Origin: an uncultured Bacillales bacterium
GTDB lineage: Bacteria > Bacillota_I > Bacilli_A > RF39 > UBA660
NCBI GenBank assembly: GCA_947571655.1
Contig: CANOYR010000003.1
Span: forward strand, 3,408 to 67,407
Direction: 5' to 3'
Length of the DNA: 64,000 bases
Shown here: piece after piece, positions 1 to 64,000 of the stretch
How positions within the stretch are numbered: position 1 is the first letter of the stretch
Layout of the letters: each line of letters opens with the position of its first letter
Position numbers and translations under genes: made by a program
Notes under the pieces: generated by a model
What the model was told of the DNA's origin: nothing
What the model saw: the letters and a program-made list of their open reading frames with translations, nothing else
The model's database searches: none

Positions 1-162
1 AATACTTCGATTGAAGCTTTAACTGATTTGGTAACAACCAAAGAGAATCATTTGGCAAAAATTGCCAAAGATACAGTGTCTGGAGCAGTTTTTCTATTTA
101 TTATTATGTTTATTGCGGTGATTGGAATTATTTTTGTTCCCAAAATATTAGAATTATTTTAG
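1..162 (+). CDS. dgkA: Diacylglycerol/undecaprenol kinase family protein, C-terminal fragment (gene starts upstream of window)
   Basis: Frame 1 reads a hydrophobic C-terminus (...GAVFLFIIMFIAVIGIIFVPKILELF*) ending at TAG 160-162. The position directly upstream of cdd-era matches the conserved Firmicutes ybeY-dgkA-cdd-era order. Confidence 0.45.
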   Translation, partial: NTSIEALTDLVTTKENHLAKIAKDTVSGAVFLFIIMFIAVIGIIFVPKILELF

Positions 163-558
163 GTGATGGTTATGTTAGAAGAATTAAAAAAATTGGCGAA
201 TTATTCAAAGAGTAGATATTATTCTTTTCCAGTGAGCACTATTTTAGAATGTCAGGATGGAAAACTTTTTCGAGGGGTAAATGTGGAAACATCTTCTCCA
301 GCTGCGGGAATATGTGCAGAAAGAAATGCTTTGTTTCAAGCACTTGCTATGGGATATACTAAGAAAGATTTTCAAAGAATTTATATTTACAATGAAAGTG
401 AAAATTTGATTTCTCCTTGTTTTATTTGTAGACAAGCTCTAAATGATTACTGTAATCCAGAGTTAGAAATTATCAGTTATAATTGTTCTGGAGAGAAAAA
501 AACATGGATATTGAAAGATTTATGTCAGGATGCTTTTGGAGAGGATCATTTAAAATGA
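163..558 (+). CDS. cdd: Cytidine deaminase
   Basis: CAERNA and PCxxCRQ zinc-ligand motifs are present. The true start is probably ATG 172, with RBS aggtgatgg at 161-169. The stop overlaps the era start (ATGA). Confidence 0.8.
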   Translation: MMVMLEELKKLANYSKSRYYSFPVSTILECQDGKLFRGVNVETSSPAAGICAERNALFQALAMGYTKKDFQRIYIYNESENLISPCFICRQALNDYCNPELEIISYNCSGEKKTWILKDLCQDAFGEDHLK

Positions 559-1445
559 GAAGTGGATTTATTAGTATTGTAGGGCGTCCAAATGTTGGGA
601 AAAGTACCTTACTAAATAGTTTATTGGAAACGAAATTAGCGATTACCTCAGATAAGATGGGAACAACTAGAAATATTATTGAGGGAGTTTATGAAGATGA
701 GGATAGTCAAATTATTTTTGTCGATACTCCAGGAATTCATAAGCCACTTCATAAATTAGGAAATATTTTAAATAAAAAGGCTTATGCAAGTACAGAAAAT
801 GTGGATTTGATTTTATTTTTAATCGATGTAAGTACTGGATTTGGAAAAGGAGATCAATTTATTTTAAATCGAATTAAAGAGGAAGGAATTCCAATTATTT
901 TAGTGATGAATAAAGTAGATGCTATTAAAAAGGACTTACTACTAAAAAGAATTGATGAATATAAAGATTTCTATTCTTTTGAAGAGATATTTCCTATTTC
1001 TGCATTAAAAAACGATAATGTAGAAAAGTTATTAAAAGCAGTAAAAAAGTATCTTCCAAACGAGGGAAAAATTTTTGAAGATGATACTTTCACAAATATT
1101 TCTACTAATTTTTATGTAAGTGAAATTATTCGAGAAAAAGTACTTCAACTTACCAAAGAAGAAGTTCCGCATGCAGTCACTTGTTACGTAGAAAAAATAG
1201 AATATGCCAAACGAAAAGTAATTATTAACGCTGTACTTGTTGTTGATAGGGATCATTTAAAAAAGATAATTATTGGAAATCATGGGAGCATGTTAAAACG
1301 AATTGGAACAGAAGCCCGAAGGGAATTAGAAGAGTATTTTGGGAAAACTGTTTACTTAGAGAATTTTGTAAAAACAATTGATAATTGGCGTGATCGGGAG
1401 AGGTATTTAAAAGAATTAGGAATTGATGATTTGAAAAAAAATTAA
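555..1445 (+). CDS. era: GTPase Era
   Basis: G1 motif GRPNVGKST, DTPG, NKVD and a C-terminal KH domain. The ATG at 555 overlaps the cdd stop. The ORF-track start at 483 is an upstream in-frame extension. Confidence 0.9.
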   Translation: MRSGFISIVGRPNVGKSTLLNSLLETKLAITSDKMGTTRNIIEGVYEDEDSQIIFVDTPGIHKPLHKLGNILNKKAYASTENVDLILFLIDVSTGFGKGDQFILNRIKEEGIPIILVMNKVDAIKKDLLLKRIDEYKDFYSFEEIFPISALKNDNVEKLLKAVKKYLPNEGKIFEDDTFTNISTNFYVSEIIREKVLQLTKEEVPHAVTCYVEKIEYAKRKVIINAVLVVDRDHLKKIIIGNHGSMLKRIGTEARRELEEYFGKTVYLENFVKTIDNWRDRERYLKELGIDDLKKN

Positions 1446-1508
1446 AAAAATGGAATTTGGTGTATAAATTTTAAAAAAAAGCTTCACTATGGTAATGGGT
1501 GAAGAAAA

Positions 1509-1595
1509 ATGAAAAATATTTTATGGAATTTATTTAAAGAAACAGGAAAAATCAATTATTATAATTTATCAAAGCACATCAGAGAGAAGAAGTGA
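1509..1595 (+). CDS. YqzL-family small protein (28 aa), absent from the ORF track
   Basis: ATG 1509 through TGA 1593-1595 reads MKNILWNLFKETGKINYYNLSKHIREKK. The W..F..TG.I..Y.L.K pattern and the era-yqzL-recO position match Bacillus. Confidence 0.45.
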   Translation: MKNILWNLFKETGKINYYNLSKHIREKK

Positions 1596-1600
1596 AGTCA

Positions 1601-2338
1601 ATGAATTTAGTAAAAACGGAGGGAATTGTTCTAGGGGAAACGAATTATAGTGAATCTAGTAAAATTCTAAAAGTGTTGACAAAAGAGTATGGAATGATTA
1701 GTATAATGTCCAAGGGATGCAGAAATCTCAAAAGTAAGCTTCGAGGTGTTAGTAGTTTGTTTGTTTATGGAGATTTTCACTTTTCTTATAGGGAAAGTGG
1801 GATTTCTACGTTAATAAGTGTTGATATTAAAAATAGTTTTTTAAAATTACAAAGTGATATTGAGAAGATTACGTATGCTAGTTATCTTTTGGATTTAACG
1901 GAACAAGTATTAAAACATAATGCACAAGAAGATATCTATTTCCTTTTGACGGCAACTTTAGAGAAAATGAATGATGGTTATAATCTACAAGCTTTAACAA
2001 ATATTTTAGAATTAAAGTATTTAGATTTCTTAGGAATTCGTCCTGTTTTAGATTGTTGTAGTGTCTGTGGAAACAAAACAGAGATTGTAACTATTAATGC
2101 TTCAGCTGGTGGTTATCTTTGTAGAAATTGTTATCATAATGAAAAAATGTATAGTGAAAAGACGATTAAGTTAATTAGGATGTTTTACTATGTAGATATT
2201 TCTAAAATTTCAAAGTTAGAAATTAAAGAAGATTCTTTAAAAGAATTGGAGGAGTTTATTGGAGATTATTATGATCGGTACTCTGGATTATATTTAAAAA
2301 GTAGAAATTTCTTAGAAAATGTTTGTAAAATAGGATAG
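1601..2338 (+). CDS. recO: DNA repair protein RecO
   Basis: N-terminal OB-fold region and a C-terminal C4 zinc finger (CCSVCGN...CRNC). The likely ATG is at 1601 after the RBS agagagaagaag. The ORF-track start at 1592 is GTG. Confidence 0.8.
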   Translation: MNLVKTEGIVLGETNYSESSKILKVLTKEYGMISIMSKGCRNLKSKLRGVSSLFVYGDFHFSYRESGISTLISVDIKNSFLKLQSDIEKITYASYLLDLTEQVLKHNAQEDIYFLLTATLEKMNDGYNLQALTNILELKYLDFLGIRPVLDCCSVCGNKTEIVTINASAGGYLCRNCYHNEKMYSEKTIKLIRMFYYVDISKISKLEIKEDSLKELEEFIGDYYDRYSGLYLKSRNFLENVCKIG

Positions 2339-2348
2339 AGGTACAAAA

Positions 2349-5036
2349 ATGAAAAAGCAATTGTATGATAAAAGAGCATATATTGTAACTATATTATTAG
2401 TATTTGTAATCTTTCTCTTTCTTTTTATAGGTAAAGGGATTTTTCCATTTGGAAAAAATTCTTTGATTTGGGGAGATATGCACGATCAAATTACAGCTTT
2501 TTACTATCATTTTTATGATAGTTTTTATGGGAATAGTTCTTTATTGATTGATTTTACTACCAGTGGTGGAGTGAATTTTTTTGGAGTTCTTTGTTATTAT
2601 ATTTTAAGTCCTCTTAGCTTTCTTTTATTGCTTTTTCCAAGAGAAGATATTTATTTAGCGGTATCGATTATTGTCGCATTAAAAGTTTTAATTTCTAGTC
2701 TTACGTGCCTTTATTTTATTCGTTTTTATTTTAAAAAATTGCCAAGTTTTTTAAGTATTTTTTTAGCGATTTGTTATGCTTTTTCGGGATATAGTTTATC
2801 TATGTATCAAATTACTCCATGGATTGATATTGTGTATTTATTTCCACTATTAATGATAGGGTTTAAGAAGGTATTGGATTTACAAAAACCGACTTGGTAT
2901 ATTCTTATATTAACGTTATCCTTTATTTGTTGTTTTTATATTTCTGTGATGCTTATTTTCTTTCTTCTTTTATCAGCTTCTTTTTATCTTTTTATATATA
3001 AAGAAAAAGAAGAAAGGAAAAAGGGAATTTTGGCACTTGGAATTTCTACTATTTTGAGTTTACTTCTTTCTTTATTTGTTTTAGTTCCTTCTTATATGCA
3101 GATATCTATTTCTTCTAGACTTGGATTTCGTTTGGGTGAGCTTTTAAATTCTAGGGCAGGACCTTTAACAGATAAAATATCTTTCTTTATGTTTGGTGGA
3201 ATTGTTTATTTAGGAATTTTATTTTTATTAAAACATTTAAAAAAAGACTCTAAATTTTTTCTTTGGTATTTTTCTACTTGTCTAATTGTTGGAATTCCTG
3301 TTATTATTGAACCAATTAATAAACTTTGGCATTTTGGTTCTTATGCTTTTTTTCCTTATCGATTTGGTTTTATTATGATTTTTTTACTAATTATAGGGTC
3401 GTGTCAAGGTTATACATTAGAATTAGAGGTTAAGGATAAGAAAAAAAAGAAAAGGGAACATCCTTTTTTGATAATTTTCGTTACGTTAATTTCTAGTATT
3501 GTAATTTCTTTTTGTACTTATAATAACTATTATGATTTTCAAAGTGCACTTTCTAAATTAACGATTTCTACGGATCATTCTTTGTTGTGGTTTTTACTCA
3601 CTACAACACTTTTGGTATTTTTAACGTGTTATTTTATTTATCGATATACAAAATCTAATCGAACACTTTGTACTTGTTGTGTTGCAGTTATTACTTTGGT
3701 TCATATTTTAAATAATAGTTTTTTATATTTTGGTGTTGATTTTAATCAGGAAAAATTAATGAGTCAATATGAAAGTTTAACGGAATTATCGAAAACTTAT
3801 GAAGAAGGAAATTATTATCGTGTAAAAAATTTAAGTTCTAATTTTATGATGAATAGTGGGATGGTAATGAAATATCATACGTTAGATCATTTTACATCTT
3901 TAACAGACCGTAATAATTTACAAAGCTTAAAAAAGCTTGGATATTCTTCTATGTGGGTTAAGACTTTTTCAAAAGGAGGAACCTTGTTTAGTGATGCTAT
4001 TTTAGCTAATCGCTATATTTTAAGTAGATCTCCGATAGAAAGTCCTTATTACCAATTTGTTCAAAGTTATGGAAATTTAAAATTTTATGAGCATTTAAAA
4101 ACGCCTTCTTATGGTTATTTAATTGATAAAAATATCGATATTTTAGATGAAGAGAATTCTTTTACGATTCAAAATCAAATGTATCAGGCAATTAGAAAGA
4201 GTAAGGAAGATATTTTTAAAATTTATGATGATTGGCAATTAGATAATATTAAAAAAACAGAAAAAGATGAGAAAATTTCTTATCAAATTATCGATGAAGA
4301 TGCTTATAACTTTATAGAGCAAACAATTCCTATTCATCAAAAACAAGTTTTATATTTAGAAATATTAAAAGATTTAGATAATACTATTAATTCTGAAATT
4401 TATCAAAAATTTAATATTTATGTAAATGATCAATTATGGCAAAAAAATGCACTTACTGCTAATAATAATGGTGTCATTGATTTAGGAACTTTTGAACATG
4501 AGGATGTCGATATTAAAATTGAGCTATTAGGTGATATTGAAATTTCTAATTTGACCCTTGCTACGATGGATGTTTTGAAGTATGAAAGTTTTATTGAGGA
4601 AAATTATGTACCATTAAAAATTAAATATAATAAGAATAAAATTCAAATTGAAGTAACTTCAGAAAAAAACCAAATTTTATTTTTACCTATTTCTTATAAT
4701 GATGGGTATGAGAGTGTTGTAAATCAACAAAAGGTGTCAGTAGAAAAGGTATTTGGAAATTTTGTTGGAATTCCTTTAGAAAAGGGAGATAATAAGATTG
4801 AAATATCTTTTCTACCTCCAGGATTTAAAATATCGACTGCAATTAGTGTTTTTGCATTACTTGTTACAGTTCTTTTTCTTCATAAAAAGTGGTATTTTAA
4901 ATTGCTTGAGTCTTCAACTTTTCAAAAAGTTGCGAGTGTTTGTTATTACAGTATTTATTCACTCTTTATACTTTTTGCTTATGTTGGTTTGACGATTGTC
5001 TTTATTTTGTCACATTTTATCTATTTTCAAGTTTAA
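2349..5036 (+). CDS. YfhO-family polytopic membrane protein (putative glycosyltransferase of cell-envelope polymers)
   Basis: 895 aa with many TM helices at the N-terminus and a large C-terminal extracytoplasmic domain. The size and topology are typical of YfhO. Confidence 0.6.
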   Translation: MKKQLYDKRAYIVTILLVFVIFLFLFIGKGIFPFGKNSLIWGDMHDQITAFYYHFYDSFYGNSSLLIDFTTSGGVNFFGVLCYYILSPLSFLLLLFPREDIYLAVSIIVALKVLISSLTCLYFIRFYFKKLPSFLSIFLAICYAFSGYSLSMYQITPWIDIVYLFPLLMIGFKKVLDLQKPTWYILILTLSFICCFYISVMLIFFLLLSASFYLFIYKEKEERKKGILALGISTILSLLLSLFVLVPSYMQISISSRLGFRLGELLNSRAGPLTDKISFFMFGGIVYLGILFLLKHLKKDSKFFLWYFSTCLIVGIPVIIEPINKLWHFGSYAFFPYRFGFIMIFLLIIGSCQGYTLELEVKDKKKKKREHPFLIIFVTLISSIVISFCTYNNYYDFQSALSKLTISTDHSLLWFLLTTTLLVFLTCYFIYRYTKSNRTLCTCCVAVITLVHILNNSFLYFGVDFNQEKLMSQYESLTELSKTYEEGNYYRVKNLSSNFMMNSGMVMKYHTLDHFTSLTDRNNLQSLKKLGYSSMWVKTFSKGGTLFSDAILANRYILSRSPIESPYYQFVQSYGNLKFYEHLKTPSYGYLIDKNIDILDEENSFTIQNQMYQAIRKSKEDIFKIYDDWQLDNIKKTEKDEKISYQIIDEDAYNFIEQTIPIHQKQVLYLEILKDLDNTINSEIYQKFNIYVNDQLWQKNALTANNNGVIDLGTFEHEDVDIKIELLGDIEISNLTLATMDVLKYESFIEENYVPLKIKYNKNKIQIEVTSEKNQILFLPISYNDGYESVVNQQKVSVEKVFGNFVGIPLEKGDNKIEISFLPPGFKISTAISVFALLVTVLFLHKKWYFKLLESSTFQKVASVCYYSIYSLFILFAYVGLTIVFILSHFIYFQV

Positions 5037-5039
5037 TAT

Positions 5040-5231
5040 TGACAGATAAAAAAAGTATCTGTAAAATAAGTATTGTTAATGTGAAGATGGCCTTGGAAAA
5101 GTCGGAGCAATACAAAAAGAGAGATTCTTCTAGAATAAGTAGAGTGGAACCGCGGAATTGATTTTCGTCTCTACAGTTCTAGGAGTTTTTTTGTTTTTTG
5201 AGGAAGAAAATGTTTAAAAAAGGAGAAAAAG
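5040..5231 (+). promoter_or_regulatory. Promoter plus compact T-box leader (glycine) of glyQS
   Basis: The promoter is TTGACA (5040-5045), a 17-nt spacer, then TAAAAT. The T-box core is AGAGTGGAACCGCGG at 5141-5155, whose UGGA would pair with a U73 discriminator as in tRNA-Gly. A GGC is at 5088-5090 and a hairpin with U-run lies at 5165-5195. Confidence 0.5.
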
Positions 5232-6611
5232 ATGATGGAAAATAAAAAATTGACAATGGAAAAATTGGTGAATGTCTGTAAACAGTATGGATTTATTTTT
5301 CAGGGAAGTGAAATTTATGGAGGATTAGCAAATACTTGGGATTATGGTCCTTTGGGTGCAAGACTTAAAAATAATGTAAAAGATACATGGCGCAAACGAT
5401 TTATTCAAGAAAGACCAAATGCTTATGAAGTGGATGCTGCAATTTTAATGCATCCTAGGGTTTGGGAAGCCAGTGGTCATGTTGCTAGTTTTTCTGATCC
5501 ATTGATTGATTGTAAATCATGTAAGATGCGTCATCGAGCAGATAATTTGATTGATGATTTTGATAAGAATGCCCATGCAGATGGAATGACACAGGAAGAG
5601 ATGGTTTCCTATATTAAGGAACATCAAGTACCTTGTCCAGGATGTGGAAGTAGTGATTATACAGAAATTCGTCAGTTTAATTTGATGTTTGAAACTTATC
5701 GTGGAGTTACTGAGAGTAATAAGAATAAAATTTATTTACGACCAGAAAATGCACAAGGTGAGTATGTTAATTTTTTAAATGTACAGCGTTCTATGAGGTG
5801 TAAATTACCTTTTAGTATTGGTCAAATTGGAAAAGCTTTTAGAAATGAGATTACTCCAGGAAATTTTACTTTTCGCACTATTGAATTTGAACAAATGGAG
5901 TATCAAACTTTTTGTAAAGAGGGGACAGATAGTGAATTATACCGTTATTTTAAAGAGTATGCCAAAAAGTATTTTATGGATTTAGGTCTTCCAGAAGAGA
6001 AGTTGAGATTTCATGATCATGAAAAATTAGCACATTATGCAAAAGAGGCTTGTGATATTGAATATCAATTTAATTTTGGATGGGGAGAAATTAATGGAAC
6101 ACATAATCGTACAGATTATGATTTGGGACGTCATCAGGAGTATTCGAAGACTTCTCAGGAATATCTAGATTCTGAAACGAATGAAAAATATATTCCTTAT
6201 ATTATTGAATCTACAGTTGGATGTGATCGTGCTGTTTTAGCACTTTTGGATCATGCTTATGAAGAAGAGCAACTAGAAGATGGAACCACTCGTGAAGTTA
6301 TGCATTTTCATCCATTTTTAGCACCATATAAAGTAGCAGTACTTCCATTATTAAAAAGATATCATGCAGAAGGGGCAAGTAAGATATATACGCAATTTTC
6401 AAAAGAAATGATGGCAACTTATGATGAGAGTGGAAATATTGGAAAACGATATCGTAGACAAGATGTGATTGGAACTCCTTATTGTGTAACAATCGATGAC
6501 AATACGATTCATGATGGGACAGTTACAATTCGTGATAGAGATAGTATGGAACAAATTACTTTATCTGTGGAGGATGCAATTGTTTATATTAAGGATAAGA
6601 TAAAATTTTAA
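5232..6611 (+). CDS. glyQS: Glycine--tRNA ligase (single-chain, class II)
   Basis: The N-terminus YGFIFQGSEIYGGLANTWDYGPLG and the C-terminal anticodon-binding domain are present. Confidence 0.9.
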   Translation: MMENKKLTMEKLVNVCKQYGFIFQGSEIYGGLANTWDYGPLGARLKNNVKDTWRKRFIQERPNAYEVDAAILMHPRVWEASGHVASFSDPLIDCKSCKMRHRADNLIDDFDKNAHADGMTQEEMVSYIKEHQVPCPGCGSSDYTEIRQFNLMFETYRGVTESNKNKIYLRPENAQGEYVNFLNVQRSMRCKLPFSIGQIGKAFRNEITPGNFTFRTIEFEQMEYQTFCKEGTDSELYRYFKEYAKKYFMDLGLPEEKLRFHDHEKLAHYAKEACDIEYQFNFGWGEINGTHNRTDYDLGRHQEYSKTSQEYLDSETNEKYIPYIIESTVGCDRAVLALLDHAYEEEQLEDGTTREVMHFHPFLAPYKVAVLPLLKRYHAEGASKIYTQFSKEMMATYDESGNIGKRYRRQDVIGTPYCVTIDDNTIHDGTVTIRDRDSMEQITLSVEDAIVYIKDKIKF

Positions 6612-6666
6612 AGGAAAAAGTTCTATGAGTTATAGAACTTTTTTTGTAAAAAAATAATTTTTGTGA

Positions 6667-7446
6667 TTAAAAGTTAATTTCTTCAAGATGTGCAATTATA
6701 ATTTGGTAAATCCAATCTGGTCGTTCTAGGTAGGGAAAATGTTCTAATCCTTTTAAAACGATAAGTTCGGAGTTTGGTATTTCTTTTTCCATTTTTTTTG
6801 CATCTTTAAGAGGAGTAGAAGAATCCCTTTCTCCCCAAATTAGTAGTACACGTGCTTTTATTTTTTTTAAATAATAAGAAAGGTCCTCGTTTACGACATT
6901 TTGAAAGGTCATTCTCATATTTTCTGGAAGCGCCTGATAGTCAGGGGATGCAAATTTTTGGAATAACCATTCTTGATAAATTTTTCTTTTCTTTTTTGGA
7001 AGGAGTTTTCCAATTTTTTTGAGAAATTGATACCATCTTTTTCGAAAAAAACTTCGGAATGTCTTTTTTGGTCTGATTCCTGCACTATCCATAAAAATAA
7101 AATTAGAATAGTCATAATGATAGTATCCGCTTAGAAGAATTAAAAGACGACCACCAAAAGAGTGTCCAATAAAAATAGAGTCCTTAAGACCTAGATCAGT
7201 AATCCAAGAATGAATCATGTTGGCATAATCAAAAATGGTCATTGAGTGACGAGGAAATTTTGTTTTTCCAAATCCAGGATAATCTAAGATATAGACTGTA
7301 TAGTTTAAAGATAGGGCAGAAATTAAAGAATCAAAAGTCGCTCTGGTATCTCCCCAGCCAGGAAGAATTACGATACTTTTTTTATGTTCTCCATATTTTT
7401 TATAATATAATGAGATATCATTGTAAGTATAAAACATGATAATCAC
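6667..7446 (-). CDS. Alpha/beta-hydrolase fold protein
   Basis: Nucleophile elbow GHSFGG and an HGW/PGWG N-terminal motif in a 259-aa protein. Confidence 0.7.
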   Translation of the reverse strand: MIIMFYTYNDISLYYKKYGEHKKSIVILPGWGDTRATFDSLISALSLNYTVYILDYPGFGKTKFPRHSMTIFDYANMIHSWITDLGLKDSIFIGHSFGGRLLILLSGYYHYDYSNFIFMDSAGIRPKKTFRSFFRKRWYQFLKKIGKLLPKKKRKIYQEWLFQKFASPDYQALPENMRMTFQNVVNEDLSYYLKKIKARVLLIWGERDSSTPLKDAKKMEKEIPNSELIVLKGLEHFPYLERPDWIYQIIIAHLEEINF

Positions 7447-7552
7447 CTAATATAGTGTATGAAAATGGGAAATGATTGTTTCCAAAAAGGACAAGTTAAA
7501 AAAATTTTTAAAAATAGTATGAAAATTGCAAAAGTGTGATATACTAAAAGTG

Positions 7553-7733
7553 TCTAAGAAATGCGAAACAGTCACATATAAAACCGACTAATATGACGAT
7601 ACGGGAGTCTTGATCAGTAATCTGTGTTGAATGCCTTTCCTTTTGGTAAAGGAATCCTAAGGGTTACGTATGGACACCCACCTGTAAAAATGCAGGTTTT
7701 ATCGCCGACTGAACCGCTTTCTTGGACTTTTTA
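7553..7733 (+). ncRNA. ssrS: Candidate 6S RNA (SsrS-like)
   Basis: An extended -10 (TGATATACT, 7537-7545) is followed by a ~180-nt noncoding segment. Its 5-prime end (AAGAAAGCG..CAGTC, 7557-7575) pairs with its 3-prime end (GACTG..CGCTTTCTT, 7706-7722) around a bulge, and a U-run follows. It lies directly upstream of a tcdA/yrvM-like gene, as B. subtilis 6S-1 does. Confidence 0.4.
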
Positions 7734-7735
7734 TT

Positions 7736-8443
7736 TTGAAAAATAGAAATGGAGTGATCTGGATGCTTGATCGTTTAGAATTATTAATAAGTCCAGAAAA
7801 TCTAGAAAAGATAAAAAAGCTTCGTGTACTGGTCGTTGGACTTGGTGGAGTTGGGGGATATACAGTAGAATCTTTAGTTCGTTCAGGAGTTGAAGAAATA
7901 ATTTTAGTAGATTATGATACTGTAAGTATTAGTAATAAAAATCGACAAATTATCGCAACTGATGAGGTCATAGGAATGAAAAAAGTAGAGGCTTTTAAAA
8001 GACGAATTGAATTGATTTCAAGTACTTGTCATGTGATACCAGTGGATTTGTTTTTAAGTAGGGAAAATATTTCTTTTTTAGATTCTTATTCTATTGATTA
8101 TATCGTAGATGCTTGTGATAGTGTATTTACTAAGCAATCATTAATTACTTACAGTTTGGAACGTAAAATTCCGTTGATTTCTTGTATGGGAACAGGAAAT
8201 CGCCTAGATCCTAGTCAATTAGAAATTACGGATTTAAGGAGTACCTGTTATGATCCTTTGGCTAGAAAAATGAGAAGTTTTATCACTAAGAATAAAATTA
8301 AAGAAAAAGTAACAGTTGTTTGTAGTAGGGAACACCCAATAAAAACAGGGAGTAAAACAATTGGATCTTGTAGTTTTGTTCCAAGTGTGGCAGGGCTATT
8401 AATTACTAGCTACATTATTCGACAAATAATCAAAGAAAATTAG
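7736..8443 (+). CDS. tcdA: tRNA threonylcarbamoyladenosine dehydratase / ThiF-MoeB family E1-like protein
   Basis: Rossmann motif VVGLGGVGG. An alternative start at ATG 7763 follows the RBS aaatggagtg. Confidence 0.7.
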   Translation: MKNRNGVIWMLDRLELLISPENLEKIKKLRVLVVGLGGVGGYTVESLVRSGVEEIILVDYDTVSISNKNRQIIATDEVIGMKKVEAFKRRIELISSTCHVIPVDLFLSRENISFLDSYSIDYIVDACDSVFTKQSLITYSLERKIPLISCMGTGNRLDPSQLEITDLRSTCYDPLARKMRSFITKNKIKEKVTVVCSREHPIKTGSKTIGSCSFVPSVAGLLITSYIIRQIIKEN

Positions 8444-8503
8444 GATATTCTGATAATAGAAGATTCTAATTTTTATATGAGAAATAATGAGGAGGGCTTA
8501 TTT

Positions 8504-9550
8504 ATGAAAAAGGGAATTCTTTTATTCGCTTTTTTTATTTTTTTTCAAAGTATGAATGTAATGGCTTTAGAAAGCAATTCTAAATGGAGAACATTGCAGC
8601 CAGAAGTGAACAAGAGTAGTAATCATATTCTAGAAAAGGAAATGGAAGTAAAGAAAAAGACAACGAAGGATGGTCTCCAATATAAAGAGTATACTATTAC
8701 TTATATCATTCCTGAAGATTATCAGGAAAATGAAATTCTTTTTGTTCCTATTCAGTATATGCAACAGGTTGTTTCTAGCGATGAGAAAGATCAATTTCAA
8801 ATTATTATTAAAAATCATACAGATAAGATTTTTCAATACAAAAATCAATCTTTAGTAATTGCAACAGAAAATTTGGATATGTATAGTGATGATGAATTAG
8901 GTCCATGGGTAGGAGAAGCGATTGGTTTTAATCAGGTAAAAATTAGAGAGGGTTTAGGATTTTATCGGACAATAAATAGTGCAATTTTGGACCTTTATCA
9001 AGAGATAAATCAAATTACAATCACAGAGTCTAGTTTGGAGGAGAAATTACAAGAAAAAGGCTATCATGGAATCTCAGAATTAAATCGTTATTATTTAGAC
9101 TTTTTTAATACAAAATATCATTTGACTGCTACTCAATTGGAAGATTTATCAGATTCTGCAATTTTGGATTTATTAAGTGGGAAATTAATTGAGGGAATGA
9201 AAGAGGAAAATAAGGAAATCTTAGAACTTGCTTATAATTATTATTATAATCAATTGTTTTTTATAGGATTTGATTTAAGTCAGAACCTTCATGATTTTAG
9301 TGTTGGTTCTTATATGAGAAAGGAAGCATCTTATGAATTTTTGAATGATTTATTTCAAGAACAGTTTACTACTATTTTTCCTAATCAGGAGGTTTCTATT
9401 GAAATGCCAAGTTTTTCTGTTAAGAAGATACCTAAAGAATCTATTTATGAAAATTATTATAGTGGAATTTATGTAGAGTTTACTCTTGAAGCAAATAATG
9501 AACAAGAGGGTATGATATATTCTATTCAAGATTCTCATTGGTACTGCTAA
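8504..9550 (+). CDS. Secreted hypothetical protein (signal peptide)
   Basis: The MKKGILLFAFFIFFQSMNVMALE signal peptide is followed by a D/E-rich extracytoplasmic domain with no recognised motif. The start is taken at the internal ATG after the RBS gaggagggc. Confidence 0.5.
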   Translation: MKKGILLFAFFIFFQSMNVMALESNSKWRTLQPEVNKSSNHILEKEMEVKKKTTKDGLQYKEYTITYIIPEDYQENEILFVPIQYMQQVVSSDEKDQFQIIIKNHTDKIFQYKNQSLVIATENLDMYSDDELGPWVGEAIGFNQVKIREGLGFYRTINSAILDLYQEINQITITESSLEEKLQEKGYHGISELNRYYLDFFNTKYHLTATQLEDLSDSAILDLLSGKLIEGMKEENKEILELAYNYYYNQLFFIGFDLSQNLHDFSVGSYMRKEASYEFLNDLFQEQFTTIFPNQEVSIEMPSFSVKKIPKESIYENYYSGIYVEFTLEANNEQEGMIYSIQDSHWYC

Positions 9551-9730
9551 AAATTGGAAAAGGCAGTTTCATGTTTTGTATAAAAAAGTAAAATAAGTTG
9601 TAATCGCTTTATTACATATTTTAAAAAGCAAGAAAAACATAAAGTTATATTTCAATATCGAAAGATATTTTGAGTTCTAATAGGAAATAAAAAAGTATAA
9701 ATTTTTTTTAGAAATTCAACATTATAATAA

Positions 9731-9752
9731 AAGAGAGCAAAGGCTCTCTTTA
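9731..9752. terminator. Bidirectional intrinsic terminator between convergent genes
   Basis: Hairpin AGAGAGC-aaag-GCTCTCT flanked by A-runs and T-runs. Confidence 0.5.
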
Positions 9753-9762
9753 TACATTCATA

Positions 9763-10380
9763 TTATAGTTTTCGATAAAGTCCGATTACTTTTCCTAGAA
9801 TAGTTACATTTGGTAGAATAATTGGTAGCATAAAGTCATTTTCAGGTTGTAAGCGAATATAGTCGTTTTCTTTATAAAAAGTTTTTACTGTTACTTCGAA
9901 TTCATCTGTCATCGCAACGACTGTGTCTCCATTATTTGCTGAGTTTTTTCGTTCTACTATAATGATATCTTTATCATAAATTCCAACATTAATCATTGAT
10001 TCTCCACTGACACGAAGGGCAAATACTTCTTTTTTTTGGGGAATTAAGTCAATGGGTACTGAAAAAAATTCATCTGGCATTTCGATTGCCTCGATTGGAT
10101 TTCCAGCTGTAACTTTTCCAAGTAGGGGAACTTCTATTGTTTTTTCATTTTCTGTTACATATTCATTGGGAACTAATAATTCAATCGTTCTGTTTTTAGA
10201 ATTATCCTTTTTAATATATCCTTTTTCTGCCAGTTTATTTAAATGAAATTGAGTGGTTGCAGGAGAAGATAATCCTACCATTTCTCCAAGTTCACGAACA
10301 GTAGGTGGGTATCCTTTTTTTGCTAAAATTTGTTTGAGTGCTTTTAAAATTTCTTCTTGACGTGTAGTTAATTTTTCCAT
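9763..10380 (-). CDS. lexA: LexA repressor
   Basis: N-terminal winged-helix region (PTVRELGEMVGLSSPATTQFHL). The C-terminal S24 peptidase domain carries the Ala-Gly cleavage site, the Ser nucleophile (VSGESM) and a Lys. Confidence 0.9.
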   Translation of the reverse strand: MEKLTTRQEEILKALKQILAKKGYPPTVRELGEMVGLSSPATTQFHLNKLAEKGYIKKDNSKNRTIELLVPNEYVTENEKTIEVPLLGKVTAGNPIEAIEMPDEFFSVPIDLIPQKKEVFALRVSGESMINVGIYDKDIIIVERKNSANNGDTVVAMTDEFEVTVKTFYKENDYIRLQPENDFMLPIILPNVTILGKVIGLYRKL

Positions 10381-10424
10381 TTATATCCTCCTTTTAAGTT
10401 CATAATATCATGGTCATTTCCTTT

Positions 10425-10457
10425 TGTCAAACAAATGTTTAAGAGAACTTTTGTTCT
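10425..10457 (-). promoter_or_regulatory. lexA promoter with two LexA (Cheo/SOS) boxes
   Basis: On the minus strand the promoter reads TTGACA, 17 nt, TATTAT, then RBS AAGGAGG. Box AGAACTTTTGTTCT (10444-10457) is a perfect GAAC-N4-GTTC. Box AAACAAATGTTT (10429-10440) overlaps the -35. Confidence 0.6.
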
Positions 10458-10572
10458 TATTTCAAAGATTTTAATTATTTTTTAAATTAATTGTTGATTT
10501 AGGAAAGAAAGTGAGAAAAGGTTTTTGCTAGTTGTTCATACATGTTATAATAAATATGGATAGGTGAAAAGA

Positions 10573-13185
10573 ATGAAAAAAGTAATTTTGGTCGACGGAA
10601 ATAATTTATTATTTCGAAGTTATTTTGCTACAAGTTATAGTGGAAATATTATGAGGAATTCAAAAGGTTTTCCAACAAATGCAGTCTATGGGTTTATTAA
10701 TATGATTAATAAGATTATTAATGAAGAAAAACCAGAATATATGATGATTGCCTTTGATAAGGGTAAAACTTTTCGGCATGAGAAGTTTCAAGAATATAAG
10801 GGTGGGAGAAATGAAACACCAGATGATTTAAAACAACAATTTCCAGTTGCCAAACAAATTTGTGAAGCTATGGGAATTCATTATTTTGAAATTGACAATT
10901 ATGAAGCAGATGATATTATTGGAACTTTTGCGAAAAAGATAGAAGAAAATCCTGAATTTAATGCTACGATTATTAGTAGTGATAAGGATTTATTGCAGTT
11001 AATTAGTGATGAAATTGATGTGAAGTTATTAAAACAAACTGGTTTTATTCGAATGGATCGAAAGTTATTTCAGGAAACATATGGAGTAGAGCCGATTGGG
11101 ATGATTGATTTAAAGGCCTTAATGGGAGATTCTAGTGATAATATTCCTGGAGTTAAGGGAATTGGTGAAAAGACAGCAATTCAATTGCTTAGTCAGTATC
11201 AAACATTAGATAATTTATATGATCATATTGATGAGATTAAGGGGAAAACAAAAGAAAAGTTGTTGATTGATAAAGAAAATGCATATATGAGTAAAGAAAT
11301 TGCGACGATTTATCGAGAGGTTCCCATTGATACAGAGTTAGAACATATTCGTTATATTGGAATTGATGCTTTAGAATATGTGAAGTTATTAGAAGAGTTA
11401 GAATTTTTCTCGTTAATTAAAAAATTGGATATTCAAGAGGAAGTTCTTCGACAAAACCAAAAAGAAGAAGTGGAGGTTTCTATTGCTACTACTTTGGATG
11501 GATTGAAACTTCCAGAAAAATATGCGCTTTATTTGGAGGTTTTGGGAGAGAATTATCATAAGGCTTTAGCAATTGGTGTTGGAATTTATGGAGAAGGGGT
11601 TAGTCTTTATATACCATTTGAACTTTTAAAAGAAAAACCCGATATTTTTTTAGGAAGCGAAGAGAAATATACCTATGATTTAAAGAAACTCTGGTATGTA
11701 TTTAAGCGTGAGGGATTTCATCTTTGTCATTGTAATTTTGATACCATGATTGCAGGCTACCTTTTAAATTATCCAATTAAAGATGATATTGCCCATTTGG
11801 CTAGAGTCCATGATTATCGTATTCCTTTTTATGAAGAAATTTATGGAAAGAGAGAAAAGGAAAAATTGCCAGAATTAGAAGTTGTTGCGAGGCATACGAT
11901 TGAGAAGGCACGTTATATTTATGAGACCAAAGATCGCTTACTTCAAGAATTAGATCAGGAGGGGGCATTATTATTATTTCAGAATATTGAAATGCCTCTT
12001 GTAGAAGTATTATGTGATATGGAACAAACGGGGGTTCGTGTAGATTGCGAATATCTAAATCAGATGGGTGTAGATCTTGATCAAAGAATTCATATCTTAG
12101 AAAAGGAAATTTATGATATTTCAGGAGAGACATTTAATATTTCTTCTCCTAAGCAATTAGGAATTGTTCTTTTTGAGAAGTTAGGAATTCCTTATCCTAA
12201 AAAGATAAAGGGTGGTAGTTATTCTACAAGTAAAGATATTTTAGATAAGCTTAGTCCTAATTATCCAATTATTCAAAAAATTTTGGACTATCGGATGCTT
12301 ACGAAATTAAAAGCTACTTATATTACAGGATTACTGGCAGAAGTATTAGAAGATGGGAAAATTCATACAATATTTAATCAGACGTTAACTAGAACAGGAA
12401 GACTTTCTAGTATTTCTCCTAATCTACAGAATATTCCGATTCGGACTGAAGAAGGAAGGCTCATTCGAAAGGCTTTTATTCCAGAAGAAAATAGTATAAT
12501 ATTATCTAGTGATTATTCGCAAATTGAGCTTCGAATTTTTGCATCTTTAGCGAATGTTGATAATTTAATAAAGGCTTTTAGAGAAAATAAAGATATTCAT
12601 GCGAAAACGGCTTCTGATATTTTTCATGTTCCATTAGAGGAAGTTACAAAGGATATGAGAAGAACAGCAAAAGCGGTAAATTTTGGGATTCTTTATGGAA
12701 TTAGTAGTTTCGGTCTTTCTGAAGACTTAGGAATTGATATTATTAGTGCGAAAGAGTTTATTGATGGATATTTGGATACTTATCCAGAAATCAAAAAGTA
12801 TATGGATGAAGTAGTAAGAATAGCCTATGATAAGGGCTATGTGAAAACGATTATGAATCGAAAACGAACGATTGATGAGTTGAAAAGTAAAGTATATTTG
12901 GTTCGTACGCAAGGGGAAAGAATGGCTTTAAATACGCCAATTCAGGGAAGTAGTGCCGATATTTTGAAGAAGGCTATGATTGAGATATATCAAGAGTTTC
13001 ATGAAAAGCAACTAAAGAGTAAAATGTTAGTTCAAGTACACGATGAATTGGTATTTAATGTTGTATTAGAAGAACAAGAGGTCGTTACTGAAATTGTAAA
13101 AAGAGTAATGGAGAATACTTATCAATTAAATGTTCCACTAGTAGTAGATATTGAAACTGGAAAGAATTGGTACGAAGCAAAATAA
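10573..13185 (+). CDS. polA: DNA polymerase I
   Basis: 5-prime nuclease domain (DGNNLLFRSYFA), then a 3-prime-5-prime exo-like domain. The polymerase motifs are motif A DYSQIELR, motif B RRTAKAVNFGILYG and motif C VHDE. Its own extended -10 is TGTTATAAT at 10536-10544. Confidence 0.9.
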   Translation: MKKVILVDGNNLLFRSYFATSYSGNIMRNSKGFPTNAVYGFINMINKIINEEKPEYMMIAFDKGKTFRHEKFQEYKGGRNETPDDLKQQFPVAKQICEAMGIHYFEIDNYEADDIIGTFAKKIEENPEFNATIISSDKDLLQLISDEIDVKLLKQTGFIRMDRKLFQETYGVEPIGMIDLKALMGDSSDNIPGVKGIGEKTAIQLLSQYQTLDNLYDHIDEIKGKTKEKLLIDKENAYMSKEIATIYREVPIDTELEHIRYIGIDALEYVKLLEELEFFSLIKKLDIQEEVLRQNQKEEVEVSIATTLDGLKLPEKYALYLEVLGENYHKALAIGVGIYGEGVSLYIPFELLKEKPDIFLGSEEKYTYDLKKLWYVFKREGFHLCHCNFDTMIAGYLLNYPIKDDIAHLARVHDYRIPFYEEIYGKREKEKLPELEVVARHTIEKARYIYETKDRLLQELDQEGALLLFQNIEMPLVEVLCDMEQTGVRVDCEYLNQMGVDLDQRIHILEKEIYDISGETFNISSPKQLGIVLFEKLGIPYPKKIKGGSYSTSKDILDKLSPNYPIIQKILDYRMLTKLKATYITGLLAEVLEDGKIHTIFNQTLTRTGRLSSISPNLQNIPIRTEEGRLIRKAFIPEENSIILSSDYSQIELRIFASLANVDNLIKAFRENKDIHAKTASDIFHVPLEEVTKDMRRTAKAVNFGILYGISSFGLSEDLGIDIISAKEFIDGYLDTYPEIKKYMDEVVRIAYDKGYVKTIMNRKRTIDELKSKVYLVRTQGERMALNTPIQGSSADILKKAMIEIYQEFHEKQLKSKMLVQVHDELVFNVVLEEQEVVTEIVKRVMENTYQLNVPLVVDIETGKNWYEAK

Positions 13186-13462
13186 TTTTTTTGTAAAAAG
13201 TGAGATCTTTTGATATAATAAGTCAGAAAGAAAAGAGCCATATTATATGGAAGTTACTTATGAAATTTATAAAATGTATCAAGAGTTTTAAGAGGTAAAA
13301 GTAAGAAAAAGTAAGAGAATTTTTGGAATAGGTTGCAGCACAAGAAAAATATCAAGATGTTGGGGAAGATACAATGGATTAAATAATAATTGGTCAAGTA
13401 AATGTTTCTGTAGAAAATAAAGAAAAAGTCTATCATATTTAAGAATAAGGAGTGTTAGTGAT

Positions 13463-14299
13463 ATGCCAGAAAAGCCAGAAGTAATAACAGTTGCTCGAAA
13501 ACTGAAGAATCATTTAGTCGGAAGAGAATTTAAAAATGTTGAGATTTTTCATAACAACATTATTGCATATCCTACAGTAAAAGAATTTAAAGAAAAGATA
13601 AAAAATAAGAAAGTAGTTGACATAACAACTAGAGGAAAGTGGATTGTATTTGACTTAGGAGAGGATTATTTATTAGTGCATCTTAGAATGGAAGGAAAAT
13701 TCTTTTATCGTAGTCCTAAGGATGTCCGTGAAAAGCATGAACATGTCATTTTCACTTTAGATAATGGAGAACAGCTTCGATATCATGATGTTCGTAAATT
13801 TGGAAAAATGGTTTTCATTTCTAAAGAAGAGGCTCCTAGTCATAAGCCATTTTCAGAACTTGGATTAGAGTTCTGGGATTCTAACCTTACAGATTCTTAT
13901 TTAAAAGATCATTTTCAAAAAAAATCACTTCCAATTAAGAGTGCTTTACTTGATCAATCCATTATTACAGGAATTGGCAACATCTATGCAGATGAAATTT
14001 TATATTTATCACATATTTCTCCCTTATGTTCTGCGAACCAGCTAACTAAAAAGAACCGTAGTGATATTATTCTTTATACAAGAGAAGTATTAAATGAAGC
14101 GATCGAAGCAGGTGGAACTACGATTCGAAGTTATACTTCAGAAGAGGGAATTCATGGACTTTTCCAACAACAATTAAAAGTTCATGGAAAAAAGGGAGAA
14201 CCTTGTCCTACCTGTGGAGAAAATATTTTAAAAATTCAAATTGGGGGAAGAGGAACTTATTATTGTTCAAACTGTCAAAAGAAAAAAATGGATAAATGA
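13463..14299 (+). CDS. mutM: Formamidopyrimidine-DNA glycosylase
   Basis: N-terminal MPEKPEV carries the catalytic Pro2/Glu3. The C-terminal zinc finger is CPTCG...CSNC. The polA-mutM synteny is conserved. Confidence 0.85.
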   Translation: MPEKPEVITVARKLKNHLVGREFKNVEIFHNNIIAYPTVKEFKEKIKNKKVVDITTRGKWIVFDLGEDYLLVHLRMEGKFFYRSPKDVREKHEHVIFTLDNGEQLRYHDVRKFGKMVFISKEEAPSHKPFSELGLEFWDSNLTDSYLKDHFQKKSLPIKSALLDQSIITGIGNIYADEILYLSHISPLCSANQLTKKNRSDIILYTREVLNEAIEAGGTTIRSYTSEEGIHGLFQQQLKVHGKKGEPCPTCGENILKIQIGGRGTYYCSNCQKKKMDK

Positions 14300-14375
14300 G
14301 TTTTTTATCTTTTTTTATTGTAAAAATTTATTTTTCATGATATTATGAGAATCGTGTTTAAAAAGGAGTGAAAAA

Positions 14376-15782
14376 ATGAAAAAGACAAAAATTATTTGTA
14401 GTATTGGACCTGCTACACAAACTTGGGAAAAATTCAAAGGATTGGTAGAAGCAGGAATGAATGTGGTTCGTATTAATTTTTCTCATGCGACGATGGAAGA
14501 GAGGAAATTAGATGAAAGTTTAGTAGAAAGGGCTAGAAAAGAGTTAGGTGCTAATCTTGCGATTCTTTATGATACTAAGGGACCAGATTTAAGAACTTGT
14601 GAGTTTGAAAATGATAAAATTGAGCTTGTTGCAGGAAAAACTATTCGAATTGTAGAGGAAGATGTGATTGGGAATAGTGAAAGAATTTCTTTAAATTATA
14701 AGGGTATTTTAAAGGATATAGAAATTGGTGGAACGATTTTAATTGATGATGGATTTTATAAATTGGTAGTGGTTTCTAAAGAAAAGGATGGATTAACTTG
14801 CGAAATTAAAAATTCAGGAATCATTAAAAGTAAACGTGGGGTTTGTATTCCAGGTATTAAATTAGATGTTCCTTATATTTCAGAAAAGGATGAAGAGGAT
14901 ATCAAATATGCTTGTGATATGGATGGAGATTATTTGGCAATTTCATTTGTTAATAGTAAAGAAGATGTAGAAGCAGTTCGAAATTTGTGTAAGAAGTTTG
15001 GTAAGCCTAATATGCCGATTGTTTCAAAAGTAGAAACTCAATATGCAATGGATAATTTGGAAGAAATTGTTGAGGCTTCTGATTATATTATGGTTGCTCG
15101 TGGAGATTTAGGAATTGAAACAGGGGTTGAGAATTTACCATTATATCAGCAGATGATGATTGATGCTTGTCATGCGAGTGGAAAAGGGGTTATTATGGCA
15201 ACTCAAATGATGTATAGCATGAAGACAAATATTCGTCCAACTAATGCAGAAGTTACAGATGTTTCTAATGCTGTTTTGGCAGGATGTGATGCGATTATGA
15301 CAAGTGATGAAACTACTATGGGAAATTATCCAGTAGAAACGATTGAAATGATGTCTTCTATTTGTAAGAATGTAGAAAAAATTACAAAATATAATTTAAG
15401 TGATTATCAGTTAAAAGGAACTGCGATTCATAATACAATTGCAAAATGTGTTGTAGAAGCTACTACAAATTTACCAATCAAAGCTGTGGTTGTATCTACC
15501 CTAACAGGAGCAACGGCATTGGATGTTTCTTCTTTAAGACCAGATTCTGTAATTGTAGCGACTGTAACAGATGAAAAGGTGGCACGAACTTTGGCACTAA
15601 AATGGGGAGTTTATACGAAAATTGTTCCTGTATATCATACGACAGATGAGATAGTGGATGCTGGAATTACTGCTGCAAAAGAGGTTCTTCATTTGGAAAA
15701 AGGAGATGTAATTGCGATTATTGGTGGTTTTCCAACCACAGCTCATACCAATTTCTTAAAAATTGAGCAAATTGAATCATAG
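14376..15782 (+). CDS. pyk: Pyruvate kinase
   Basis: MKKTKIICSIGPA...NFSHA, the MVARGDLG motif and the C-terminal regulatory domain are present. Confidence 0.9.
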   Translation: MKKTKIICSIGPATQTWEKFKGLVEAGMNVVRINFSHATMEERKLDESLVERARKELGANLAILYDTKGPDLRTCEFENDKIELVAGKTIRIVEEDVIGNSERISLNYKGILKDIEIGGTILIDDGFYKLVVVSKEKDGLTCEIKNSGIIKSKRGVCIPGIKLDVPYISEKDEEDIKYACDMDGDYLAISFVNSKEDVEAVRNLCKKFGKPNMPIVSKVETQYAMDNLEEIVEASDYIMVARGDLGIETGVENLPLYQQMMIDACHASGKGVIMATQMMYSMKTNIRPTNAEVTDVSNAVLAGCDAIMTSDETTMGNYPVETIEMMSSICKNVEKITKYNLSDYQLKGTAIHNTIAKCVVEATTNLPIKAVVVSTLTGATALDVSSLRPDSVIVATVTDEKVARTLALKWGVYTKIVPVYHTTDEIVDAGITAAKEVLHLEKGDVIAIIGGFPTTAHTNFLKIEQIES

Positions 15783-15894
15783 GAAATTTATAAATTGTAA
15801 AATGTTTTCTAGTTGGAAGACATTTTCTTTTTTTATTGTGGTTCTTTTGTCCGATTTTTTATTTGGGTGGTATAATGTAAATAGGTGATGTATC

Positions 15895-18270
15895 ATGGAT
15901 ATTTTAAATGAATTAAAAAAATCTACTCTGCTTATTACAACAAATAAAATTAAAAATCAGATATTAAAGGAAATGTCCAGTACCAAAAGAATGATTCCAG
16001 TCAAATTTATGACATTAGAAGAGTTCTTTAATCATTACTTTTTTCAAGTAAAAAAAGAAGCTTATTTTTATTTGAAAAATAAGGAACAAAAGAAGATTTC
16101 TATTTTAGAAGAAGAAATTAAGTGTCTTCCCTATTTAATAAATTCTAATTATAAAAGTGAGAAATTGAATCACTTAAAGACTATTTTAGAAGATTTAGAA
16201 AGAGAGGATTTCTTAAAAAAGAATCCTTTTTTTCCTTCTTATTTAGAAACTGTAGAGATTATAGTTTATGGCTATCATTTAGATTCTTTTTGTCAAACGT
16301 TATTTTCGAATCTTTCTGCTAGAGTCATTGAATTTTCTAAGGAATCAAAAAAACACTATGTAGTTTATAAGTTTCATGATATTGAAGAAGAGATTAGTTA
16401 TGTAGGGGGAGAAATTTTAAAAAAAATTCAGTCGGGTGTTTCTATTGATCAAATAAAAATTCTTTCTTTGCCTGATGAATATCGAAATCCTCTTCGACGT
16501 ATTTTTAAGTTACTTCATCTTCCAGTAGGAATTGAGGAGGATACTAAGCTTTATGAAACTGTTTTGGGACAGAAGACATTAAAATATCTCGAGGATTCTA
16601 AATCTTTAGAAGAGGTAATTGAAAGAGTGAGAAATGAGTTTTCTGATATTGCAGAAGTAAACATTCTTATTGATTTATTGAATGATTATACGTGGTATGT
16701 TGGTAATCCAGTGGATTTAAGAGAATTGATCGAGAATGATTTAAAAAAGAAAAGTTTATTAAAAGAATGTTGGACGAATAGAATTGAATGTGTTTCTAAG
16801 GAAGAAATTGAAATAGAAAAGGAGTATTTTCTTCTTGGTTTTAATCAAGAAAATATTCCAAAAATTTATCAGGATAATGATTTTCTTTCAGATGAAGAAA
16901 AAAGAGAGCTAGGTCTTTTTACAAGTGATGAAAAAAATAAATTAGAACGTGAAGATTGGAAAAATCTAATTTTCAAACTTCCTCGATTGACGATTACTTA
17001 TAAAGAAAAAAGTGCTTTTGGTCGTTGGAATCCATCTTTACTTATTGAAAAAATGGAGTTTGAAAAGGTAGAAATGTATTCTAGTTATCAAAATTCTAAT
17101 TTATATAATGAAGTATTACTTGCGAAATATTTGGACAAGTTAAATAAATATGGGGTGATAGAGGGAAATCTTTCTAAATTGTATTATACCTATCCAAATC
17201 ACTTATATATGACTTATAATAATCAGTTTAAAGGCCTTGAAAGAAATGCGTTTTATCATTATCTTGATCATAAGTTAGTACTTTCTTATTCTAGTATTGA
17301 TAACTTTTATAAATGTAGTTTTCGGTATTATTTATCTAATATTTTAAAAATTGATCCTTTTAAGAGTAATTTTTTTACCGTGATTGGGGATATTTTTCAT
17401 CATGTATTAGAGCATTTTCTAGATTCAGATTTTGATTTTTCAAAGTTTTTTGAGGAGGAATTGGGAAAATATTCTTTTAAGGAGAGTGAGAAAGCTTTTT
17501 TAAATCATTTAAGAGAAGAACTTATTTTTGATATTCATGTATTAAAAAGTCAAAGGGAGTATACGACCTTTCAAACGGAGTTTCATGAAGAAAAATTTTA
17601 TCTTCCTATCGCAAAGGATAATTATTTAGAAACTATTTTTATGGGAATTGTCGACAAAATTATGATTTTAGAAGGAAGTCAAGAAACTTATTTGGCAATC
17701 GTTGATTATAAAACGGGATCTCTTCCAGATAATTTAAATAATACTATTTATGGAATAGGAATGCAGTTACCAGTTTATTTGTATTTGATTAATCGAAGTA
17801 ATAGATTTCCTTCTCCTAAAGTTGTAGGAATATTTTTACAAAAGGTTATCAATAAAGAAATTAAAAGAAATACCAAGAAAGATTATCAGGAGGAAAAGAA
17901 AAATCATCTAAAATTGGTTGGTTTTTGTTTAGAGGAAGAAGAATTATTAAGAAAATTGGATATTTCTTATGAGAATAGTGTTTTGATTAAAAGTTTAAAA
18001 AAAGGTAGCAATGGATTTTATAGATATTCAAGAGTACTTAGTGAAGAGAAATTTCAAAAATTAGAACAAATTGTTCATACAAAAGTAGAGGAAGCAGATA
18101 TGAAAATTAGAAATGCTGATTTTAGAATTAATCCAAAAAGAATTGGGAAAGACTTGATAGGATGTGAATTTTGTAAATATAAAGATATTTGTTTTCGAAG
18201 GGAAGAGGATATTATTTCTCTTAAAGAATATAAAAATTTAGAATTTTTAGGGGGTGAAGATGATGCCTAG
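15895..18270 (+). CDS. addB: AddB/RexB-type helicase-nuclease subunit B (compact, no Walker A)
   Basis: C-terminal RecB-like nuclease motif (IVDYKTG) and a Cys cluster GCEFCKYKDIC (Fe-S). It lies directly upstream of and overlapping addA. At 791 aa it is short, with no N-terminal P-loop. Confidence 0.65.
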   Translation: MDILNELKKSTLLITTNKIKNQILKEMSSTKRMIPVKFMTLEEFFNHYFFQVKKEAYFYLKNKEQKKISILEEEIKCLPYLINSNYKSEKLNHLKTILEDLEREDFLKKNPFFPSYLETVEIIVYGYHLDSFCQTLFSNLSARVIEFSKESKKHYVVYKFHDIEEEISYVGGEILKKIQSGVSIDQIKILSLPDEYRNPLRRIFKLLHLPVGIEEDTKLYETVLGQKTLKYLEDSKSLEEVIERVRNEFSDIAEVNILIDLLNDYTWYVGNPVDLRELIENDLKKKSLLKECWTNRIECVSKEEIEIEKEYFLLGFNQENIPKIYQDNDFLSDEEKRELGLFTSDEKNKLEREDWKNLIFKLPRLTITYKEKSAFGRWNPSLLIEKMEFEKVEMYSSYQNSNLYNEVLLAKYLDKLNKYGVIEGNLSKLYYTYPNHLYMTYNNQFKGLERNAFYHYLDHKLVLSYSSIDNFYKCSFRYYLSNILKIDPFKSNFFTVIGDIFHHVLEHFLDSDFDFSKFFEEELGKYSFKESEKAFLNHLREELIFDIHVLKSQREYTTFQTEFHEEKFYLPIAKDNYLETIFMGIVDKIMILEGSQETYLAIVDYKTGSLPDNLNNTIYGIGMQLPVYLYLINRSNRFPSPKVVGIFLQKVINKEIKRNTKKDYQEEKKNHLKLVGFCLEEEELLRKLDISYENSVLIKSLKKGSNGFYRYSRVLSEEKFQKLEQIVHTKVEEADMKIRNADFRINPKRIGKDLIGCEFCKYKDICFRREEDIISLKEYKNLEFLGGEDDA

Positions 18271-21200
18271 TTGGACAAAGGAGCAGCAAGAAGCAATTAA
18301 TCAAGAAGGAACGAATATTATTGTTAGTGCAGGTGCTGGAAGTGGAAAAACAGCAGTACTATCAGAAAGAGTATTACGAAAAGTTAAAAATGGGGTAGAT
18401 ATTGACAAATTATTAATTTTAACTTTTACCAAAGCGGCTGCCTATGAGATGATGATTCGAATTCGTGAAAATATGAAAGATGCTGGAATGGACAGTCAAT
18501 TAGAAAAAATTGAGAAAGCCTACATTACAACTTTTGATTCTTTTGCTCTTTCAATTGTTAAAAAGTATCATTTTATTTTAAATATTTCTAAAGAGGTTCA
18601 AATTGTCGATGAAAATCTAATGCTCTTTCTCAAAAAAGAGTTTTTAGATCAGATTTTTGAAGAATTTTACAGGAAAAAAGATGAAAAATTTCATCATTTA
18701 ATTCATGACTTTTGTATTAAGGATGATCAAGAGTTAAAAGATTCGATATTAAAAATTAGTGATAAATTAGATATGAAATATGAAAAGAGTGAATATTTAC
18801 ACTCTTATTTAGAGAATTTTGAGAGGACAAAAATTGAAAAAGATATTTTAGAATATGAAGATTATTTGAAAAGAGAAAGAGAAAAGATTTTTCCAGAATT
18901 AGAAAAAATCCGAATGGAAGTGGATGGAGATTTCTATGAAAGTATATGGAAAAGTTTAAGTCCTCTGTTTGAAAGTCAGCAGTATGATTCTTTTAAGAAT
19001 TCCTTAGATTGTAAATTACCTTCTTTACCAAGAAATTCTTCAGATACTATTAAAAAAAGTAAAGAACGAATTGGAAAATTATTAGATTCTTTACGAGAAA
19101 TGTGTATTTATGAAAGTAAAGAGGAAATCATCGAAACGATTCTTTCTACTAAGGATTATGTAGAAGTCATTATCGAAATCATTTGTGCATTGGATGAAAA
19201 AATTTGTGCTTATAAACACAAAAACGATACATTTGAATTCGTGGATATTAGTAAGCTAGCGATTCAATTGGTAAAGAAACATTCTGAAATCAGGAAGGAA
19301 TTACAGAATTCTTTTGTAGAAATTATGATTGATGAATATCAAGATACTAATGATTTACAAGAAGAATTTATTCGATGGATTGAAAATGGTAATGTTTATA
19401 TGGTAGGAGATATCAAACAGTCTATTTATCGTTTTCGTAATGCTAACCCTTATATTTTTAAAAAGAAATATGATGATTATTCTTTGGGAATTGGGGGATA
19501 TAAGATTGATTTAGTAAAAAATTTTCGTAGTAGAAAAGAAGTGTTAGAAGATATTAATGGGATTTTTAATCTTATTATGGATAATCATTTTGGAGGAGCA
19601 GATTATTCCTCTAGTCATCAAATGGTTTTTGGAAATACTGCTTATCTTCATGAAGGAAAAACTGATCAAAATCAATTTTTAGAGATTTATCATTATGAAG
19701 ATTTCAAAGATTGTAGTTATACAAAAGAAGAGATAGAAGCTTTTTTAGTTGCTAATGATATTAAAGAAAAAATTAAGAATCATTATCAAGTATTTGATAA
19801 GGAAAAGAAGATATTAAGAGATGCTACTTATCAGGATTTTGTGATTTTGATGGACAAGAGTAGTAAATTTGAACTATATAAAAAAATTTTTGAATATGAA
19901 CAATTGCCACTTACAATTTTAAAAGATGAAAATATTATGAATCAGATAGAAATTTATCTCATTCATCATTTATTGGAGTTAGTTTTAGGAGCGGCAAAAA
20001 AGAAATTTGATGATACGTTTCGCTATGCCTTTTTAAGTGTTGGACGTAGTTATCTATTTGAAATGGATGATCAGGAGCTTTTTATGGTTTTGAGAGATGA
20101 ATCTTATTCAGATACACAGTTGTATCATCATTTAGAGCCTTTTTTTACCAAAATAGCAACTCTAGATATTGAAAATTTTCTAATTCAATTGATTAATGAA
20201 TTTGATTTTTATACAAAATTAATTCGAGTAGGAAATGTAGAACTTTCTACTAATAATCTAGAATATATCATAGAGACTGCTTCTAATTTAAAAAAGTTGG
20301 GATATACATTAGAGGAGTTTTCCCTATACTTAAAAAACATTATTGAAAGTGGAAAAGAAATTAAAATACCAGCAATGATGGGAAATGAAAATAGTGTTCA
20401 AATGATGACAATTCATAAATCTAAGGGATTAGAATTTCCGATTTGTTATTATACAGGTTTATTTTCTTCCTTTAATATGAGTGATTTGAAAGAAAAGGTG
20501 TTATTTGATAATACTTATGGGATTATTACTCCTTATTTTAAAGAAGGATATGGGGATACCATTTATAAAAGCTTATTAAAAAATAAGTTTTATCAAGATG
20601 AAATTAGTGAAAAAATTCGTCTTTTCTATGTAGCATTAACCAGATGTAAAGAAAAAATGATTATTGTTACTTCTTTGAAGGAAGAGGAGAGTAACTTTCA
20701 AAATGGGAAAGTAGAAGAAAATCGACGTTTTGCATATCGTTCCTTTTTAGATTTTTTAAAAAGTATTTATGAAAATCTTACGAATTATATTAAAAAAATA
20801 GATTTAGCAGAAGTTCCGATGTCTTTGGACTATAAAAAAAGAACGAGTAAAAATTTAGAGAATATGGTACCACCATCAACAGATTTTATTTCTATTTCCG
20901 AAATTAATATTGAACAAGTATTGAAAGAAAAAGAGAAACTTTCTAAAGGAATCGTGGGATTATTAGATCAGAATCAGATGAAAAATTTAGAATTTGGAAA
21001 AGAAGTTCATCAAGCATTAGAATATTTAGATTTTCTTCATCCAAATTTAGAGGGGATGAATTCTTTTCTTTCCAAAAAAATAAAGGCTTTTTTACAACTT
21101 CCAATTTTTTCTAAATGTGGGGAGGCATCTATCTATAAAGAGTATGAATTTATAGATATTATGGAGGGAAAAGAGATTCATGGAGTGATTGATTTAATGC

Positions 21201-21370
21201 TTATTTATCCAGATCATGTAGATATTATTGATTACAAGTTAAAAACGATATACGATCAAGATTATAAAAGACAATTAGAGGGATATTGTTCCTATATAAA
21301 AAATTTGACAGGTAAGAAAACAGATGGTTATCTCTATTCGATTCTAGATGAAAAGTTAGAAAAATTATGA
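18254..21370 (+). CDS. addA: AddA/RexA-type ATP-dependent helicase-nuclease subunit A (UvrD family)
   Basis: Walker A AGAGSGKT, UvrD helicase motifs (TFTKAAAYEM, DEYQDT, FRS), and a C-terminal nuclease domain (VIDLM...IIDYK). Confidence 0.8.
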   Translation: MKMMPSWTKEQQEAINQEGTNIIVSAGAGSGKTAVLSERVLRKVKNGVDIDKLLILTFTKAAAYEMMIRIRENMKDAGMDSQLEKIEKAYITTFDSFALSIVKKYHFILNISKEVQIVDENLMLFLKKEFLDQIFEEFYRKKDEKFHHLIHDFCIKDDQELKDSILKISDKLDMKYEKSEYLHSYLENFERTKIEKDILEYEDYLKREREKIFPELEKIRMEVDGDFYESIWKSLSPLFESQQYDSFKNSLDCKLPSLPRNSSDTIKKSKERIGKLLDSLREMCIYESKEEIIETILSTKDYVEVIIEIICALDEKICAYKHKNDTFEFVDISKLAIQLVKKHSEIRKELQNSFVEIMIDEYQDTNDLQEEFIRWIENGNVYMVGDIKQSIYRFRNANPYIFKKKYDDYSLGIGGYKIDLVKNFRSRKEVLEDINGIFNLIMDNHFGGADYSSSHQMVFGNTAYLHEGKTDQNQFLEIYHYEDFKDCSYTKEEIEAFLVANDIKEKIKNHYQVFDKEKKILRDATYQDFVILMDKSSKFELYKKIFEYEQLPLTILKDENIMNQIEIYLIHHLLELVLGAAKKKFDDTFRYAFLSVGRSYLFEMDDQELFMVLRDESYSDTQLYHHLEPFFTKIATLDIENFLIQLINEFDFYTKLIRVGNVELSTNNLEYIIETASNLKKLGYTLEEFSLYLKNIIESGKEIKIPAMMGNENSVQMMTIHKSKGLEFPICYYTGLFSSFNMSDLKEKVLFDNTYGIITPYFKEGYGDTIYKSLLKNKFYQDEISEKIRLFYVALTRCKEKMIIVTSLKEEESNFQNGKVEENRRFAYRSFLDFLKSIYENLTNYIKKIDLAEVPMSLDYKKRTSKNLENMVPPSTDFISISEINIEQVLKEKEKLSKGIVGLLDQNQMKNLEFGKEVHQALEYLDFLHPNLEGMNSFLSKKIKAFLQLPIFSKCGEASIYKEYEFIDIMEGKEIHGVIDLMLIYPDHVDIIDYKLKTIYDQDYKRQLEGYCSYIKNLTGKKTDGYLYSILDEKLEKL

Positions 21371-21400
21371 TATAATATAGAAAATTTTGAGGTGAGACGC

Positions 21401-22714
21401 ATGAAGGTTGGTATTTATACTCTAGGCTGCAAAGTAAATGCTTATGAAAGTGAATATGTGATGAGTTTGTTTAAAGAAAGAGGATATGAAATAGTTCCTT
21501 TTACAGAAAAATGTGATATTTATATTATTAATACTTGTTCTGTAACGAATACATCTGATGCAAAAAGTAGAAAAGTAATCCATCAAGCGATTCGAAGAAA
21601 TCCAGATGCTTGTGTGGTAGCAATGGGATGTTTTATTGAAGCGAATAAAAATATTGTAATTGATGGAGTAGATATCTTTATTGGAAATAAGGATAAAAGT
21701 CAGATTGTTTCATTGGTCGAAGAACATCAAAAGAACAAAAAGGAAATTAGAAATCTTTATGAAGATTTGGGGACAGAATTTGAGGATATGGAAATTTCTT
21801 CTTTTGAGGGAAGGACAAGGGCATTTGTGAAGATTCAAGACGGTTGTGAGAATTTTTGTACTTATTGTATTATTCCGTTTGTTCGAGGAAAATGTAGAAG
21901 TAAAGATCCAGAGTTGGTGATTAAAGAAATTACAACACTTGTGAATCATGGGTATCAAGAAATCGTATTAACAGGAATTCATACAGGAAATTATGGTGTT
22001 GATTTAGAAATGGATTTTTCTTCATTACTAAAAAAGATTTTAAGAATTCCAAATCTTCATCGTCTTCGAATTTCTTCTATTGAAATTACGGAGTTAAATC
22101 AGAATGTTTTAAATTTACTAAAGAACCCTATTATTGCGAATCATTTACATATTCCACTTCAATCTGGGAGTAGTCAAATTATGAGGGCAATGAACCGAAA
22201 ATACACAAAGGAAGAATATTTAGAAAAAATTAAAGAAATTCGACGTATTCGTTCTGATATTTCTATTTCTACTGATGTAATTGTTGGATTTCCAGGGGAA
22301 GAAGAGGATTTGTTTGAAGAAAGCTATCAATTTTGTAAAGAAGTTGGATTTTCTAAAATTCATGTTTTCCCTTATTCAAAAAGAGATGGAACAGCGGCTT
22401 CTAAATTTCCGAATCAAATGGATGCTCGTGTAAAAAAAGAACGTGTGAAAAGACTTTCTGAACTATCGAATTGGTTAGAAGATGCTTATATGAGGAAATT
22501 TTTGGGAAAAGAAGTAGAAGTTTTGATTGAAAGAACTATCGATGGAAGTAGTATTGGTCATACAAGTAATTTTTTATTAGTAAAGGTTTTAGGAGAATAC
22601 CAACAAGGTCAATTACTTTCTGTTTTTATTGATAAAATTCAATATCCTTATTGTTTAGGAATCTGTTGTGATGATATTAGAAAAACAGAAAGAGAAACAG
22701 TTATGAGCCATTGA
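21401..22714 (+). CDS. mtaB: Radical-SAM methylthiotransferase, MtaB(YqeV)-like
   Basis: N-terminal MTTase domain with LGCKVN...NTCSVT cysteines, a radical-SAM core CENFCTYC, and a C-terminal TRAM domain. A -10 TATAAT is at 21370-21375. Confidence 0.7.
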   Translation: MKVGIYTLGCKVNAYESEYVMSLFKERGYEIVPFTEKCDIYIINTCSVTNTSDAKSRKVIHQAIRRNPDACVVAMGCFIEANKNIVIDGVDIFIGNKDKSQIVSLVEEHQKNKKEIRNLYEDLGTEFEDMEISSFEGRTRAFVKIQDGCENFCTYCIIPFVRGKCRSKDPELVIKEITTLVNHGYQEIVLTGIHTGNYGVDLEMDFSSLLKKILRIPNLHRLRISSIEITELNQNVLNLLKNPIIANHLHIPLQSGSSQIMRAMNRKYTKEEYLEKIKEIRRIRSDISISTDVIVGFPGEEEDLFEESYQFCKEVGFSKIHVFPYSKRDGTAASKFPNQMDARVKKERVKRLSELSNWLEDAYMRKFLGKEVEVLIERTIDGSSIGHTSNFLLVKVLGEYQQGQLLSVFIDKIQYPYCLGICCDDIRKTERETVMSH

Positions 22715-22800
22715 TTTTAAAAGGAAAATTAGGAAATTCATTTTTGATAATTTGTTGACAAATTTAAAGAGTTCTTCTATAATGATAATAAGGTGATAGT

Positions 22801-23427
22801 ATGAATAATCAAAACGAATTTAATGAAAATATGACATTGACAGAAAACCAAGCAGATTCTTTAAAATTGTCATCCTCTATGGAAACAGAATCTCCTCATG
22901 ATTTTAATAGAGTTCAAGAACTTGTCAATCAATTAGAAAGTAAAATTCAACAAATTAATAGTAATTTTTCATCGAATATAATGGAGAAAGTTTATCAAAA
23001 AAGTACTCAAGATGGGAGTATGAAGCAAGTTGTCGAGGGAGAAGTTTATGTTGGTAAAAATCCTACTCTTGCAAAATTTGTTGGAAATGCTCGTAGAGAA
23101 ATGGTAGAAACGATGAAAGATAGGTATTTTCGTTCAACTTCAGGGAATGATAAGAAGGAGGAAGAAAGTTCGAATATTAATATGGCTCCTATGAATCAGG
23201 AACAGTTAGAAGAATCAATTCCTAGTTTAGAACTTACGAGTCCTATTCCTTTAAAACAAAATGTAGTTCCTAATTCAGTTCCACTTGAAATTTCACAACC
23301 ACCACTAAAACCTGAAAATATTTTTGATGATGAAATGGAAGAGGAGCCAGTGGAAGTGTTTGGAACACAGAATAGTAATCCAGAAAATTTGAGTGAAATA
23401 TATCAGGATAGAGGTAAAGCGGTATGA
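22801..23427 (+). CDS. Hypothetical acidic, Q/N/E/S/P-rich low-complexity protein
   Basis: 208-aa ORF with no TM segment or known motif. The stop overlaps the start of the next ORF (ATGA). Confidence 0.4.
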   Translation: MNNQNEFNENMTLTENQADSLKLSSSMETESPHDFNRVQELVNQLESKIQQINSNFSSNIMEKVYQKSTQDGSMKQVVEGEVYVGKNPTLAKFVGNARREMVETMKDRYFRSTSGNDKKEEESSNINMAPMNQEQLEESIPSLELTSPIPLKQNVVPNSVPLEISQPPLKPENIFDDEMEEEPVEVFGTQNSNPENLSEIYQDRGKAV

Positions 23428-23657
23428 TAAATAATAGTATAAGAGAATTAGAAGATAATGAAACGTATGCTGTAGTGGATACGATTCCTTATGATAATGG
23501 TACTTATGTATATTTGGCAAATATCAGAGATTCAGAAGATTTTTGTGTCAGAAAGCAATTAAAGAAAGAATCAGAAACCATTTTGGTGGGGTTAGATAAT
23601 AGAGATGAAGTAGATTATGCGTTGCAGCTTTTAGTACAAAAGAATTTAGCAGCATAA
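23424..23657 (+). CDS. Small DUF1292/YrzB-like protein (77 aa)
   Basis: The pattern ...DNGTYVYLANIRDSEDF...ILVGLDNRDEVDY resembles the UPF0473 family. It is translationally coupled to the upstream ORF. Confidence 0.35.
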   Translation: MINNSIRELEDNETYAVVDTIPYDNGTYVYLANIRDSEDFCVRKQLKKESETILVGLDNRDEVDYALQLLVQKNLAA

Positions 23658-23729
23658 TTTCTAATACTGTATTTTGGACACTTTAGAAATTCTAAGGTGT
23701 CTTTCTTTCACTTCAAGAGGAGGACATAC

Positions 23730-25925
23730 ATGAATACATATATAAAGGGAAATTTAAGAAAGACAATTTATCGAACGGATAAAGGTTATGTTGTAGGACT
23801 ATTCAAAGTTAAGGAAGCAAGTTCAGAGGAATTAGACTTTTATATTCATCATACCATTCCTTTTACTGGGTATTTTCATGAATTAAATGAAGAAGATACC
23901 TATGTTTTTTATGGAAAATTAGTAGAACATGAAAAATATGGAGAGCAATTTCAGGTAGAAAGATATGAACGTGTTCTTCCTGAGGAAAAAGATTCCATTG
24001 TTGAATTTTTAAGTAGTGGTCTATTCAAAGGAATTGGAAATAAGACTGCTCAAAATATTGTCGATTGCCTTGGTAGTGATACCCTTTCTATCATTTTGGA
24101 GAATCCTAATAATCTTTTGTTAGTTCCTTCTATTACAAAAAAGCAAATTGCTACACTTCATAATACATTGATTGAATATGAAGCTAGTTACAAAATCGTA
24201 TTAGAGTTGAATGAGCTTGGATTTTCTACAAAGGATAGTCTTGTAATTTATAATAAATATAAATCTCAAACGCTTTTGGTTATCGAGGAAAATATTTATC
24301 GATTGATGGAGGAAATTGATGAAATTACTTTTAAAAAAGTGGATACTATTTATTTAAAACAAGATTCATCAAAAAGAGATCATCCAAATAGAATTATGGC
24401 TGCAATTCTTTATTCTATGGAGGAAGTTTGTGATTTATTTGGACATTGTTATTTAGAAAAGGAAGAGTTATTAATGTATAGTATTCGTGCTTTAGGAAAT
24501 TCTATTTCTCAAAGTGATTTTGTTTCTTCTTTAGAAAATCTTTTGACAGAGCTGAAAATAATAAAAAAATCAGAGAGATATTATTTAAAAAAGTTATTTG
24601 ATGCAGAATTAAATATTGCACAGCGTTGTGGTTATTTGATGAGAAAAAAAGATAATTATAATAGTAGGTTAAGAAAGCATGTAGAGGATGTCAGTAAGGT
24701 GTTTCAATGCACTTATAATCAAGAACAATTAGAAGCTATTCAAAATTCTTTTAGTAAAAACTTACTGATTGTAACAGGAGGACCAGGGACTGGAAAAACA
24801 ACAATCATTCAAGCAATTTGTGAACTTTATAAAACTATGAACCATCTATCTCATGAATCACTAGTAAAGGAAATTGCTCTTTTAGCACCTACAGGAAGAG
24901 CAAGCAAAAGAATTAGTGAATCCACTTTATTACCTGCAGTTACGATTCATCGTTTTTTAAAATGGAATAAGGAAAGTAATAAGTTTGCGATTAATGAGTT
25001 TTGTAAAAGCGAAGTAAAATTTGTAATTATTGATGAATTTAGTATGGTAGATACTCTTCTTTTTGATCATTTATTAAAAGGTCTTCGTTATGATACTCAA
25101 ATTATTTTAGTAGGAGATTATAATCAATTACCAAGTGTTGGTACTGGGCAATTACTTAAAGATATGATTGAAAGTAAAAAAATTAATGTAATTTCTCTTC
25201 ATCAACTTTATCGTCAAAAGGAAAATTCTAATATTATTACTTTGGCTTATCAAATTAATGAGAATCAATTAGATTCTAGCATTTTTAATCAACAAGAAGA
25301 TTTAACTTTCATTCCTGTTCCTAGTAGTAATTTAAAAAAAGAAGTGTTAAATGTTTCTTCCTTATATAAAGAACAACAGCAATCGTTTCAGGTTTTAGCA
25401 CCGATGTATAAGACTATCCATGGAATTGATTTGTTGAATATAGGTTTACAAGAGGTTTTTAATCCAAAGTCTAGAGAGAAAAAAGAGATGATTATCAATG
25501 GTGTTTTATTTCGGGAAAAGGATAAAGTTATTCAACTTACGAATATGCCAGAAGAGAATGTGTTTAATGGAGATATTGGTTATATTGAATCTATTGAAAA
25601 TGGAACTAAGAAAGAAATTGTTATTGATTTTGATGGGACTTTTGTTCGATATACCAGTGCAAATTTTAATAAGTTTAAGCATGCTTATGCGATTAGTATT
25701 CATAAAAGTCAGGGAAGTGAGTTTGATACTGTAATTCTTCCAATTGTAAAAGAGTATGGTAAAATGCTATATCGAAAATTAATTTATACAGCAGTTACTC
25801 GATGTAAAAAGAAATTGTATTTGATTGGTGAGATTGATTCTTTAGAATTTGCAATTCAAAATAATAATACAGATATTAGAAAAACGAGCTTAAAAGAAAT
25901 GTTAATAGAAAACATTAGTGTATAA
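23730..25925 (+). CDS. recD2: ATP-dependent RecD2-like DNA helicase
   Basis: N-terminal RecD2 OB/HhH region (LFKGIGNKTAQNIVD), Walker A TGGPGTGKTT and SF1 helicase motifs. RBS aggagga precedes ATG 23730. Confidence 0.8.
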   Translation: MNTYIKGNLRKTIYRTDKGYVVGLFKVKEASSEELDFYIHHTIPFTGYFHELNEEDTYVFYGKLVEHEKYGEQFQVERYERVLPEEKDSIVEFLSSGLFKGIGNKTAQNIVDCLGSDTLSIILENPNNLLLVPSITKKQIATLHNTLIEYEASYKIVLELNELGFSTKDSLVIYNKYKSQTLLVIEENIYRLMEEIDEITFKKVDTIYLKQDSSKRDHPNRIMAAILYSMEEVCDLFGHCYLEKEELLMYSIRALGNSISQSDFVSSLENLLTELKIIKKSERYYLKKLFDAELNIAQRCGYLMRKKDNYNSRLRKHVEDVSKVFQCTYNQEQLEAIQNSFSKNLLIVTGGPGTGKTTIIQAICELYKTMNHLSHESLVKEIALLAPTGRASKRISESTLLPAVTIHRFLKWNKESNKFAINEFCKSEVKFVIIDEFSMVDTLLFDHLLKGLRYDTQIILVGDYNQLPSVGTGQLLKDMIESKKINVISLHQLYRQKENSNIITLAYQINENQLDSSIFNQQEDLTFIPVPSSNLKKEVLNVSSLYKEQQQSFQVLAPMYKTIHGIDLLNIGLQEVFNPKSREKKEMIINGVLFREKDKVIQLTNMPEENVFNGDIGYIESIENGTKKEIVIDFDGTFVRYTSANFNKFKHAYAISIHKSQGSEFDTVILPIVKEYGKMLYRKLIYTAVTRCKKKLYLIGEIDSLEFAIQNNNTDIRKTSLKEMLIENISV

Positions 25926-26000
25926 AAATAGAAAATTGATTCCATAATAGGAATGGTATAGAAATATACTGATCATATTTTTAATAAAGAGGTGATAAGA

Positions 26001-26180
26001 TTGAAAAAAGGAAGCATCATCACAGGAGTTGCATTGGGACTTGCTTTAACTGGATATGGTGCATGGTGTATGTATAAGAAATATTGTCCTGAGTGTGCAA
26101 ATGATATGAAAAAAGACATGAAACGTAACATGAAAAGAATGACAAAAGACGTAGAAAAAAGTATTGAAAATATGATGTAG
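26001..26180 (+). CDS. Small hypothetical membrane protein with CxxC
   Basis: RBS aaagagg, then TTG 26001 or GTG 25992. One TM helix and a K/M-rich tail. A clean terminator follows. Confidence 0.3.
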   Translation: MKKGSIITGVALGLALTGYGAWCMYKKYCPECANDMKKDMKRNMKRMTKDVEKSIENMM

Positions 26181-26203
26181 AGAAGAGGAAACTCTTCTTT
26201 TTC
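26181..26203 (+). terminator. Intrinsic terminator
   Basis: Hairpin AGAAGAG-gaaa-CTCTTCT followed by TTTTT. Confidence 0.55.
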
Positions 26204-26289
26204 TATACATTCTTTTAGGTTATTGTTCAAATAAATTACTTTTAGTATAATAGCTAGGTAAATGGAAGGTCTTTAGAACAACTGCTAGA

Positions 26290-26747
26290 AATAGAAAGTA
26301 AAACTGTGATTTGATCTTATACAGATTTTATTGAAAGTTTAAAGCTAAGATTAACTACTTTTCAACTTTTGCATCTTCTGTCAGATAAGAAAAATTTGTG
26401 AAATTTTTTTGATAAATTGTATTCAGAATACAGAGTAAATGGTCTTATTTGCCAGGCTGTAGATGAACTCTACTTTTCCTTATTAAATGATTTGATTGTT
26501 GTAATTGATAGTACATCCATAGAAAAAGAACCTTTCTTTAATGAAAGGAGAAGCTGTTAATCATTTGATTTTAGGGTATTTTAAGGAAAACATTAAAGGA
26601 GATAAATTAGTTCCTGGTTACACCAAAACATACGATTTTCAGGAATTTTTCCATTGGTCTTTAGACATACCTTATGGTTCTTTTAGTAAAGAAGAAGTTA
26701 TGGAACGCAAGTTCAAAAAATCGAATGTGCCTTCTTGCTGGAGATGA
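26290..26747 (+). pseudogene. Possible decayed transposase-like gene remnant (frame-broken)
   Basis: Protein-like translations lie in two different frames separated by stops: ...LYSEYRVNGLICQAVDELYFSLLNDLIVVIDSTSIEKEPF, and the 68-aa ORF 26541-26747. The IDST-like motif recalls the first catalytic Asp region of DDE transposases. No intact ORF remains. Confidence 0.25.
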
Positions 26748-26870
26748 GCAACAAGTAAAATAGAAGGGTAAGAAAATGCTCATTTAATGAAAAATATGAT
26801 TTTCATGTCCTTTTTGATGTCAAGTAGAATAAAATATGATACAATAATAAATAACGGATAGGTGAAGAGT

Positions 26871-28016
26871 ATGTTTATGAAAAAGAAAGATGATAGTTTA
26901 GATTATAAAAAATTAAATGAGGGAATTCGGATTGGTGTAACATTATTAAAAATTACACTTTTCCTTGCAGTTGTTTTGTTAACTTATATTAGTTTAAAGC
27001 TAATAGGAGAACTTAAAATATTTCCAACGATTGGAAAGCTATTAAAAATAATTTCTCCATTTTTTATAGGAATGGTAATTGCATGGCTTTTTGATCCAGT
27101 TGTGAAATCTTTAGAAAAAAAGAAGGTGAATCGACCACTTGGTATTGTATTTGTTTATGTTGTTTTTATTGCTGTGATAGTCTTGCTTTTATATATTATG
27201 ATTCCAATGGTAGGAAATCAGCTGAACGATTTGATTGTTTCAGCACCAGCATTTTTTAACGATGTAAAGGATTGGGCAGATGGTATTTTTGTGAGCTTAA
27301 GTAAATCCACAGGAAATGATTTTGTTGATATTCAAGAAAATATTTATGATGCGATTAATAAACTTGGAGAATCTTTTACCGTTGGTCTTCCAGCACAAAT
27401 TATGAGTGTGGTTAGTAATATTTTACAGGGAGGTTTAAATTTCTTAATTGGATTATTGGTAGGATTCTATATGTTGTTTGATTTTGGAAATGTGAAAGAA
27501 CATTTATTAACCTTTATTCCTAAAAAATATAGAGAGGATACAAGGGAATTGGTAGATCAGTTAAATGGTAATTTACGTAGTTATGTTGCAGGAACTTTAA
27601 GAATTATGCTTATTCTTTTTGCTTTTCAGTCTATTGCTTTAGCAATTGCCGGACTTAAAGCTCCAATGGTATTTGGTTTATTTTGTGCAGTAACTAATAT
27701 TATTCCTTATGTTGGTCCATATATTGGAGGTATTCCCGCTGTTTTGGTTGGATTTTCTATGGATCCAATGACTGGAATTTGTTCCTTGATTGCGGTTGTC
27801 ATTGCTCAGGTACTAGAAAGTTATTTCCTTCAACCACTAGTGATGGGAAAAACGATGAAACTTCATCCAGTAACTATCATGATTGGTTTATTAGTATTTG
27901 GAAGTTTCTTTGGAATTATTGGAATGATTTTAGCGACTCCGATTATTTCCATTTTTAAAACAATTGTATTATTTTTCAATGAAAAGTTCTCATTGATGGA
28001 ACGAATGACAGGTTAA
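26871..28016 (+). CDS. AI-2E family transporter (UPF0118 permease)
   Basis: Multiple TM helices and conserved core FAFQSIALAIAGLKAPMVFGLFCAVTNIIPYVGPYIGGIP. Confidence 0.75.
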   Translation: MFMKKKDDSLDYKKLNEGIRIGVTLLKITLFLAVVLLTYISLKLIGELKIFPTIGKLLKIISPFFIGMVIAWLFDPVVKSLEKKKVNRPLGIVFVYVVFIAVIVLLLYIMIPMVGNQLNDLIVSAPAFFNDVKDWADGIFVSLSKSTGNDFVDIQENIYDAINKLGESFTVGLPAQIMSVVSNILQGGLNFLIGLLVGFYMLFDFGNVKEHLLTFIPKKYREDTRELVDQLNGNLRSYVAGTLRIMLILFAFQSIALAIAGLKAPMVFGLFCAVTNIIPYVGPYIGGIPAVLVGFSMDPMTGICSLIAVVIAQVLESYFLQPLVMGKTMKLHPVTIMIGLLVFGSFFGIIGMILATPIISIFKTIVLFFNEKFSLMERMTG

Positions 28017-28099
28017 AAAAATTAAAAATAAAAGAAAGAGGAATCGTGTATTGAAAATTTGGCCTCTTTTTGATATACTCATTATAGTTTCAAAAAATA

Positions 28100-28315
28100 G
28101 GAAAGTATATCTGAAAAGCGAAGAAAAAGAGGAGTATGATAAGAGATTCTTTTTTAGAGAACTAGGGGTAGGTGAAACCTAGTAAAGAACCTTATAGGAA
28201 GCTACTTTGGAGTGAAATAATCCGGAGAAATCCGTTATCCAAAATAAGATCTAACAAGGATGGTACCGTGATTATTCGCTCCTGTTTAGGTCTTTTAATT
28301 TATGTAAAAGGAGAA
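28100..28315 (+). promoter_or_regulatory. T-box leader (alanine specifier) preceding the dNMP-kinase-like ORF and alaS
   Basis: AGAGA box at ~28158, a stem-loop CTAGGggtaggtgaaaCCTAG, a GCU-A candidate specifier at ~28204, and an AGTGA element. The T-box core AAGGATGGTACCGTG (28258-28272) carries UGGU, which would pair with the A73 discriminator of tRNA-Ala. A stem and U-run follow. Confidence 0.45.
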
Positions 28316-28320
28316 CCTGT

Positions 28321-28872
28321 ATGAGATTATATTTAATTAGTGGTCGAGCGAGGAATGGAAAAGGTACGATGAGTCAATTAATTCAAGAAGAATATGAGAT
28401 TCGTCATAAGAGAGTATGTTTTATCCAATTAATGAGACCTTTAAAATGGTTATTGCAAGATTATTTTGGTTGGGATGGAAAAGAAGAAACGAAGCCTAGA
28501 GAAAAATTGCAAAAAATGGGGACAGAACTGATTCGTGAACAGTTAGAAATGCCATTATATTTTATCGATCGTTTAACTGAGAATATCAAAATATTGGAAT
28601 CGTTTTATGATGTTTTTTTGGTAACAGATGTTAGGTTACCATTGGAAATTGAAACTTTAAAAAGTCGTTTTCCTGGAGCAGTTAGTATTCATATAAATAG
28701 AATCAATTATAAGAGTGAATTACATGAAAAAGAACAGGTTCATTATACAGAAGTTGCACTGGATGGATATCAGGACTTTGATTATGAAGTGGTGAATGAA
28801 TCTCTTTTAGAACTAAAAAAATCTGTAAAAGAAATAGTAAGTGAGGTAGAGAAGAATGAAAAAGATGAGTAG
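28321..28872 (+). CDS. P-loop deoxynucleoside monophosphate kinase-like protein (T4 gp1-like family)
   Basis: P-loop LISGRARNGKGT. The segments REKLQKMGTELI, LVTDVRLP...AVSIHINR and HYTEV follow the layout of T4 dNMP kinase. The stop overlaps the alaS start. Confidence 0.5.
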   Translation: MRLYLISGRARNGKGTMSQLIQEEYEIRHKRVCFIQLMRPLKWLLQDYFGWDGKEETKPREKLQKMGTELIREQLEMPLYFIDRLTENIKILESFYDVFLVTDVRLPLEIETLKSRFPGAVSIHINRINYKSELHEKEQVHYTEVALDGYQDFDYEVVNESLLELKKSVKEIVSEVEKNEKDE

Positions 28873-31537
28873 TACAGAAATTAGGAATATGTGGTATCGC
28901 TTCTTTGAGAAAAAGGGACATGCCAAAATGCCTAGTGCTTCTTTAATTCCACAAGATGATAAAAGTTTATTATGGATTAATGCAGGAGTTGCGCCATTAA
29001 AAAAATATTTTGATGGTAGCGAAGTTCCAGAAAATAGAAGAATTGTAAATATTCAAAAGTGTATACGAACGAATGATATTGAAAATGTTGGACTTACAGC
29101 AAGACATCAAACATTCTTTGAAATGATGGGGAATTTTTCGATTGGAGATTACTTTAAAGAAGAAGCGATTGAATTTGCTTTTGAGCTTTTGACAGGGAAA
29201 GAATGGTTTGCAATTCCAAAGGAAAAACTTTATTTTACGGTTTATACGGAGGATCAAACAGCCTACGAAAAGTGGTTGAGTTTGGGGGTTTCTCCAGATC
29301 ATGTTATAAAATTAGATGGGAATTTTTGGGAAATTGGAGAGGGTCCTTGTGGACCAGATTCTGAAATTTTCTTTGATCGTGGTGAAAAGTATGATCCAAA
29401 AAAAGATGCGCTTCAAAAATTTAAAAAAGATGAGGATCAGGAGCGATATGTAGAAATTTGGAATAATGTATTTAGTCAGTTTAATTCTAAAGAAAATGTT
29501 CCTCGTGAAAAGTATCAGGAACTTCCTAGCAAAAATATTGATACTGGTGCAGGACTGGAACGTTGGGCATGTATTTTTCAGGGAGTAGATTCTAACTTTG
29601 ATACAGATTTGTTTGTTCCTATTATTAAAAAAATTGAGGAATTAAGTGGTGTTTTATATAATGGGGAATCTTCCTTTAAAATCATTGCGGATCATATTCG
29701 TACGATTACAGTTGCTTTGTCTGATGGAGCTATTTTTGAAAATGTAGGACGTGGATATGTTCTTAGAAGATTACTGAGAAGAAGTGTACGAATGGGAAAG
29801 AAATTAGGGTTAAATGAACCATTTCTTTATAAGCTTGTTCATACAGTTATTCAAATTATGGAAGAATCTTATCCTACATTAAGAGAAACTCAAGGAGATG
29901 TTGAAACTCTTGTTTATGAAGAGGAACAATTGTTTCATAAAACGCTTGCTTCTGGAGAACGTAGGCTTTTAGAATTGATGAAAAAAGCAGGGAAAAAAGT
30001 AATTTCTGGAAGTGAGGTTTTCAAGCTGTATGATACTTATGGATTTCCTTATGAGCTTACTTTAGAATATCTAGAAGAAAAGGGATTTACAACCTCACGT
30101 GAAGAATTTGATCGATGTATGGAGGAACAGAAATTTCTTGCGAAGTCTTCAAGAAAGCAAGAAGCAAATATGAATATTCAAAATGAGGCACTTTTGTCTT
30201 TTCAAGAAGCAAGTGAATTTCAATATCATACTTATACATTGAAGGGAAAAGTAATTGGGTTATTTCATAAAGAAAAACAAGTGGAGACTTTAGAAAAAGA
30301 GGGGTTTGTAATTTTAGATAAAACTTGTTTTTATGCAGAAAGTGGAGGACAGGTTAGTGATACTGGGATGTTGATTAGTAATACTGTGAAGGCAAGAGTA
30401 CTTAGTGTGATGAAGGCTCCAAATGGCCAAAATCTTCATAAGATTAAGATTTTGGATGGAAAAATGAAACTGGGAGACACTTTAAAGGCAACTATTGATG
30501 AAGTACGACGTCATGAAATTGAAGTTAATCATTCTTCTGTTCATCTTCTTCAATATGCCCTTCAGAATATAATTAGTGATACCATTCATCAGGCGGGAAG
30601 TAAGGTAGATGAAGATTCTCTTCGTTTTGATTTTACTTATACTGGAAAATTATTAGATGAAAAAATCATAGAAGTAGAAAAATTTTTAAATCAATACATT
30701 GAAAGAAATATAGAATCTGAAACAGAGATTATGACTTTGGAAGATGCTAAAAAAACAAAAGCTATGGCGTTATTTAGTGAAAAATATAAAAACCAAGTAC
30801 GTGTGGTAACGATTGGAGATTCTAAAGAATTATGTGGAGGAACACATATTAAGAATACTTCAGAAATTAAAAAAATTGCTATTTTTAATGTAGAGTCTAA
30901 AGGAAGTAATATCTATCGAATTGAGGCAGTAACGAATGACAAAATTGAAGATAAATTAATGGAAGTTATTAAGCCATATAATGATGAAAAAATTAAGTTA
31001 TTAATGAAGGCAAGAAACATCATTAGTAAGGCGAAGGCAGAGGGGATTTTTCTAGACTTTGATATTCAAATTGATAATAAAGAACCAGAGAGCTATTGTG
31101 ATCTTGTTTCTGAGAGAAATGAATTAGAATATACTCAAGTAGAAGTAAAAGAGTTAGAAAAGAAGTATCAACAAGAAAAGCAAAAACAGGCTTTAAAAAA
31201 TACAGCTATTTATGAGGATAGAATTGAAGAAATTCATGGGGTAAAAGTGCTTTTAATGCAGTTAGAGGATCAAGATAATACAGTATTGAAAAATATTATT
31301 GATGATCTTTTAAATAATATGGGAAAAGGATTAATTTTGTTTGCTAATTGTAAGGGGGAAAATGTTAATTTTATTGCACGAAGTAACATTGATTGTAGTG
31401 CAGGAGATATTGTAAAAATGGCAAGTCAACTTTCTTCTGGAAATGGTGGTGGTAGTCAGACATTTGCACAAGGTGGCGGCAAAACTACGAAACATATTTC
31501 GGAAATCTTTGATAAAATTAGGGAACAATTTTCATGA
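28856..31537 (+). CDS. alaS: Alanine--tRNA ligase
   Basis: Class II catalytic core (FFEKKGH...LIP...WINAGV), an editing domain with HxxxH...CGGTH, and a C-terminal DHHA1-like domain. Confidence 0.9.
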   Translation: MKKMSSTEIRNMWYRFFEKKGHAKMPSASLIPQDDKSLLWINAGVAPLKKYFDGSEVPENRRIVNIQKCIRTNDIENVGLTARHQTFFEMMGNFSIGDYFKEEAIEFAFELLTGKEWFAIPKEKLYFTVYTEDQTAYEKWLSLGVSPDHVIKLDGNFWEIGEGPCGPDSEIFFDRGEKYDPKKDALQKFKKDEDQERYVEIWNNVFSQFNSKENVPREKYQELPSKNIDTGAGLERWACIFQGVDSNFDTDLFVPIIKKIEELSGVLYNGESSFKIIADHIRTITVALSDGAIFENVGRGYVLRRLLRRSVRMGKKLGLNEPFLYKLVHTVIQIMEESYPTLRETQGDVETLVYEEEQLFHKTLASGERRLLELMKKAGKKVISGSEVFKLYDTYGFPYELTLEYLEEKGFTTSREEFDRCMEEQKFLAKSSRKQEANMNIQNEALLSFQEASEFQYHTYTLKGKVIGLFHKEKQVETLEKEGFVILDKTCFYAESGGQVSDTGMLISNTVKARVLSVMKAPNGQNLHKIKILDGKMKLGDTLKATIDEVRRHEIEVNHSSVHLLQYALQNIISDTIHQAGSKVDEDSLRFDFTYTGKLLDEKIIEVEKFLNQYIERNIESETEIMTLEDAKKTKAMALFSEKYKNQVRVVTIGDSKELCGGTHIKNTSEIKKIAIFNVESKGSNIYRIEAVTNDKIEDKLMEVIKPYNDEKIKLLMKARNIISKAKAEGIFLDFDIQIDNKEPESYCDLVSERNELEYTQVEVKELEKKYQQEKQKQALKNTAIYEDRIEEIHGVKVLLMQLEDQDNTVLKNIIDDLLNNMGKGLILFANCKGENVNFIARSNIDCSAGDIVKMASQLSSGNGGGSQTFAQGGGKTTKHISEIFDKIREQFS

Positions 31538-32466
31538 ATTGTTTATATGTAATTGTATCTAATGATCAAGTTACGATTGATGCTCAAATAAAAAAACTTT
31601 GTCCTAATTCTAATGGTTTAGAACGTATTTTTTATGATTTGTTAGAAACTCCGATTGAAAGAGTTATTGAAGACTTGGATACTTATAATTTTTTTACGAA
31701 GAAAAAGGTAGTGATAGCAACGAATGCTACTTTTTTATCGAATGAAAAGAAAAAAGGAGAAATTGAGCATCAATTAAATTCATTTGAAAAGTATCTTAAA
31801 AATCCAAACCCAGAAAATATTTTAGTATTGATTACTGATAGTTTAGATAAACGAAAAAAAATTGTTACAGCCCTTTTAGAAAAAGCAACTGTTTTAGATA
31901 AAGAGCTTTCTTTAAATGTTGTTTTAAAAGATCAATTATTAGATTTTAAAATGGAACAACAAACTTTAGATTATTTGATTACTTATTGTGGAAATCAAAA
32001 GGAGAGAGTTTTAAAAGAAATTGAGAAATTAAAGATATATAAATGGGAAGAAAAAGAAATTACTATTTTTGATGTTCAAGAAATTGTCTTTAAAAATCTG
32101 GAAAATAATATTTATTCATTAGTAGATTCTATTTTGAATGCTAATAAGAGGGATTCATTTTCTAAGTATCAAGATTTACTATTACAAGGGGAACAAGCTA
32201 GTAGTATTTTGAGTAAACTCGCAAATAAAATTCGTTTAATTTATCAGGTAAAAATTTTATTAAATGAAGGATTTCGGGATTTGGAAATAGCGAAGCAATT
32301 AAATATGCATCCCTATCCTATAAAACTTGCTAGAGAAGCTTCTTATCAATATAGTGAAAAGTTGTTAATGGAATATCTTTTAAAGTTAGCTCAAGTAGAT
32401 TTAGAAATGAAAAGTGGAAATCCTGTAGCTAATCTCTCTTTAGAAGTTTTTATTGCAAGTATTTAA
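31534..32466 (+). CDS. holA: DNA polymerase III delta subunit-like
   Basis: N-terminal delta-fold pattern (IYVIV..., LETPIE..., FFTKKKVVIATNATF, LEKYLKNPNPENILVLI) and about 310 aa in length. It overlaps the alaS stop. Confidence 0.5.
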   Translation: MNCLYVIVSNDQVTIDAQIKKLCPNSNGLERIFYDLLETPIERVIEDLDTYNFFTKKKVVIATNATFLSNEKKKGEIEHQLNSFEKYLKNPNPENILVLITDSLDKRKKIVTALLEKATVLDKELSLNVVLKDQLLDFKMEQQTLDYLITYCGNQKERVLKEIEKLKIYKWEEKEITIFDVQEIVFKNLENNIYSLVDSILNANKRDSFSKYQDLLLQGEQASSILSKLANKIRLIYQVKILLNEGFRDLEIAKQLNMHPYPIKLAREASYQYSEKLLMEYLLKLAQVDLEMKSGNPVANLSLEVFIASI

Positions 32467-32886
32467 GTATTTTTAATGATTAAGAAGTGTATGATGAATA
32501 TTGTTTTGAAAATGAAAAAGAATGAAGGAATCGCATAAAACAAAACTGTCCTGAAGTAGTATTTAGTGAAATGGAAAACGAAGTATGATTTTGCTAATCA
32601 TTCTTTGTTTTTATATACAAAAAATTTTTAATTATTTGGAAAATCTTGATAAAACTTAAAAAAATAACTAAATAGTAAGAAAATTTTGAAGGTATTTCAA
32701 TTTTTTTAAGAAGCATTGATTTCGTATATTAATTTATGATATCTTAGGAATATTAGGAGAATATTTTTTATTTTAATTTAGTGAGTTTAACAAAAAGTTA
32801 ACAATTTTTATTTTTTTATGGAACAATAAAAAAAAATCGAGTATAATAAAATCAAGGAAAATGGATTATAGGAAAGGGATGCTTAT

Positions 32887-33603
32887 ATGTTAGATGTGAA
32901 TTTGATTCCAACACCACATATTGAGAGTGAGTTATCACAAATTGCTAAAAATGTAATTATGCCAGGAGATCCTTTGCGTGCCAAGTATATTGCCGAAAAT
33001 TTTTTAGAGAATGTTATTTGTGTGAATACAGTACGCAACTGTCTTGGGTATACAGGAATTTATAAAGGAGAAAAGGTTACTGTTTTTGCTTCTGGAATGG
33101 GAATGCCTAGTATTGGGATTTATTCTTATGAACTATTTAAGTACTATGGAGTTGAGAATATTATTCGAATTGGGACTGCTGGTAGCTATAGTAAAGATAT
33201 TCAAATCTTAGATATCATTTTATCTAAAAAATCGTATTCAGATAGTAGTTATGCAAAAGTTCAGAATGGATATGAAAAAAATTTTATTGAATCATCTGAT
33301 ATTTTAAATGAAAAAATTATAAAAACAGCAGAGAAGCAAAAAATAAATGTTAAGCAATTAGATATTTATTCTAGTGATGTTTTTTATAATGATATAGAAA
33401 GCAGTCTTCTTAAAAAATATCAATTAGAAATCGTTGAAATGGAATCTTTTGCTTTATTTCATAATGCTAAAGTTTTAGGAAAAAATGCGACTTGTCTTTT
33501 GACAATTTCAAATAATTTTAAAACGGGAGAAGAAACAACATCGAAGATGCGAGAACAGGGACTAAAAGAGATGATACAACTTGCGTTAGAATCTTGTTTA
33601 TAA
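32887..33603 (+). CDS. deoD: Purine nucleoside phosphorylase DeoD-type
   Basis: PNP/UDP-1 family motifs (IMPGDPLRAKYIAE, GTAGS, EMES). Confidence 0.8.
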   Translation: MLDVNLIPTPHIESELSQIAKNVIMPGDPLRAKYIAENFLENVICVNTVRNCLGYTGIYKGEKVTVFASGMGMPSIGIYSYELFKYYGVENIIRIGTAGSYSKDIQILDIILSKKSYSDSSYAKVQNGYEKNFIESSDILNEKIIKTAEKQKINVKQLDIYSSDVFYNDIESSLLKKYQLEIVEMESFALFHNAKVLGKNATCLLTISNNFKTGEETTSKMREQGLKEMIQLALESCL

Positions 33604-33642
33604 AATAAAAATAAGGACATACTATAGAAGAGGTGAAATATT

Positions 33643-34917
33643 TTGAATTATAAAAAATTAGATATGGGTTCTTTTCAACTCCATTTAATTTCTACAAATC
33701 GCTTTAAGACAATTTTAACAAGGGTTTGTCTTAGAGATAAGATTGTCAAAGAAGAAATTACATTACGGAATTTTTTAACTAACTTTTTAACATATTCTAC
33801 TGCCACCTATAAGACGAAAAGAGACCTTGTTTTAAAATCCCAAGACTTATATGCTGCGAATATTTATACTAAGGTTTATCGTGCTGGAAACTATAATATG
33901 ATGAGTTTTTATTTATCCACATTAGAGGAGAAATATACAGAAGAGGGAATGCTTGCAGAGTCGATTGCTCTTTTATCAGATATCATTTTTCATCCAAATT
34001 TTGAAGAGGAAGAATATTTTCAAGAAGCATTTCATTTTTTATATAACTCTATGGAAAATGCAATTCAAGGATTAAAAGAAGATCCAACGCTTTATTCGAC
34101 GGTTCGAATGTTAGAACATTTGGGAGATGGAGCTCCTTATTCTTTTTATGAGCATGGGTATATTGAGGATTTAGAAAAGATTAACCGTGATCTTTTAAAA
34201 GAATACTATCAAAAGGTGATGAATCATAGTCTTGTTGATATTTATGTAATTGGAAACTTTGATGATACAAAGATTGTAGAAATTATGAAGCAGCAAATGC
34301 AATTTGAAACATTTAAAAGACCTAAAGAATCTCAAATTTTGTATCATGAAAAAATGCCAAAGAAGATTAAAACAATCAAGGAAAGTACTGAGGGATCTCA
34401 GTCGAAATTATCGATTGGATGTAAGATTGATCGTTTAGATGAATTTGAAAGAAACTATGTTTTGACAATTTATAATTTCTTATTAGGAAGTGGAAGTGAA
34501 TCTAAGTTTTTTAGAATTATTCGAGAACAAAATTCTTTGGCTTATTATATTTATTCTTCTTTAAATAAATTGGATCATTTAATGATTATCCGTGCAGGAA
34601 TTTCGAAGGATAGTTTTAACCAGACCGTAAAACTTGTAAAAAAATTGATGAAAGAGATGGAAGATGGAAAGTTTGATGAAGAGAGTATAGAAGTTGCGAA
34701 GAGTAATTACATCACTTTCTTAAAAGAAATCGAAGATAATGAAAGTGCGATTATTGAAACCTATTTGGCAAAAGATTTATTAAATTTAGGAAATATTGAG
34801 GAAAGAAAAAAAGAAATTCAGAAAGTAACAAAAGAAGATATTATGAGAGTTGCTAAGAAAGTTAAAATAGATACCGTCTTTCTTTTGGAAGGAGATGTGG
34901 AAAATGAAGGAGATTAA
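33643..34917 (+). CDS. M16-family peptidase-like protein (non-catalytic partner, lacks HxxEH)
   Basis: Insulinase-like fold length and layout with no intact zinc motif. It pairs with the downstream catalytic M16 gene, as ymfF/ymfH do. Confidence 0.6.
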   Translation: MNYKKLDMGSFQLHLISTNRFKTILTRVCLRDKIVKEEITLRNFLTNFLTYSTATYKTKRDLVLKSQDLYAANIYTKVYRAGNYNMMSFYLSTLEEKYTEEGMLAESIALLSDIIFHPNFEEEEYFQEAFHFLYNSMENAIQGLKEDPTLYSTVRMLEHLGDGAPYSFYEHGYIEDLEKINRDLLKEYYQKVMNHSLVDIYVIGNFDDTKIVEIMKQQMQFETFKRPKESQILYHEKMPKKIKTIKESTEGSQSKLSIGCKIDRLDEFERNYVLTIYNFLLGSGSESKFFRIIREQNSLAYYIYSSLNKLDHLMIIRAGISKDSFNQTVKLVKKLMKEMEDGKFDEESIEVAKSNYITFLKEIEDNESAIIETYLAKDLLNLGNIEERKKEIQKVTKEDIMRVAKKVKIDTVFLLEGDVENEGD

Positions 34918-36178
34918 ATTAGTTGGATTGGATCAAAGTGTTTTTTATGAAAAATTAGAAAATGGATTACAAGTTTACTTAATACCATATCAAAATAAAA
35001 CCAATTATACTATGCATTATGTAACTAAATTTGGTTCTATTAATACCAATTTTTGTCCAATTGGAGAAAAAAAGTGTATTCAAGTGCCAGATGGGATTGC
35101 TCATTTTTTAGAGCATAAAATGTTTGAACAGGAAGACGGGATTGATCCATTTACTTTTGCATCAAAATCGGGAACAACCTCGAATGCTTCTACGAGTTAT
35201 AAGATTACTCGGTATTATTTTGAGGGAAGTAATAATTTTAAAGAAAATTTAGATTATTTATTAACTTATATTCATAGTCCTTATTTTACTGAAGAAAATG
35301 TCGAGAAAGAGAAAGGAATTATTGGGGAGGAGATTAAACAATATGATGATGAAATCGATTGGATATTAGATGAGGAGTTAAGAAAATCTATCTTTCAAAA
35401 AGATCCAACTAGGCTTGATATTGCAGGTACTATTGAGTCGATTGATAAAATTACTAAGGATCTTTTATATCAGACCTATGAAACTTATTATCAGCCTAGT
35501 AATATGATATTATTAATCAGTGGTGCATTCGATCAAGAAGAGGCATTAGAAGTTATTAAGAATAATCAAGCTTTGAATAATGCAAAAACCAATCATTCTA
35601 TTAAAGAAAAGAGTGAAAAGGAACCCTTAGAAGTTGCCAGAAGCGAATATAGTTTTACATTTCCTATTGTTAATCCAAAGGTTGCCTATGGGATTAAAAT
35701 TCCAGTAAAGGAAATTAAGGATAAATATAGATTTAATTTATATGTTGGGATGATTTTAAATGTCTTATTTGGGTTATCTTCTCGGTTTAGAGAGCGAATG
35801 AAGAAAGAAAAGTTGATGACTTCTTTTTATAACGAACGTAATTTTGTAGGGGATTATTTAGTGATTAGTTTTTATGCAGATAGTAAAGATGCAAAAAAAT
35901 TAGTGAATGAAATTAAGAAGGAATTGAAATCTGGAAAAATTGAAGAAGAAGAGATTGAAAGGCTAAAAAAAGTATGGATTTCATCAGAAGTAGTGATGAT
36001 AGATAATATTGCTTTAACTTTAGATAATCTTTTAGATGATATTATTAATTATGGAAAAGTTATTGAGGATAAAATTAGTTTATATAAATCCTTAAATAAA
36101 AAGGAATTAGATGAGATTATGAAAAAGATAGATTTTGAAAATGATAGTGTTGTTTATGTAACACCAAAAGAATCATAA
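34895..36178 (+). CDS. M16-family zinc peptidase (insulinase-like)
   Basis: Inverted zinc motif HFLEHKMFE with a downstream Glu. RBS ggaaggag sits upstream and the start overlaps the previous gene. Confidence 0.7.
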   Translation: MWKMKEIKLVGLDQSVFYEKLENGLQVYLIPYQNKTNYTMHYVTKFGSINTNFCPIGEKKCIQVPDGIAHFLEHKMFEQEDGIDPFTFASKSGTTSNASTSYKITRYYFEGSNNFKENLDYLLTYIHSPYFTEENVEKEKGIIGEEIKQYDDEIDWILDEELRKSIFQKDPTRLDIAGTIESIDKITKDLLYQTYETYYQPSNMILLISGAFDQEEALEVIKNNQALNNAKTNHSIKEKSEKEPLEVARSEYSFTFPIVNPKVAYGIKIPVKEIKDKYRFNLYVGMILNVLFGLSSRFRERMKKEKLMTSFYNERNFVGDYLVISFYADSKDAKKLVNEIKKELKSGKIEEEEIERLKKVWISSEVVMIDNIALTLDNLLDDIINYGKVIEDKISLYKSLNKKELDEIMKKIDFENDSVVYVTPKES

Positions 36179-36215
36179 ATGTAAAAGCTTGTACATACAA
36201 ATAGAATAGGTGAGG

Positions 36216-37403
36216 ATGATGAAAAATAAAAAAATCCTAGTTACAAGTTTTGTGGTAGTAGTCCTTGGATTTACTACCTTTTTTAGTGGTTTTGGGAAAG
36301 TGGAATTACCAAAAAATGAAAAAAAACAAGTAGAAGAAAAGAGAGGGGTCTTTTTTTCCTATTTAGAAATTGAAGAATATTTTCAAAAGAAAGAAGAAAT
36401 AGAAGCGAAAAAAAAGATTCAGGAAATTCTTGATTTTTTAAAAGAAAAGAATTTTAATATGATTTTATTGCAAGTTCGTTCTTTTTCTGATGCGATTTAT
36501 CCATCCAAAATTTTTCCTCTTTCTAAATCTTTAACAGGAAACGAAAATGAAAGTTATCCATTTGATTTTCTAAAATATTTTATTGATGAGGCACATCAAA
36601 GAGGGATTGAAGTTCATGCTTGGATTAATCCTTATCGGATTAGAAATAATACAGATGTTAGCTCGATTAGTATCAAAAATCCAGCCTATGGATGGTTAGG
36701 AACAAATAAAGTGAAGGTAATTGAGAATCAAGGAATTTACTATAATCCAGCTTCTTTGGAAGTGCAGGATTTAATTGTCGAAGGGATTGTTGAATTGATT
36801 GAGAATTATGAAATTGATGGAATCCATTTTGATGATTATTTTTATCCAGATGATACAATCGATGAAGAGGAATATCAAGAGTATCAATTTACGATGTCTA
36901 GACAAGATTTTCATTTAGCACAAGTAAATCAATTAATTCGACGTGTTTATGAAATCGTAAAAAAGAAGAGTCTTATATTTGGAATTAGTCCAGAAGGAAA
37001 TATTGATAATAATTATCAAAGAAATTATGCAGATGTAAAAACATGGTTATCAGAAGAGGGATATATTGATTATATTATGCCTCAAATTTATTACGGATTT
37101 GAAAATGAAGTAAAGCCTTTTCAAAAGACATTGGAAGAATGGCAGACTTTGATTAAAAATGACGTAGATCTTATTCCTGCTTTAGCAATTTATAAATCGG
37201 GACTTTTGGATTCTTATGCTAAAAATGGTGAAAAAGAGTGGCAACAGCATTCAGATATTATTCAAAGAGAAATAGAATTTAGTAGAAAGATGCCAAACTA
37301 TAGAGGATTTTCTTTGTTTCGTTATGATTTTTTAACAGGAGATACTGAGAATCAAAACTTAAAAGAGGAAAGGGAACAAATTTTTGAGTTATTAAAAAAG
37401 TAG
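36216..37403 (+). CDS. Glycoside-hydrolase-like family 10 (GHL10/DUF187, YngK/YddW-like) exported protein
   Basis: N-terminal signal/TM (ILVTSFVVVVLGFTTFFSG) and a TIM-barrel-like core with EVHAWINPYR. Confidence 0.5.
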   Translation: MMKNKKILVTSFVVVVLGFTTFFSGFGKVELPKNEKKQVEEKRGVFFSYLEIEEYFQKKEEIEAKKKIQEILDFLKEKNFNMILLQVRSFSDAIYPSKIFPLSKSLTGNENESYPFDFLKYFIDEAHQRGIEVHAWINPYRIRNNTDVSSISIKNPAYGWLGTNKVKVIENQGIYYNPASLEVQDLIVEGIVELIENYEIDGIHFDDYFYPDDTIDEEEYQEYQFTMSRQDFHLAQVNQLIRRVYEIVKKKSLIFGISPEGNIDNNYQRNYADVKTWLSEEGYIDYIMPQIYYGFENEVKPFQKTLEEWQTLIKNDVDLIPALAIYKSGLLDSYAKNGEKEWQQHSDIIQREIEFSRKMPNYRGFSLFRYDFLTGDTENQNLKEEREQIFELLKK

Positions 37404-37420
37404 AGTTACTTTTAAAGACT

Positions 37421-38569
37421 TTACTTTTTCTTATAGATGGGAAATGCTTGATATTCTAAAGTTTTTAATTTTTGCTGTTCTTGAGCTTGAAAAACTGATA
37501 AATAGATTAGAAAGATTTGCTTTTCATATTCTAACATATCAGATGTACCTTTTGATAAAGTGCTAATCAAAGGAACGGGAATTTCTTTTTTGATATGATT
37601 TAAGTATTTTCTTCCTTTTTGGTTAAATCCTAGAATACGAATATATTGAATGCTTGAAAATTGTTTTGCTTTTTCTTTCGTGAAATTACATAAGATATGA
37701 CAACACATTCTCTGAATTCGGTTATAGGGGTATCGCTTGGTTTTTACTTTTTGAAGGAATTCATCCCAACTATTAACAGAAGAAATTATTTTTTTTATAC
37801 GATTTTCAATTCCCTCATCTACAGTTTGATAAATGGAAAGATCTTCTGAAGAGATTATCTTATATTTTAGAAAAGGAAAGTAAGCTTCTTCTAAATTTCC
37901 ATTTTCTTTTAGATATTCATAGATACTATCAGGAACAGTACCTTTAAATTCTTGTTTTTGTGCGATTGCTTTTCGAATGCTAGTAGCACTAGTGATTGTA
38001 GAAAAAATATGATGTTCATGAAAATTATTTGTTCTTTGAATCGTTTTAGGGATAATTTTACTTTTTTGTTTTATAATTTCTCTAATATAGGAAAAACCTA
38101 GTAAGTCGTTTGGTGTATTGACCATTTCTTGATTTGAAAAGGCTTTTGCAAAGGAAGCTGGATAACTTTCTCCTTTGGATAGGTAGAGCAAAACTTGTTT
38201 TTCAAAGTTCTTTTCTAAGGATTTTTTAGCGAGTGATATCAGTTTTTCGACATTATTACATTCACTTCCAAAGTAGATTTTTTGAACTTTTAAAAATTCT
38301 AAGATTTGTATTGCCCCTTTCGCAAAAATATCGGCACTTTGTGTGGCAAATGGGAAGGGGAGTTCTATCACTAAATCAATTTCATAATCAAGACATAATT
38401 TTGTTTTGGTATATTTGTCTAAATAGCAAGGAGTTCCTCGTTGTGTAAAGGTTGTTGTAATTACGGCGATAATTAAGGAATCTGGTTCGATGGTACGAAT
38501 TTGTTCTAAATGATAGAGATGTCCATTATGAAATGGATTGTATTCAGCAATTACTCCAATAATATTCAT
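37421..38569 (-). CDS. tmcAL: tRNA(Met) cytidine acetate ligase TmcAL (YlbM/UPF0348 nucleotidyltransferase)
   Basis: N-terminal HxGH motif (EYNPFHNGHLYH). It lies beside ylbN-rpmF as in Bacillus. Confidence 0.7.
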   Translation of the reverse strand: MNIIGVIAEYNPFHNGHLYHLEQIRTIEPDSLIIAVITTTFTQRGTPCYLDKYTKTKLCLDYEIDLVIELPFPFATQSADIFAKGAIQILEFLKVQKIYFGSECNNVEKLISLAKKSLEKNFEKQVLLYLSKGESYPASFAKAFSNQEMVNTPNDLLGFSYIREIIKQKSKIIPKTIQRTNNFHEHHIFSTITSATSIRKAIAQKQEFKGTVPDSIYEYLKENGNLEEAYFPFLKYKIISSEDLSIYQTVDEGIENRIKKIISSVNSWDEFLQKVKTKRYPYNRIQRMCCHILCNFTKEKAKQFSSIQYIRILGFNQKGRKYLNHIKKEIPVPLISTLSKGTSDMLEYEKQIFLIYLSVFQAQEQQKLKTLEYQAFPIYKKK

Positions 38570-38668
38570 AAACTTCCTCCCTTTACAATGAACCTATTAT
38601 ATCAAAAATTAAAAAAGAAAAGAAGAGTACTTGAAAAAAATAGAGATGTACTGTATAATGAATAAGCG

Positions 38669-39145
38669 GTGGTGGTCCTATTGCTTATTGATTTGACAGA
38701 ATTATTGCATTTTAAAAGAAAAGAAATTTTAATTGATGAGGTTTTTTCTTTTCCAGATTCTTATTTAATTGATTCTGAAATTAAAGGAATTGGACCAGTA
38801 ACAATCAAAGGAAAATGTCAGTTTGAGGATTCTAATATTATCATTTCTGGAAGTCTTAGTGGAGAGTTTGAATTATTAGATTCGATTAGTTTGGAGAAAA
38901 TTTCTTCTTCGTTTTCCTTTGAATTTGAAGAAATCTTATCAGAAAATATGAGAAATGATGAGAAATTTCTTGATATTACAGATATTTTATGGCAAAATAT
39001 TGTATTAGAAGTTCCTTTGAAACAAACAGAAGTCTCTGATTTTGGCAAATATCAAGGGGATGGTTGGAAATTAATATCCGAAGAGGAAGCCAAGGTTGGT
39101 AATCATCCTTTCGGTGAATTAGCGAATATGTGGGGAGAGGAGTGA
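38669..39145 (+). CDS. ylbN: YceD/DUF177 (YlbN-like) protein
   Basis: About 155-aa acidic protein directly upstream of rpmF. This is conserved synteny, but the start codon is uncertain (GTG/TTG). Confidence 0.6.
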
Positions 39146-39149
39146 TAAT

Positions 39150-39335
39150 ATGGCAGTACCATTCAGAAAAGTATCTAAAACAAGAAAGAGAATGAGAAGA
39201 AGTCATAATGCTTTAACAGCTGTCGGAACAACAAAATGTACAAATTGTGGAGAGATGATTCGTCCACATAGAGTTTGTCCAGCATGTGGTTTCTATAAAG
39301 GAAAAGAAGAAGTTAGTAAAGAAGACGCTGAATAA
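39150..39335 (+). CDS. rpmF: 50S ribosomal protein L32
   Basis: [22 protein letters not shown] plus a CxxC...CxxC zinc ribbon. Confidence 0.9.
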
Positions 39336-39401
39336 GCGTTTTTTTTATTCGACAAAATAGACGTTATAAAAAATTTAAAATGGAACTAGGGTGAAGATAA
39401 A

Positions 39402-40184
39402 ATGAAGATTTACTTAGACCTAGTTTTTTTTATTAATTTTTTCTTTGACTATCTTCTTTTAATTACTGTAAATAAAATATTAAAAAGAAATGCAAAAAAG
39501 AAAAGAATCTTTTTAGGGGCACTTATAGGTAGTCTTAGTACCTTCTTTTTATTCTTTTCTTTTGATTCTATTGAATTGTTTCTTTTTAAGGTTTTTCTTT
39601 CGGTTCTTATGATTTTAATTTCTTTTTCTCATCATTCATTCAGGGATACTGTTATCAATTTGGCTTATTTATATTTTGTTAGTATTTTGCTTGGAGGCTT
39701 TCTTTACTATTTAAATTTAGAATTTTCATATGATGTTATCCGTAGTATATTTGTGAAGAAAGGTAATTCTAGAAATTTATTATTCCTTTGTCCTACAATC
39801 TTATACATTTATGTTAAGCAGAGTGCTTATCAAAAGAGGAGAAATGCAAATCTTTATTGTATTGAATTAGTTAGTGGAAGGAGGAGATATCAGTATACAG
39901 GTTATCTTGATACAGGAAATAGACTTTATGATCCTTATACGAAGCGTCCTGTTCATTTGTTGTATGATCCTTCCTATCAACCTTCTAAAAAACAAAAAGT
40001 ATTATATGTTCCTTATCATGGGGTTGGAGGAAGTGGAATTTTACCTTGCGTTTTTTTTGATAAGATGATTATTGATCAAAAAAAAGAAGTTTCAAAAGTT
40101 TTAATTGGAATTAGTAAGGAGGCTTTTCATATCGATGGAGTTCATATGATTTTACAAAGTGATGAAATTCTTCAAGATTCCTAG
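39402..40184 (+). CDS. spoIIGA: Sporulation sigma-E factor-processing peptidase SpoIIGA
   Basis: Multi-pass membrane N-terminus and a C-terminal aspartic protease motif GYLDTGNRLYDPYTKRPV, which matches SpoIIGA LIDSGNQLYDP. Confidence 0.8.
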   Translation: MKIYLDLVFFINFFFDYLLLITVNKILKRNAKKKRIFLGALIGSLSTFFLFFSFDSIELFLFKVFLSVLMILISFSHHSFRDTVINLAYLYFVSILLGGFLYYLNLEFSYDVIRSIFVKKGNSRNLLFLCPTILYIYVKQSAYQKRRNANLYCIELVSGRRRYQYTGYLDTGNRLYDPYTKRPVHLLYDPSYQPSKKQKVLYVPYHGVGGSGILPCVFFDKMIIDQKKEVSKVLIGISKEAFHIDGVHMILQSDEILQDS

Positions 40185-40259
40185 TCTTCGACATATTTCT
40201 AGAAAATGAATTTCTATAATAAAATTATCTATCATATATTAAAGAAAGGGAGGATAATC

Positions 40260-40949
40260 ATGATAGGAATATTTTTACTGATTATTTTATTTACACAAAA
40301 ACAGGATGCGTTATTTTATGTTGGAGCAGTTGATCGTTTGCCAGAACCATTAAAAAAAGAGGAAGAGGAATTTTATATTGAACTTTCTTGTGATGGTGAT
40401 GCTTTTGCTAGAGATAAATTAATTGAACATAATTTAAGGTTAGTTGTTTTTCTTGCTAAAAAATATGAAAATACGAGGGTAGATTTAGAAGATTTAGTGA
40501 GTATTGGAACGATTGGTTTAATTAAAGGAATTAAAACATTTAGTAAAGATAAAAATATAAAGTTAGCGACTTATGCTTCTAGATGTATCGATAATGAAAT
40601 CTTAATGTATCTAAGGAAAAATAAAAGAACAAGGACAGAAGTTAGTTTTGATGAATCTTTAAGTTTTGATGCAGATGGAAATGAGCTTCACTTAGAAGAT
40701 ATTTTAGGAACAGAACCAGATATTGTTACTAAGGGAATTGAAAAAGAAACAGAAAGAGATTTAGTAATGCAAGAGATTAATAAATTAGAAGACCGAGATA
40801 AAGAAATTATTATGCTTCGGTATGGATTGATGGGAAAGAAGGAAATGACACAAAAGGATGTTGCTGATCTTTTAGGAATTAGTCAGTCATATATTTCAAG
40901 GATTGAGAAAAAGGTAATTCGAAGACTTCAAAATTTAGTAAAATGTTAA
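40260..40949 (+). CDS. sigE: Pro-sigma-E (RNA polymerase sporulation sigma factor)
   Basis: Hydrophobic pro-sequence, then region 2 (NLRLVVFLAKKYENTRVDLEDLVSIGTIGLIKGIKTF, KLATYASRCIDNEILMYLRK) and a region 4 HTH. RBS aaagggagg precedes ATG 40260. Confidence 0.85.
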   Translation: MIGIFLLIILFTQKQDALFYVGAVDRLPEPLKKEEEEFYIELSCDGDAFARDKLIEHNLRLVVFLAKKYENTRVDLEDLVSIGTIGLIKGIKTFSKDKNIKLATYASRCIDNEILMYLRKNKRTRTEVSFDESLSFDADGNELHLEDILGTEPDIVTKGIEKETERDLVMQEINKLEDRDKEIIMLRYGLMGKKEMTQKDVADLLGISQSYISRIEKKVIRRLQNLVKC

Positions 40950-41001
40950 ATTTTTATTGAGAAATTTTTTTAAATGAAAAATGATGATTTTTCATCATCA
41001 T

Positions 41002-41913
41002 TTAAAATATACAGGTTTTTAAAATTCTTTCTGTATTTTTAAAGTTGTATTTTGCAATTTCTTTTAGTTTATCTTCTCCAAATTTTTGAACGATTTCTTC
41101 TCCAATTGTATCTACATTTTTACCAGCTCCTTTTGGAAGTGGAATATGAAGAGAATCAGAAAGTTTGTCAAATTCTTTTAAGAAAAGATAGCGACTAATA
41201 ATTGAAGAACAGGCAACTGCTAAGTTTTTATCTTCTGCCTTTGTCATGAAAGTAATTCCTCTTTGAATTTGTGTAGAATCTTTGATATAGTCATAATATC
41301 TTGTTTCTTTGGCAAATTCATCAACTATAATATAGTCATATTCTTCTTTGACTTCATGTACTAGTTGATAGAGGACTTTATTATGTAGGATGGCTTTAAT
41401 TTTATTCATATTGTGATCATTCCCATGTTTTTCGTTATATTCTTTATTGTTTAAAATGATACTTTTATATTGAATTTTTTTGGCAATCTCAGGAGCAATT
41501 TTTAAAATTGTTTCATCACTAATTTTTTTTGAATCACGGATTCCTAGCTTTTCTAAAAAAGAGATATCTTCTTTTTTTACGAAACTGGCAGTTACAACAA
41601 TAGGACCAAAATAATCTCCTGTTCCTACTTCATCAGATCCAATTGAGGAACAATGATGGTATTTTTGAAGATGTTCTTTTTTCTGCTCTTGTGGTTCCTT
41701 TGTTTGTCCATCAATTTCTCTCCACATATTACTATCTATATCTGCACTAACTCCTTGAAACATGATTTTTCCACTTTCGTACATTGTAATTACAGTGTCT
41801 TCATCTTGTGCTTGAAATACAACATAAGGAATGACTTTTTCTCGTTTTTTTCCTTCATAATATTGAATCATTTTTTTTCTTGTTTCTTCATTTACTCGAA
41901 TGACTACATTCAT
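41002..41913 (-). CDS. rnhC: Ribonuclease HIII
   Basis: N-terminal TBP-like domain plus an RNase HII/HIII catalytic core (GSDEVGTGDYFGP). The likely start is MNVV, after the minus-strand RBS gaggga. Confidence 0.75.
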   Translation of the reverse strand: MNVVIRVNEETRKKMIQYYEGKKREKVIPYVVFQAQDEDTVITMYESGKIMFQGVSADIDSNMWREIDGQTKEPQEQKKEHLQKYHHCSSIGSDEVGTGDYFGPIVVTASFVKKEDISFLEKLGIRDSKKISDETILKIAPEIAKKIQYKSIILNNKEYNEKHGNDHNMNKIKAILHNKVLYQLVHEVKEEYDYIIVDEFAKETRYYDYIKDSTQIQRGITFMTKAEDKNLAVACSSIISRYLFLKEFDKLSDSLHIPLPKGAGKNVDTIGEEIVQKFGEDKLKEIAKYNFKNTERILKTCIF

Positions 41914-42154
41914 AAAATCCCTCATTTCTGTCTTTATTTTATTATACCGTAAAATTTTCGACTTTACCAAAAAAATAATCGATTGACTTGGAATTATTTA
42001 ATTTTACTAAATTGGTATTGTATGATTCAGAAAAATTTATCCAATAATAGTTGTTACTATCAAAAAAAAGGAAAAGAAGATTAATTTATTTTTGTCTGTT
42101 GTAAAATCAAAAAAATATCGCTATAATAAATAATAGAAAGAGAGTGTGAAGGAA

Positions 42155-42874
42155 ATGAACGTTACCAATATTGTAGATGTATTGATTGTATTGGGTATTT
42201 TATTATGTGGAATTACAGGAATGAAGCGAGGTGGGATCAAACAGCTTGTAGGCACGATTGGATTTATTTTTGTGTTAATTTTAGCATTTCAACTAAAAAA
42301 TCCGTTGGCAGAATTTTTAAGTCTTCATCTTCCTTTTTTTAAATTTAGTGGTGCTTATCAAGGTGTTACGGCTTTAAATATTTTAATTTATCAACTGATT
42401 GCTTTTTTAGTTGTATTAGCCATATTAGAGGGAATTTTAAAACTTGTTCTTGCAGTTACTGGAATTTTAGAGAAACTTTTAAAGATGACAATTATTTTAG
42501 CACTTCCATCTAAGATTTTAGGATTTATTGTTGGTTTAGTAGAAGGATTTCTTATTGTTTTCATTATCTTATTGGTGTTACATCAACCAATGTTTCATAT
42601 TCAATCGTTTGAAGGTAGTAAGTTGACTGATAAAATTTTAAAATCAACTCCACTTATGTCTAATTTTGCGAATGGAATTGTAACTACAGTGAATGATATT
42701 TATGAGGTAGGAAAAGGTTATACAGAACAGAGTGATTCTAATGAGTTGAATAAACAAACAATTGAGATTATGTTAAAACATAAGGTTATTACAGTAGATT
42801 ATGTGGAGAAATTAGTAGAGCGTGGAAAGATTGATGTTTTAGGAATTGATAATATTATGAATCAGTATCGATAA
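42155..42874 (+). CDS. CvpA-family membrane protein
   Basis: Four TM helices typical of CvpA. It is divergent from rnhC, as Bacillus rnhC is divergent from the zapA-yshB cluster. Confidence 0.65.
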   Translation: MNVTNIVDVLIVLGILLCGITGMKRGGIKQLVGTIGFIFVLILAFQLKNPLAEFLSLHLPFFKFSGAYQGVTALNILIYQLIAFLVVLAILEGILKLVLAVTGILEKLLKMTIILALPSKILGFIVGLVEGFLIVFIILLVLHQPMFHIQSFEGSKLTDKILKSTPLMSNFANGIVTTVNDIYEVGKGYTEQSDSNELNKQTIEIMLKHKVITVDYVEKLVERGKIDVLGIDNIMNQYR

Positions 42875-42886
42875 GGAGGATATGAT

Positions 42887-43201
42887 ATGGAATTAAAAAA
42901 TGAAAATTTTCACGAAGAAATTAAAAATGGAGTTACGTTGGTAGATTTTTATGCAACTTGGTGTGGTCCATGTAAAATGATGCATCCCATCATTGAAAAG
43001 ATAGAAAAGAAGTATCCAAAAGTCAAAGTAATTAAAGTAGATGTTGATTTACATGAAGAGTTATCTAGAGAATATGGAATTATGTCAATTCCTACGTTAT
43101 GTTTCATAAAGAATGGTGAGATTGTAGAAAAAAATATTGGGTTTACTTCAGAGAATCAATTAGAAAAATGGATAGAGAATTATCAATCAGAGGAATTATA
43201 A
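42887..43201 (+). CDS. trxA: Thioredoxin
   Basis: WCGPC active site in a 104-aa protein. Confidence 0.85.
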   Translation: MELKNENFHEEIKNGVTLVDFYATWCGPCKMMHPIIEKIEKKYPKVKVIKVDVDLHEELSREYGIMSIPTLCFIKNGEIVEKNIGFTSENQLEKWIENYQSEEL

Positions 43202-43316
43202 TTCTCTTTTTTTTATATTGAGTTCATTTCTTAAGGATTGACGGAATCTAAAAAATAGGATACAATCTGAATAAATTTTTAAAATCTAAAAATTGTAAAT
43301 GATAGAGGAGAAAGTT

Positions 43317-44000
43317 ATGGAAAATATGCTGAAATCACAAGTAAGAGGAAATTTAGTAGTTATTAGTGGTCCTTCAGGTGCTGGGAAGGGAAGTATTATT
43401 CAAGAAATTTTGAAGGATAATTTAAATGTTTGGTTATCAATTTCTATGACGTCTAGAAAAAGTCGTGATGGGGAAGTCAATGGAAGAGAGTACTATTTTG
43501 TAACAAGAGAGGAATTTGAGGAGGGAATAAAGAATCAAGAACTTTTAGAGTATACAGAATATAGTGGAAATTATTATGGAACTCCTCGTGGGAAAATTAA
43601 TGAGCATCTTCAATCTGGGCAAGATGTTATTTTAGAAATTGAAATCGAAGGTGCCTTAAAAATAAAGGAATTGGTAAAAGGGGCTTTATTTATATTTATT
43701 ATGCCTCCTAATATGAAGGAGCTAAAAAGAAGATTAGAAAATAGAAAGACAGAGACACAAGATAAGGTAATGATGAGATTTAAGCGTGCCTATCAAGAGA
43801 TAAATGAAGTAACAAAGTATAATTATGTTGTTGTAAATGATGAACTTAAAAATGCTGTAAATAAAGTAAAGTCTATTTTGCTTGCTGAGCGTTGTCGAGT
43901 AGATCGAATCGAAGAAATTTACATTGGAAATCAGGAAGAGCTTCTTCATGAAAGTCTTGTGGATAATAAGAATATTGTCAATTTAGAGAATAAAATATAA
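43317..44000 (+). CDS. gmk: Guanylate kinase
   Basis: P-loop ISGPSGAGKGS, then SMTSR...REGEVNGREYYFV and YGTP motifs. RBS agaggag precedes ATG 43317. Confidence 0.75.
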   Translation: MENMLKSQVRGNLVVISGPSGAGKGSIIQEILKDNLNVWLSISMTSRKSRDGEVNGREYYFVTREEFEEGIKNQELLEYTEYSGNYYGTPRGKINEHLQSGQDVILEIEIEGALKIKELVKGALFIFIMPPNMKELKRRLENRKTETQDKVMMRFKRAYQEINEVTKYNYVVVNDELKNAVNKVKSILLAERCRVDRIEEIYIGNQEELLHESLVDNKNIVNLENKI

Positions 44001-44080
44001 AAAAATTAGACATTTTTTTCTTTTTTCTTGTTGTTTTTATAAAAAGGAATTATACTTAAATAGAAAAGGAGTGAAGTAAG

Positions 44081-45325
44081 ATGTATTGTGGTGAGTGTGG
44101 AACTAAGCTAAAGAAAAACGACATTTTTTGTGGAAATTGTGGTACTAAAGTCGAGCAGACAACAGAGGCCAAAGAATCTTCTTCTAATTCCTCGTCTAAG
44201 CAAGTAGTACCAAAAAAGCCAATGTCAAAGTCTAAAAAAATACTATTTGCGATATGTGCAGTTGTAGTGGTTGTATTAGTTTTAGGATATCAGTTTCTTG
44301 ATAAAAAATATGGTCCTAAGGGAGTTGCCGCTGAATATATAGAGGCTCTTATTCATCAAGACGCAAATGCTTTATATGATTATTTACATTTGGAAGGAGA
44401 TACTACTTTTACCAGTAGAGAGCAATTTGAAGAAATTGTTCGAGATTCAGAATCTAATTCATCTATTCAAAATTATAAAATTGGAGAAGTAGTGTATGGA
44501 GATGGGAAACTTAGTGCACGAGTAAAGATTCATTTCACTTTTAAGGATACACAAATGGAAACGACAGAAACAATTGATTTAATTAAGACAAAAAAGAAAA
44601 AATATTTGTTTTTTGACGTTTGGGAATTGAATCAAAATTTTGATTCTGTTTTAGTAAAAGATTATCAGGTAAAAGTTCCAAAAAATTCAGAAGTATCCAT
44701 TAACAAAATTTTGTTAGATAAGAAATATTTTGATAAAAAGGATTCAACTACAGAGTGGGATGTTTATAAAATTCCTCAGATTTTTAAATCAGAAGTAGAC
44801 ATAATATCAACAATCGCTGGTTTTGAGGTAGAGGAAAAAGTGGTGCCATCTAGTTTTGGATATACAGCATCCTTAGAACTTGATTCTTTATCAAAAGAGG
44901 ATAAGGAAAAACTAGAGAAGCAATTAATGACAGATATGACAACCATTTATCAAAATCTAATCGAAGGTAAGACTTGGGATAGTATTTCAGATTCTTATAA
45001 TTTTGAAGGGGCAGATTTAGAGGAATTGGAGGAAACATATCAATCCTTATATGAAGATGTTGTAAATGATGAGTATAGAAAATTGAAAAAATTTGAAATT
45101 ACTTCTATGAAAGTTAATTCTTTAACATCAGATGATGATGGAGAGATTCGAATTGGAGTAAAATTGAGTTACAACTATACAATTGACTATAAAAAATATG
45201 ATGATTCCATTGAGGAGAGAACAGGAAAGAATAGTTCAAATTCAATATTGATTTACCAATTTTCAGGTAATAAGCTTAGATTAATTGATGCGTCTTATCT
45301 AGTATCATATTTCTCAGCCTATTAA
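44081..45325 (+). CDS. Zinc-ribbon membrane protein with large extracytoplasmic domain
   Basis: N-terminal MYCGECGTKLKKNDIFCGNCG zinc ribbon, one TM helix (ILFAICAVVVVVLVLGY), then about 340 aa of extracellular domain. Confidence 0.5.
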   Translation: MYCGECGTKLKKNDIFCGNCGTKVEQTTEAKESSSNSSSKQVVPKKPMSKSKKILFAICAVVVVVLVLGYQFLDKKYGPKGVAAEYIEALIHQDANALYDYLHLEGDTTFTSREQFEEIVRDSESNSSIQNYKIGEVVYGDGKLSARVKIHFTFKDTQMETTETIDLIKTKKKKYLFFDVWELNQNFDSVLVKDYQVKVPKNSEVSINKILLDKKYFDKKDSTTEWDVYKIPQIFKSEVDIISTIAGFEVEEKVVPSSFGYTASLELDSLSKEDKEKLEKQLMTDMTTIYQNLIEGKTWDSISDSYNFEGADLEELEETYQSLYEDVVNDEYRKLKKFEITSMKVNSLTSDDDGEIRIGVKLSYNYTIDYKKYDDSIEERTGKNSSNSILIYQFSGNKLRLIDASYLVSYFSAY

Positions 45326-45351
45326 AATAAAATAAAAAAGGAGTGAAAAAA

Positions 45352-46125
45352 ATGGCAAAATTTTGCACAAAGTGTGGAAAAAAGTTAGAAGAAGGAGAAG
45401 TATGTAATTGTACAAAAAAAACTTCTAAAAAAACGGTAGAAAAAGAGGAGAAAGCAGTTAAGGAGGAAGTAAAAGCAGTAGAATCTTTACCAACTAGTTC
45501 TGCGAATGACTATATCAATAAATATATTGAAGTTGTGAAAGGAATTTTTACACATCCAATAGATACAATGAAAAAGTATGGAACGAGTGAGCATTTTAAT
45601 TTGGGATTAATTATGATTGCTGTGAATTGTTTCATTACAGTATTATTTGTTTATTTAGGATTTAAGGAATTAATTTCAGTAATGACAGAATCTCGTGAAT
45701 TAAGTTCTGTTTTTGGACTTGGATATGGTTTTGGTTATGGAGATATATCTCTTCCAATAGAAGTTTTAATTAAAATCTTTATAATGATGGCTGGAGGATT
45801 TGCTACCACTGCAGCAATGCTTTATGTAATTGCAGGACCTGTACTTAAAACAAAGGCAGATATTAAGCAATTATTCTCATTGGTTGGTGTTTGTTCTGTA
45901 CTTACTACTGTTACAACGATTGTGGCTACTTTATGTATGTATATTTCAGAAAAAATAATGTTCATTGTATTATTGGTATCTGGTGTATTGTATTTGACAC
46001 ACTTATATCATGGATTTCAAAAATCAACAGAAGTGGAAGAAAACAAGATGGGGTATACCTATGTTGTGGCAATTTCAGTTGCAACATTTGTAGTAGTATA
46101 TTTATTACCAAAAATTTTATTCTAA
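45352..46125 (+). CDS. Zinc-ribbon membrane protein (paralogous architecture to upstream gene)
   Basis: N-terminal FCTKCGKKLEEGEVCNC, a K/E-rich linker, then about 5 TM helices. Confidence 0.5.
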   Translation: MAKFCTKCGKKLEEGEVCNCTKKTSKKTVEKEEKAVKEEVKAVESLPTSSANDYINKYIEVVKGIFTHPIDTMKKYGTSEHFNLGLIMIAVNCFITVLFVYLGFKELISVMTESRELSSVFGLGYGFGYGDISLPIEVLIKIFIMMAGGFATTAAMLYVIAGPVLKTKADIKQLFSLVGVCSVLTTVTTIVATLCMYISEKIMFIVLLVSGVLYLTHLYHGFQKSTEVEENKMGYTYVVAISVATFVVVYLLPKILF

Positions 46126-46269
46126 AAGGTGAATAGGAAGCTATGGATGATAGTTTCCTTTTTAATTTAGAGAATAGGTTTTGTTAAAACTTATGAAATA
46201 AAAAAGTTTTCTTGAATTTTTGTTAAAAGTGTTGTAAACTAATCATAGATTCTTAGAAAGAAGAGTAAC

Positions 46270-46460
46270 GAAATTTCTTTTTTTAGAGAGGATATGGTTG
46301 GTGAAAATATCTATTAGAAATGAGTGAAGACACTTTCTATTAAAAGAAACGTAATTCTGCGTTAAAGAAGATAAGCATAAGTAATTATGGAAATAAGGTG
46401 GCACCACGAATTGATATTCGTCCTTTGTAGTGTTACCTTTTTCTTTTTAATCAAGAAAGG
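46270..46460 (+). promoter_or_regulatory. T-box leader of the hisS-aspS operon
   Basis: AGAGA at 46286, GGTGAAA and AGTGAAGACAC elements, and a GACAC specifier region at ~46329-46333. The T-box core AATAAGGTGGCACCACG is at 46391-46407. A terminator stem AAGGTGGCAC/GTGTTACCTT is followed by a U-run. Confidence 0.6.
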
Positions 46461-46469
46461 AAGAAGAAT

Positions 46470-47831
46470 ATGATAATAAAACAAAAAGGATGTCATGATA
46501 TTTATGGATTAGAAGCAAAAAAATGGAATTATGTATCTCAAGTAATTGATGCTGTTTGTGAAAGATATCATTATGATTTTATTCGTACTCCAATTTTTGA
46601 AGCAAGTGAACTATTTCATCGTAGTATTGGGGAAGAAACAGATGTCGTTCGTAAAGAGATGTATGATTTTAAGGATAAGGGAAATCGTGACATTACTCTA
46701 AGACCAGAGGGAACAGCAGGAGTAATCCGAAGCTATATTGAAAATAAAATGTATGGTGATTCTGTACAACCTGTGAAGCTATATTATAATGGAACGATGT
46801 ATCGATATGAGCGTCCACAATCTGGAAGAGATCGGGAACTTACTCAATTTGGAGTTGAAGTTTTAGGAAGTGATGATCCAATGATTGATGCGGAGGTTAT
46901 TTCTCTTGCTGTTAATATTTATAAAATTTTGGGGTTAAAAGGAATTAAAGTAAATATTAATTCTTTGGGAGATCAAGAGTCGAGAGATAATTATCGAAAG
47001 GTCTTGATTGATTACTTTACTCCATATGTGAATGAATTGTGTGAAGATTGTAAGATCCGCTTAGAAAAAAATCCACTTCGTATCTTAGATTGTAAGATAG
47101 ATTGTCAATTAGAAATTATGAAGAATGCTCCTATTATAGTAGATTATTTAAATGAAGAGAGTAAGAAGCGATTTTTGGCTGTTCAAAAGTATTTAGATTT
47201 ATTAGATATTGAATATGAAGTTAATCCATCGATTGTCCGAGGATTAGATTATTATAATCATACGGTATTTGAAATTGAGGCAGATATTGAAGATTTTGGT
47301 AGTCAAAATGTGTTAGGTGGTGGTGGAAGGTATAATCATTTGGTATCGCAACTTGGAGGTCCAGAAACTCCTGGAATTGGGTTTGCGATGGGAATTGGAC
47401 GCCTTATTCTTGCTTTAGAAAAAGAAGAAATTCAATTGCCAATAGAGGAAGGAATTGATGTATTCGTAATGTATGTATCTGATACAGAGAAAGAATATGC
47501 GGTTACTCTAGTTCAAGAACTTCGTATGAATGGATTTAAAGCAGAAACAGAATATATGAATCGAGGTTTAAAAGGACAGTTTAAGCAAGCAGACCGTTTG
47601 AAAAGTAAATTTTTAATTTTGTTAAATGATGAAGAATTAAAGGAAAATCAAATAAAAATAAAAAATAATCAGACTAAGGAAGAGAATTTTATAGAGCTTG
47701 ATTATATTCTATATTACTTAGATGAGCAACTTTCCTCTTTTGAAGAGAGTGATTGTAATTGTGGACATCATCATGAAGAGGGACATCATTGTCATTGCCA
47801 ACATAAAGATGATGGAGAAATTAATTTTTAA
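46470..47831 (+). CDS. hisS: Histidine--tRNA ligase with His/Cys-rich C-terminal tail
   Basis: Class II aaRS motifs and anticodon-binding domain. The additional C-terminal tail reads ...ESDCNCGHHHEEGHHCHCQHKDDGEINF. Confidence 0.9.
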   Translation: MIIKQKGCHDIYGLEAKKWNYVSQVIDAVCERYHYDFIRTPIFEASELFHRSIGEETDVVRKEMYDFKDKGNRDITLRPEGTAGVIRSYIENKMYGDSVQPVKLYYNGTMYRYERPQSGRDRELTQFGVEVLGSDDPMIDAEVISLAVNIYKILGLKGIKVNINSLGDQESRDNYRKVLIDYFTPYVNELCEDCKIRLEKNPLRILDCKIDCQLEIMKNAPIIVDYLNEESKKRFLAVQKYLDLLDIEYEVNPSIVRGLDYYNHTVFEIEADIEDFGSQNVLGGGGRYNHLVSQLGGPETPGIGFAMGIGRLILALEKEEIQLPIEEGIDVFVMYVSDTEKEYAVTLVQELRMNGFKAETEYMNRGLKGQFKQADRLKSKFLILLNDEELKENQIKIKNNQTKEENFIELDYILYYLDEQLSSFEESDCNCGHHHEEGHHCHCQHKDDGEINF

Positions 47832-47848
47832 AGAAGAGAGGAGAAGTC

Positions 47849-49600
47849 ATGAAGAAATATAACAATGTACAGTTTAATATAAAAAATGTAGGAGAATCTG
47901 TAGTTTTAGAAGGTTGGGTAGCGAAAAAAAGAAATCTTGGGGGATTAATCTTTTTGGATTTAAGGGATCGTTCAGGGATTATACAGTTGGTGGTACGACC
48001 AGGGCAAAAAGATTATGAATTAGCAAGTGGTTTGAAAACGGAATCAGTAATTAGAGCGAAGGGAAAAATTCTAGAAAGAGAAAGTAAAAATTTAAAAATT
48101 CCAACAGGAGAGATTGAGGTAATTGTCGATGAATTAGAAATTTTTAGTATCGCACATGATCTTCCTTTTGAAATTAGTGATGATACAACGGCATTAGAAG
48201 ATACTAGGCTTAAATATCGTTATTTGGATTTACGAAGAACAAACTTAAAAAAGAATTTAATTGCACGAAGTCAATTAATGCATATTATTCGGAATTTCTT
48301 TTATGAAGAGGGCTTTATAGAAGTAGAAACTCCTATTCTTTGTAAATCTACACCAGAAGGAGCTAGGGATTATCTGGTTCCATCGCGAATAAATCATGGT
48401 AGTTTTTATGCACTTCCTCAGTCTCCTCAAATTTTTAAACAATTATTAATGATTGGTGGAATGGAAAAATACTTTCAAATTGCAAAGTGTTTTCGTGATG
48501 AAGATTTAAGATCAGATCGTCAACCAGAGTTTACACAAGTTGATTTGGAAATGAGTTTTGTAGAGGAGGAAGATGTAATTTCTACAACAGAAAGATTGCT
48601 TGCTAAAGTGTTTAAAGAAATGAAGGGAATTCAATTAACTCTTCCACTTTCTAGAATGAAATATGATGATGCAATTAGAGATTATGGTACTGATCAACCA
48701 GATTTACGTTATGATATGAAAATTCAAAGCTTAAATGAATTATTTAAGAAAACAGAATTTTTAGTTTTCCAAAATATTTTAAAATCTGGAGGAGAAATTG
48801 GATGTATTCTTGTAAAGAATAGTGCAGATAAGTATTCTAGAAAAGAAATTGACAAGTTAGCAGATTTTATGAAGACATATCAGGTAAGTGGAATTTCTTG
48901 GTTAAAGTATATTGATTCTGATTTTTCTGGAAGTATTCGCAAGGTGTTATCGGATGAAGAGTTGAGTGGATTAAAGAATCAATTAAATATTGAAGAAAAT
49001 GATATGCTTTTTATTGTTGCTGATAAGTATGGAATAACAAAAACTTCTCTCGGTGCTTTACGAATTCGATTGGCTCATGAATTGGGTCTTGTGAAAAGAG
49101 GAGATTATCAATTTACGTGGATTGTTGATTTTCCATCTTTTGAGTATAGTGAAGAAGAAAGTCGGTATGTTGCTTGTCATCATCCATTTACAGCACCAAA
49201 AGATACCGATATTGATAAATTGTTAAATGATAAATCAAATTGTTATTCTAAGGCTTATGATATTGTCATTAATGGTTATGAAGCTGGAGGAGGAAGTATC
49301 CGTATTCATCAGGCAGAGGTTCAAAAAAAGATGTTTGAGGCTTTGGGTTTTACTTTAGAGCAAGCAAAGGAAAAATTTGGCTTTTTTCTAGAAGCATTTG
49401 ATTATGGTACTCCTCCCCATGGTGGTCTTGCTTTAGGATTGGATCGATTAACAATGCTTTTAGTAGAAACAGAAAATATTCGAGATGTAATTGCTTTTCC
49501 AAAGACTACTAGTGCTTCTTGCTTGATGAGTGAGTGCCCAAATAGGGTGGATCAAAAGCAATTAGATGAGTTGGAAATATCAGTAGTAGAAAAAGACTAA
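47849..49600 (+). CDS. aspS: Aspartate--tRNA ligase
   Basis: N-terminal OB anticodon-binding domain, class II motifs (FRDEDLR, GGGSIRIH, GLDRL) and a GAD insertion. Confidence 0.9.
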   Translation: MKKYNNVQFNIKNVGESVVLEGWVAKKRNLGGLIFLDLRDRSGIIQLVVRPGQKDYELASGLKTESVIRAKGKILERESKNLKIPTGEIEVIVDELEIFSIAHDLPFEISDDTTALEDTRLKYRYLDLRRTNLKKNLIARSQLMHIIRNFFYEEGFIEVETPILCKSTPEGARDYLVPSRINHGSFYALPQSPQIFKQLLMIGGMEKYFQIAKCFRDEDLRSDRQPEFTQVDLEMSFVEEEDVISTTERLLAKVFKEMKGIQLTLPLSRMKYDDAIRDYGTDQPDLRYDMKIQSLNELFKKTEFLVFQNILKSGGEIGCILVKNSADKYSRKEIDKLADFMKTYQVSGISWLKYIDSDFSGSIRKVLSDEELSGLKNQLNIEENDMLFIVADKYGITKTSLGALRIRLAHELGLVKRGDYQFTWIVDFPSFEYSEEESRYVACHHPFTAPKDTDIDKLLNDKSNCYSKAYDIVINGYEAGGGSIRIHQAEVQKKMFEALGFTLEQAKEKFGFFLEAFDYGTPPHGGLALGLDRLTMLLVETENIRDVIAFPKTTSASCLMSECPNRVDQKQLDELEISVVEKD

Positions 49601-49632
49601 AGAAAGACTAAAGGTCTTTTTTTTTATTAATG

Positions 49633-49650
49633 TATTATTTAAAGTTTTTC
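49633..49650. repeat. Left copy of 18-bp direct repeat ATTATTTAAAGTTTTTCT flanking the IS (putative target-site duplication)
   Basis: Identical 18-mer at 51229-51246. Divergence begins immediately beyond the repeat on the inner side. Confidence 0.55.
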
Positions 49651-51228
49651 TGTCAATTTTTTTTAAAAATGTCAGTAAAATCGTTTTGAGAAAATGTCAG
49701 TTTGAAGTATAGTCATAGTAAGATCAAAAGATCAATTTTTGATGTGAGAAGATTATACTTCTTTTCTTTGTTAGTCAAGAATCAAGATAAACGACTGAAG
49801 TCGTCCTTGACTAACAACCATGATTTAGACAATAGTACATATTACTGTGAGAAGTAATAGGAGGTAACCCTTTTCTCCAAGGGGGATTTATAGATTTATG
49901 AGTTTTAGAAGAGTTAATATTGGAACTAGATTTCGTTATTTTGATATTTCTTTTTAACGAGGTATTAAAGTCTTTAACGGTATGTAAGTCATACCAAGTA
50001 TCATTAAATAAAATATGTTCAGTACCATCAAGAAATGTATATACTCTAACAGATTTGCTAGTTGGGAGATATACTTTCTCATTATTTTTTAATATTACAT
50101 GATAGACTTTATTGTATTTTAAGTAGGAATTATGAAATACCTTATGCTCACTCCAAACAGCTAATTGTTTGTTATAATCAAAATCATTGTCTAGACATAT
50201 GAAATGATTTTTGGTATTATCAATAGGAAGAGCGAATCTAGCGTTGTATTTGGGGATAAAGACATCGTTTAAGTATTGATTTGCCTCTTCAATTGTATGT
50301 ATGTGTTTCTTTTTGAGCTCTTTATATAAACGATCTTGAAAAGTTCTCCATAGTCTTTCAATCCTGCCTTTAGCACGTGGATTGATAGAAATAATATCTG
50401 TTCCAATATGTTCTAACATATTAGCGAAACGGGTATTTTTTATTTGTTTACCTTGAAGTTCGTCTTCTAAGGTTAACTCCTTTTTAGGAGATTTAAAAAC
50501 GGTTCTATAATCGGTATATAGATATTCAGGAATGCCATAGTTTTGAATTGTTTGTTTCATAATCATTTGATATCCGAAAATAGTTTCTTCTTTATCAAAG
50601 AAACAAGAGGTTACAGTACCAGTGGAATCATCGATTCCACCATGAAGATAGTAATATTTATCATCACCATAGAACCATTGGTGTTTCGATGCATCAACTT
50701 GAATTAATTCTCCAGCATATTCTTTTCTTTCTCTAGGAGGATAAGATTTTTTATGTTTTTTATATTTATGAGGAGATTCAATACCATTAGAAGTAAGAAG
50801 GTTATAAATAAAAGAATCAGAAACTATAATTTTGTGATAATCTTCTAAAATGTCATTAAAATGGTAGAAATTCCAACCTTCATATTCTTTATGATACAGA
50901 TCTATAATTTTATTTTTTAGTTCTTCTGAATATCCACGATGAGTGGATCTATTTCTATTTTTATGAGAAATACTTTTAATGCCATCTTTTAAGTAAGCCT
51001 TTTTCTTTCTATATATTTGTCTTTTAGATAGACCAGTTAATCTTGATACATCTGATATATTAATTTCGTTGGCAAGTAATTTTATTAAAATATTATTAAT
51101 TCTTTCTTCTTTCATATTTAATGTAATCCTTTCATTCATTTTGATTGCTCCCTTCCTAAGGAGCATATTATACCACTTACTGCCATTTTTAAAAAATGAT
51201 ATATACTGACATTATCACAAAATGATTA
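49651..51228 (-). mobile_element. Insertion sequence (~1.58 kb), DDE transposase, ISNCY/IS1202-like
   Basis: A single transposase ORF. The imperfect terminal inverted repeats start TGTCAATTTTTTTTAAAAATGTCAGTA (left) and TGTAATCATTTTGTGATAATGTCAGTA (reverse complement of the right end). An 18-bp direct repeat flanks it. It sits between the aspS terminator and the tRNA promoter. Confidence 0.5.
49811..51139 (-). CDS. DDE (rve integrase-core) transposase
   Basis: N-terminal HTH (ISDVSRLTGLSKRQIYR). DDE core: IQVDASKH...HGGIDDSTG...LYTDYRTVF...E. The start is MNERITL, after the RBS ggaagggag. Confidence 0.7.
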   Translation of the reverse strand: MNERITLNMKEERINNILIKLLANEINISDVSRLTGLSKRQIYRKKKAYLKDGIKSISHKNRNRSTHRGYSEELKNKIIDLYHKEYEGWNFYHFNDILEDYHKIIVSDSFIYNLLTSNGIESPHKYKKHKKSYPPRERKEYAGELIQVDASKHQWFYGDDKYYYLHGGIDDSTGTVTSCFFDKEETIFGYQMIMKQTIQNYGIPEYLYTDYRTVFKSPKKELTLEDELQGKQIKNTRFANMLEHIGTDIISINPRAKGRIERLWRTFQDRLYKELKKKHIHTIEEANQYLNDVFIPKYNARFALPIDNTKNHFICLDNDFDYNKQLAVWSEHKVFHNSYLKYNKVYHVILKNNEKVYLPTSKSVRVYTFLDGTEHILFNDTWYDLHTVKDFNTSLKRNIKITKSSSNINSSKTHKSINPPWRKGLPPITSHSNMYYCLNHGC

Positions 51229-51246
51229 CAATTATTTAAAGTTTTT
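51229..51246. repeat. Right copy of the 18-bp direct repeat flanking the IS
   Basis: ATTATTTAAAGTTTTTCT is identical to 49633-49650. Confidence 0.55.
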
Positions 51247-51325
51247 CTTGCATTTTTATTCATTTTGTAGTAGAATAATGCATACCTTGTATAAGAATCG
51301 GAAAGTAGCAAAGGGGGTTACATCA

Positions 51326-51745
51326 ATGAATTCTTCTTATATATTTGAATACCAAAATGAAAACGAGTTTAAGGTAAAGGAGAGAACTTTACGAAAGTAT
51401 AATATGATTGCATATAAGGAACTTGTCTTTAAAGATTATCCTGCACTAAGAAATGGGAAATTTTTAGGTAATTTAGTCTCTGAAAATAAAGAGGAAAAGA
51501 TTAAAAGTTATGAATTAGAATTGCCAAGTGATGATTCGTTTAAAAAAGTTCATGGAAATGTATATTTGCATTATACAGTTTATGAAATTGGCAAAGTAGT
51601 ATTATTAACAAATATTAGTCCAGATGAAATCTTGGAAGAAGCTCATCGTACTGAGCTTCCTACTTATAAGGGAGTATTGATTTCTAAAAGCAATCCTCAA
51701 AAAGATATTTTTAAGGTGAATTTGTTAAATATGTTGAATAAATAA
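51326..51745 (+). CDS. Hypothetical protein (orphan ORF between IS and tRNA promoter)
   Basis: RBS aaagggggt precedes ATG 51326. The 139-aa product has no recognised motif. Confidence 0.3.
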   Translation: MNSSYIFEYQNENEFKVKERTLRKYNMIAYKELVFKDYPALRNGKFLGNLVSENKEEKIKSYELELPSDDSFKKVHGNVYLHYTVYEIGKVVLLTNISPDEILEEAHRTELPTYKGVLISKSNPQKDIFKVNLLNMLNK

Positions 51746-51765
51746 AAGTAAAATCAAAAAAAATA

Positions 51766-51794
51766 TTGCAACAATTGTAAAAATATGTTACTAT
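51766..51794 (+). promoter_or_regulatory. Sigma-A-type promoter for the tRNA pair
   Basis: TTGCAA, a 17-nt spacer, then TACTAT, about 12 nt before the tRNA 5-prime end. Confidence 0.45.
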
Positions 51795-51806
51795 TAAAAA
51801 GTCGAT

Positions 51807-51883
51807 GGACCCTTAGCTCAGTTGGTTAGAGCATTCGGCTCATAACCGAACGGTCGATGGTTCGAGTCCATCAGGGTCCACCA
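51807..51883 (+). tRNA. tRNA-Met (anticodon CAT; could alternatively be tRNA-Ile2/k2C)
   Basis: 77-nt cloverleaf with 7-bp acceptor GGACCCT/AGGGTCC, D-arm GCTC-AGTTGGTTA-GAGC, anticodon loop CTCATAA, T-arm GGTTCGAGTCC, and encoded CCA. Confidence 0.85.
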
Positions 51884-51891
51884 CAAAATAT

Positions 51892-51976
51892 GCGGGTATG
51901 GCGGAATTGGCAGACGCACTAGACTTAGGATCTAGCGCCGCAAGGCTTGCAGGTTCAACTCCTGTTACCCGCACCA
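51892..51976 (+). tRNA. tRNA-Leu (anticodon TAG), class II with long variable arm
   Basis: GCGGGTATGGCGGAATTGGCAGACGC...anticodon loop CTTAGGA...variable arm...GGTTCAACTCCTGTTACCCGCACCA. Confidence 0.85.
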
Positions 51977-51988
51977 ATCGACATATAG

Positions 51989-52010
51989 CCCTTGATTTTC
52001 AAGGGTTTTT
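51989..52010 (+). terminator. Intrinsic terminator after the tRNA pair
   Basis: CCCTTG-atttt-CAAGGG followed by TTTTT. It overlaps the integrase stop codon. Confidence 0.5.
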
Positions 52011-53238
52011 ATATGCCCAAAATTATCTCTGGTCTTGTTTTGGTCTTGTTACTATTCTTTATTTCATCAATATAACTAATACTATCGAAATAATCTTTAG
52101 GAATCAAATGAATATATGTTTTCATTGTTTCATCAACGCTGGAGTGACGTAATCGCTTTGAAACTACCGTAATTGGCAGTTTTAATGATATTAACCAAGA
52201 GGCAAAAGAATGGCGAAAATCGTGTAATCTAAAGTTTCCTTGAGTAATATTTGTTTTCTTCAAATATTTATTTACAGCATTACAGAGTGAATTCTCAGAT
52301 ATTGGTTCATCTTTACCAAATATAAACCATGTTTCTTTAAAGTTAGGATCTTTCATACAAATTAACTTCCATTGGTGTATTTTCTCATTTAATTGTTTAT
52401 CTAGAGGCATTACATCTTTAGAAGATGGTGTTTTTGGATCTTTTAAATATCTTTTTTGTCCTTTCTTTTTTTTACTCATTGTATGATTTACAGTTAGAGT
52501 AGAATTTTCATAAGAATAATCTATCCATCTAAAGGCCATTAATTCTCCCGGTCTAGGCCCATTTGAGTAAAACAAATCAAAGATAGTATGATATTTATCA
52601 TCTTTTTTCGTTACTTCTAATAGTTTTAAATACTGTTCATAGGAAATTATATTGTATTTTTTTTCTTTTCTTTGATTAGCAATCATCTTTTTAGTGCCAA
52701 ACTTTCCGACTTTTCTAATTGGATTAGTCACAATTAACTCATTACTAACCGCAAATTCATACATCGCATTTACATAAGAATGTATTGCGTTTAAAAAAGA
52801 AAGTGAGTATTTTTTTTCTTTTTTTCCTCGAATGTATGTGGAATCTATTTTTTTGTCTTGCCATTGCTTATATTTGTCGCTAGTGTATGATATTATTTTT
52901 TTTACTCCTTCAGTTGGTAAAAAATGTTGTTCTAATCTGTTTTCAATAATCATTAAGCTATCATCATCTATTTTATGTTTTTTTGATTCTATGTACATCT
53001 TGAAAAGTTCATTATTGTTTATTTTTCTTACACCATTTGTAGATAATTGATTTTTATTATTGCTTAGTTCTTTAATAGCGTTTTCATATCCTTCTTTACC
53101 TAACCACATATTTCCATGATTGTCTAATCTTTTTGTAATCTGTTTTCCATTTACATAGGGTCTAATATAATATCTCGTTTGTCCATTTACTTTTTCTGGA
53201 TATTCATAAATAGGTATTGTTTTCTTTGATTTTGGCAT
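52009..53238 (-). CDS. int: Tyrosine site-specific integrase
   Basis: C-terminal catalytic domain with R...HDFRHSFAS...RLRHSSVDETMKTYIHL (R-H-R-Y). Confidence 0.85.
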   Translation of the reverse strand: MPKSKKTIPIYEYPEKVNGQTRYYIRPYVNGKQITKRLDNHGNMWLGKEGYENAIKELSNNKNQLSTNGVRKINNNELFKMYIESKKHKIDDDSLMIIENRLEQHFLPTEGVKKIISYTSDKYKQWQDKKIDSTYIRGKKEKKYSLSFLNAIHSYVNAMYEFAVSNELIVTNPIRKVGKFGTKKMIANQRKEKKYNIISYEQYLKLLEVTKKDDKYHTIFDLFYSNGPRPGELMAFRWIDYSYENSTLTVNHTMSKKKKGQKRYLKDPKTPSSKDVMPLDKQLNEKIHQWKLICMKDPNFKETWFIFGKDEPISENSLCNAVNKYLKKTNITQGNFRLHDFRHSFASWLISLKLPITVVSKRLRHSSVDETMKTYIHLIPKDYFDSISYIDEIKNSNKTKTRPEIILGI

Positions 53239-53614
53239 ACTTTACATATTCTCCTTTCCGTATGCCCTCCTTTCAAGCACTATATTATAATACTTTTTGT
53301 GTACTTTTCAATGACATTTTGTAAATTAATTAAAAAAATCGAAAAAATGTTCGTGTTTGGTTTTTTTCTAAAACGAATTATATTATAATAAAAAAGTAAG
53401 ATATCTTATGGCACAGGTTATCAATAAATTTTCATGAAAATATATGATAATATTGGATAAACATAGTATGTCGCAGTATTTGTACTAATGTTTATTAATT
53501 TTAATTATGGATTAAAAAGGGTAGAGGAGAGCGATGTAGTATGTATATTAAGTATTTGTATTTTATTTTAAAAGATTATAGATTGTATGATCGGTTTATA
53601 GAATATTTAGAAAA

Positions 53615-53642
53615 TAAAAAAGACACTAATTAATGGTGTCTT
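53615..53642 (-). terminator. Intrinsic terminator of the minus-strand lipoprotein gene
   Basis: AGACACTA-atta-ATGGTGTCT with a U-run on the minus strand. Confidence 0.45.
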
Positions 53643-53969
53643 TTAATCTACGCATTCAATACTTTTTAAATCTATAGAATAATTTTCAATATTTGTAATA
53701 TTGCCTGAATACAAGCATTCAAAATTTTTTGTTTCTTTAGCTTCTAAGTTGTTTACTATACACAAATCCTCTTCTTTTAATGAACCACTTTTATATTCTA
53801 AATTAATCCATAAGGTATTACAACTCTTTGAACTATTATTTTTGATTGTTCCTGTGACCCAATTCAAATTTATTTTCTCAGACCAATTCATTTGAGATAT
53901 TTCATATTTTGTATTCCTACATCCACACAAACACAGACAGCATAGTCCGATTAATAATATTTTTTTCAT
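53643..53969 (-). CDS. Small lipoprotein (hypothetical)
   Basis: RBS gaaaggagt, then MKKILLIGLCCLCLCGC (signal peptide plus lipobox). The product is 108 aa. Confidence 0.4.
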   Translation of the reverse strand: MKKILLIGLCCLCLCGCRNTKYEISQMNWSEKINLNWVTGTIKNNSSKSCNTLWINLEYKSGSLKEEDLCIVNNLEAKETKNFECLYSGNITNIENYSIDLKSIECVD

Positions 53970-54059
53970 ATTACTCCTTTCTGTCTCTATACTAGCAGAC
54001 TTGTTTGATTTCATACTATCATATTTAAAGCAAAAAGAAAAGATACTATTTTTCAGTAT

Positions 54060-54485
54060 CTACTTTCTTTCTATGCAATTAAATTTTAATACTTCATCTT
54101 CTTCAAGTTTCTTCATTTTTTCAATATACGAAATTTTATCATTAGAATTGTATATAGAAGTAAAACTTGAATGAACAATTTTACCATTTCGGCTGGCTTT
54201 GCAATCTTGCACTTTTTCATCTGTCTCTTTACACCATTCTTTATGAGATTGTTCATTTTCAATTGCTTCCGAGAGTGTTTCATAACCAAAAAATGCAACT
54301 ATTTTTTCTTTTAAAATATATTTTCGACTTCTATCTAAATAATAGGTGTATTCAAGATAATTTTCGTCTTCCTTACTACCACTTGAGCAAATTGTATAGG
54401 GGTGAGGTTCGTTAGTGGTAAACGCAATGGTTCCAATTAGTAAAATACTAACAATGGTGATAATAATCAAAACTTTCTTTTTCAT
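54060..54485 (-). CDS. Membrane-anchored hypothetical protein (co-transcribed with repressor)
   Basis: MKKKVLIIITIVSILLIGTIAF N-terminal TM anchor. The start overlaps the repressor stop (ATGA). Confidence 0.35.
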   Translation of the reverse strand: MKKKVLIIITIVSILLIGTIAFTTNEPHPYTICSSGSKEDENYLEYTYYLDRSRKYILKEKIVAFFGYETLSEAIENEQSHKEWCKETDEKVQDCKASRNGKIVHSSFTSIYNSNDKISYIEKMKKLEEDEVLKFNCIERK

Positions 54486-54814
54486 TTTATTTTTTTCTCC
54501 TTTAACACATCGACAATCTGTAGGGCTTTATGTAATTCATCAATTGTTAAGTCATCACCAACCATTAATCCAGATTGTTTTAATAATCGTTTTATTTGCT
54601 CAATTTCTTCTAAACCATCAATTTCATTCCCCAATAAATAATCAATTGTTACTTGAAATTGATTTGCTATTTCTTTAATTATTTCTAATGATGGTTGACT
54701 AATACCAGATTCCCAATAGGAAACTGTATTTTTTGCAACACCCAATTTTTCTCCTAGTTCTTGTTGAGTTAAATTTGCTTGTTTTCTTAGCTCTTTTAAT
54801 TTGTTTCCAAACAA
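54482..54814 (-). CDS. XRE-family HTH repressor (cI-like)
   Basis: HTH KLKELRKQANLTQQELGEKLGVAKNTVSYWESG. The likely start is TTG after the RBS aaaggtggag. The ORF-track start, GTG at 54826, is also possible. Confidence 0.7.
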   Translation of the reverse strand: MFGNKLKELRKQANLTQQELGEKLGVAKNTVSYWESGISQPSLEIIKEIANQFQVTIDYLLGNEIDGLEEIEQIKRLLKQSGLMVGDDLTIDELHKALQIVDVLKEKKIK

Positions 54815-54831
54815 GTGAATCTCCACCTTTT

Positions 54832-54853
54832 CATATATACTAAAGTATATATG
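54832..54853. promoter_or_regulatory. Perfect 10/10 palindromic operator candidate at the repressor start
   Basis: CATATATACT-aa-AGTATATATG lies immediately upstream of the repressor RBS. Confidence 0.4.
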
Positions 54854-54943
54854 AATTATACCATATAAGTTGATAGATTAGTATGAAAAAGTCAATAAAT
54901 ATGAATAATTATCGTAAAATAATTAAAAAATTGATTTTATATA

Positions 54944-54972
54944 TTGACTTTGTTCAACAATATTGATATATT
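54944..54972 (+). promoter_or_regulatory. Rightward early promoter (P_R-like)
   Basis: TTGACT, a 17-nt spacer, then TATATT, oriented towards the cro-like and replication genes. Confidence 0.45.
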
Positions 54973-55333
54973 TGTATTGTAGCAAGGATAAGTTACTTGT
55001 GAAGAATAAAAAAAGAAGTTAAGTTCTGTCGTCGAAAAATAGAAACTTAACTCCTAGGCAATTACTTTTTAACTACAACTTTAATTAATGAAATATCACT
55101 AATTTTAATTGTAATATCGTTATTAAGTAATCGTTTTAATAGAGTGATCATTAATTAAGACCTTTCTTTTTGTGCGTGAGCACCTAACTGTATTGGCCTC
55201 CTTCCAATGACACACCTCCTGCTACAAAAGACATTTAATGGCATTTGTAACACTTATAAAATAACACAAACGTCCATTATTGTCAATCAATGTATGGACT
55301 TTTTCTATACAAAAAAATATTGAAGCGAAGGGA

Positions 55334-55585
55334 GTGAAGACGATCGAATTAAAATCGCTAGATAGATTGTTTTATAAGGCTCTAGGAAGAGAATTATCTC
55401 TTATTAGACATCGTAAAGGAATCAATCTAAAAGAAATTGGAGAAGAACTGTCTTGTAGTGCACAAATGGTCGATAATTTTGAGCTTGGAAAGTGTAGAGT
55501 GTCCGAGGAAAAATTCGCCAGATATTGCAACTATTTAGGTATCGAACCAATTTTAGAAATTACAGTAAAATTTAAGAAAGAGTAG
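55334..55585 (+). CDS. Cro/XRE-like HTH protein
   Basis: HTH LSLIRHRKGINLKEIGEELSCSAQMVDNFELGK. The start is uncertain: TTG 55280 or GTG 55334. Confidence 0.45.
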   Translation: MKTIELKSLDRLFYKALGRELSLIRHRKGINLKEIGEELSCSAQMVDNFELGKCRVSEEKFARYCNYLGIEPILEITVKFKKE

Positions 55586-55593
55586 GGTTAATT

Positions 55594-56322
55594 ATGCAAC
55601 ATAGTTTTGATGTAGAAATAGCACAAAAGTATGGGATTTTGGAAGCAATTTTATTGGAAAATATTTATTATTGGATTAAAAAAAATGAAGCCAATAACAA
55701 GCATTTTTATGATGGAAAATATTGGACCTATAATTCAAGAAAAGCATTCGCCGAAATATTCCCATATGCTAGTGAAAAACAAATACGAACAGCCTTAGAA
55801 AAACTGATTAAAAATGGTTTAATTATCACGGGAAATTATAACCAAGATGGCAGAGATAGAACATTGTGGTATTCACTTACAGATGGGGGAATTTCACTGT
55901 TTCTAAAAAGGCAAATGCAACAGACTAACAAGTCAGACACACTTGCCCAAGAGGGCGAACCATTACCAGATAATAAACCAGATATATTACCCCCTTATAT
56001 TCCCCCTAAGGGAGAAACCAAGGAAAACAACAAAGAATTAATCGAGCAAATAATTGATTATCTTAACAGCAAAGGTGGTACATCATTCAAATCCACGAAT
56101 AAGCAAACAGTACAATTGATTAATGCTAGAATCAGACAAGGATACAACCTAGAAGATTTTAAAGACGTAATTTGGTATTGCTATTGTGAGTGGGTTCAAG
56201 AACCGTTTAAATTCAAAAACGGAAAAATGAGTGACACATATTTTAGACCATCAACACTGTTTAGAGAAACAAATTTTGAAAATTATTTACAAGAATATCG
56301 TAAAAGTATAAGTGGAACGTAA
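55594..56322 (+). CDS. Phage replisome organizer / DnaD-like replication protein with conserved phage C-terminal domain
   Basis: N-terminal winged-helix-like region (YGILEAILLENIYYWIKKNE...YWTYNSRKAFAEIFPYASEKQIRTALEKLIKNGLI). It lies immediately upstream of the DnaB helicase, and the ORFs overlap. Confidence 0.5.
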   Translation: MQHSFDVEIAQKYGILEAILLENIYYWIKKNEANNKHFYDGKYWTYNSRKAFAEIFPYASEKQIRTALEKLIKNGLIITGNYNQDGRDRTLWYSLTDGGISLFLKRQMQQTNKSDTLAQEGEPLPDNKPDILPPYIPPKGETKENNKELIEQIIDYLNSKGGTSFKSTNKQTVQLINARIRQGYNLEDFKDVIWYCYCEWVQEPFKFKNGKMSDTYFRPSTLFRETNFENYLQEYRKSISGT

Positions 56323-57652
56323 GAGTTTTGTTACAGATGAAAACGAAATAGAAGAATTCTTACTTGCTTGTATATTCCTTTACCCAGAAGTTACCAAAGA
56401 AATTAACTTTGAAGATAAATTTTTCGTTAATAAAAAGTTATTGAACATGTTTAAAAAAGTCTATCAAGAATATGGCTATTTGGATATTCCATTAATTGTT
56501 CAACTTGCGAAAGATAAACAAAAAGCATTAGATAGAATAATGGCATTAATGGAATATGTTGTAATAAAAGACAGCACAAGTTCCTATTACCAAAGATTAA
56601 AAGAAAAATATATCAAAGATGAAACTAACAAATTGGTTGCAAAACTTAATACGTTAGAAATCGATTATCAAGAATTTACTGATTGTGTTAAAGAACTGAA
56701 TGAAATTGAAATTTCTAACAACAATGGTTTATTAACAACCAAGGATATAGTTATAGATGAAAAAATCGAAAGAGAATATACAAACATAAGTGAGTTAGAT
56801 TATTTATTGAAAGGTATAGAGTATGGAAAATTATCGTTATGGAGTGGTATTACTAATCATGGAAAAACAACATTAATGATTCAATTTGCTAAAGAATGTT
56901 TGAAACAACATAAAAAGATATTCTACTTTAGTGGAGAACAATCAGCTAGTGAATTTAAAAATTATTTATATGTTGGTATGTGTAGGAAAGAGCAATTGGA
57001 TTTTATAAAAGATTCACATAATGACAAGATTTATGATACAAAACCCAAACAAGAAGTAATTGACTATTTCGATGATATATATTCAAGCGATTTATATATC
57101 TATGACAATAATATGTTAGATAATACAGTGACAAATATGCTTAAAACAATGAAAAATGCACTTCATAAAGGAGTACGAATATTCTTTATAGATAATTTTA
57201 TGCAACTTGATAATAGCGAAAGATTAGAGGAACAAACAAGGATAGTAGAGTTGTTCAAAAGATTTGCAAGAGATAATAATGTGATTGTTAATCTTGTAGC
57301 ACACCCTAGAAAGACTCAATTTATGAAATCACGATTAACTATTTTCGATATAGCAGGAACACAAAATATAGCTAATAAAAGTTCTAATATATGTACAATC
57401 ATGAGAACGGACATTTTGTCTGATACGGAAAAAAGCGAAATTGGATATATGCTGTTTAAAAGTGGTTTTAATATAGAACGATGTGATGGAATAGTTGAAG
57501 TTATAAAAACAAAAGGAAACAATTGCAAGATGGTTGGTTTAATTTATGATCAAGAATTTAAAACATATAAGCAATCTCCTAAATTATCTCAAGACGAATT
57601 AAAAAGTTTGGAAATAAAGTATTCAAAAAAAGGTGGAAGAAGGCTTGACTGA
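56312..57652 (+). CDS. dnaB: Replicative DNA helicase (DnaB family)
   Basis: DnaB N-terminal domain plus a RecA-like core: Walker A SGITNHGKTT, Walker B IFFIDNF, and H4 motifs. Confidence 0.75.
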   Translation: MERKSFVTDENEIEEFLLACIFLYPEVTKEINFEDKFFVNKKLLNMFKKVYQEYGYLDIPLIVQLAKDKQKALDRIMALMEYVVIKDSTSSYYQRLKEKYIKDETNKLVAKLNTLEIDYQEFTDCVKELNEIEISNNNGLLTTKDIVIDEKIEREYTNISELDYLLKGIEYGKLSLWSGITNHGKTTLMIQFAKECLKQHKKIFYFSGEQSASEFKNYLYVGMCRKEQLDFIKDSHNDKIYDTKPKQEVIDYFDDIYSSDLYIYDNNMLDNTVTNMLKTMKNALHKGVRIFFIDNFMQLDNSERLEEQTRIVELFKRFARDNNVIVNLVAHPRKTQFMKSRLTIFDIAGTQNIANKSSNICTIMRTDILSDTEKSEIGYMLFKSGFNIERCDGIVEVIKTKGNNCKMVGLIYDQEFKTYKQSPKLSQDELKSLEIKYSKKGGRRLD

Positions 57653-57824
57653 TTATTCAGAAACAAAAGATCTGCCAAGTTATATCTCAGGTTATGAGCA
57701 ATATTGTGATGAGATAGAACGGAGTAATAAACGCAATCATAGTAATGAATTTACTGAATATGATGACGAAAGATATGAAGAATATCGCATACAGGAGGAG
57801 TTGAATGGAAAACGAAATTTATAA
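57633..57824 (+). CDS. Hypothetical small acidic protein
   Basis: ORF only; it overlaps the dnaB stop. Confidence 0.25.
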   Translation: MEEGLTDYSETKDLPSYISGYEQYCDEIERSNKRNHSNEFTEYDDERYEEYRIQEELNGKRNL

Positions 57825-58125
57825 ATATTTATTGGAAAATGCACTTGGTTTTGAAAATCGAATCAAAGGTCAAGAATTAATGAAAATATTTAATATTTCA
57901 GACCACAAAACATTACGTTCTTATATAGAAGAAGCACGGAATAATGCTAAATATGAATATTTGATAGGAAGTGAAGCTGGAAAAGACGGTGGGTATTATA
58001 TTCCAATCAGTTTAGAAGAAAAAGATGTATCAACAAGTCATATTAGATTACGTGCAGAAAGTCAATTAAGAACATACGAAAATATGGAAGGAAAAAGATT
58101 TTATGAAATTAAAGAATCTATTTAG
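57805..58125 (+). CDS. Hypothetical phage protein
   Basis: ORF in the operon context with no confident motif. Confidence 0.3.
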   Translation: MENEIYKYLLENALGFENRIKGQELMKIFNISDHKTLRSYIEEARNNAKYEYLIGSEAGKDGGYYIPISLEEKDVSTSHIRLRAESQLRTYENMEGKRFYEIKESI

Positions 58126-58327
58126 TAATCTCTATTGGAAAAAGAAATATAACACTTTAGAAAATAAATATGAAACTGAAATTCAAGCCAAATTGAAAGC
58201 TAAAGAAAAAACAATAGAATTACAAGAAAAATATATCACATTGCTTGAAAAAGTAGAGGATATAGATAAATTATTTAAAAAAATGAATTTAAAATTTAAT
58301 GAGTTAGAGATGAAAGGAACAAAGTAA
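58103..58327 (+). CDS. Hypothetical coiled-coil protein
   Basis: K/E-rich heptad-like sequence with overlapping starts and stops. Confidence 0.3.
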   Translation: MKLKNLFSNLYWKKKYNTLENKYETEIQAKLKAKEKTIELQEKYITLLEKVEDIDKLFKKMNLKFNELEMKGTK

Positions 58328-58328
58328 A

Positions 58329-58643
58329 ATGGAAAATAAATTTAAAGTTGGAGATACAGTTAAAATTAACAAACAAGCAACTATAGAAGATTTTACAAAA
58401 AATCATTGGAATGGTTGTCAGAATGATACACTTGAATTTATTAAAGAATATGGGAATACAGATCGAACTTTTATAGTAAATAAAATTACTCCTATGAATA
58501 ATTTATCGGTAGTGGAATTTGAATGTGTAAATCATAATATTTTTGAATTGATTAAAAAGAAAGAAAATGTCAAAGAGATGACAGTGTCAGAAATTGAAAA
58601 AGAGTTAGGAATTACTGGTTTAAGGATTAAGAAAGAGGATTAA
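58329..58643 (+). CDS. Hypothetical phage protein
   Basis: ORF in the operon context. Confidence 0.3.
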   Translation: MENKFKVGDTVKINKQATIEDFTKNHWNGCQNDTLEFIKEYGNTDRTFIVNKITPMNNLSVVEFECVNHNIFELIKKKENVKEMTVSEIEKELGITGLRIKKED

Positions 58644-59344
58644 TGGAAAAGAAAATTAGAACATTAAAACCAGAAGAAATAGAAGTTAGAGTAAATCAAG
58701 TAACTTCTAAAGGTTGTCAATTATTGCTTTATAAAGACAGTCGTTGTGATAAAAGAATCCTTGATGAAACATTTGGAATCAACGGTTGGAAAAATAGATA
58801 TGAAGAAATCAAAGGAAATTTATTCTGTATTATATCTGTTTGGGATGATGAAAAAAAACAATGGATTGATAAAGAAGATTGTGGAGTCGAAAGTTTCTCA
58901 GAAAAACAAAAAGGGGAAGCAAGTGACGCTTTTAAAAGAGCATGTTTCAATATTGGAATTGGAAGAGAGCTATATACAAGACTTCATTATTTCGCAACAG
59001 TTCCAACACAAAATGTTAGTACAGATCCTAAGAAACCAAAGTATGAACTTATCAACAAGTATGAGAAATTTTCTGTATCAGAAATTTTTGTAAATGAAGA
59101 AACAGAAAAAATTGAAAAAATAAAAATTGTTGATAGTAAGAAAAAAGTAGTATTTAATTATGGCTACTCTGGACTAACGGAAATGATTACTCCAGAACAA
59201 ATAAAACAACTTCATACAATCCTTAGTAAAAAAGAAGGATTAAAAGAAAATGTTTATAAGCAATTGGGAATTACATCTTCTAAGGAGTTAACTTATGAAA
59301 AAGCAAAAGCAGTTATTGAAGACTTAAAAAAGAAGGTTAAGTAA
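58643..59344 (+). CDS. Rad52/Sak-like single-strand annealing protein
   Basis: The segments ...IEVRVNQ...ILDETFGINGWKNRYEE... and EASDAFKRACFNIGIGRELY align with lactococcal phage Sak. Confidence 0.55.
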   Translation: MEKKIRTLKPEEIEVRVNQVTSKGCQLLLYKDSRCDKRILDETFGINGWKNRYEEIKGNLFCIISVWDDEKKQWIDKEDCGVESFSEKQKGEASDAFKRACFNIGIGRELYTRLHYFATVPTQNVSTDPKKPKYELINKYEKFSVSEIFVNEETEKIEKIKIVDSKKKVVFNYGYSGLTEMITPEQIKQLHTILSKKEGLKENVYKQLGITSSKELTYEKAKAVIEDLKKKVK

Positions 59345-59345
59345 T

Positions 59346-60053
59346 ATGTTACCACAAATTAAAACATATGAGATTGATTATCAATTCATTATTGATAATT
59401 ATACAGACCCTAAGTTATGGGATAAAGTATGGAATTTATTTATATTTAGAAATTACGTTTATACATTGACTTTAAGTAGCATTGATGTTAAAAAATATGA
59501 GATTAGTTTTGAAATAAGGTTAGAAAGTGACTTAGATATATACAATCATAATAAATCAACAATTATTAAACATAATCTAAAAAATTCAACTATTGAAATA
59601 CTAAAAAAACAAATAAATGGAACAATGTTTACATTGTCTGAATGGCTAGAAAAAGAAGTTATTCAAAAAAGCTCAGAATACCAGGAAATAGAAAATTCTA
59701 AGTATAATGAAAGACAATACTTAGAAGATATCGCAAACGATTTTTTAGATGATAATGGTGTAACAAATGGTGATATTAGAGAGGTATATGTTGACTATTA
59801 TGTAGATAATAATGAGACCGTATATGAAAGATTAAGTGATTTAGAAGACAAAATGCGTTATAACTATTTAACAAACCTATTTTTAATATTAGTTGAATGT
59901 TCAAATGATGAGTTAAGAAAAGAACTTGTTATTAAAAATCAAAAAAATGAAGAAAAAATTCAGCAGATTATAAATGAAGTAGATGAATATATGCAATATG
60001 TTGAAACGGAAGAATGGTCCGATGAAATGAGAAATAAATTAGAGGCTATTTAA
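59346..60053 (+). CDS. Hypothetical protein
   Basis: 235-aa acidic protein with no motif, lying between the SSAP and the exonuclease. Confidence 0.3.
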   Translation: MLPQIKTYEIDYQFIIDNYTDPKLWDKVWNLFIFRNYVYTLTLSSIDVKKYEISFEIRLESDLDIYNHNKSTIIKHNLKNSTIEILKKQINGTMFTLSEWLEKEVIQKSSEYQEIENSKYNERQYLEDIANDFLDDNGVTNGDIREVYVDYYVDNNETVYERLSDLEDKMRYNYLTNLFLILVECSNDELRKELVIKNQKNEEKIQQIINEVDEYMQYVETEEWSDEMRNKLEAI

Positions 60054-60958
60054 TGTTAACTAACAAATGTAATTTACCAGAACCGATATATAACTTTTTA
60101 AAAAGTGATTATCAACCAAAAGAAAAACAATATAGTGTGACTACTATATTGAATCCAACAAGACAAATAATTTTAAAAAGAAGATATAACAATGCGATAG
60201 ACCAAGATTGCTCAGATTTGATCTGGACAATGCTTGGAACAGCATTTCATCTTGTTTTAGAAAATTCAAAAGCAGGAGATAATCAATTACAAGAAGAATA
60301 TTTAAAACAAGAGTTAAGCTGCTTAGATGATAGATTAAAAGGTTATTATTTAAGTGGAAAAGCTGACTTATTAGATATCAAGCAAAAAAAGATTATTGAT
60401 TATAAAACAACGAGTTCATTCAAATTTATAAAAAAAGACTTTGAAGACTATCGTTTACAATTATTAATTTATGCTTGGTTATTTAAAAAGATTGGTTATG
60501 AAGTAAATAAGGGAGAAATAGTTGCAATACTTCGTGATTGGCAAAGAAGTAAGGCAAAATTTGATAAATCATATCCACAATTACAAGTGCAAACTATTAC
60601 TTTTGAATTTACTGACAAAGATTTTGAAGATATAGAAATATATATCAAGAATCGATTTTTAGAAATAAAGGCATACGAGGACAAGCCGGATAATGAACTT
60701 CCAGAATGTACTATGGAAGAACGTTGGGCAAGTCCAACAATATATGCAATAAAGAAAATAGGAAATAAAAAAGCAATGAAATTACATGAGAATGAAAAAG
60801 AAGCTATAGATCATCTTAAAAATCTAAATTCAAAATTTGGAGACATATACGAAATAGAAGTTAGAGAGTCTTGTGATGGAAGATGTGAAAACTACTGTTC
60901 ATGTAATAAATATTGCAAATATTATCAAGAAAAATATTTAGATAAAGGAGAAAAATAA
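60053..60958 (+). CDS. PD-(D/E)XK nuclease with C-terminal Fe-S cysteine cluster (Cas4/AddB-nuclease-like phage exonuclease)
   Basis: Motifs D...DLLD...IIDYKT and QLLIYAWL. C-terminal cysteines CDGRCENYCSCNKYC. Confidence 0.55.
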   Translation: MLTNKCNLPEPIYNFLKSDYQPKEKQYSVTTILNPTRQIILKRRYNNAIDQDCSDLIWTMLGTAFHLVLENSKAGDNQLQEEYLKQELSCLDDRLKGYYLSGKADLLDIKQKKIIDYKTTSSFKFIKKDFEDYRLQLLIYAWLFKKIGYEVNKGEIVAILRDWQRSKAKFDKSYPQLQVQTITFEFTDKDFEDIEIYIKNRFLEIKAYEDKPDNELPECTMEERWASPTIYAIKKIGNKKAMKLHENEKEAIDHLKNLNSKFGDIYEIEVRESCDGRCENYCSCNKYCKYYQEKYLDKGEK

Positions 60959-60959
60959 A

Positions 60960-61382
60960 ATGGGAATTGATTTTAGTGAAAATATATTTAGTATTGATAC
61001 AAATGGACTTTTTCGTCGATTAGGAGTAGCTAGAAATTTATCAGAAAAAAAAGTAAATGGAAGATTAGATGAAATTGAATCCTATATTATAAATGATAAA
61101 GCAGTCATTATCTTTTGGAAAAATGGTAAAAAAACAGTAGCAACTGTAGATAAAAGAGATACATTTGACAAAGAATTCGGATTCTGTCTAGCAGTATTCA
61201 AATATATAATTTATGACATTTCAAGAAATAGTTATAAAAGAAAACTTGATTGTATTAAAGAAGATAAAATGAAAGATTATCTATTAGAATATTTTGATGA
61301 AGTAACTTTTAAAGATATAGAAAAGTCTAGGAAATTTCTTAGAAGTTTGAAAACAACAGGAAAGAGGGAAAAAATATGTTAG
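60960..61382 (+). CDS. Hypothetical protein
   Basis: ORF only. Confidence 0.3.
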   Translation: MGIDFSENIFSIDTNGLFRRLGVARNLSEKKVNGRLDEIESYIINDKAVIIFWKNGKKTVATVDKRDTFDKEFGFCLAVFKYIIYDISRNSYKRKLDCIKEDKMKDYLLEYFDEVTFKDIEKSRKFLRSLKTTGKREKIC

Positions 61383-61801
61383 AAGATATTGATAGAACAG
61401 ATTGGATTGAAGAAAGTAAAAATGCTTTCAATATTATTGGAAAAAATATTGGATTAAAAGATTTGATTAGAAAAGATAATTCCGAAGAAGAATATAAAAC
61501 TAACAAATTATTTATTAATTCTAAAGAAGATGAAACAATTGAACATCTTACTTGCAAGATCTATATATTAATTGAAAAATGGTTTTTATCAAGAGGAATA
61601 TTACCAGAATATATAGTTTTATCTAAGGAAGATTATAAGAAATTGTTAGATAGAACAATCGTTGTTGATGACAATTGTATTTTAGGAATAAAGATTGATT
61701 TATTAAGGGAGAAAAGAAATTATGAATCAAACAGAAATTCAAATTTTAGTTTTAGGAATCGTAAATATTCTACTGGCAATAGACATTCTTTTGCTAGATA
61801 G
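61376..61801 (+). CDS. Hypothetical protein (3-prime end uncertain; tail is low-complexity and overlaps an alternative small ORF)
   Basis: ORF in the track. The final ~30 codons read RNYESNRNSNFSFRNRKYSTGNRHSFAR, which is not protein-like. Confidence 0.25.
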   Translation: MLEDIDRTDWIEESKNAFNIIGKNIGLKDLIRKDNSEEEYKTNKLFINSKEDETIEHLTCKIYILIEKWFLSRGILPEYIVLSKEDYKKLLDRTIVVDDNCILGIKIDLLREKRNYESNRNSNFSFRNRKYSTGNRHSFAR

Positions 61802-61823
61802 AAAAGTTAGGAAAGGAAAATAG
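61722..61823 (+). CDS. Candidate 33-aa single-TM peptide (not in ORF track)
   Basis: RBS agggag at 61707-61712. ATG 61722 to TAG 61821-61823 reads MNQTEIQILVLGIVNILLAIDILLLDRKVRKGK. It ends 2 nt before the lipoprotein gene start. Confidence 0.3.
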   Translation: MNQTEIQILVLGIVNILLAIDILLLDRKVRKGK

Positions 61824-61825
61824 AT

Positions 61826-62419
61826 ATGAAGAAAGGTTTAAAATTATTAAGCATTATGGTATTAGTTTTATTTATTACTACAGGTTGTAGTTTAGAAGAA
61901 TCAGAAACTAATTCTAAGTTAAATAAAAATATAAAAAACTCAACTAGCGCCTCTTCTAATATTATTGAACATCAACCAGCACCTACTGATTTAGATTACT
62001 CATTAGAAAGATATAACTTAATTAAAAGAGCTTATTGGGTTAATGGAATGAGAGATAAAGCAAGAACACTTCCAAGCCCTATAGCTGATATGCCACTTGG
62101 ATATATTGTATTAATGAGTGATAGTGGTGCAATTGTAGGAAAATTTGTAGTAGATGGGAAAGTTAGTAGTTTAGGAAGTTATTTATTTCCGTCATATATA
62201 GATCAAGATAGTGATGGAGATACACCGGGTAGTGGTGCAGGTTATAGTAGTGGTGTTTACTCTGTAGAAATACCTGGTATTGATGGTGCTTATGGTAGCA
62301 ATGTAGAAGGTATATTCTTTTTTACAACGGATGGGAAATATATTGAATGGACTGGAGATTATTTATATAGTGATATCCCATTTGAAGTCAATAATCCAAT
62401 TGTTAAGATAGGAGAATAA
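61826..62419 (+). CDS. Lipoprotein (hypothetical) with Gly/Ser/Asp-rich region
   Basis: MKKGLKLLSIMVLVLFITTGCS (lipobox LFITTGC) in a 197-aa protein. Confidence 0.45.
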   Translation: MKKGLKLLSIMVLVLFITTGCSLEESETNSKLNKNIKNSTSASSNIIEHQPAPTDLDYSLERYNLIKRAYWVNGMRDKARTLPSPIADMPLGYIVLMSDSGAIVGKFVVDGKVSSLGSYLFPSYIDQDSDGDTPGSGAGYSSGVYSVEIPGIDGAYGSNVEGIFFFTTDGKYIEWTGDYLYSDIPFEVNNPIVKIGE

Positions 62420-62512
62420 AATGAGAAATAATTTTACTAATAAAACATTTATAGTAGCATTTTTTACAATACTTTGTATTGCTGTAATAATGCTTAGTAG
62501 GGGGCTTAGGTA

Positions 62513-62902
62513 ATGGGATATGTATTAGGTTGTTTTGGCGGATTAATAGTAGCACTATTATTGATATTTGGAGTTTATACAACCTTCTTCCCTAATGGAA
62601 GAGCAATGATTAATTCTTATGATAATATGATGAAAAAAGTTGACGACAGAACACAATATGAAACAAGAAAAAAAGTAGAAGATACAGCTCGAGCAAGTAT
62701 TAGTTCCTACAAGACTGATAAAGAAACTTATGAGATGTATAAAGACAGTGATAACTTAGAAAAACAATCATGGGCAGAACAAGCTAAAATGAGAGCTAAC
62801 AAAACAGCAAATATTTATAATGAGTATATGCTTAAAAATAGTTATGTCTTTGATGGAAATATTCCATCAGATATAGATTATCAATTAGAAATTTTAAAAT
62901 AG
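62513..62902 (+). CDS. N-terminally membrane-anchored hypothetical protein
   Basis: Hydrophobic N-terminus GYVLGCFGGLIVALLLIFGVY, then a charged soluble domain. Confidence 0.35.
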   Translation: MGYVLGCFGGLIVALLLIFGVYTTFFPNGRAMINSYDNMMKKVDDRTQYETRKKVEDTARASISSYKTDKETYEMYKDSDNLEKQSWAEQAKMRANKTANIYNEYMLKNSYVFDGNIPSDIDYQLEILK

Positions 62903-62911
62903 GAGGAATAC

Positions 62912-63169
62912 ATGGAATTAGAATTAAAAGTATTAGAAGAAATCGATACATACGAAGATGAAGTTAGATATCAAGAAATAAATGATAAAGAAAACAATAT
63001 TGCTTTCAGTGTTAGCAATATGGACTTTTGCCCAGAAGACGCAATTATCGGCAGAAGTTTATTTACGGCTATTGATTATATTAATACATTAAATAAAGGT
63101 ATCGAATTAGCAAAAAAAGGATATGAAAAAGTAATATTTAAAAAGGAGAAAATAAATGATGAAAATTAA
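62912..63169 (+). CDS. Hypothetical acidic protein
   Basis: ORF only. Confidence 0.3.
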   Translation: MELELKVLEEIDTYEDEVRYQEINDKENNIAFSVSNMDFCPEDAIIGRSLFTAIDYINTLNKGIELAKKGYEKVIFKKEKINDEN

Positions 63170-63491
63170 TATAAGAAAAGGTGAATATGGTTATTATACC
63201 AAAGTAAAAAACATACAAAATGATGAAGAAATTATTGCTTATATGAATGTTCAATTTCCTAAAGATAAAGAACCAGCAGAAACGGCATTACAAATTAATA
63301 TAAAAGATATGTTTCTTAGTTGTTATAACAGTCAAGAGGGAACAAAAGTAAAATTAGTTGTTACAGATTATGAAGTATTAAGAATATATGATGATTCTCA
63401 AAATACACAAGAAAGTGAAGTGTCTCAAACTAACGAACATGAAAACTTTCAAATAGATTTAGATTTAAGTGATGAATTACCGTTTGAATAG
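63156..63491 (+). CDS. Hypothetical acidic protein
   Basis: ORF only. Confidence 0.3.
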   Translation: MMKINIRKGEYGYYTKVKNIQNDEEIIAYMNVQFPKDKEPAETALQINIKDMFLSCYNSQEGTKVKLVVTDYEVLRIYDDSQNTQESEVSQTNEHENFQIDLDLSDELPFE

Positions 63492-63502
63492 GTAGTGATA
63501 AC

Positions 63503-63847
63503 TTGATAATTGTAAAATGTATAAAGAATGTAGAAAAAGAATTAGAAGTTATCAATAGTGAGTTAAATAGAGAATCAAAAAAGGAAGAAGTCAATCAACA
63601 GTACATTTGTGAATTATCTAAAACCAAAGATGAATTAGAAAAATATTTAGAACAATATAAAAAGAATTTATCGGAATTGGATGATATAGAAGCAAGAATA
63701 TATTACAAAATAGTATATCAAGGGTTAAATCCAATGAAGGCAATTGATAAAGTAGCAGAGGAAAATTATTTAAGAGATATTAGCCCATGTAATCCTGATT
63801 ATATAAGAAAAAGTATATATGCAAAGAAAATAAGAAATTTGATTTAG
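63503..63847 (+). CDS. Hypothetical protein, possible ArpU/sigma-region-4-like late regulator
   Basis: The C-terminal LDDIEARIYYKIVYQGLNPMKAIDKVAEENYL resembles a region-4 HTH. This is a weak call. Confidence 0.25.
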   Translation: MIIVKCIKNVEKELEVINSELNRESKKEEVNQQYICELSKTKDELEKYLEQYKKNLSELDDIEARIYYKIVYQGLNPMKAIDKVAEENYLRDISPCNPDYIRKSIYAKKIRNLI

Positions 63848-63967
63848 TATCCTTAAAATGTCCACTTTTTTCTTGATATAACATAATTGCAAGGAAGTAA
63901 GGAAACTTATTTTCTTGTCATAAAATCACCTCCTTTCTTTGGAGAGAGTAATCTCTCCTATATTGCG

Positions 63968-64000
63968 GGGTAGAGCAGTCTGGTAGCTCAGTGGACTCAT
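63968..64000 (+). tRNA. 5-prime part of a tRNA (truncated by window end); anticodon region reads CTCAT, possibly Met/Ile2-type
   Basis: GCGGGGTA-GAGC-AGTCTGGTA-GCTC-A-GTGGACTCAT has the acceptor and D-arm geometry of a tRNA. Confidence 0.5.

What the first reader, a model, noticed from the sequence alone, without database searches (positions are those of the whole stretch)
51766..53238. tRNA-Met/tRNA-Leu(TAG) operon with integrase abutting tRNA-Leu: classic phage integration site
The TTGCAA-17-TACTAT promoter drives two tRNAs, and a terminator hairpin follows. A tyrosine integrase with an R-H-R-Y domain ends within 35 bp of the tRNA-Leu 3-prime end on the opposite strand. The attL core should lie in the last ~20-40 nt of tRNA-Leu.
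Basis: partly seen in the sequence, partly recalled or inferred. Interest (0 to 1): 0.5.

Follow-up and report, generated by a model that had tools for sequence, protein, structure and literature searches.

The report
Prophage inserted in tRNA-Leu gene
A temperate phage of an uncultured gut bacterium has inserted into the last 17 bases of a leucine tRNA gene using its own integrase, which is a textbook arrangement and ordinary apart from the phage and host being undescribed.

Summary
Two tRNA genes (anticodons CAT and TAG) lie at 51807-51976, followed by a terminator hairpin at 51987-52007. A 409-aa tyrosine integrase (52009-53238, minus strand) stops 32 nt after tRNA-Leu.

From 53.6 kb to the window end the genes are a phage lysogeny and replication module. 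Metagenome contigs of the same element continue to a terminase and a portal, for at least 42 kb.

The key evidence comes from relatives. Integrases 59-68% identical sit on phage-genome contigs (about 45-46 kb where the contig is long) in the unintegrated (attP) arrangement. In every one, the gap between the lysis genes and int holds exactly TCCTGTTACCCGCACCA, the last 17 nt of this tRNA-Leu (51960-51976), then a similar terminator.

None of 48 related host species that carry the same tRNA pair has this integrase within the up to 8 kb of DNA retrieved around the pair.

- The core is about 17 nt, not 27.
- The terminator comes from the phage.
- "tRNA-Met" is probably tRNA-Ile2.

attR lies beyond the window and I could not reach it. 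This is an ordinary feature: a new member of a well-known kind.

The parts
51766..51794 (+). Host promoter of the tRNA operon: -35 TTGCAA (51766-51771), 17-nt spacer with TG at 51786-51787, -10 TACTAT (51789-51794)
   Evidence: Read from the sequence. It is below the consensus-scan threshold. The same pattern is present at the same position in 48 of 48 related species, against 0.64% of random windows.
51807..51883 (+). Host tRNA with anticodon CAT, called Met by ARAGORN and probably tRNA-Ile2 (lysidine type)
   Evidence: ARAGORN. Rfam 73.9 bits. Best E. coli matches are annotated tRNA-Ile, 83% identity.
51892..51976 (+). tRNA-Leu(TAG), intact. The 5' 68 nt are host DNA. The 3' 17 nt are the att core shared with the phage.
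   Evidence: ARAGORN. Rfam 56.8 bits. Identical over 85 nt to the tRNA-Leu of five related species.
51960..51976 (+). Inferred att core (the O region of attL): TCCTGTTACCCGCACCA. It covers the last T-loop base, the 3' strand of the T stem, the 3' strand of the acceptor stem, the discriminator base and CCA.
   Evidence: It is the only invariant block in an alignment of two attL junctions and four attP regions. It is exact in the attP of L085/L086, L087/L088 and L089 and extends to 18 nt in L118. It occurs once in the window, even allowing 3 mismatches.
51977..52008 (+). Start of the phage-derived P' arm. It carries an intrinsic terminator (stem 51987-52007 plus T-run) that now ends the host tRNA operon.
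   Evidence: Terminator scan and fold at -11.3 kcal/mol. A homologous hairpin occupies the same position in the attP of unintegrated relatives. Related hosts have other sequences after CCA.
52009..53238 (-). Phage tyrosine integrase, 409 aa, with three predicted domains (N-terminal beta-sheet plus helix, core-binding, catalytic)
   Evidence: PF00589 at 3.9e-20 and phrog_1 at 9.8e-54. Catalytic R229, K269, H339, R342, H365 and Y375. AlphaFold2 model with pLDDT 88.7; the best solved-structure matches are Tn1549 Int and full-length lambda Int.
52029..52050 (+). Candidate P' arm-type integrase binding sites: a tandem pair CTGGTCTTGTT / TTGGTCTTGTT, 11 nt apart, inside the last codons of int
   Evidence: The GGTCTTGT motif starts 71 and 82 nt after the first base of the core in the window and in L095, and at equivalent positions in the attP regions. 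A second tandem pair starts 136 and 124 nt before the core in the non-coding P arm of L085, L087 and L089, and a similar pair is in L118. The motif occurs only 5 times in 64 kb on both strands. Binding is inferred, not shown.
53284..53311 (-). Candidate integrase promoter: TTGAAA, 16 nt, TATAAT, 46 nt upstream of the int ATG
   Evidence: 11 of 12 consensus matches, the best site in the scanned region. It is a consensus match only.
53643..54485 (-). Two small cargo genes between int and the repressor: a 123-aa predicted lipoprotein (53643-54014) and a 141-aa protein with an N-terminal membrane or signal segment (54060-54485)
   Evidence: ORFs with no family match. The 123-aa gene is replaced by a 108-aa gene in other copies of the prophage.
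54482..54826 (-). cI-like repressor (HTH_3, Phage_CI_repr)
   Evidence: Pfam HTH_3 at 2.7e-19 and Phage_CI_repr at 1.2e-6. phrog_8 and phrog_4.
55280..55585 (+). Cro-like HTH regulator, transcribed divergently from the repressor
   Evidence: Pfam HTH_31 at 1.6e-7.
55594..64000 (+). Phage early region, running off the window end. It holds a DnaD-like initiator (55594-56322), a DnaB-like helicase (56312-57652), an Erf/Rad52-like annealing protein (58643-59344), a PD-(D/E)XK exonuclease (60053-60958) and small ORFs of unknown function.
   Evidence: Pfam and PHROG matches. Metagenome contigs of the same element continue with RusA, a DNA methylase, RtcB, an RNA ligase, a terminase and a portal.

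Best explanation
Position 51960-51976 is the integrase-proximal junction (attL, of the B-O-P' type) of a prophage at least 42 kb long. The host is an uncultured, low-GC gut Bacilli lineage related to Candidatus Onthousia.

The phage integrase is a lambda-type tyrosine recombinase. It recombined a phage attP of about 230 bp with the 3' end of the host tRNA-Leu(TAG) gene. The exchange took place inside a 17-nt sequence, TCCTGTTACCCGCACCA, that phage and host share.

Because the phage carries its own copy of those 17 nt, the tRNA gene is rebuilt intact. The phage also brings an intrinsic terminator just after the core. That terminator now ends the host tRNA operon and shields the convergently oriented int gene from read-through.

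Tandem GGTCTTGT repeats on both sides of the core are the likely arm-type sites that the integrase's N-terminal domain binds while its other domains bind the core.

Shown here:
- the tRNAs, the integrase and its catalytic residues;
- the prophage gene content;
- the 17-nt block in the attP of relatives;
- the absence of the integrase, in the DNA retrieved around the tRNA pair, in 48 related species.

Inferred:
- that this phage's own attP has the same core;
- that the repeats are binding sites;
- that the displaced 17-nt copy (attR) lies 45-55 kb downstream;
- that the prophage can still excise.
For: - tRNAs.
- Integrase family and catalytic residues.
- Three-domain model resembling Tn1549 Int and full-length lambda Int.
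- Lysogeny and replication module in the window.
- The same element continues at least 42 kb, with a terminase and an SPP1-type portal about 27.6 kb from attL.
- An identical int/tRNA/host-left junction appears in three independent metagenome assemblies (L003, L004, L033).
- Integrase relatives at 67-68% identity sit on contigs of about 28-46 kb with the order lysis genes, about 230 nt, then int. Several of these come from separate samples, and two are circularly permuted relative to each other.
- That intergenic region contains the exact 17-nt 3' end of tRNA-Leu, then a homologous terminator.
- A relative at 59% identity has an 18-nt block.
- In the alignment the 17 nt are the only invariant block. 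The left flank is tRNA in the attL junctions and unrelated phage DNA in the attP regions. The right flank is homologous in all six.
- A relative at 76% identity abuts the same tRNA-Leu in another host.
- 48 related species carry the tRNA pair with the invariant 3' 29 nt and no integrase homolog in the retrieved loci.
- The arm-type repeat positions are conserved.
- The general rule that islands integrate into tRNA genes and restore them is stated in PMC4383910. The organisation of a 17-bp core plus paired direct-repeat arm sites is described for phage mv4 in bioRxiv 10.1101/2023.11.06.565760.
Against: - attR was not seen. The core occurs once in the window, and the fetched DNA stops about 32 kb into the prophage.
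- No attP-type or empty-site contig was found for this exact phage and host species. All three informative contigs are occupied, and two JGI metagenome scans found nothing.
- No excisionase gene was recognised among the small ORFs listed between int and 58.4 kb.
- The N-terminal arm-binding domain matches no Pfam model.
- On the P' side the repeats lie in coding sequence, so part of their conservation could reflect the protein.
- The 17-nt boundary is taken from relatives that are 59-76% identical, not from this phage.
Confidence: 0.85

Rival explanations
1. The element is a defective or fixed (domesticated) prophage. It entered through the tRNA-Leu site as described, but it can no longer excise, and the integrase is a relic or has been co-opted.
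For: - Every informative contig of this host species shows the occupied site (3 of 3), and none shows an empty site.
- No attP junction for this exact phage turned up in any collection.
- No excisionase was recognised.
- Decay does happen in this family. In L095 a 76%-identical integrase remains with only two small genes next to host-like DNA.
Against: - ORFs are uninterrupted over about 32 kb, including the repressor, the replication genes, the terminase and the portal.
- All catalytic residues are intact.
- Copies from different samples differ in cargo genes, which suggests ongoing phage exchange.
- Close relatives exist as unintegrated genomes.
- The integrase is absent, in the DNA retrieved at this site, from 48 related species.
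Confidence: 0.12
2. The recombination site is not inside the tRNA. It lies in the terminator or spacer downstream, and the tRNA is only a neighbour.
For: The terminator hairpin after tRNA-Leu resembles hairpins found downstream of tRNA-Leu in some integrase-free relatives, for example L064. It could therefore be host DNA.
Against: - In four attP regions the only exact identity with the host is the 17-18 nt of the tRNA 3' end. The terminator is similar but not identical.
- The integrase stop codon overlaps the terminator's T-run, which leaves no room for a core further right.
Confidence: 0.02
3. The element is a non-phage integrative island, such as a satellite or an integrative conjugative element, that happens to carry phage-like early genes.
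For: The nearest integrases in deposited phage records include many Streptococcus satellite phages, at about 26% identity.
Against: - The element is at least 42 kb and has its own terminase large subunit and portal.
- Relatives carry capsid, tail, holin and endolysin genes on genomes of about 45 kb.
- No conjugation genes were seen.
Confidence: 0.01

Closest known systems
Lactobacillus phage mv4 integrase/attP/attB system
   Same: Both integrate at the 3' end of a tRNA gene through a 17-bp core identical to the tRNA. Both have an attP of about 215-234 bp with two pairs of roughly 11-bp direct-repeat arm sites, one pair on each side of the core (bioRxiv 10.1101/2023.11.06.565760). Here there is a 17-nt core, with tandem repeats starting 136 and 124 nt before it and 71 and 82 nt after its first base, a span of about 226 bp.
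   Different: The target is tRNA-Leu(TAG), not tRNA-Ser. The host is an uncultured gut Bacilli lineage. Sequence relatedness to mv4 Int was not tested. Binding sites and the overlap region are inferred here, whereas they are shown experimentally for mv4.
Phage lambda Int (heterobivalent tyrosine integrase)
   Same: Both have a three-domain layout, and the predicted structure aligns with full-length lambda Int (1z1b, E=3.2e-11). The catalytic R-K-H-R-H-Y set is present. In the prophage, int lies next to the B-O-P' junction.
   Different: Sequence identity is about 15%. The target is a tRNA gene rather than an intergenic site. No Xis gene and no host-factor sites were identified.
Tn1549 / Tn916-type transposon integrases
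   Same: These are the best solved-structure matches by sequence (6en0, E about 1e-3) and by fold (6en2, E=1.1e-13, target-normalised TM-score 0.74-0.78).
   Different: Those enzymes insert conjugative transposons with relaxed target choice. This one belongs to a phage and its relatives use one specific 17-nt site.
tRNA-gene genomic islands as catalogued by Islander
   Same: A tyrosine integrase lies next to a tRNA gene, and the tRNA is regenerated by sequence carried in the element (PMC4383910). A displaced 3' fragment is expected at the far end.
   Different: The displaced fragment was not observed here because it lies outside the window.
Haemophilus phage HP1, which integrates into a tRNA-Leu gene (recalled from memory, not checked here)
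   Same: A temperate phage that targets a tRNA-Leu gene with a tyrosine integrase. The HP1 Int catalytic domain is a weak fold match (1aih).
   Different: As I recall, HP1 crosses over in the anticodon stem-loop and shares a much longer identity with the host. Here the identity is only the 3'-terminal 17 nt.

Membership tests
Tyrosine recombinase / phage integrase (PF00589) | Significant match to the catalytic-domain model | tested here: met
   PF00589 at E=3.9e-20 and 72.8 bits, against a cutoff of 27.1. phrog_1 integrase at 9.8e-54.
Tyrosine recombinase / phage integrase (PF00589) | Catalytic residues R, K, H-x-x-R, H/W and the nucleophile Y | tested here: met
   R229, K269, H339, R342, H365 and Y375 are present. 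R229, K269, R342, H365 and Y375 are invariant in 38 relatives, and H339 is conserved in at least 90% of them.
Heterobivalent (lambda-type) integrase | Separate N-terminal arm-binding domain ahead of the core-binding and catalytic domains | tested here: inconclusive
   The AlphaFold2 model has an N-terminal module (residues 7-65, beta strands plus a helix) joined by a low-confidence linker, and it aligns with full-length lambda Int over 391 columns. No Pfam arm-binding model matches.
Heterobivalent (lambda-type) integrase | Arm-type repeats on both sides of the core in attP | tested here: met
   This was met in relatives' attP, with tandem GGTCTTGT starting 136 and 124 nt before the core and about 71 and 82 nt after its first base. 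In the window only the P' pair (52031-52049) is visible. Protein binding was not tested.
Prophage integrated in a tRNA gene (Islander-type island) | Integrase gene adjacent to the 3' end of an intact, regenerated tRNA gene | tested here: met
   The gap is 32 nt. The tRNA-Leu is full length and identical to that of five related species.
Prophage integrated in a tRNA gene (Islander-type island) | The element carries a copy of the tRNA 3' segment (attP core) | tested here: met
   There is an exact 17-18 nt block in four attP regions of integrase relatives at 59-68% identity. This was not shown for this exact phage.
Prophage integrated in a tRNA gene (Islander-type island) | Displaced tRNA 3' fragment as a direct repeat at the far end (attR) | not testable with these tools
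   There is no second copy in the window. The prophage runs at least 42 kb past attL, and the DNA I could fetch ends about 32 kb in.
Prophage integrated in a tRNA gene (Islander-type island) | Unoccupied site in relatives | tested here: met
   48 species representatives have the same tRNA pair and no integrase homolog in the retrieved loci, which are up to 8 kb and in several cases end within about 200 nt downstream of tRNA-Leu. No empty site was found within the same species.
Complete temperate phage | Lysogeny switch, replication, packaging, morphogenesis and lysis modules | tested here: inconclusive
   The switch, the replication genes, the terminase and the portal were seen. The capsid, tail and lysis genes of this exact phage are beyond the DNA reached. 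Relatives have them.

The most novel reading that the evidence does not exclude
This could be the first outline of a lineage of 45-50 kb temperate phages of uncultured, small-genome gut Bacilli (relatives of Candidatus Onthousia). Its compact system resembles that of phage mv4: a 17-nt target at a tRNA 3' end that is invariant in at least 48 host species, arm sites partly embedded in the int coding sequence, and a phage-supplied terminator that takes over termination of the host tRNA operon. If the integrase needs only this short, widely conserved attB, it could serve as a ready-made integration tool for a group of bacteria that has no genetic tools.
Probability: 0.4. Interest if true: 0.3.

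Novelty: new member of a known kind. Interest (0 to 1): 0.15.

Why it matters
The biology is textbook. It marks a prophage boundary, which helps annotate the genome, and it corrects two annotation details: the tRNA identity and the origin of the terminator.

There are two modest added values. It gives a defined attP/attB pair, with a 17-nt attB conserved across many uncultured gut Bacilli, that could be tried as an integration tool. It also shows that this tRNA-Leu locus is a repeated landing site for mobile elements in that lineage.

Tried and rejected
- **Repeat of the tRNA 3' end in the window.** Neither the 27-mer nor the 17-mer, with up to 3 mismatches, has a second copy.
- **Deposited phage genomes.** There is no nucleotide match to the prophage. 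The nearest integrases are only about 26% identical.
- **IMG/VR.** No close integrase relative was found. The two hits to the tRNA 27-mer are unrelated tRNA-Leu(CAG) genes. The attP-type 18-mer found one low-GC phage (L106) with the same layout of core, terminator and integrase but a 26%-identical integrase. It also found two phages with other layouts and three complete tRNA genes.
- **JGI metagenomes.** No integrase relative and no contig with this species' tRNA spacer were found. No same-species empty site was therefore obtained.
- **Host-left gene look-up.** Contigs either carry the integrase or break inside the tRNA genes.
- **Jumping to the right end through a tail protein conserved among relatives.** The look-up landed on a different phage (L090-L094). 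There was no overlap with L009, no contig of matching length and no core sequence, so I discarded it.
- **Walking along Logan contig SRR36181226_3352.** This reached about 32 kb of 42 kb, where the terminase and portal lie, but not attR.
- **Start of that contig, near window position 51947.** I considered it as a marker of the core boundary and rejected it. The tRNA-Leu 3' 29 nt are shared by many co-occurring species, which explains the assembly break without any att repeat.
- **P0007 (49% identity, L100).** It shows no tRNA-Leu core, so site specificity changes somewhere between 49% and 59% identity.
Full report
**1. The observation**

ARAGORN finds exactly two tRNA genes in the 64-kb window: tRNA(CAT) at 51807-51883 and tRNA-Leu(TAG) at 51892-51976, both on the + strand. 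Rfam confirms both, at 73.9 and 56.8 bits.

On consensus alone it is not significant. It scores 8 of 12, below the scanner's threshold, and promoter-like sites in this AT-rich stretch are at chance level, 12 found against 13.0 expected. Conservation rescues it. The pattern TTG[CT]N, 15-18 nt, TGnTAnnAT sits at the same place upstream of the tRNA pair in 48 of 48 related species, against 0.64% of random 72-nt windows.

A terminator (9-pair stem at 51987-52007, then a T-run) follows tRNA-Leu.

The ORF at 52009-53238 on the minus strand encodes a 409-aa tyrosine integrase (PF00589 at 3.9e-20; phrog_1 at 9.8e-54). Its catalytic residues are R229, K269, H339, R342, H365 and Y375. Its stop codon lies 32 nt from the tRNA-Leu 3' end.

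**2. What surrounds it**

To the left is host DNA:
- a T-box leader followed by hisS and aspS;
- an ISNCY transposase at 49811-51166;
- a 155-aa gene;
- the two tRNAs.

To the right of the integrase is a typical temperate-phage layout:
- two small secreted or membrane ORFs on the minus strand;
- a cI-like repressor at 54482-54826 (minus strand);
- a divergently transcribed Cro-like gene;
- a DnaD-like initiator, a DnaB helicase, an Erf/Rad52-like annealing protein and a PD-(D/E)XK exonuclease.

Metagenome contigs that carry identical window proteins extend the element. Logan contig SRR36181226_3352 (42,257 nt) starts near window position 51947. It continues through RusA, a DNA methylase, RtcB plus an RNA ligase and eight tRNA genes. 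A terminase large subunit and an SPP1-type portal lie about 27.6 kb from the tRNA. The element is therefore a prophage of at least 42 kb, and its far end lies well outside the window.

The same int/tRNA/host-left junction, base for base, occurs in three independent assemblies.

**3. The host and the unoccupied site**

A scan of 185,579 species genomes for the tRNA(CAT)-tRNA-Leu tandem returned 48 species. All are uncultured gut 'Bacilli' or 'Tenericutes' genomes assembled from metagenomes, and they include Candidatus Onthousia.

In every locus that includes the tRNA-Leu 3' end (47 of the 48), its last 29 nt are the same. Immediately after CCA the sequences diverge into several unrelated classes. 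None of the 48 loci encodes a homolog of the integrase. These loci are at most 8 kb, and several end within about 200 nt downstream of tRNA-Leu, so the negative result covers only that DNA.

The closest species keep the order hisS, aspS, 155-aa gene, tRNAs, at 80-85% identity. As far as this DNA shows, the integrase is a lineage-specific insertion, not a conserved resident of the site.

I found no empty site within the same species.

**4. The att core, from relatives**

A protein search found only 41 relatives of the integrase in 5.8 billion proteins.

Those at 67-68% identity (P0003, P0004, P0005) lie on contigs of about 28-46 kb. There the integrase is followed, on the other strand, by endolysin, holin and tail genes. 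That is the order expected for an unintegrated phage genome. Two of the lineages recur in separate samples, and two contigs of one lineage are circularly permuted relative to each other.

In each, the roughly 230-nt gap between the lysis genes and int contains TCCTGTTACCCGCACCA. This matches exactly the last 17 nt of the window's tRNA-Leu (51960-51976). It is followed by a terminator hairpin homologous to the window's and then the int stop codon. A 59%-identical relative (P0006, L118) has the same layout with 18 identical nucleotides. A 76%-identical relative (P0002, L095-L099) abuts the same tRNA-Leu in another host.

Aligning two attL junctions with four attP regions shows three things:
- The 17 nt are the only invariant block.
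- To the left, the attL sequences are tRNA and the attP sequences are unrelated AT-rich phage DNA.
- To the right, all six are homologous.

This is the classical attL-versus-attP picture. It places the left edge of the shared segment at 51959/51960. It also shows that everything right of 51976, including the terminator, is phage DNA.

A 49%-identical relative (P0007, L100) has no such core, so site specificity changes somewhere between 49% and 59% identity.

**5. How it most likely works**

The AlphaFold2 model of the integrase (pLDDT 88.7) has three parts: a small N-terminal beta-sheet-plus-helix module, a core-binding domain and a catalytic domain. It matches Tn1549 Int and full-length lambda Int best.

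Tandem GGTCTTGT motifs spaced 11-12 nt apart occur on both sides of the core. One pair starts 71 and 82 nt after the first base of the core (window 52031-52049, inside the last codons of int). In the relatives' attP a second pair starts 136 and 124 nt before the core, in the non-coding P arm. The motif is otherwise rare.

The combination of a 17-bp tRNA-3'-end core and two pairs of direct-repeat arm sites within about 226 bp matches what has been worked out experimentally for Lactobacillus phage mv4 (bioRxiv 10.1101/2023.11.06.565760).

I therefore infer a heterobivalent tyrosine-integrase reaction with strand exchange inside the 17 nt. The tRNA is rebuilt from the phage copy, as is the rule for tRNA-targeting islands (PMC4383910). 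The displaced host copy of the 17 nt, together with the native terminator, should form attR at the far end.

The binding sites, the position of the overlap region and the ability to excise are inferences. No excisionase was recognised.

**6. Rival explanations**

- A defective or fixed prophage remains possible (about 0.12). Every informative contig of this species is occupied, and L095 shows that this family can decay to an integrase-plus-cargo remnant. Against this, ORFs are intact over about 32 kb, the catalytic residues are intact, and relatives exist as free genomes.
- A crossover site in the terminator rather than the tRNA is contradicted by the attP alignment.
- A satellite or conjugative element is contradicted by the terminase and portal genes and by the size of the element.

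**7. Verdict**

The refinements are a 17-nt core, a phage-borne terminator and a probable tRNA-Ile2 rather than tRNA-Met. attR remains unverified.

This is a new, undescribed phage and integrase. The nearest deposited phage integrases are about 26% identical, and there is no nucleotide match to known phages. It uses a thoroughly known mechanism, so interest is low.

Noticed in passing
window 51807-51883: ARAGORN calls the CAT-anticodon tRNA 'Met', but its best matches in E. coli genomes are genes annotated tRNA-Ile (83% identity over the full 77 nt). It also has the C4-G69 and C5-G68 acceptor pairs that I recall as TilS determinants. It is probably the lysidine-modified tRNA-Ile2.
   Followed up: partly
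window 49811-51166 (-): An ISNCY-family transposase (NF033594, 331 bits) lies between aspS and the 155-aa gene, about 640 nt upstream of the tRNA pair. It is absent from the closest species representative (L059) and present in several metagenome contigs of this species. It is a second mobile element at the same locus.
   Followed up: partly
window 53643-54014 (-) and 54060-54485 (-): Two small ORFs lie between int and the repressor: a predicted lipoprotein and a membrane or secreted protein, with no family match. In other copies of the prophage (L009, L020, L022) the 123-aa ORF is replaced by a 108-aa ORF, and the repressor is 110 rather than 114 aa. In other Firmicutes phages this slot often holds superinfection-exclusion genes (from memory).
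   Followed up: partly
L108 437-2038 and 19489-19806 (same prophage, just past the window end): The prophage carries eight tRNA genes of its own: Met(cat), Glu(ttc), Pro(tgg) and Ile(tat), then Trp, Gly, Asp and Leu(taa). The first starts almost exactly at the window end.
   Followed up: no
L108 11871-13981: The prophage encodes RtcB (428 aa) and an RNA ligase (206 aa) side by side. This looks like an RNA repair pair, as used by some phages against anticodon nucleases (my inference).
   Followed up: no
L009 14533-16427: Inside the early region, which otherwise runs on the + strand, a block of four genes lies on the opposite strand: a small serine resolvase, two unknown genes and an SSB. It may be an inserted or invertible module.
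   Followed up: no
L059 (CAJTXV010000049.1), 573-2399 nt downstream of tRNA-Leu: The closest species representative has a 609-aa large serine recombinase (Resolvase, Recombinase and Zn-ribbon domains) just downstream of the same tRNA-Leu. The region after this tRNA appears to be a repeated landing zone for different mobile elements.
   Followed up: partly
L095 (Logan SRR10090061_10336) compared with L064 (CATLHA010000003.1): A 76%-identical integrase abuts tRNA-Leu with only two small genes behind it. The sequence then becomes 98.7% identical to L064, which has a different 783-nt segment instead and no integrase. L064's post-tRNA hairpin still resembles the phage-type terminator. This looks like a remnant or a replacement rather than a clean insertion.
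   Followed up: partly
window 7548-7732, 28112-28286, 46249-46428: A 6S RNA and two T-box leaders pass Rfam gathering scores. The second T-box precedes the hisS-aspS genes.
   Followed up: no
L106 (IMGVR_UViG_3300021400_001598), around position 2065 in tRNA orientation: An unrelated low-GC viral contig has the same 18-nt tRNA-Leu 3' end followed by a terminator and a 26%-identical integrase. At least two integrase lineages therefore target this tRNA 3' end.
   Followed up: partly

What the first reader, a model, noticed from the sequence alone, without database searches (positions are those of the whole stretch)
61376..62902. Membrane-targeted gene cluster inside the phage early region: hidden 33-aa TM peptide, lipoprotein, and membrane-anchored protein
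An RBS (AGGGAG) and ATG at 61722 open a 33-codon ORF that encodes a single hydrophobic helix with a basic tail, MNQTEIQILVLGIVNILLAIDILLLDRKVRKGK. It ends 2 nt before a lipoprotein gene. It overlaps the out-of-frame, non-protein-like tail of the annotated 141-aa ORF. A membrane-anchored 129-aa protein follows. Envelope-targeted proteins in the replication/recombination region are unusual. They may be an exclusion or abortive-infection-like module or a toxic-peptide system.
Basis: seen in the sequence. Interest (0 to 1): 0.55.

Follow-up and report, generated by a model that had tools for sequence, protein, structure and literature searches.

The report
Uncharacterised phage lipoprotein–membrane protein module
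A Fusobacterium-type prophage carries, in its early operon, four tightly packed envelope genes whose core is a lipoprotein and a membrane-anchored helical protein; this pair recurs in thousands of phages, belongs to no described family, and has no known function.

Summary

- **The 33-aa ORF (61722-61823) is probably a real gene.** Its ATG, Shine-Dalgarno (SD) site and stop are kept in four diverged relatives. Substitutions are conservative in its frame (pN/pS 0.31) and unconstrained in the overlapping ORF141 tail (1.66). Homologs that lack it also lack the tail. Three control alternative-frame ORFs lose their start codon in relatives.
- **The "trio" is not a unit.** The conserved unit is the lipoprotein plus the 129-aa protein. 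They are adjacent in all 38 phage loci where downstream DNA was available. The two families hold at least 5810 and at least 2503 clusters at 90% identity. Neither matches Pfam, PHROGs, NCBIfam, PADLOC or PDB.
- **The pair behaves as an exchangeable cassette.** In the closest relatives, 61834-62893 is replaced at identical breakpoints by a Band_7/SPFH membrane protein, while the 33-aa ORF stays.
- **The pair is not a spanin.** It occurs in phages of monoderm hosts.
- **The slot between the two genes** holds truncated type IV prepilin N-termini in sister phages.

Best guess, at low confidence: an early-expressed envelope module that excludes superinfecting phage. The function is untested.

The parts
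61376..61801 (+). ORF141, a soluble early protein of unknown function. Its last ~26 codons (from 61722) overlap the 33-aa ORF and look like an unconstrained read-through tail.
   Evidence: Six homologs were found. pN/pS is 0.42 in the body and 1.66 in the tail. The 128-aa homologs (L042) and the 79-aa homolog (L035, ending ...KIDIRKA*) lack the tail. No Pfam, PHROG, NCBIfam or PADLOC hit.
61705..61711 (+). Shine-Dalgarno site (AAGGGAG) for the 33-aa ORF, 10 nt upstream of its ATG.
   Evidence: Read from the sequence. It is kept as GGGAG or AGGAG in L041, L044 and L045.
61722..61823 (+). tm33: a 33-aa single-pass membrane peptide. The N-flank is acidic and the C-terminal tail strongly basic, which predicts N-out/C-in. 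It is probably a real gene.
   Evidence: Four variants keep the ATG and stop, and their substitutions are conservative I/L/V, D/N and K/R changes. pN/pS is 0.31. Variable sites by codon position are 9/4/10 in its frame and 10/9/4 in the ORF141 frame. Control ORFs lose their starts.
61826..62419 (+). 197-aa lipoprotein (lipobox ITTG|C). It is the core member of a very large uncharacterised phage family with a conserved C-terminal beta-rich domain, motif DGxYGxNxxGIFFFTxDGxYxEW.
   Evidence: At least 5810 clusters at 90% identity and 518 representatives at 50% identity, nearly all 70-232 aa with no added domains, one of 261 aa. Homologs in actinophages, rhizobiophages and a Tenacibaculum phage keep the lipobox Cys. 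No family or PDB sequence match.
62421..62513 (+). tm30: a 30-aa single-pass membrane peptide in the slot between the lipoprotein and the 129-aa gene. It is probably a diverged relative of the truncated-prepilin mini-ORFs of sister phages and has lost their G-1 and E+5 hallmark residues.
   Evidence: ORF and SD. It was called as a gene in L041, L047 and L049. The same slot holds N_methyl-positive 29-32 aa ORFs in L015, L038, L039 and L060-63. The window peptide itself does not match N_methyl.
62513..62902 (+). 129-aa bitopic membrane protein: an N-terminal TM helix followed by three long helices. It is the constant partner of the lipoprotein in phages of Firmicutes and Fusobacteria.
   Evidence: The AlphaFold2 (AF2) model has pLDDT 85 and helices at 2-25, 27-47, 49-76 and 82-113. 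At least 2503 clusters. It lies directly downstream of the lipoprotein in 38 of 38 informative loci. Flank charges weakly favour N-in/C-out. Fold searches return only generic helical bundles.
61834..62893 (+). Exchangeable cassette (lipoprotein, tm30, 129-aa). In sister phages a single Band_7/SPFH membrane-protein gene replaces it at the same breakpoints.
   Evidence: blastn breakpoints against L044 and L045. The 279-aa Band_7 gene is in L045.
62912..63169 (+). p85, a small soluble protein that flanks the cassette. It is present with tm33 in both cassette types and absent together with tm33 in L042.
   Evidence: The deletion in L042 spans window 61716-63144. An 82-aa gene lies downstream of the Band_7 gene in L045.

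Best explanation
**What is shown**
- The region is a translationally coupled run of four envelope-targeted genes: tm33, lipoprotein, tm30 and the 129-aa bitopic protein.
- It sits at the distal end of the prophage's early (replication/recombination) operon.
- Its core is a lipoprotein plus a TM-anchored helical protein, a pair conserved in many phages of Firmicutes-like and Fusobacterium hosts. The lipoprotein alone extends to virulent phages of Actinobacteria, Rhizobium and Bacteroidota.
- In this lineage the pair is an exchangeable cargo cassette. tm33 is a separate, lineage-specific small membrane gene that overlaps the tail of ORF141.

**What is inferred**
- The genes are made early after induction or infection.
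- The lipoprotein domain and the helical domain of the 129-aa protein meet on the outer face of the cytoplasmic membrane. There they change the envelope so that further phage genomes cannot enter, or so that progeny are not wasted on the infected cell.
- That would be lytic-cycle superinfection exclusion, working like T4 Imm/Sp or T5 Llp. In sister phages a truncated pilin would add a block on type IV filaments.
For: **Targeting signals**
- The lipobox Cys is invariant.
- The TM helix of the 129-aa protein is modelled with confidence.
- tm33 and tm30 have hydrophobic cores averaging about 2.8 on the Kyte-Doolittle scale.

**Operon context**
- The genes follow a DnaB-like helicase, a Rad52-like recombinase and a PD-(D/E)XK exonuclease on the same strand, with gaps of -1 to 2 nt.
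- No internal promoter or terminator stands out.
- The same position, in the plus-strand operon downstream of the replication genes (and upstream of the terminase where the locus reaches it), is seen in JD-Fnp3, Javan173 and L056-L063.

**Conservation of the pair**
- The pair is conserved in 38 of 38 informative loci.

**Signs of an accessory competition gene**
- Exact cassette replacement by a Band_7/SPFH membrane protein.
- Whole-segment absence in L042.
- Tandem lipoprotein paralogs in L026-L030.

**Link to a known exclusion strategy**
- Sister phages insert a 29-32 aa ORF that passes Pfam N_methyl between the two genes.
- Phage-encoded pilins, including truncated PilA, have been shown or proposed to block pilus-dependent phage (PMC12952977).

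**Fit with a lytic-cycle role**
- By my own knowledge, not checked here, the Rhizobium ~150-kb phages and the Arthrobacter and Microbacterium phages that carry the lipoprotein are virulent. That fits a function in the lytic cycle.
Against: - There is no homology to any known exclusion protein. Pfam, which by my recollection includes the Ltp lipoprotein family, gave nothing, and neither did PDB.
- There are no experimental data.
- The lipoprotein is strongly conserved: 55-67% identity across many gut phages, and the motifs are recognisable in actinophages and rhizobiophages. That fits a universal target or an enzyme-like role better than a fast arms race over receptors.
- The genes are not in the lysogeny module, so they probably do not protect the lysogen.
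- The lipoprotein fold could not be modelled (pLDDT 48.6), so no structural clue is available.
- The topology of the 129-aa protein is only weakly predicted.
Confidence: 0.38

Rival explanations
1. The pair serves the phage's own lytic development at the envelope. It could be spanin-like or control lysis timing, or it could anchor or remodel the membrane or cell wall for replication, assembly or release. Exclusion would not be its job.
For: - The architecture resembles a two-component spanin: a lipoprotein plus an N-terminal-TM protein with long helices.
- Conservation is strong and the family is very large, which suits a housekeeping phage function.
- The genes are co-transcribed with lytic genes.
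Against: - The pair occurs in phages of hosts without an outer membrane: Streptococcus phage Javan173 and a Mycoplasmatota MAG. The lipoprotein also occurs in Arthrobacter and Microbacterium phages.
- It lies in the early region just upstream of the terminase, not beside a holin or endolysin gene.
- The gene order is the reverse of spanins, and the lipoprotein is a 197-aa globular protein.
- The pair is dispensable. Close relatives replace it or lack it.
Confidence: 0.2
2. The module is a host-takeover device aimed at a conserved envelope machine, such as type IV filament or competence machinery, peptidoglycan synthesis, or a membrane protease. It would reprogram host physiology or disarm a membrane-acting host defence rather than block other phages.
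For: - High conservation across very different hosts suggests a universal target.
- Truncated prepilin ORFs are inserted between the two genes in sister phages.
- The alternative cargo at the same site is an SPFH/Band_7 protein. By general knowledge, not tested here, that class organises membrane microdomains and regulates membrane proteases.
Against: - No similarity to pilus-assembly or cell-wall proteins was found. The NCBIfam FilE hit is far below its cut-off (16.9 against 100 bits).
- The window's own tm30 has lost the prepilin motif.
- This reading overlaps with the exclusion hypothesis if the target is also a phage receptor.
Confidence: 0.17
3. The 33-aa ORF is not translated. Only ORF141, with its full 141-aa product, is real, and the apparent conservation of the small ORF reflects nucleotide-level or RNA-structure constraint.
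For: - ORF141 is full length (140-141 aa) in four variants.
- Only four variants exist, so the statistics are thin.
- The stop-containing third frame also gives a low pN/pS (0.26), which shows how noisy this test is.
- The RNA around the site folds somewhat better than shuffled sequence (z = -2.33).
- Gene callers did not call the small ORF.
Against: - The ORF141 tail has pN/pS 1.66 and varies least at third codon positions (10/9/4), the opposite of a coding frame. The tm33 frame shows 9/4/10 and only conservative changes.
- The SD site, ATG and stop are kept in all four variants, while control ORFs lose their starts.
- Homologs without tm33 end soon after the conserved ...IDLLREK motif.
Confidence: 0.2
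4. tm33, or tm30, is a toxic membrane peptide of a type I toxin-antitoxin or abortive-infection kind, held in check by the neighbouring proteins.
For: Its size, single TM helix and basic C-terminal tail resemble type I toxins.
Against: - No toxin family hit.
- No Rfam antitoxin RNA on either strand.
- No promoter or terminator of its own.
- It is embedded in, and translationally coupled to, a long operon.
- No PADLOC hit for the neighbours.
- The downstream partner can be exchanged.
Confidence: 0.05

Closest known systems
T4 Imm and Sp (Spackle), and T5 Llp: early-expressed envelope proteins that exclude superinfecting phage
   Same: These are small envelope-targeted proteins, either membrane or periplasmic proteins or a lipoprotein. 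They are made from early lytic genes, can be lost without stopping replication, and act at the site of DNA entry or at the receptor (PMC7677548, PMC11436027 and bioRxiv 10.64898/2026.03.26.714494, listed).
   Different: There is no sequence similarity. The lipoprotein here is three times the size of Llp and is conserved across hosts with unrelated receptors. Unlike llp, it does not sit next to a receptor-binding protein gene. The function here is untested.
Ltp-type lipoproteins of Streptococcus thermophilus temperate phages (TP-J34)
   Same: Both are phage-encoded lipoproteins exposed on the outer face of the membrane in monoderm hosts. Ltp is involved in superinfection exclusion (PMC3952083, listed).
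   Different: By my recollection, Ltp is expressed from the prophage and lies between the integrase and repressor genes. This gene lies in the early lytic operon. There is no Pfam hit of any kind, and this protein has a constant TM partner.
Two-component spanins (lambda Rz/Rz1 type)
   Same: Both pair a lipoprotein with a protein that has an N-terminal TM helix and a long helical extracytoplasmic part.
   Different: The pair is found in phages of monoderm hosts. It lies outside any lysis cassette. The gene order is reversed, the lipoprotein is large and globular, and the pair is dispensable in close relatives.
Phage-encoded pilins (P-FimU, P-PilA and truncated PilA of Pseudomonas phages)
   Same: Sister phages carry ORFs of 29-32 aa that pass the Pfam prepilin N-terminal methylation model. 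Truncated phage PilA of ~60 residues has been described and proposed to block pilus-dependent infection (PMC12952977).
   Different: The ORFs here are only about half that length, essentially the leader plus the alpha1-N helix. They sit between two unrelated envelope genes. The copy in this window has lost the G-1 and E+5 hallmarks and fails the model.

Membership tests
Bacterial lipoprotein (Lgt/LspA substrate) | A signal peptide with a basic n-region, a hydrophobic h-region and a lipobox ending in an invariant Cys. | tested here: met
   The signal peptide reads MKKGLK-LLSIMVLVLFI-TTG|C, and by eye it fits the PROSITE-type lipobox rule. Cys21 is invariant and Gly20 is kept in at least 90% of 68 homologs. 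The Cys is also kept in the Floof, RHph_Y68 and Gundel_1 homologs. No SignalP-type predictor was available.
Two-component spanin | An i-spanin with an N-terminal TM helix and a helical periplasmic domain. | tested here: met
   The AF2 model of the 129-aa protein shows a TM helix at 2-25 followed by three long helices.
Two-component spanin | Restricted to hosts that have an outer membrane. | tested here: not met
   The pair is present in Streptococcus phage Javan173 and in a Mycoplasmatota MAG.
Two-component spanin | Encoded in the lysis cassette next to the holin and endolysin genes, with a small proline-rich o-spanin. | tested here: not met
   The pair lies at the end of the early region, upstream of the terminase, in JD-Fnp3 and Javan173. 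In this window it follows the recombination genes. The lipoprotein is 197 aa with a conserved globular domain.
Ltp-type superinfection-exclusion lipoprotein | Sequence membership in the Ltp lipoprotein family, and location in the lysogeny module. | tested here: not met
   No Pfam family was hit by the window protein or by 13 diverse homologs. No PDB sequence was hit. The gene is on the lytic strand about 7 kb downstream of the cI-like repressor gene.
Prepilin-type N-terminal cleavage/methylation domain (Pfam PF07963), tested on tm30 | A match to the N_methyl model, that is, the G|F-T-L-I-E motif followed by a hydrophobic helix. | tested here: not met
   The window's tm30 gives no hit. The peptides in the same slot in L015, L038 and L039 score 32.8, 23.6 and 26.8 bits against a cut-off of 21.2.
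Type I toxin or small toxic membrane peptide, tested on tm33 | A match to a known toxin family, and a cognate antisense RNA with its own promoter. | tested here: inconclusive
   No Pfam toxin family was hit. No Rfam RNA was found in 60500-63500 on either strand. No convincing local promoter or terminator was found. A new kind of antisense RNA cannot be excluded without RNA-seq.
Known anti-phage defence systems (PADLOC) | A match of any module protein to a defence-system model. | tested here: not met
   ORF141, the lipoprotein, the 129-aa protein, p140 and p85 gave no hits at E <= 0.1.

The most novel reading that the evidence does not exclude
The lipoprotein and its TM-anchored helical partner, with a mini-pilin inserted in some phages, would be a previously unrecognised and very widespread early phage system. 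It would act on a universally conserved envelope machine, such as the DNA-entry route or type IV filament and competence machinery, to shut the infected cell to competitors. It would be shared by virulent and temperate phages of both monoderm and diderm bacteria. tm33 would be a new overlapping-gene micro-protein that accompanies exchangeable membrane cargo.
Probability: 0.2. Interest if true: 0.72.

Novelty: new variant of a known kind. Interest (0 to 1): 0.5.

Why it matters
- **A large family with no name.** A protein family with thousands of members, spread over phages of at least five bacterial phyla, has no entry in Pfam, PHROGs, NCBIfam or PADLOC and no known function. It carries clear envelope-targeting signals and a constant partner, so it is an easy target for experiments.
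- **If it excludes other phages or rewires the envelope,** it would bear on phage therapy against Fusobacterium and on how gut and oral phages compete.
- **Small genes that annotation misses.** tm33, tm30 and the 29-32 aa truncated prepilins are concrete examples of small phage membrane genes that annotation misses (tm33) or leaves unnamed. tm33 is a clean case of an overlapping gene that can be detected from its substitution pattern alone.

Tried and rejected
**Family searches.** Pfam, PHROGs, NCBIfam and PADLOC were run on all ORFs of the module and on 14 diverse lipoprotein homologs. Nothing reached significance. Weak hits to DUF4969, TrsH, Phage_VG64 and Lysis_col cover only the signal peptide.

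**PDB sequence profiles.** No match for either family.

**Structure.**
- The AF2 model of the lipoprotein, built from a 68-sequence alignment, failed (pLDDT 48.6). A Foldseek search with it gave only noise and was disregarded.
- afdb50 was unavailable.

**More copies of ORF141 or tm33.** Nothing was found in the phage collection by tblastn, in the IMG/VR and GTDB protein scans, or in DNA-pattern scans of genomes, viral contigs and metagenomes. Only the four Logan/ENA variants exist.

**Domain fusions.** None were found. 149 of the 150 listed representatives are 70-232 aa, and the only longer one is 261 aa.

**Ideas tested and set aside.**
- tm33 as a partner of SPFH genes in general: rejected, because the phiFN37 prohibitin gene has no such upstream ORF.
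- Programmed frameshift joining ORF141 to tm33: judged unlikely. There is an in-frame TAA 17 nt upstream of the ATG, a conserved SD site, and homologs that end without a TM segment.
- Spanin: rejected on host range and gene position.
- Rfam: no hit.
- Literature searches found no description of this family.
Full report
**Setting**

The last 12 kb of the window is the left end of a prophage. It is integrated next to tRNA-Leu (51892-51976). The prophage carries:
- a tyrosine integrase (52009-53238, minus strand) and a cI-like repressor (54482-54826, minus strand);
- a long plus-strand early operon with a DnaB-like helicase, a Rad52-like recombinase and a PD-(D/E)XK exonuclease.

GC content is 25-32%. 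The nearest isolated phages infect Fusobacterium. The finding lies at the distal part of this operon.

**Observation**

- ORF141 at 61376-61801;
- a 33-codon ORF, tm33, at 61722-61823. Its SD site AAGGGAG lies 10 nt upstream, and an in-frame TAA at 61703-61705 makes it a separate ORF;
- a 197-aa lipoprotein gene that starts 2 nt after the tm33 stop;
- a 129-aa protein with an N-terminal TM helix.

It has a strong AGGAG site. It starts 1 nt after the lipoprotein stop, and its own stop overlaps the start of the 129-aa gene (TAATG). The region is therefore four envelope-targeted ORFs in tight translational coupling. No promoter-like or terminator-like site inside the module exceeds what shuffled sequence gives.

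**Is tm33 real?**

ORF141 has only six homolog clusters among 5.8 billion and none in the phage, IMG/VR or GTDB scans. I fetched their contigs.

Four variants, 82-92% identical in DNA here, keep the ATG, the SD site and the stop of tm33. The peptides are:
- MNQTEIQILVLGIVNILLAIDILLLDRKVRKGK
- MTQTEIQILILGIANILLAIDILLLDRKVRKGK
- MTQTEIQILILGVIDILIAIGILLLNRKIERKK
- MTQTEIQILILGIIDIIIAIDILLLNKKIERKK

Nearly all the changes are I/L/V, D/N or K/R. In the ORF141 frame, the same nucleotide changes give radical replacements.

| Region and frame | pN/pS | Variable sites at codon positions 1/2/3 |
|---|---|---|
| Overlap, tm33 frame | 0.31 | 9/4/10 |
| Overlap, ORF141 frame | 1.66 | 10/9/4 |
| ORF141 body | 0.42 | not counted |

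The pattern in the ORF141 frame is the reverse of what a coding frame shows.

Further support:
- Three control alternative-frame ORFs nearby lose their start codon in at least one relative.
- Homologs that lack tm33 also lack the tail. The 128-aa proteins of L042 end 13 residues after the ...DILKERK motif. A 79-aa relative in L035 ends at ...KIDIRKA*, just before its lipoprotein gene.

The ORF141 tail is therefore best read as a by-product of the overlap, and tm33 as the selected frame.

Caveats:
- There are only four variants.
- The stop-containing third frame also scores low (0.26).
- The local RNA folds slightly better than shuffled sequence (z = -2.33).

I put the chance that tm33 is a real gene at about 0.75-0.8. 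Its acidic N-flank and +4 C-flank predict N-out/C-in (positive-inside rule; an inference).

**Is there a trio?**

No. tblastn of the module proteins against 40 phage and IMG/VR loci that carry a lipoprotein homolog gave these results:
- The 129-aa homolog was found in 38 loci. The other two end at a contig edge.
- It always lies directly downstream of the lipoprotein gene.
- tm33 and tm30 were found in none.

The reverse also holds: tm33 occurs without the lipoprotein. In L044 and L045, homology to the window runs up to 61833 and resumes at 62894. The stretch between holds one 279-aa Band_7/SPFH membrane-protein gene instead of lipoprotein, tm30 and the 129-aa gene. In L042 the whole of 61716-63144, from tm33 through the cassette to p85, is missing.

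So the lipoprotein/129-aa pair is a mobile, exchangeable cassette. tm33 together with p85 flanks a slot that accepts different membrane cargo. phiFN37 carries both a prohibitin gene and the pair but has no tm33-like ORF.

**The conserved pair**

The lipoprotein family has at least 5810 clusters at 90% identity. A profile search finds 518 representatives at 50% identity. Nearly all of those listed are 70-232 aa, with no domain fusions. The 129-aa family has at least 2503 clusters.

Pair members are found in:
- Fusobacterium phages phiFN37 and JD-Fnp2, 3 and 5;
- Streptococcus phage Javan173;
- gut phage Phass-1;
- many gut and oral metagenomic phages;
- a Mycoplasmatota MAG.

In every locus I examined, the pair sits in the plus-strand operon downstream of the replication genes. 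Where the locus reaches the terminase gene (JD-Fnp3, Javan173, L060-L062), the pair lies upstream of it.

More distant lipoprotein homologs, at 30-36% identity, occur without the partner. They lie among nucleotide-metabolism and early genes in Microbacterium, Arthrobacter, Rhizobium and Tenacibaculum phages. All three that I translated keep a lipobox Cys.

Residues invariant across the whole range are S59, E61, N64, Y93, K112, D153, G154, Y156, G157, I163, F164, F166, T167, D169 and E174.

No library recognises either protein.

Structure prediction gave mixed results:
- The 129-aa protein models well (pLDDT 85): a TM helix and three long helices. Fold searches return only generic bundles.
- The lipoprotein model failed (pLDDT 48.6). 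Its fold is unknown beyond a helix-then-strands pattern, and the Foldseek result obtained with it is noise.

Flank charges weakly favour N-in/C-out for the 129-aa protein. That would put its helical domain in the same compartment as the lipoprotein domain.

**The slot between the two genes**

Most loci have no gap between the two genes. A Fusobacterium-type subgroup has a small ORF there:
- L015: MKSKGFTLIELLAVIIILSIIVIMVASAIGGL
- L038, L039 and L060-63: MKKGFTL(T/I)ELLAAIIIIVIIILLVIGVIR

All three sequences pass the gathering threshold of the Pfam prepilin N-terminal methylation model. They are prepilin leaders plus the alpha1-N helix and nothing more.

The window's tm30 aligns to them position for position. 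It has N in place of G-1 and T in place of E+5, and it fails the model. Its only other copies are identical in protein: L041 at 98% DNA identity, and L047 and L049 with the same window DNA. Selection on it therefore cannot be tested.

Phage-encoded pilins that block pilus-dependent phages have been described, and so have truncated PilA of about 60 residues (PMC12952977).

**Mechanism**

Shown:
- the envelope-targeting signals;
- the operon position;
- the conserved pairing;
- the cassette exchange;
- the link to mini-pilins.

Inferred: the module is made early in lytic growth and changes the envelope so as to exclude further phage or spare progeny. It would work like T4 Imm/Sp or T5 Llp. I give this about 0.38.

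Its weak points:
- no homology to known exclusion proteins;
- strong conservation across hosts with unrelated receptors;
- no experimental data.

Rivals:
- a function in the phage's own envelope steps (0.2). The spanin version of this is rejected on host range, gene position and dispensability;
- takeover of a conserved envelope machine (0.17);
- tm33 is spurious (0.2, independent of the others);
- a toxic-peptide or abortive-infection system (0.05).

**Novelty and score**

The pair is a large, undescribed phage family. If the exclusion reading holds, it is a new variant of a known kind of system. tm33 is a likely unannotated overlapping micro-gene.

Interest is moderate, 0.5. Specialists would not find an envelope cargo in an early operon astonishing. 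But the size and breadth of an unnamed family with an obvious experimental handle, together with the 29-32 aa mini-pilins, make it worth following up.

Noticed in passing
window 62421-62513 (+): A second hidden small ORF, tm30 (30 aa, one TM helix, strong AGGAG SD). It fills the whole gap between the lipoprotein and the 129-aa gene, and its stop overlaps the next start (TAATG). Gene callers called it in the relatives L041, L047 and L049.
   Followed up: yes
L015 ~3526-3624; L038 215-304; L039 134-223; L060 4911-5000: In sister phages the same slot holds ORFs of 29-32 aa, for example MKKGFTLIELLAAIIIIVIIILLVIGVIR. They pass the Pfam N_methyl (prepilin N-terminal) threshold, so they are extreme truncated type IV pilins encoded by phages. 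The precedent is the ~60-residue truncated PilA of Pseudomonas phages (PMC12952977).
   Followed up: partly
window 61834-62893 versus L045 1618-2431 and L044 from 3456: A clean cassette swap. The lipoprotein, tm30 and 129-aa genes are replaced at identical breakpoints by one Band_7/SPFH (prohibitin-like) membrane-protein gene of 279 aa. In L042 the whole of 61716-63144 is absent.
   Followed up: yes
L026 273-794 and 976-1551; also L027, L029 and L030: Two tandem, diverged lipoprotein paralogs precede a single 129-aa partner gene.
   Followed up: no
L056-L059 5402-6091; L060 and L061 5704-6396, and the matching gene in L062 and L063: A short (229-230 aa) Phage_integrase-family gene follows the pair inside the early operon of several unrelated temperate phages. 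It follows the pair directly in L056-L059 and after one SpoVG-like gene in L060-L063. L057-L059 also show a separate full-length integrase at the prophage end.
   Followed up: no
L064 1797-2135 (phiFN37, upstream of its prohibitin gene): A 112-aa protein with repetitive GNV.../NGN... beta-strand-like repeats, which looked bactofilin-like to me by eye, lies directly upstream of the phage prohibitin gene.
   Followed up: no
window 51807-51976 and 52009-53238: tRNA-Met and tRNA-Leu(tag) lie immediately beside the prophage integrase gene. tRNA-Leu is the likely attachment site.
   Followed up: partly
window 62982-63092 (+): A 36-aa hydrophobic alternative-frame ORF inside p85 looks like another hidden TM peptide. 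It loses its ATG in L041 (AAG) and L045 (GCG), so it is probably spurious. It served as a negative control.
   Followed up: yes
window 61680-61840 (+): The RNA that spans the tm33 start and the lipoprotein start folds moderately better than shuffled sequence (-26.5 kcal/mol, z = -2.33). It might regulate translation. No Rfam family matches.
   Followed up: partly
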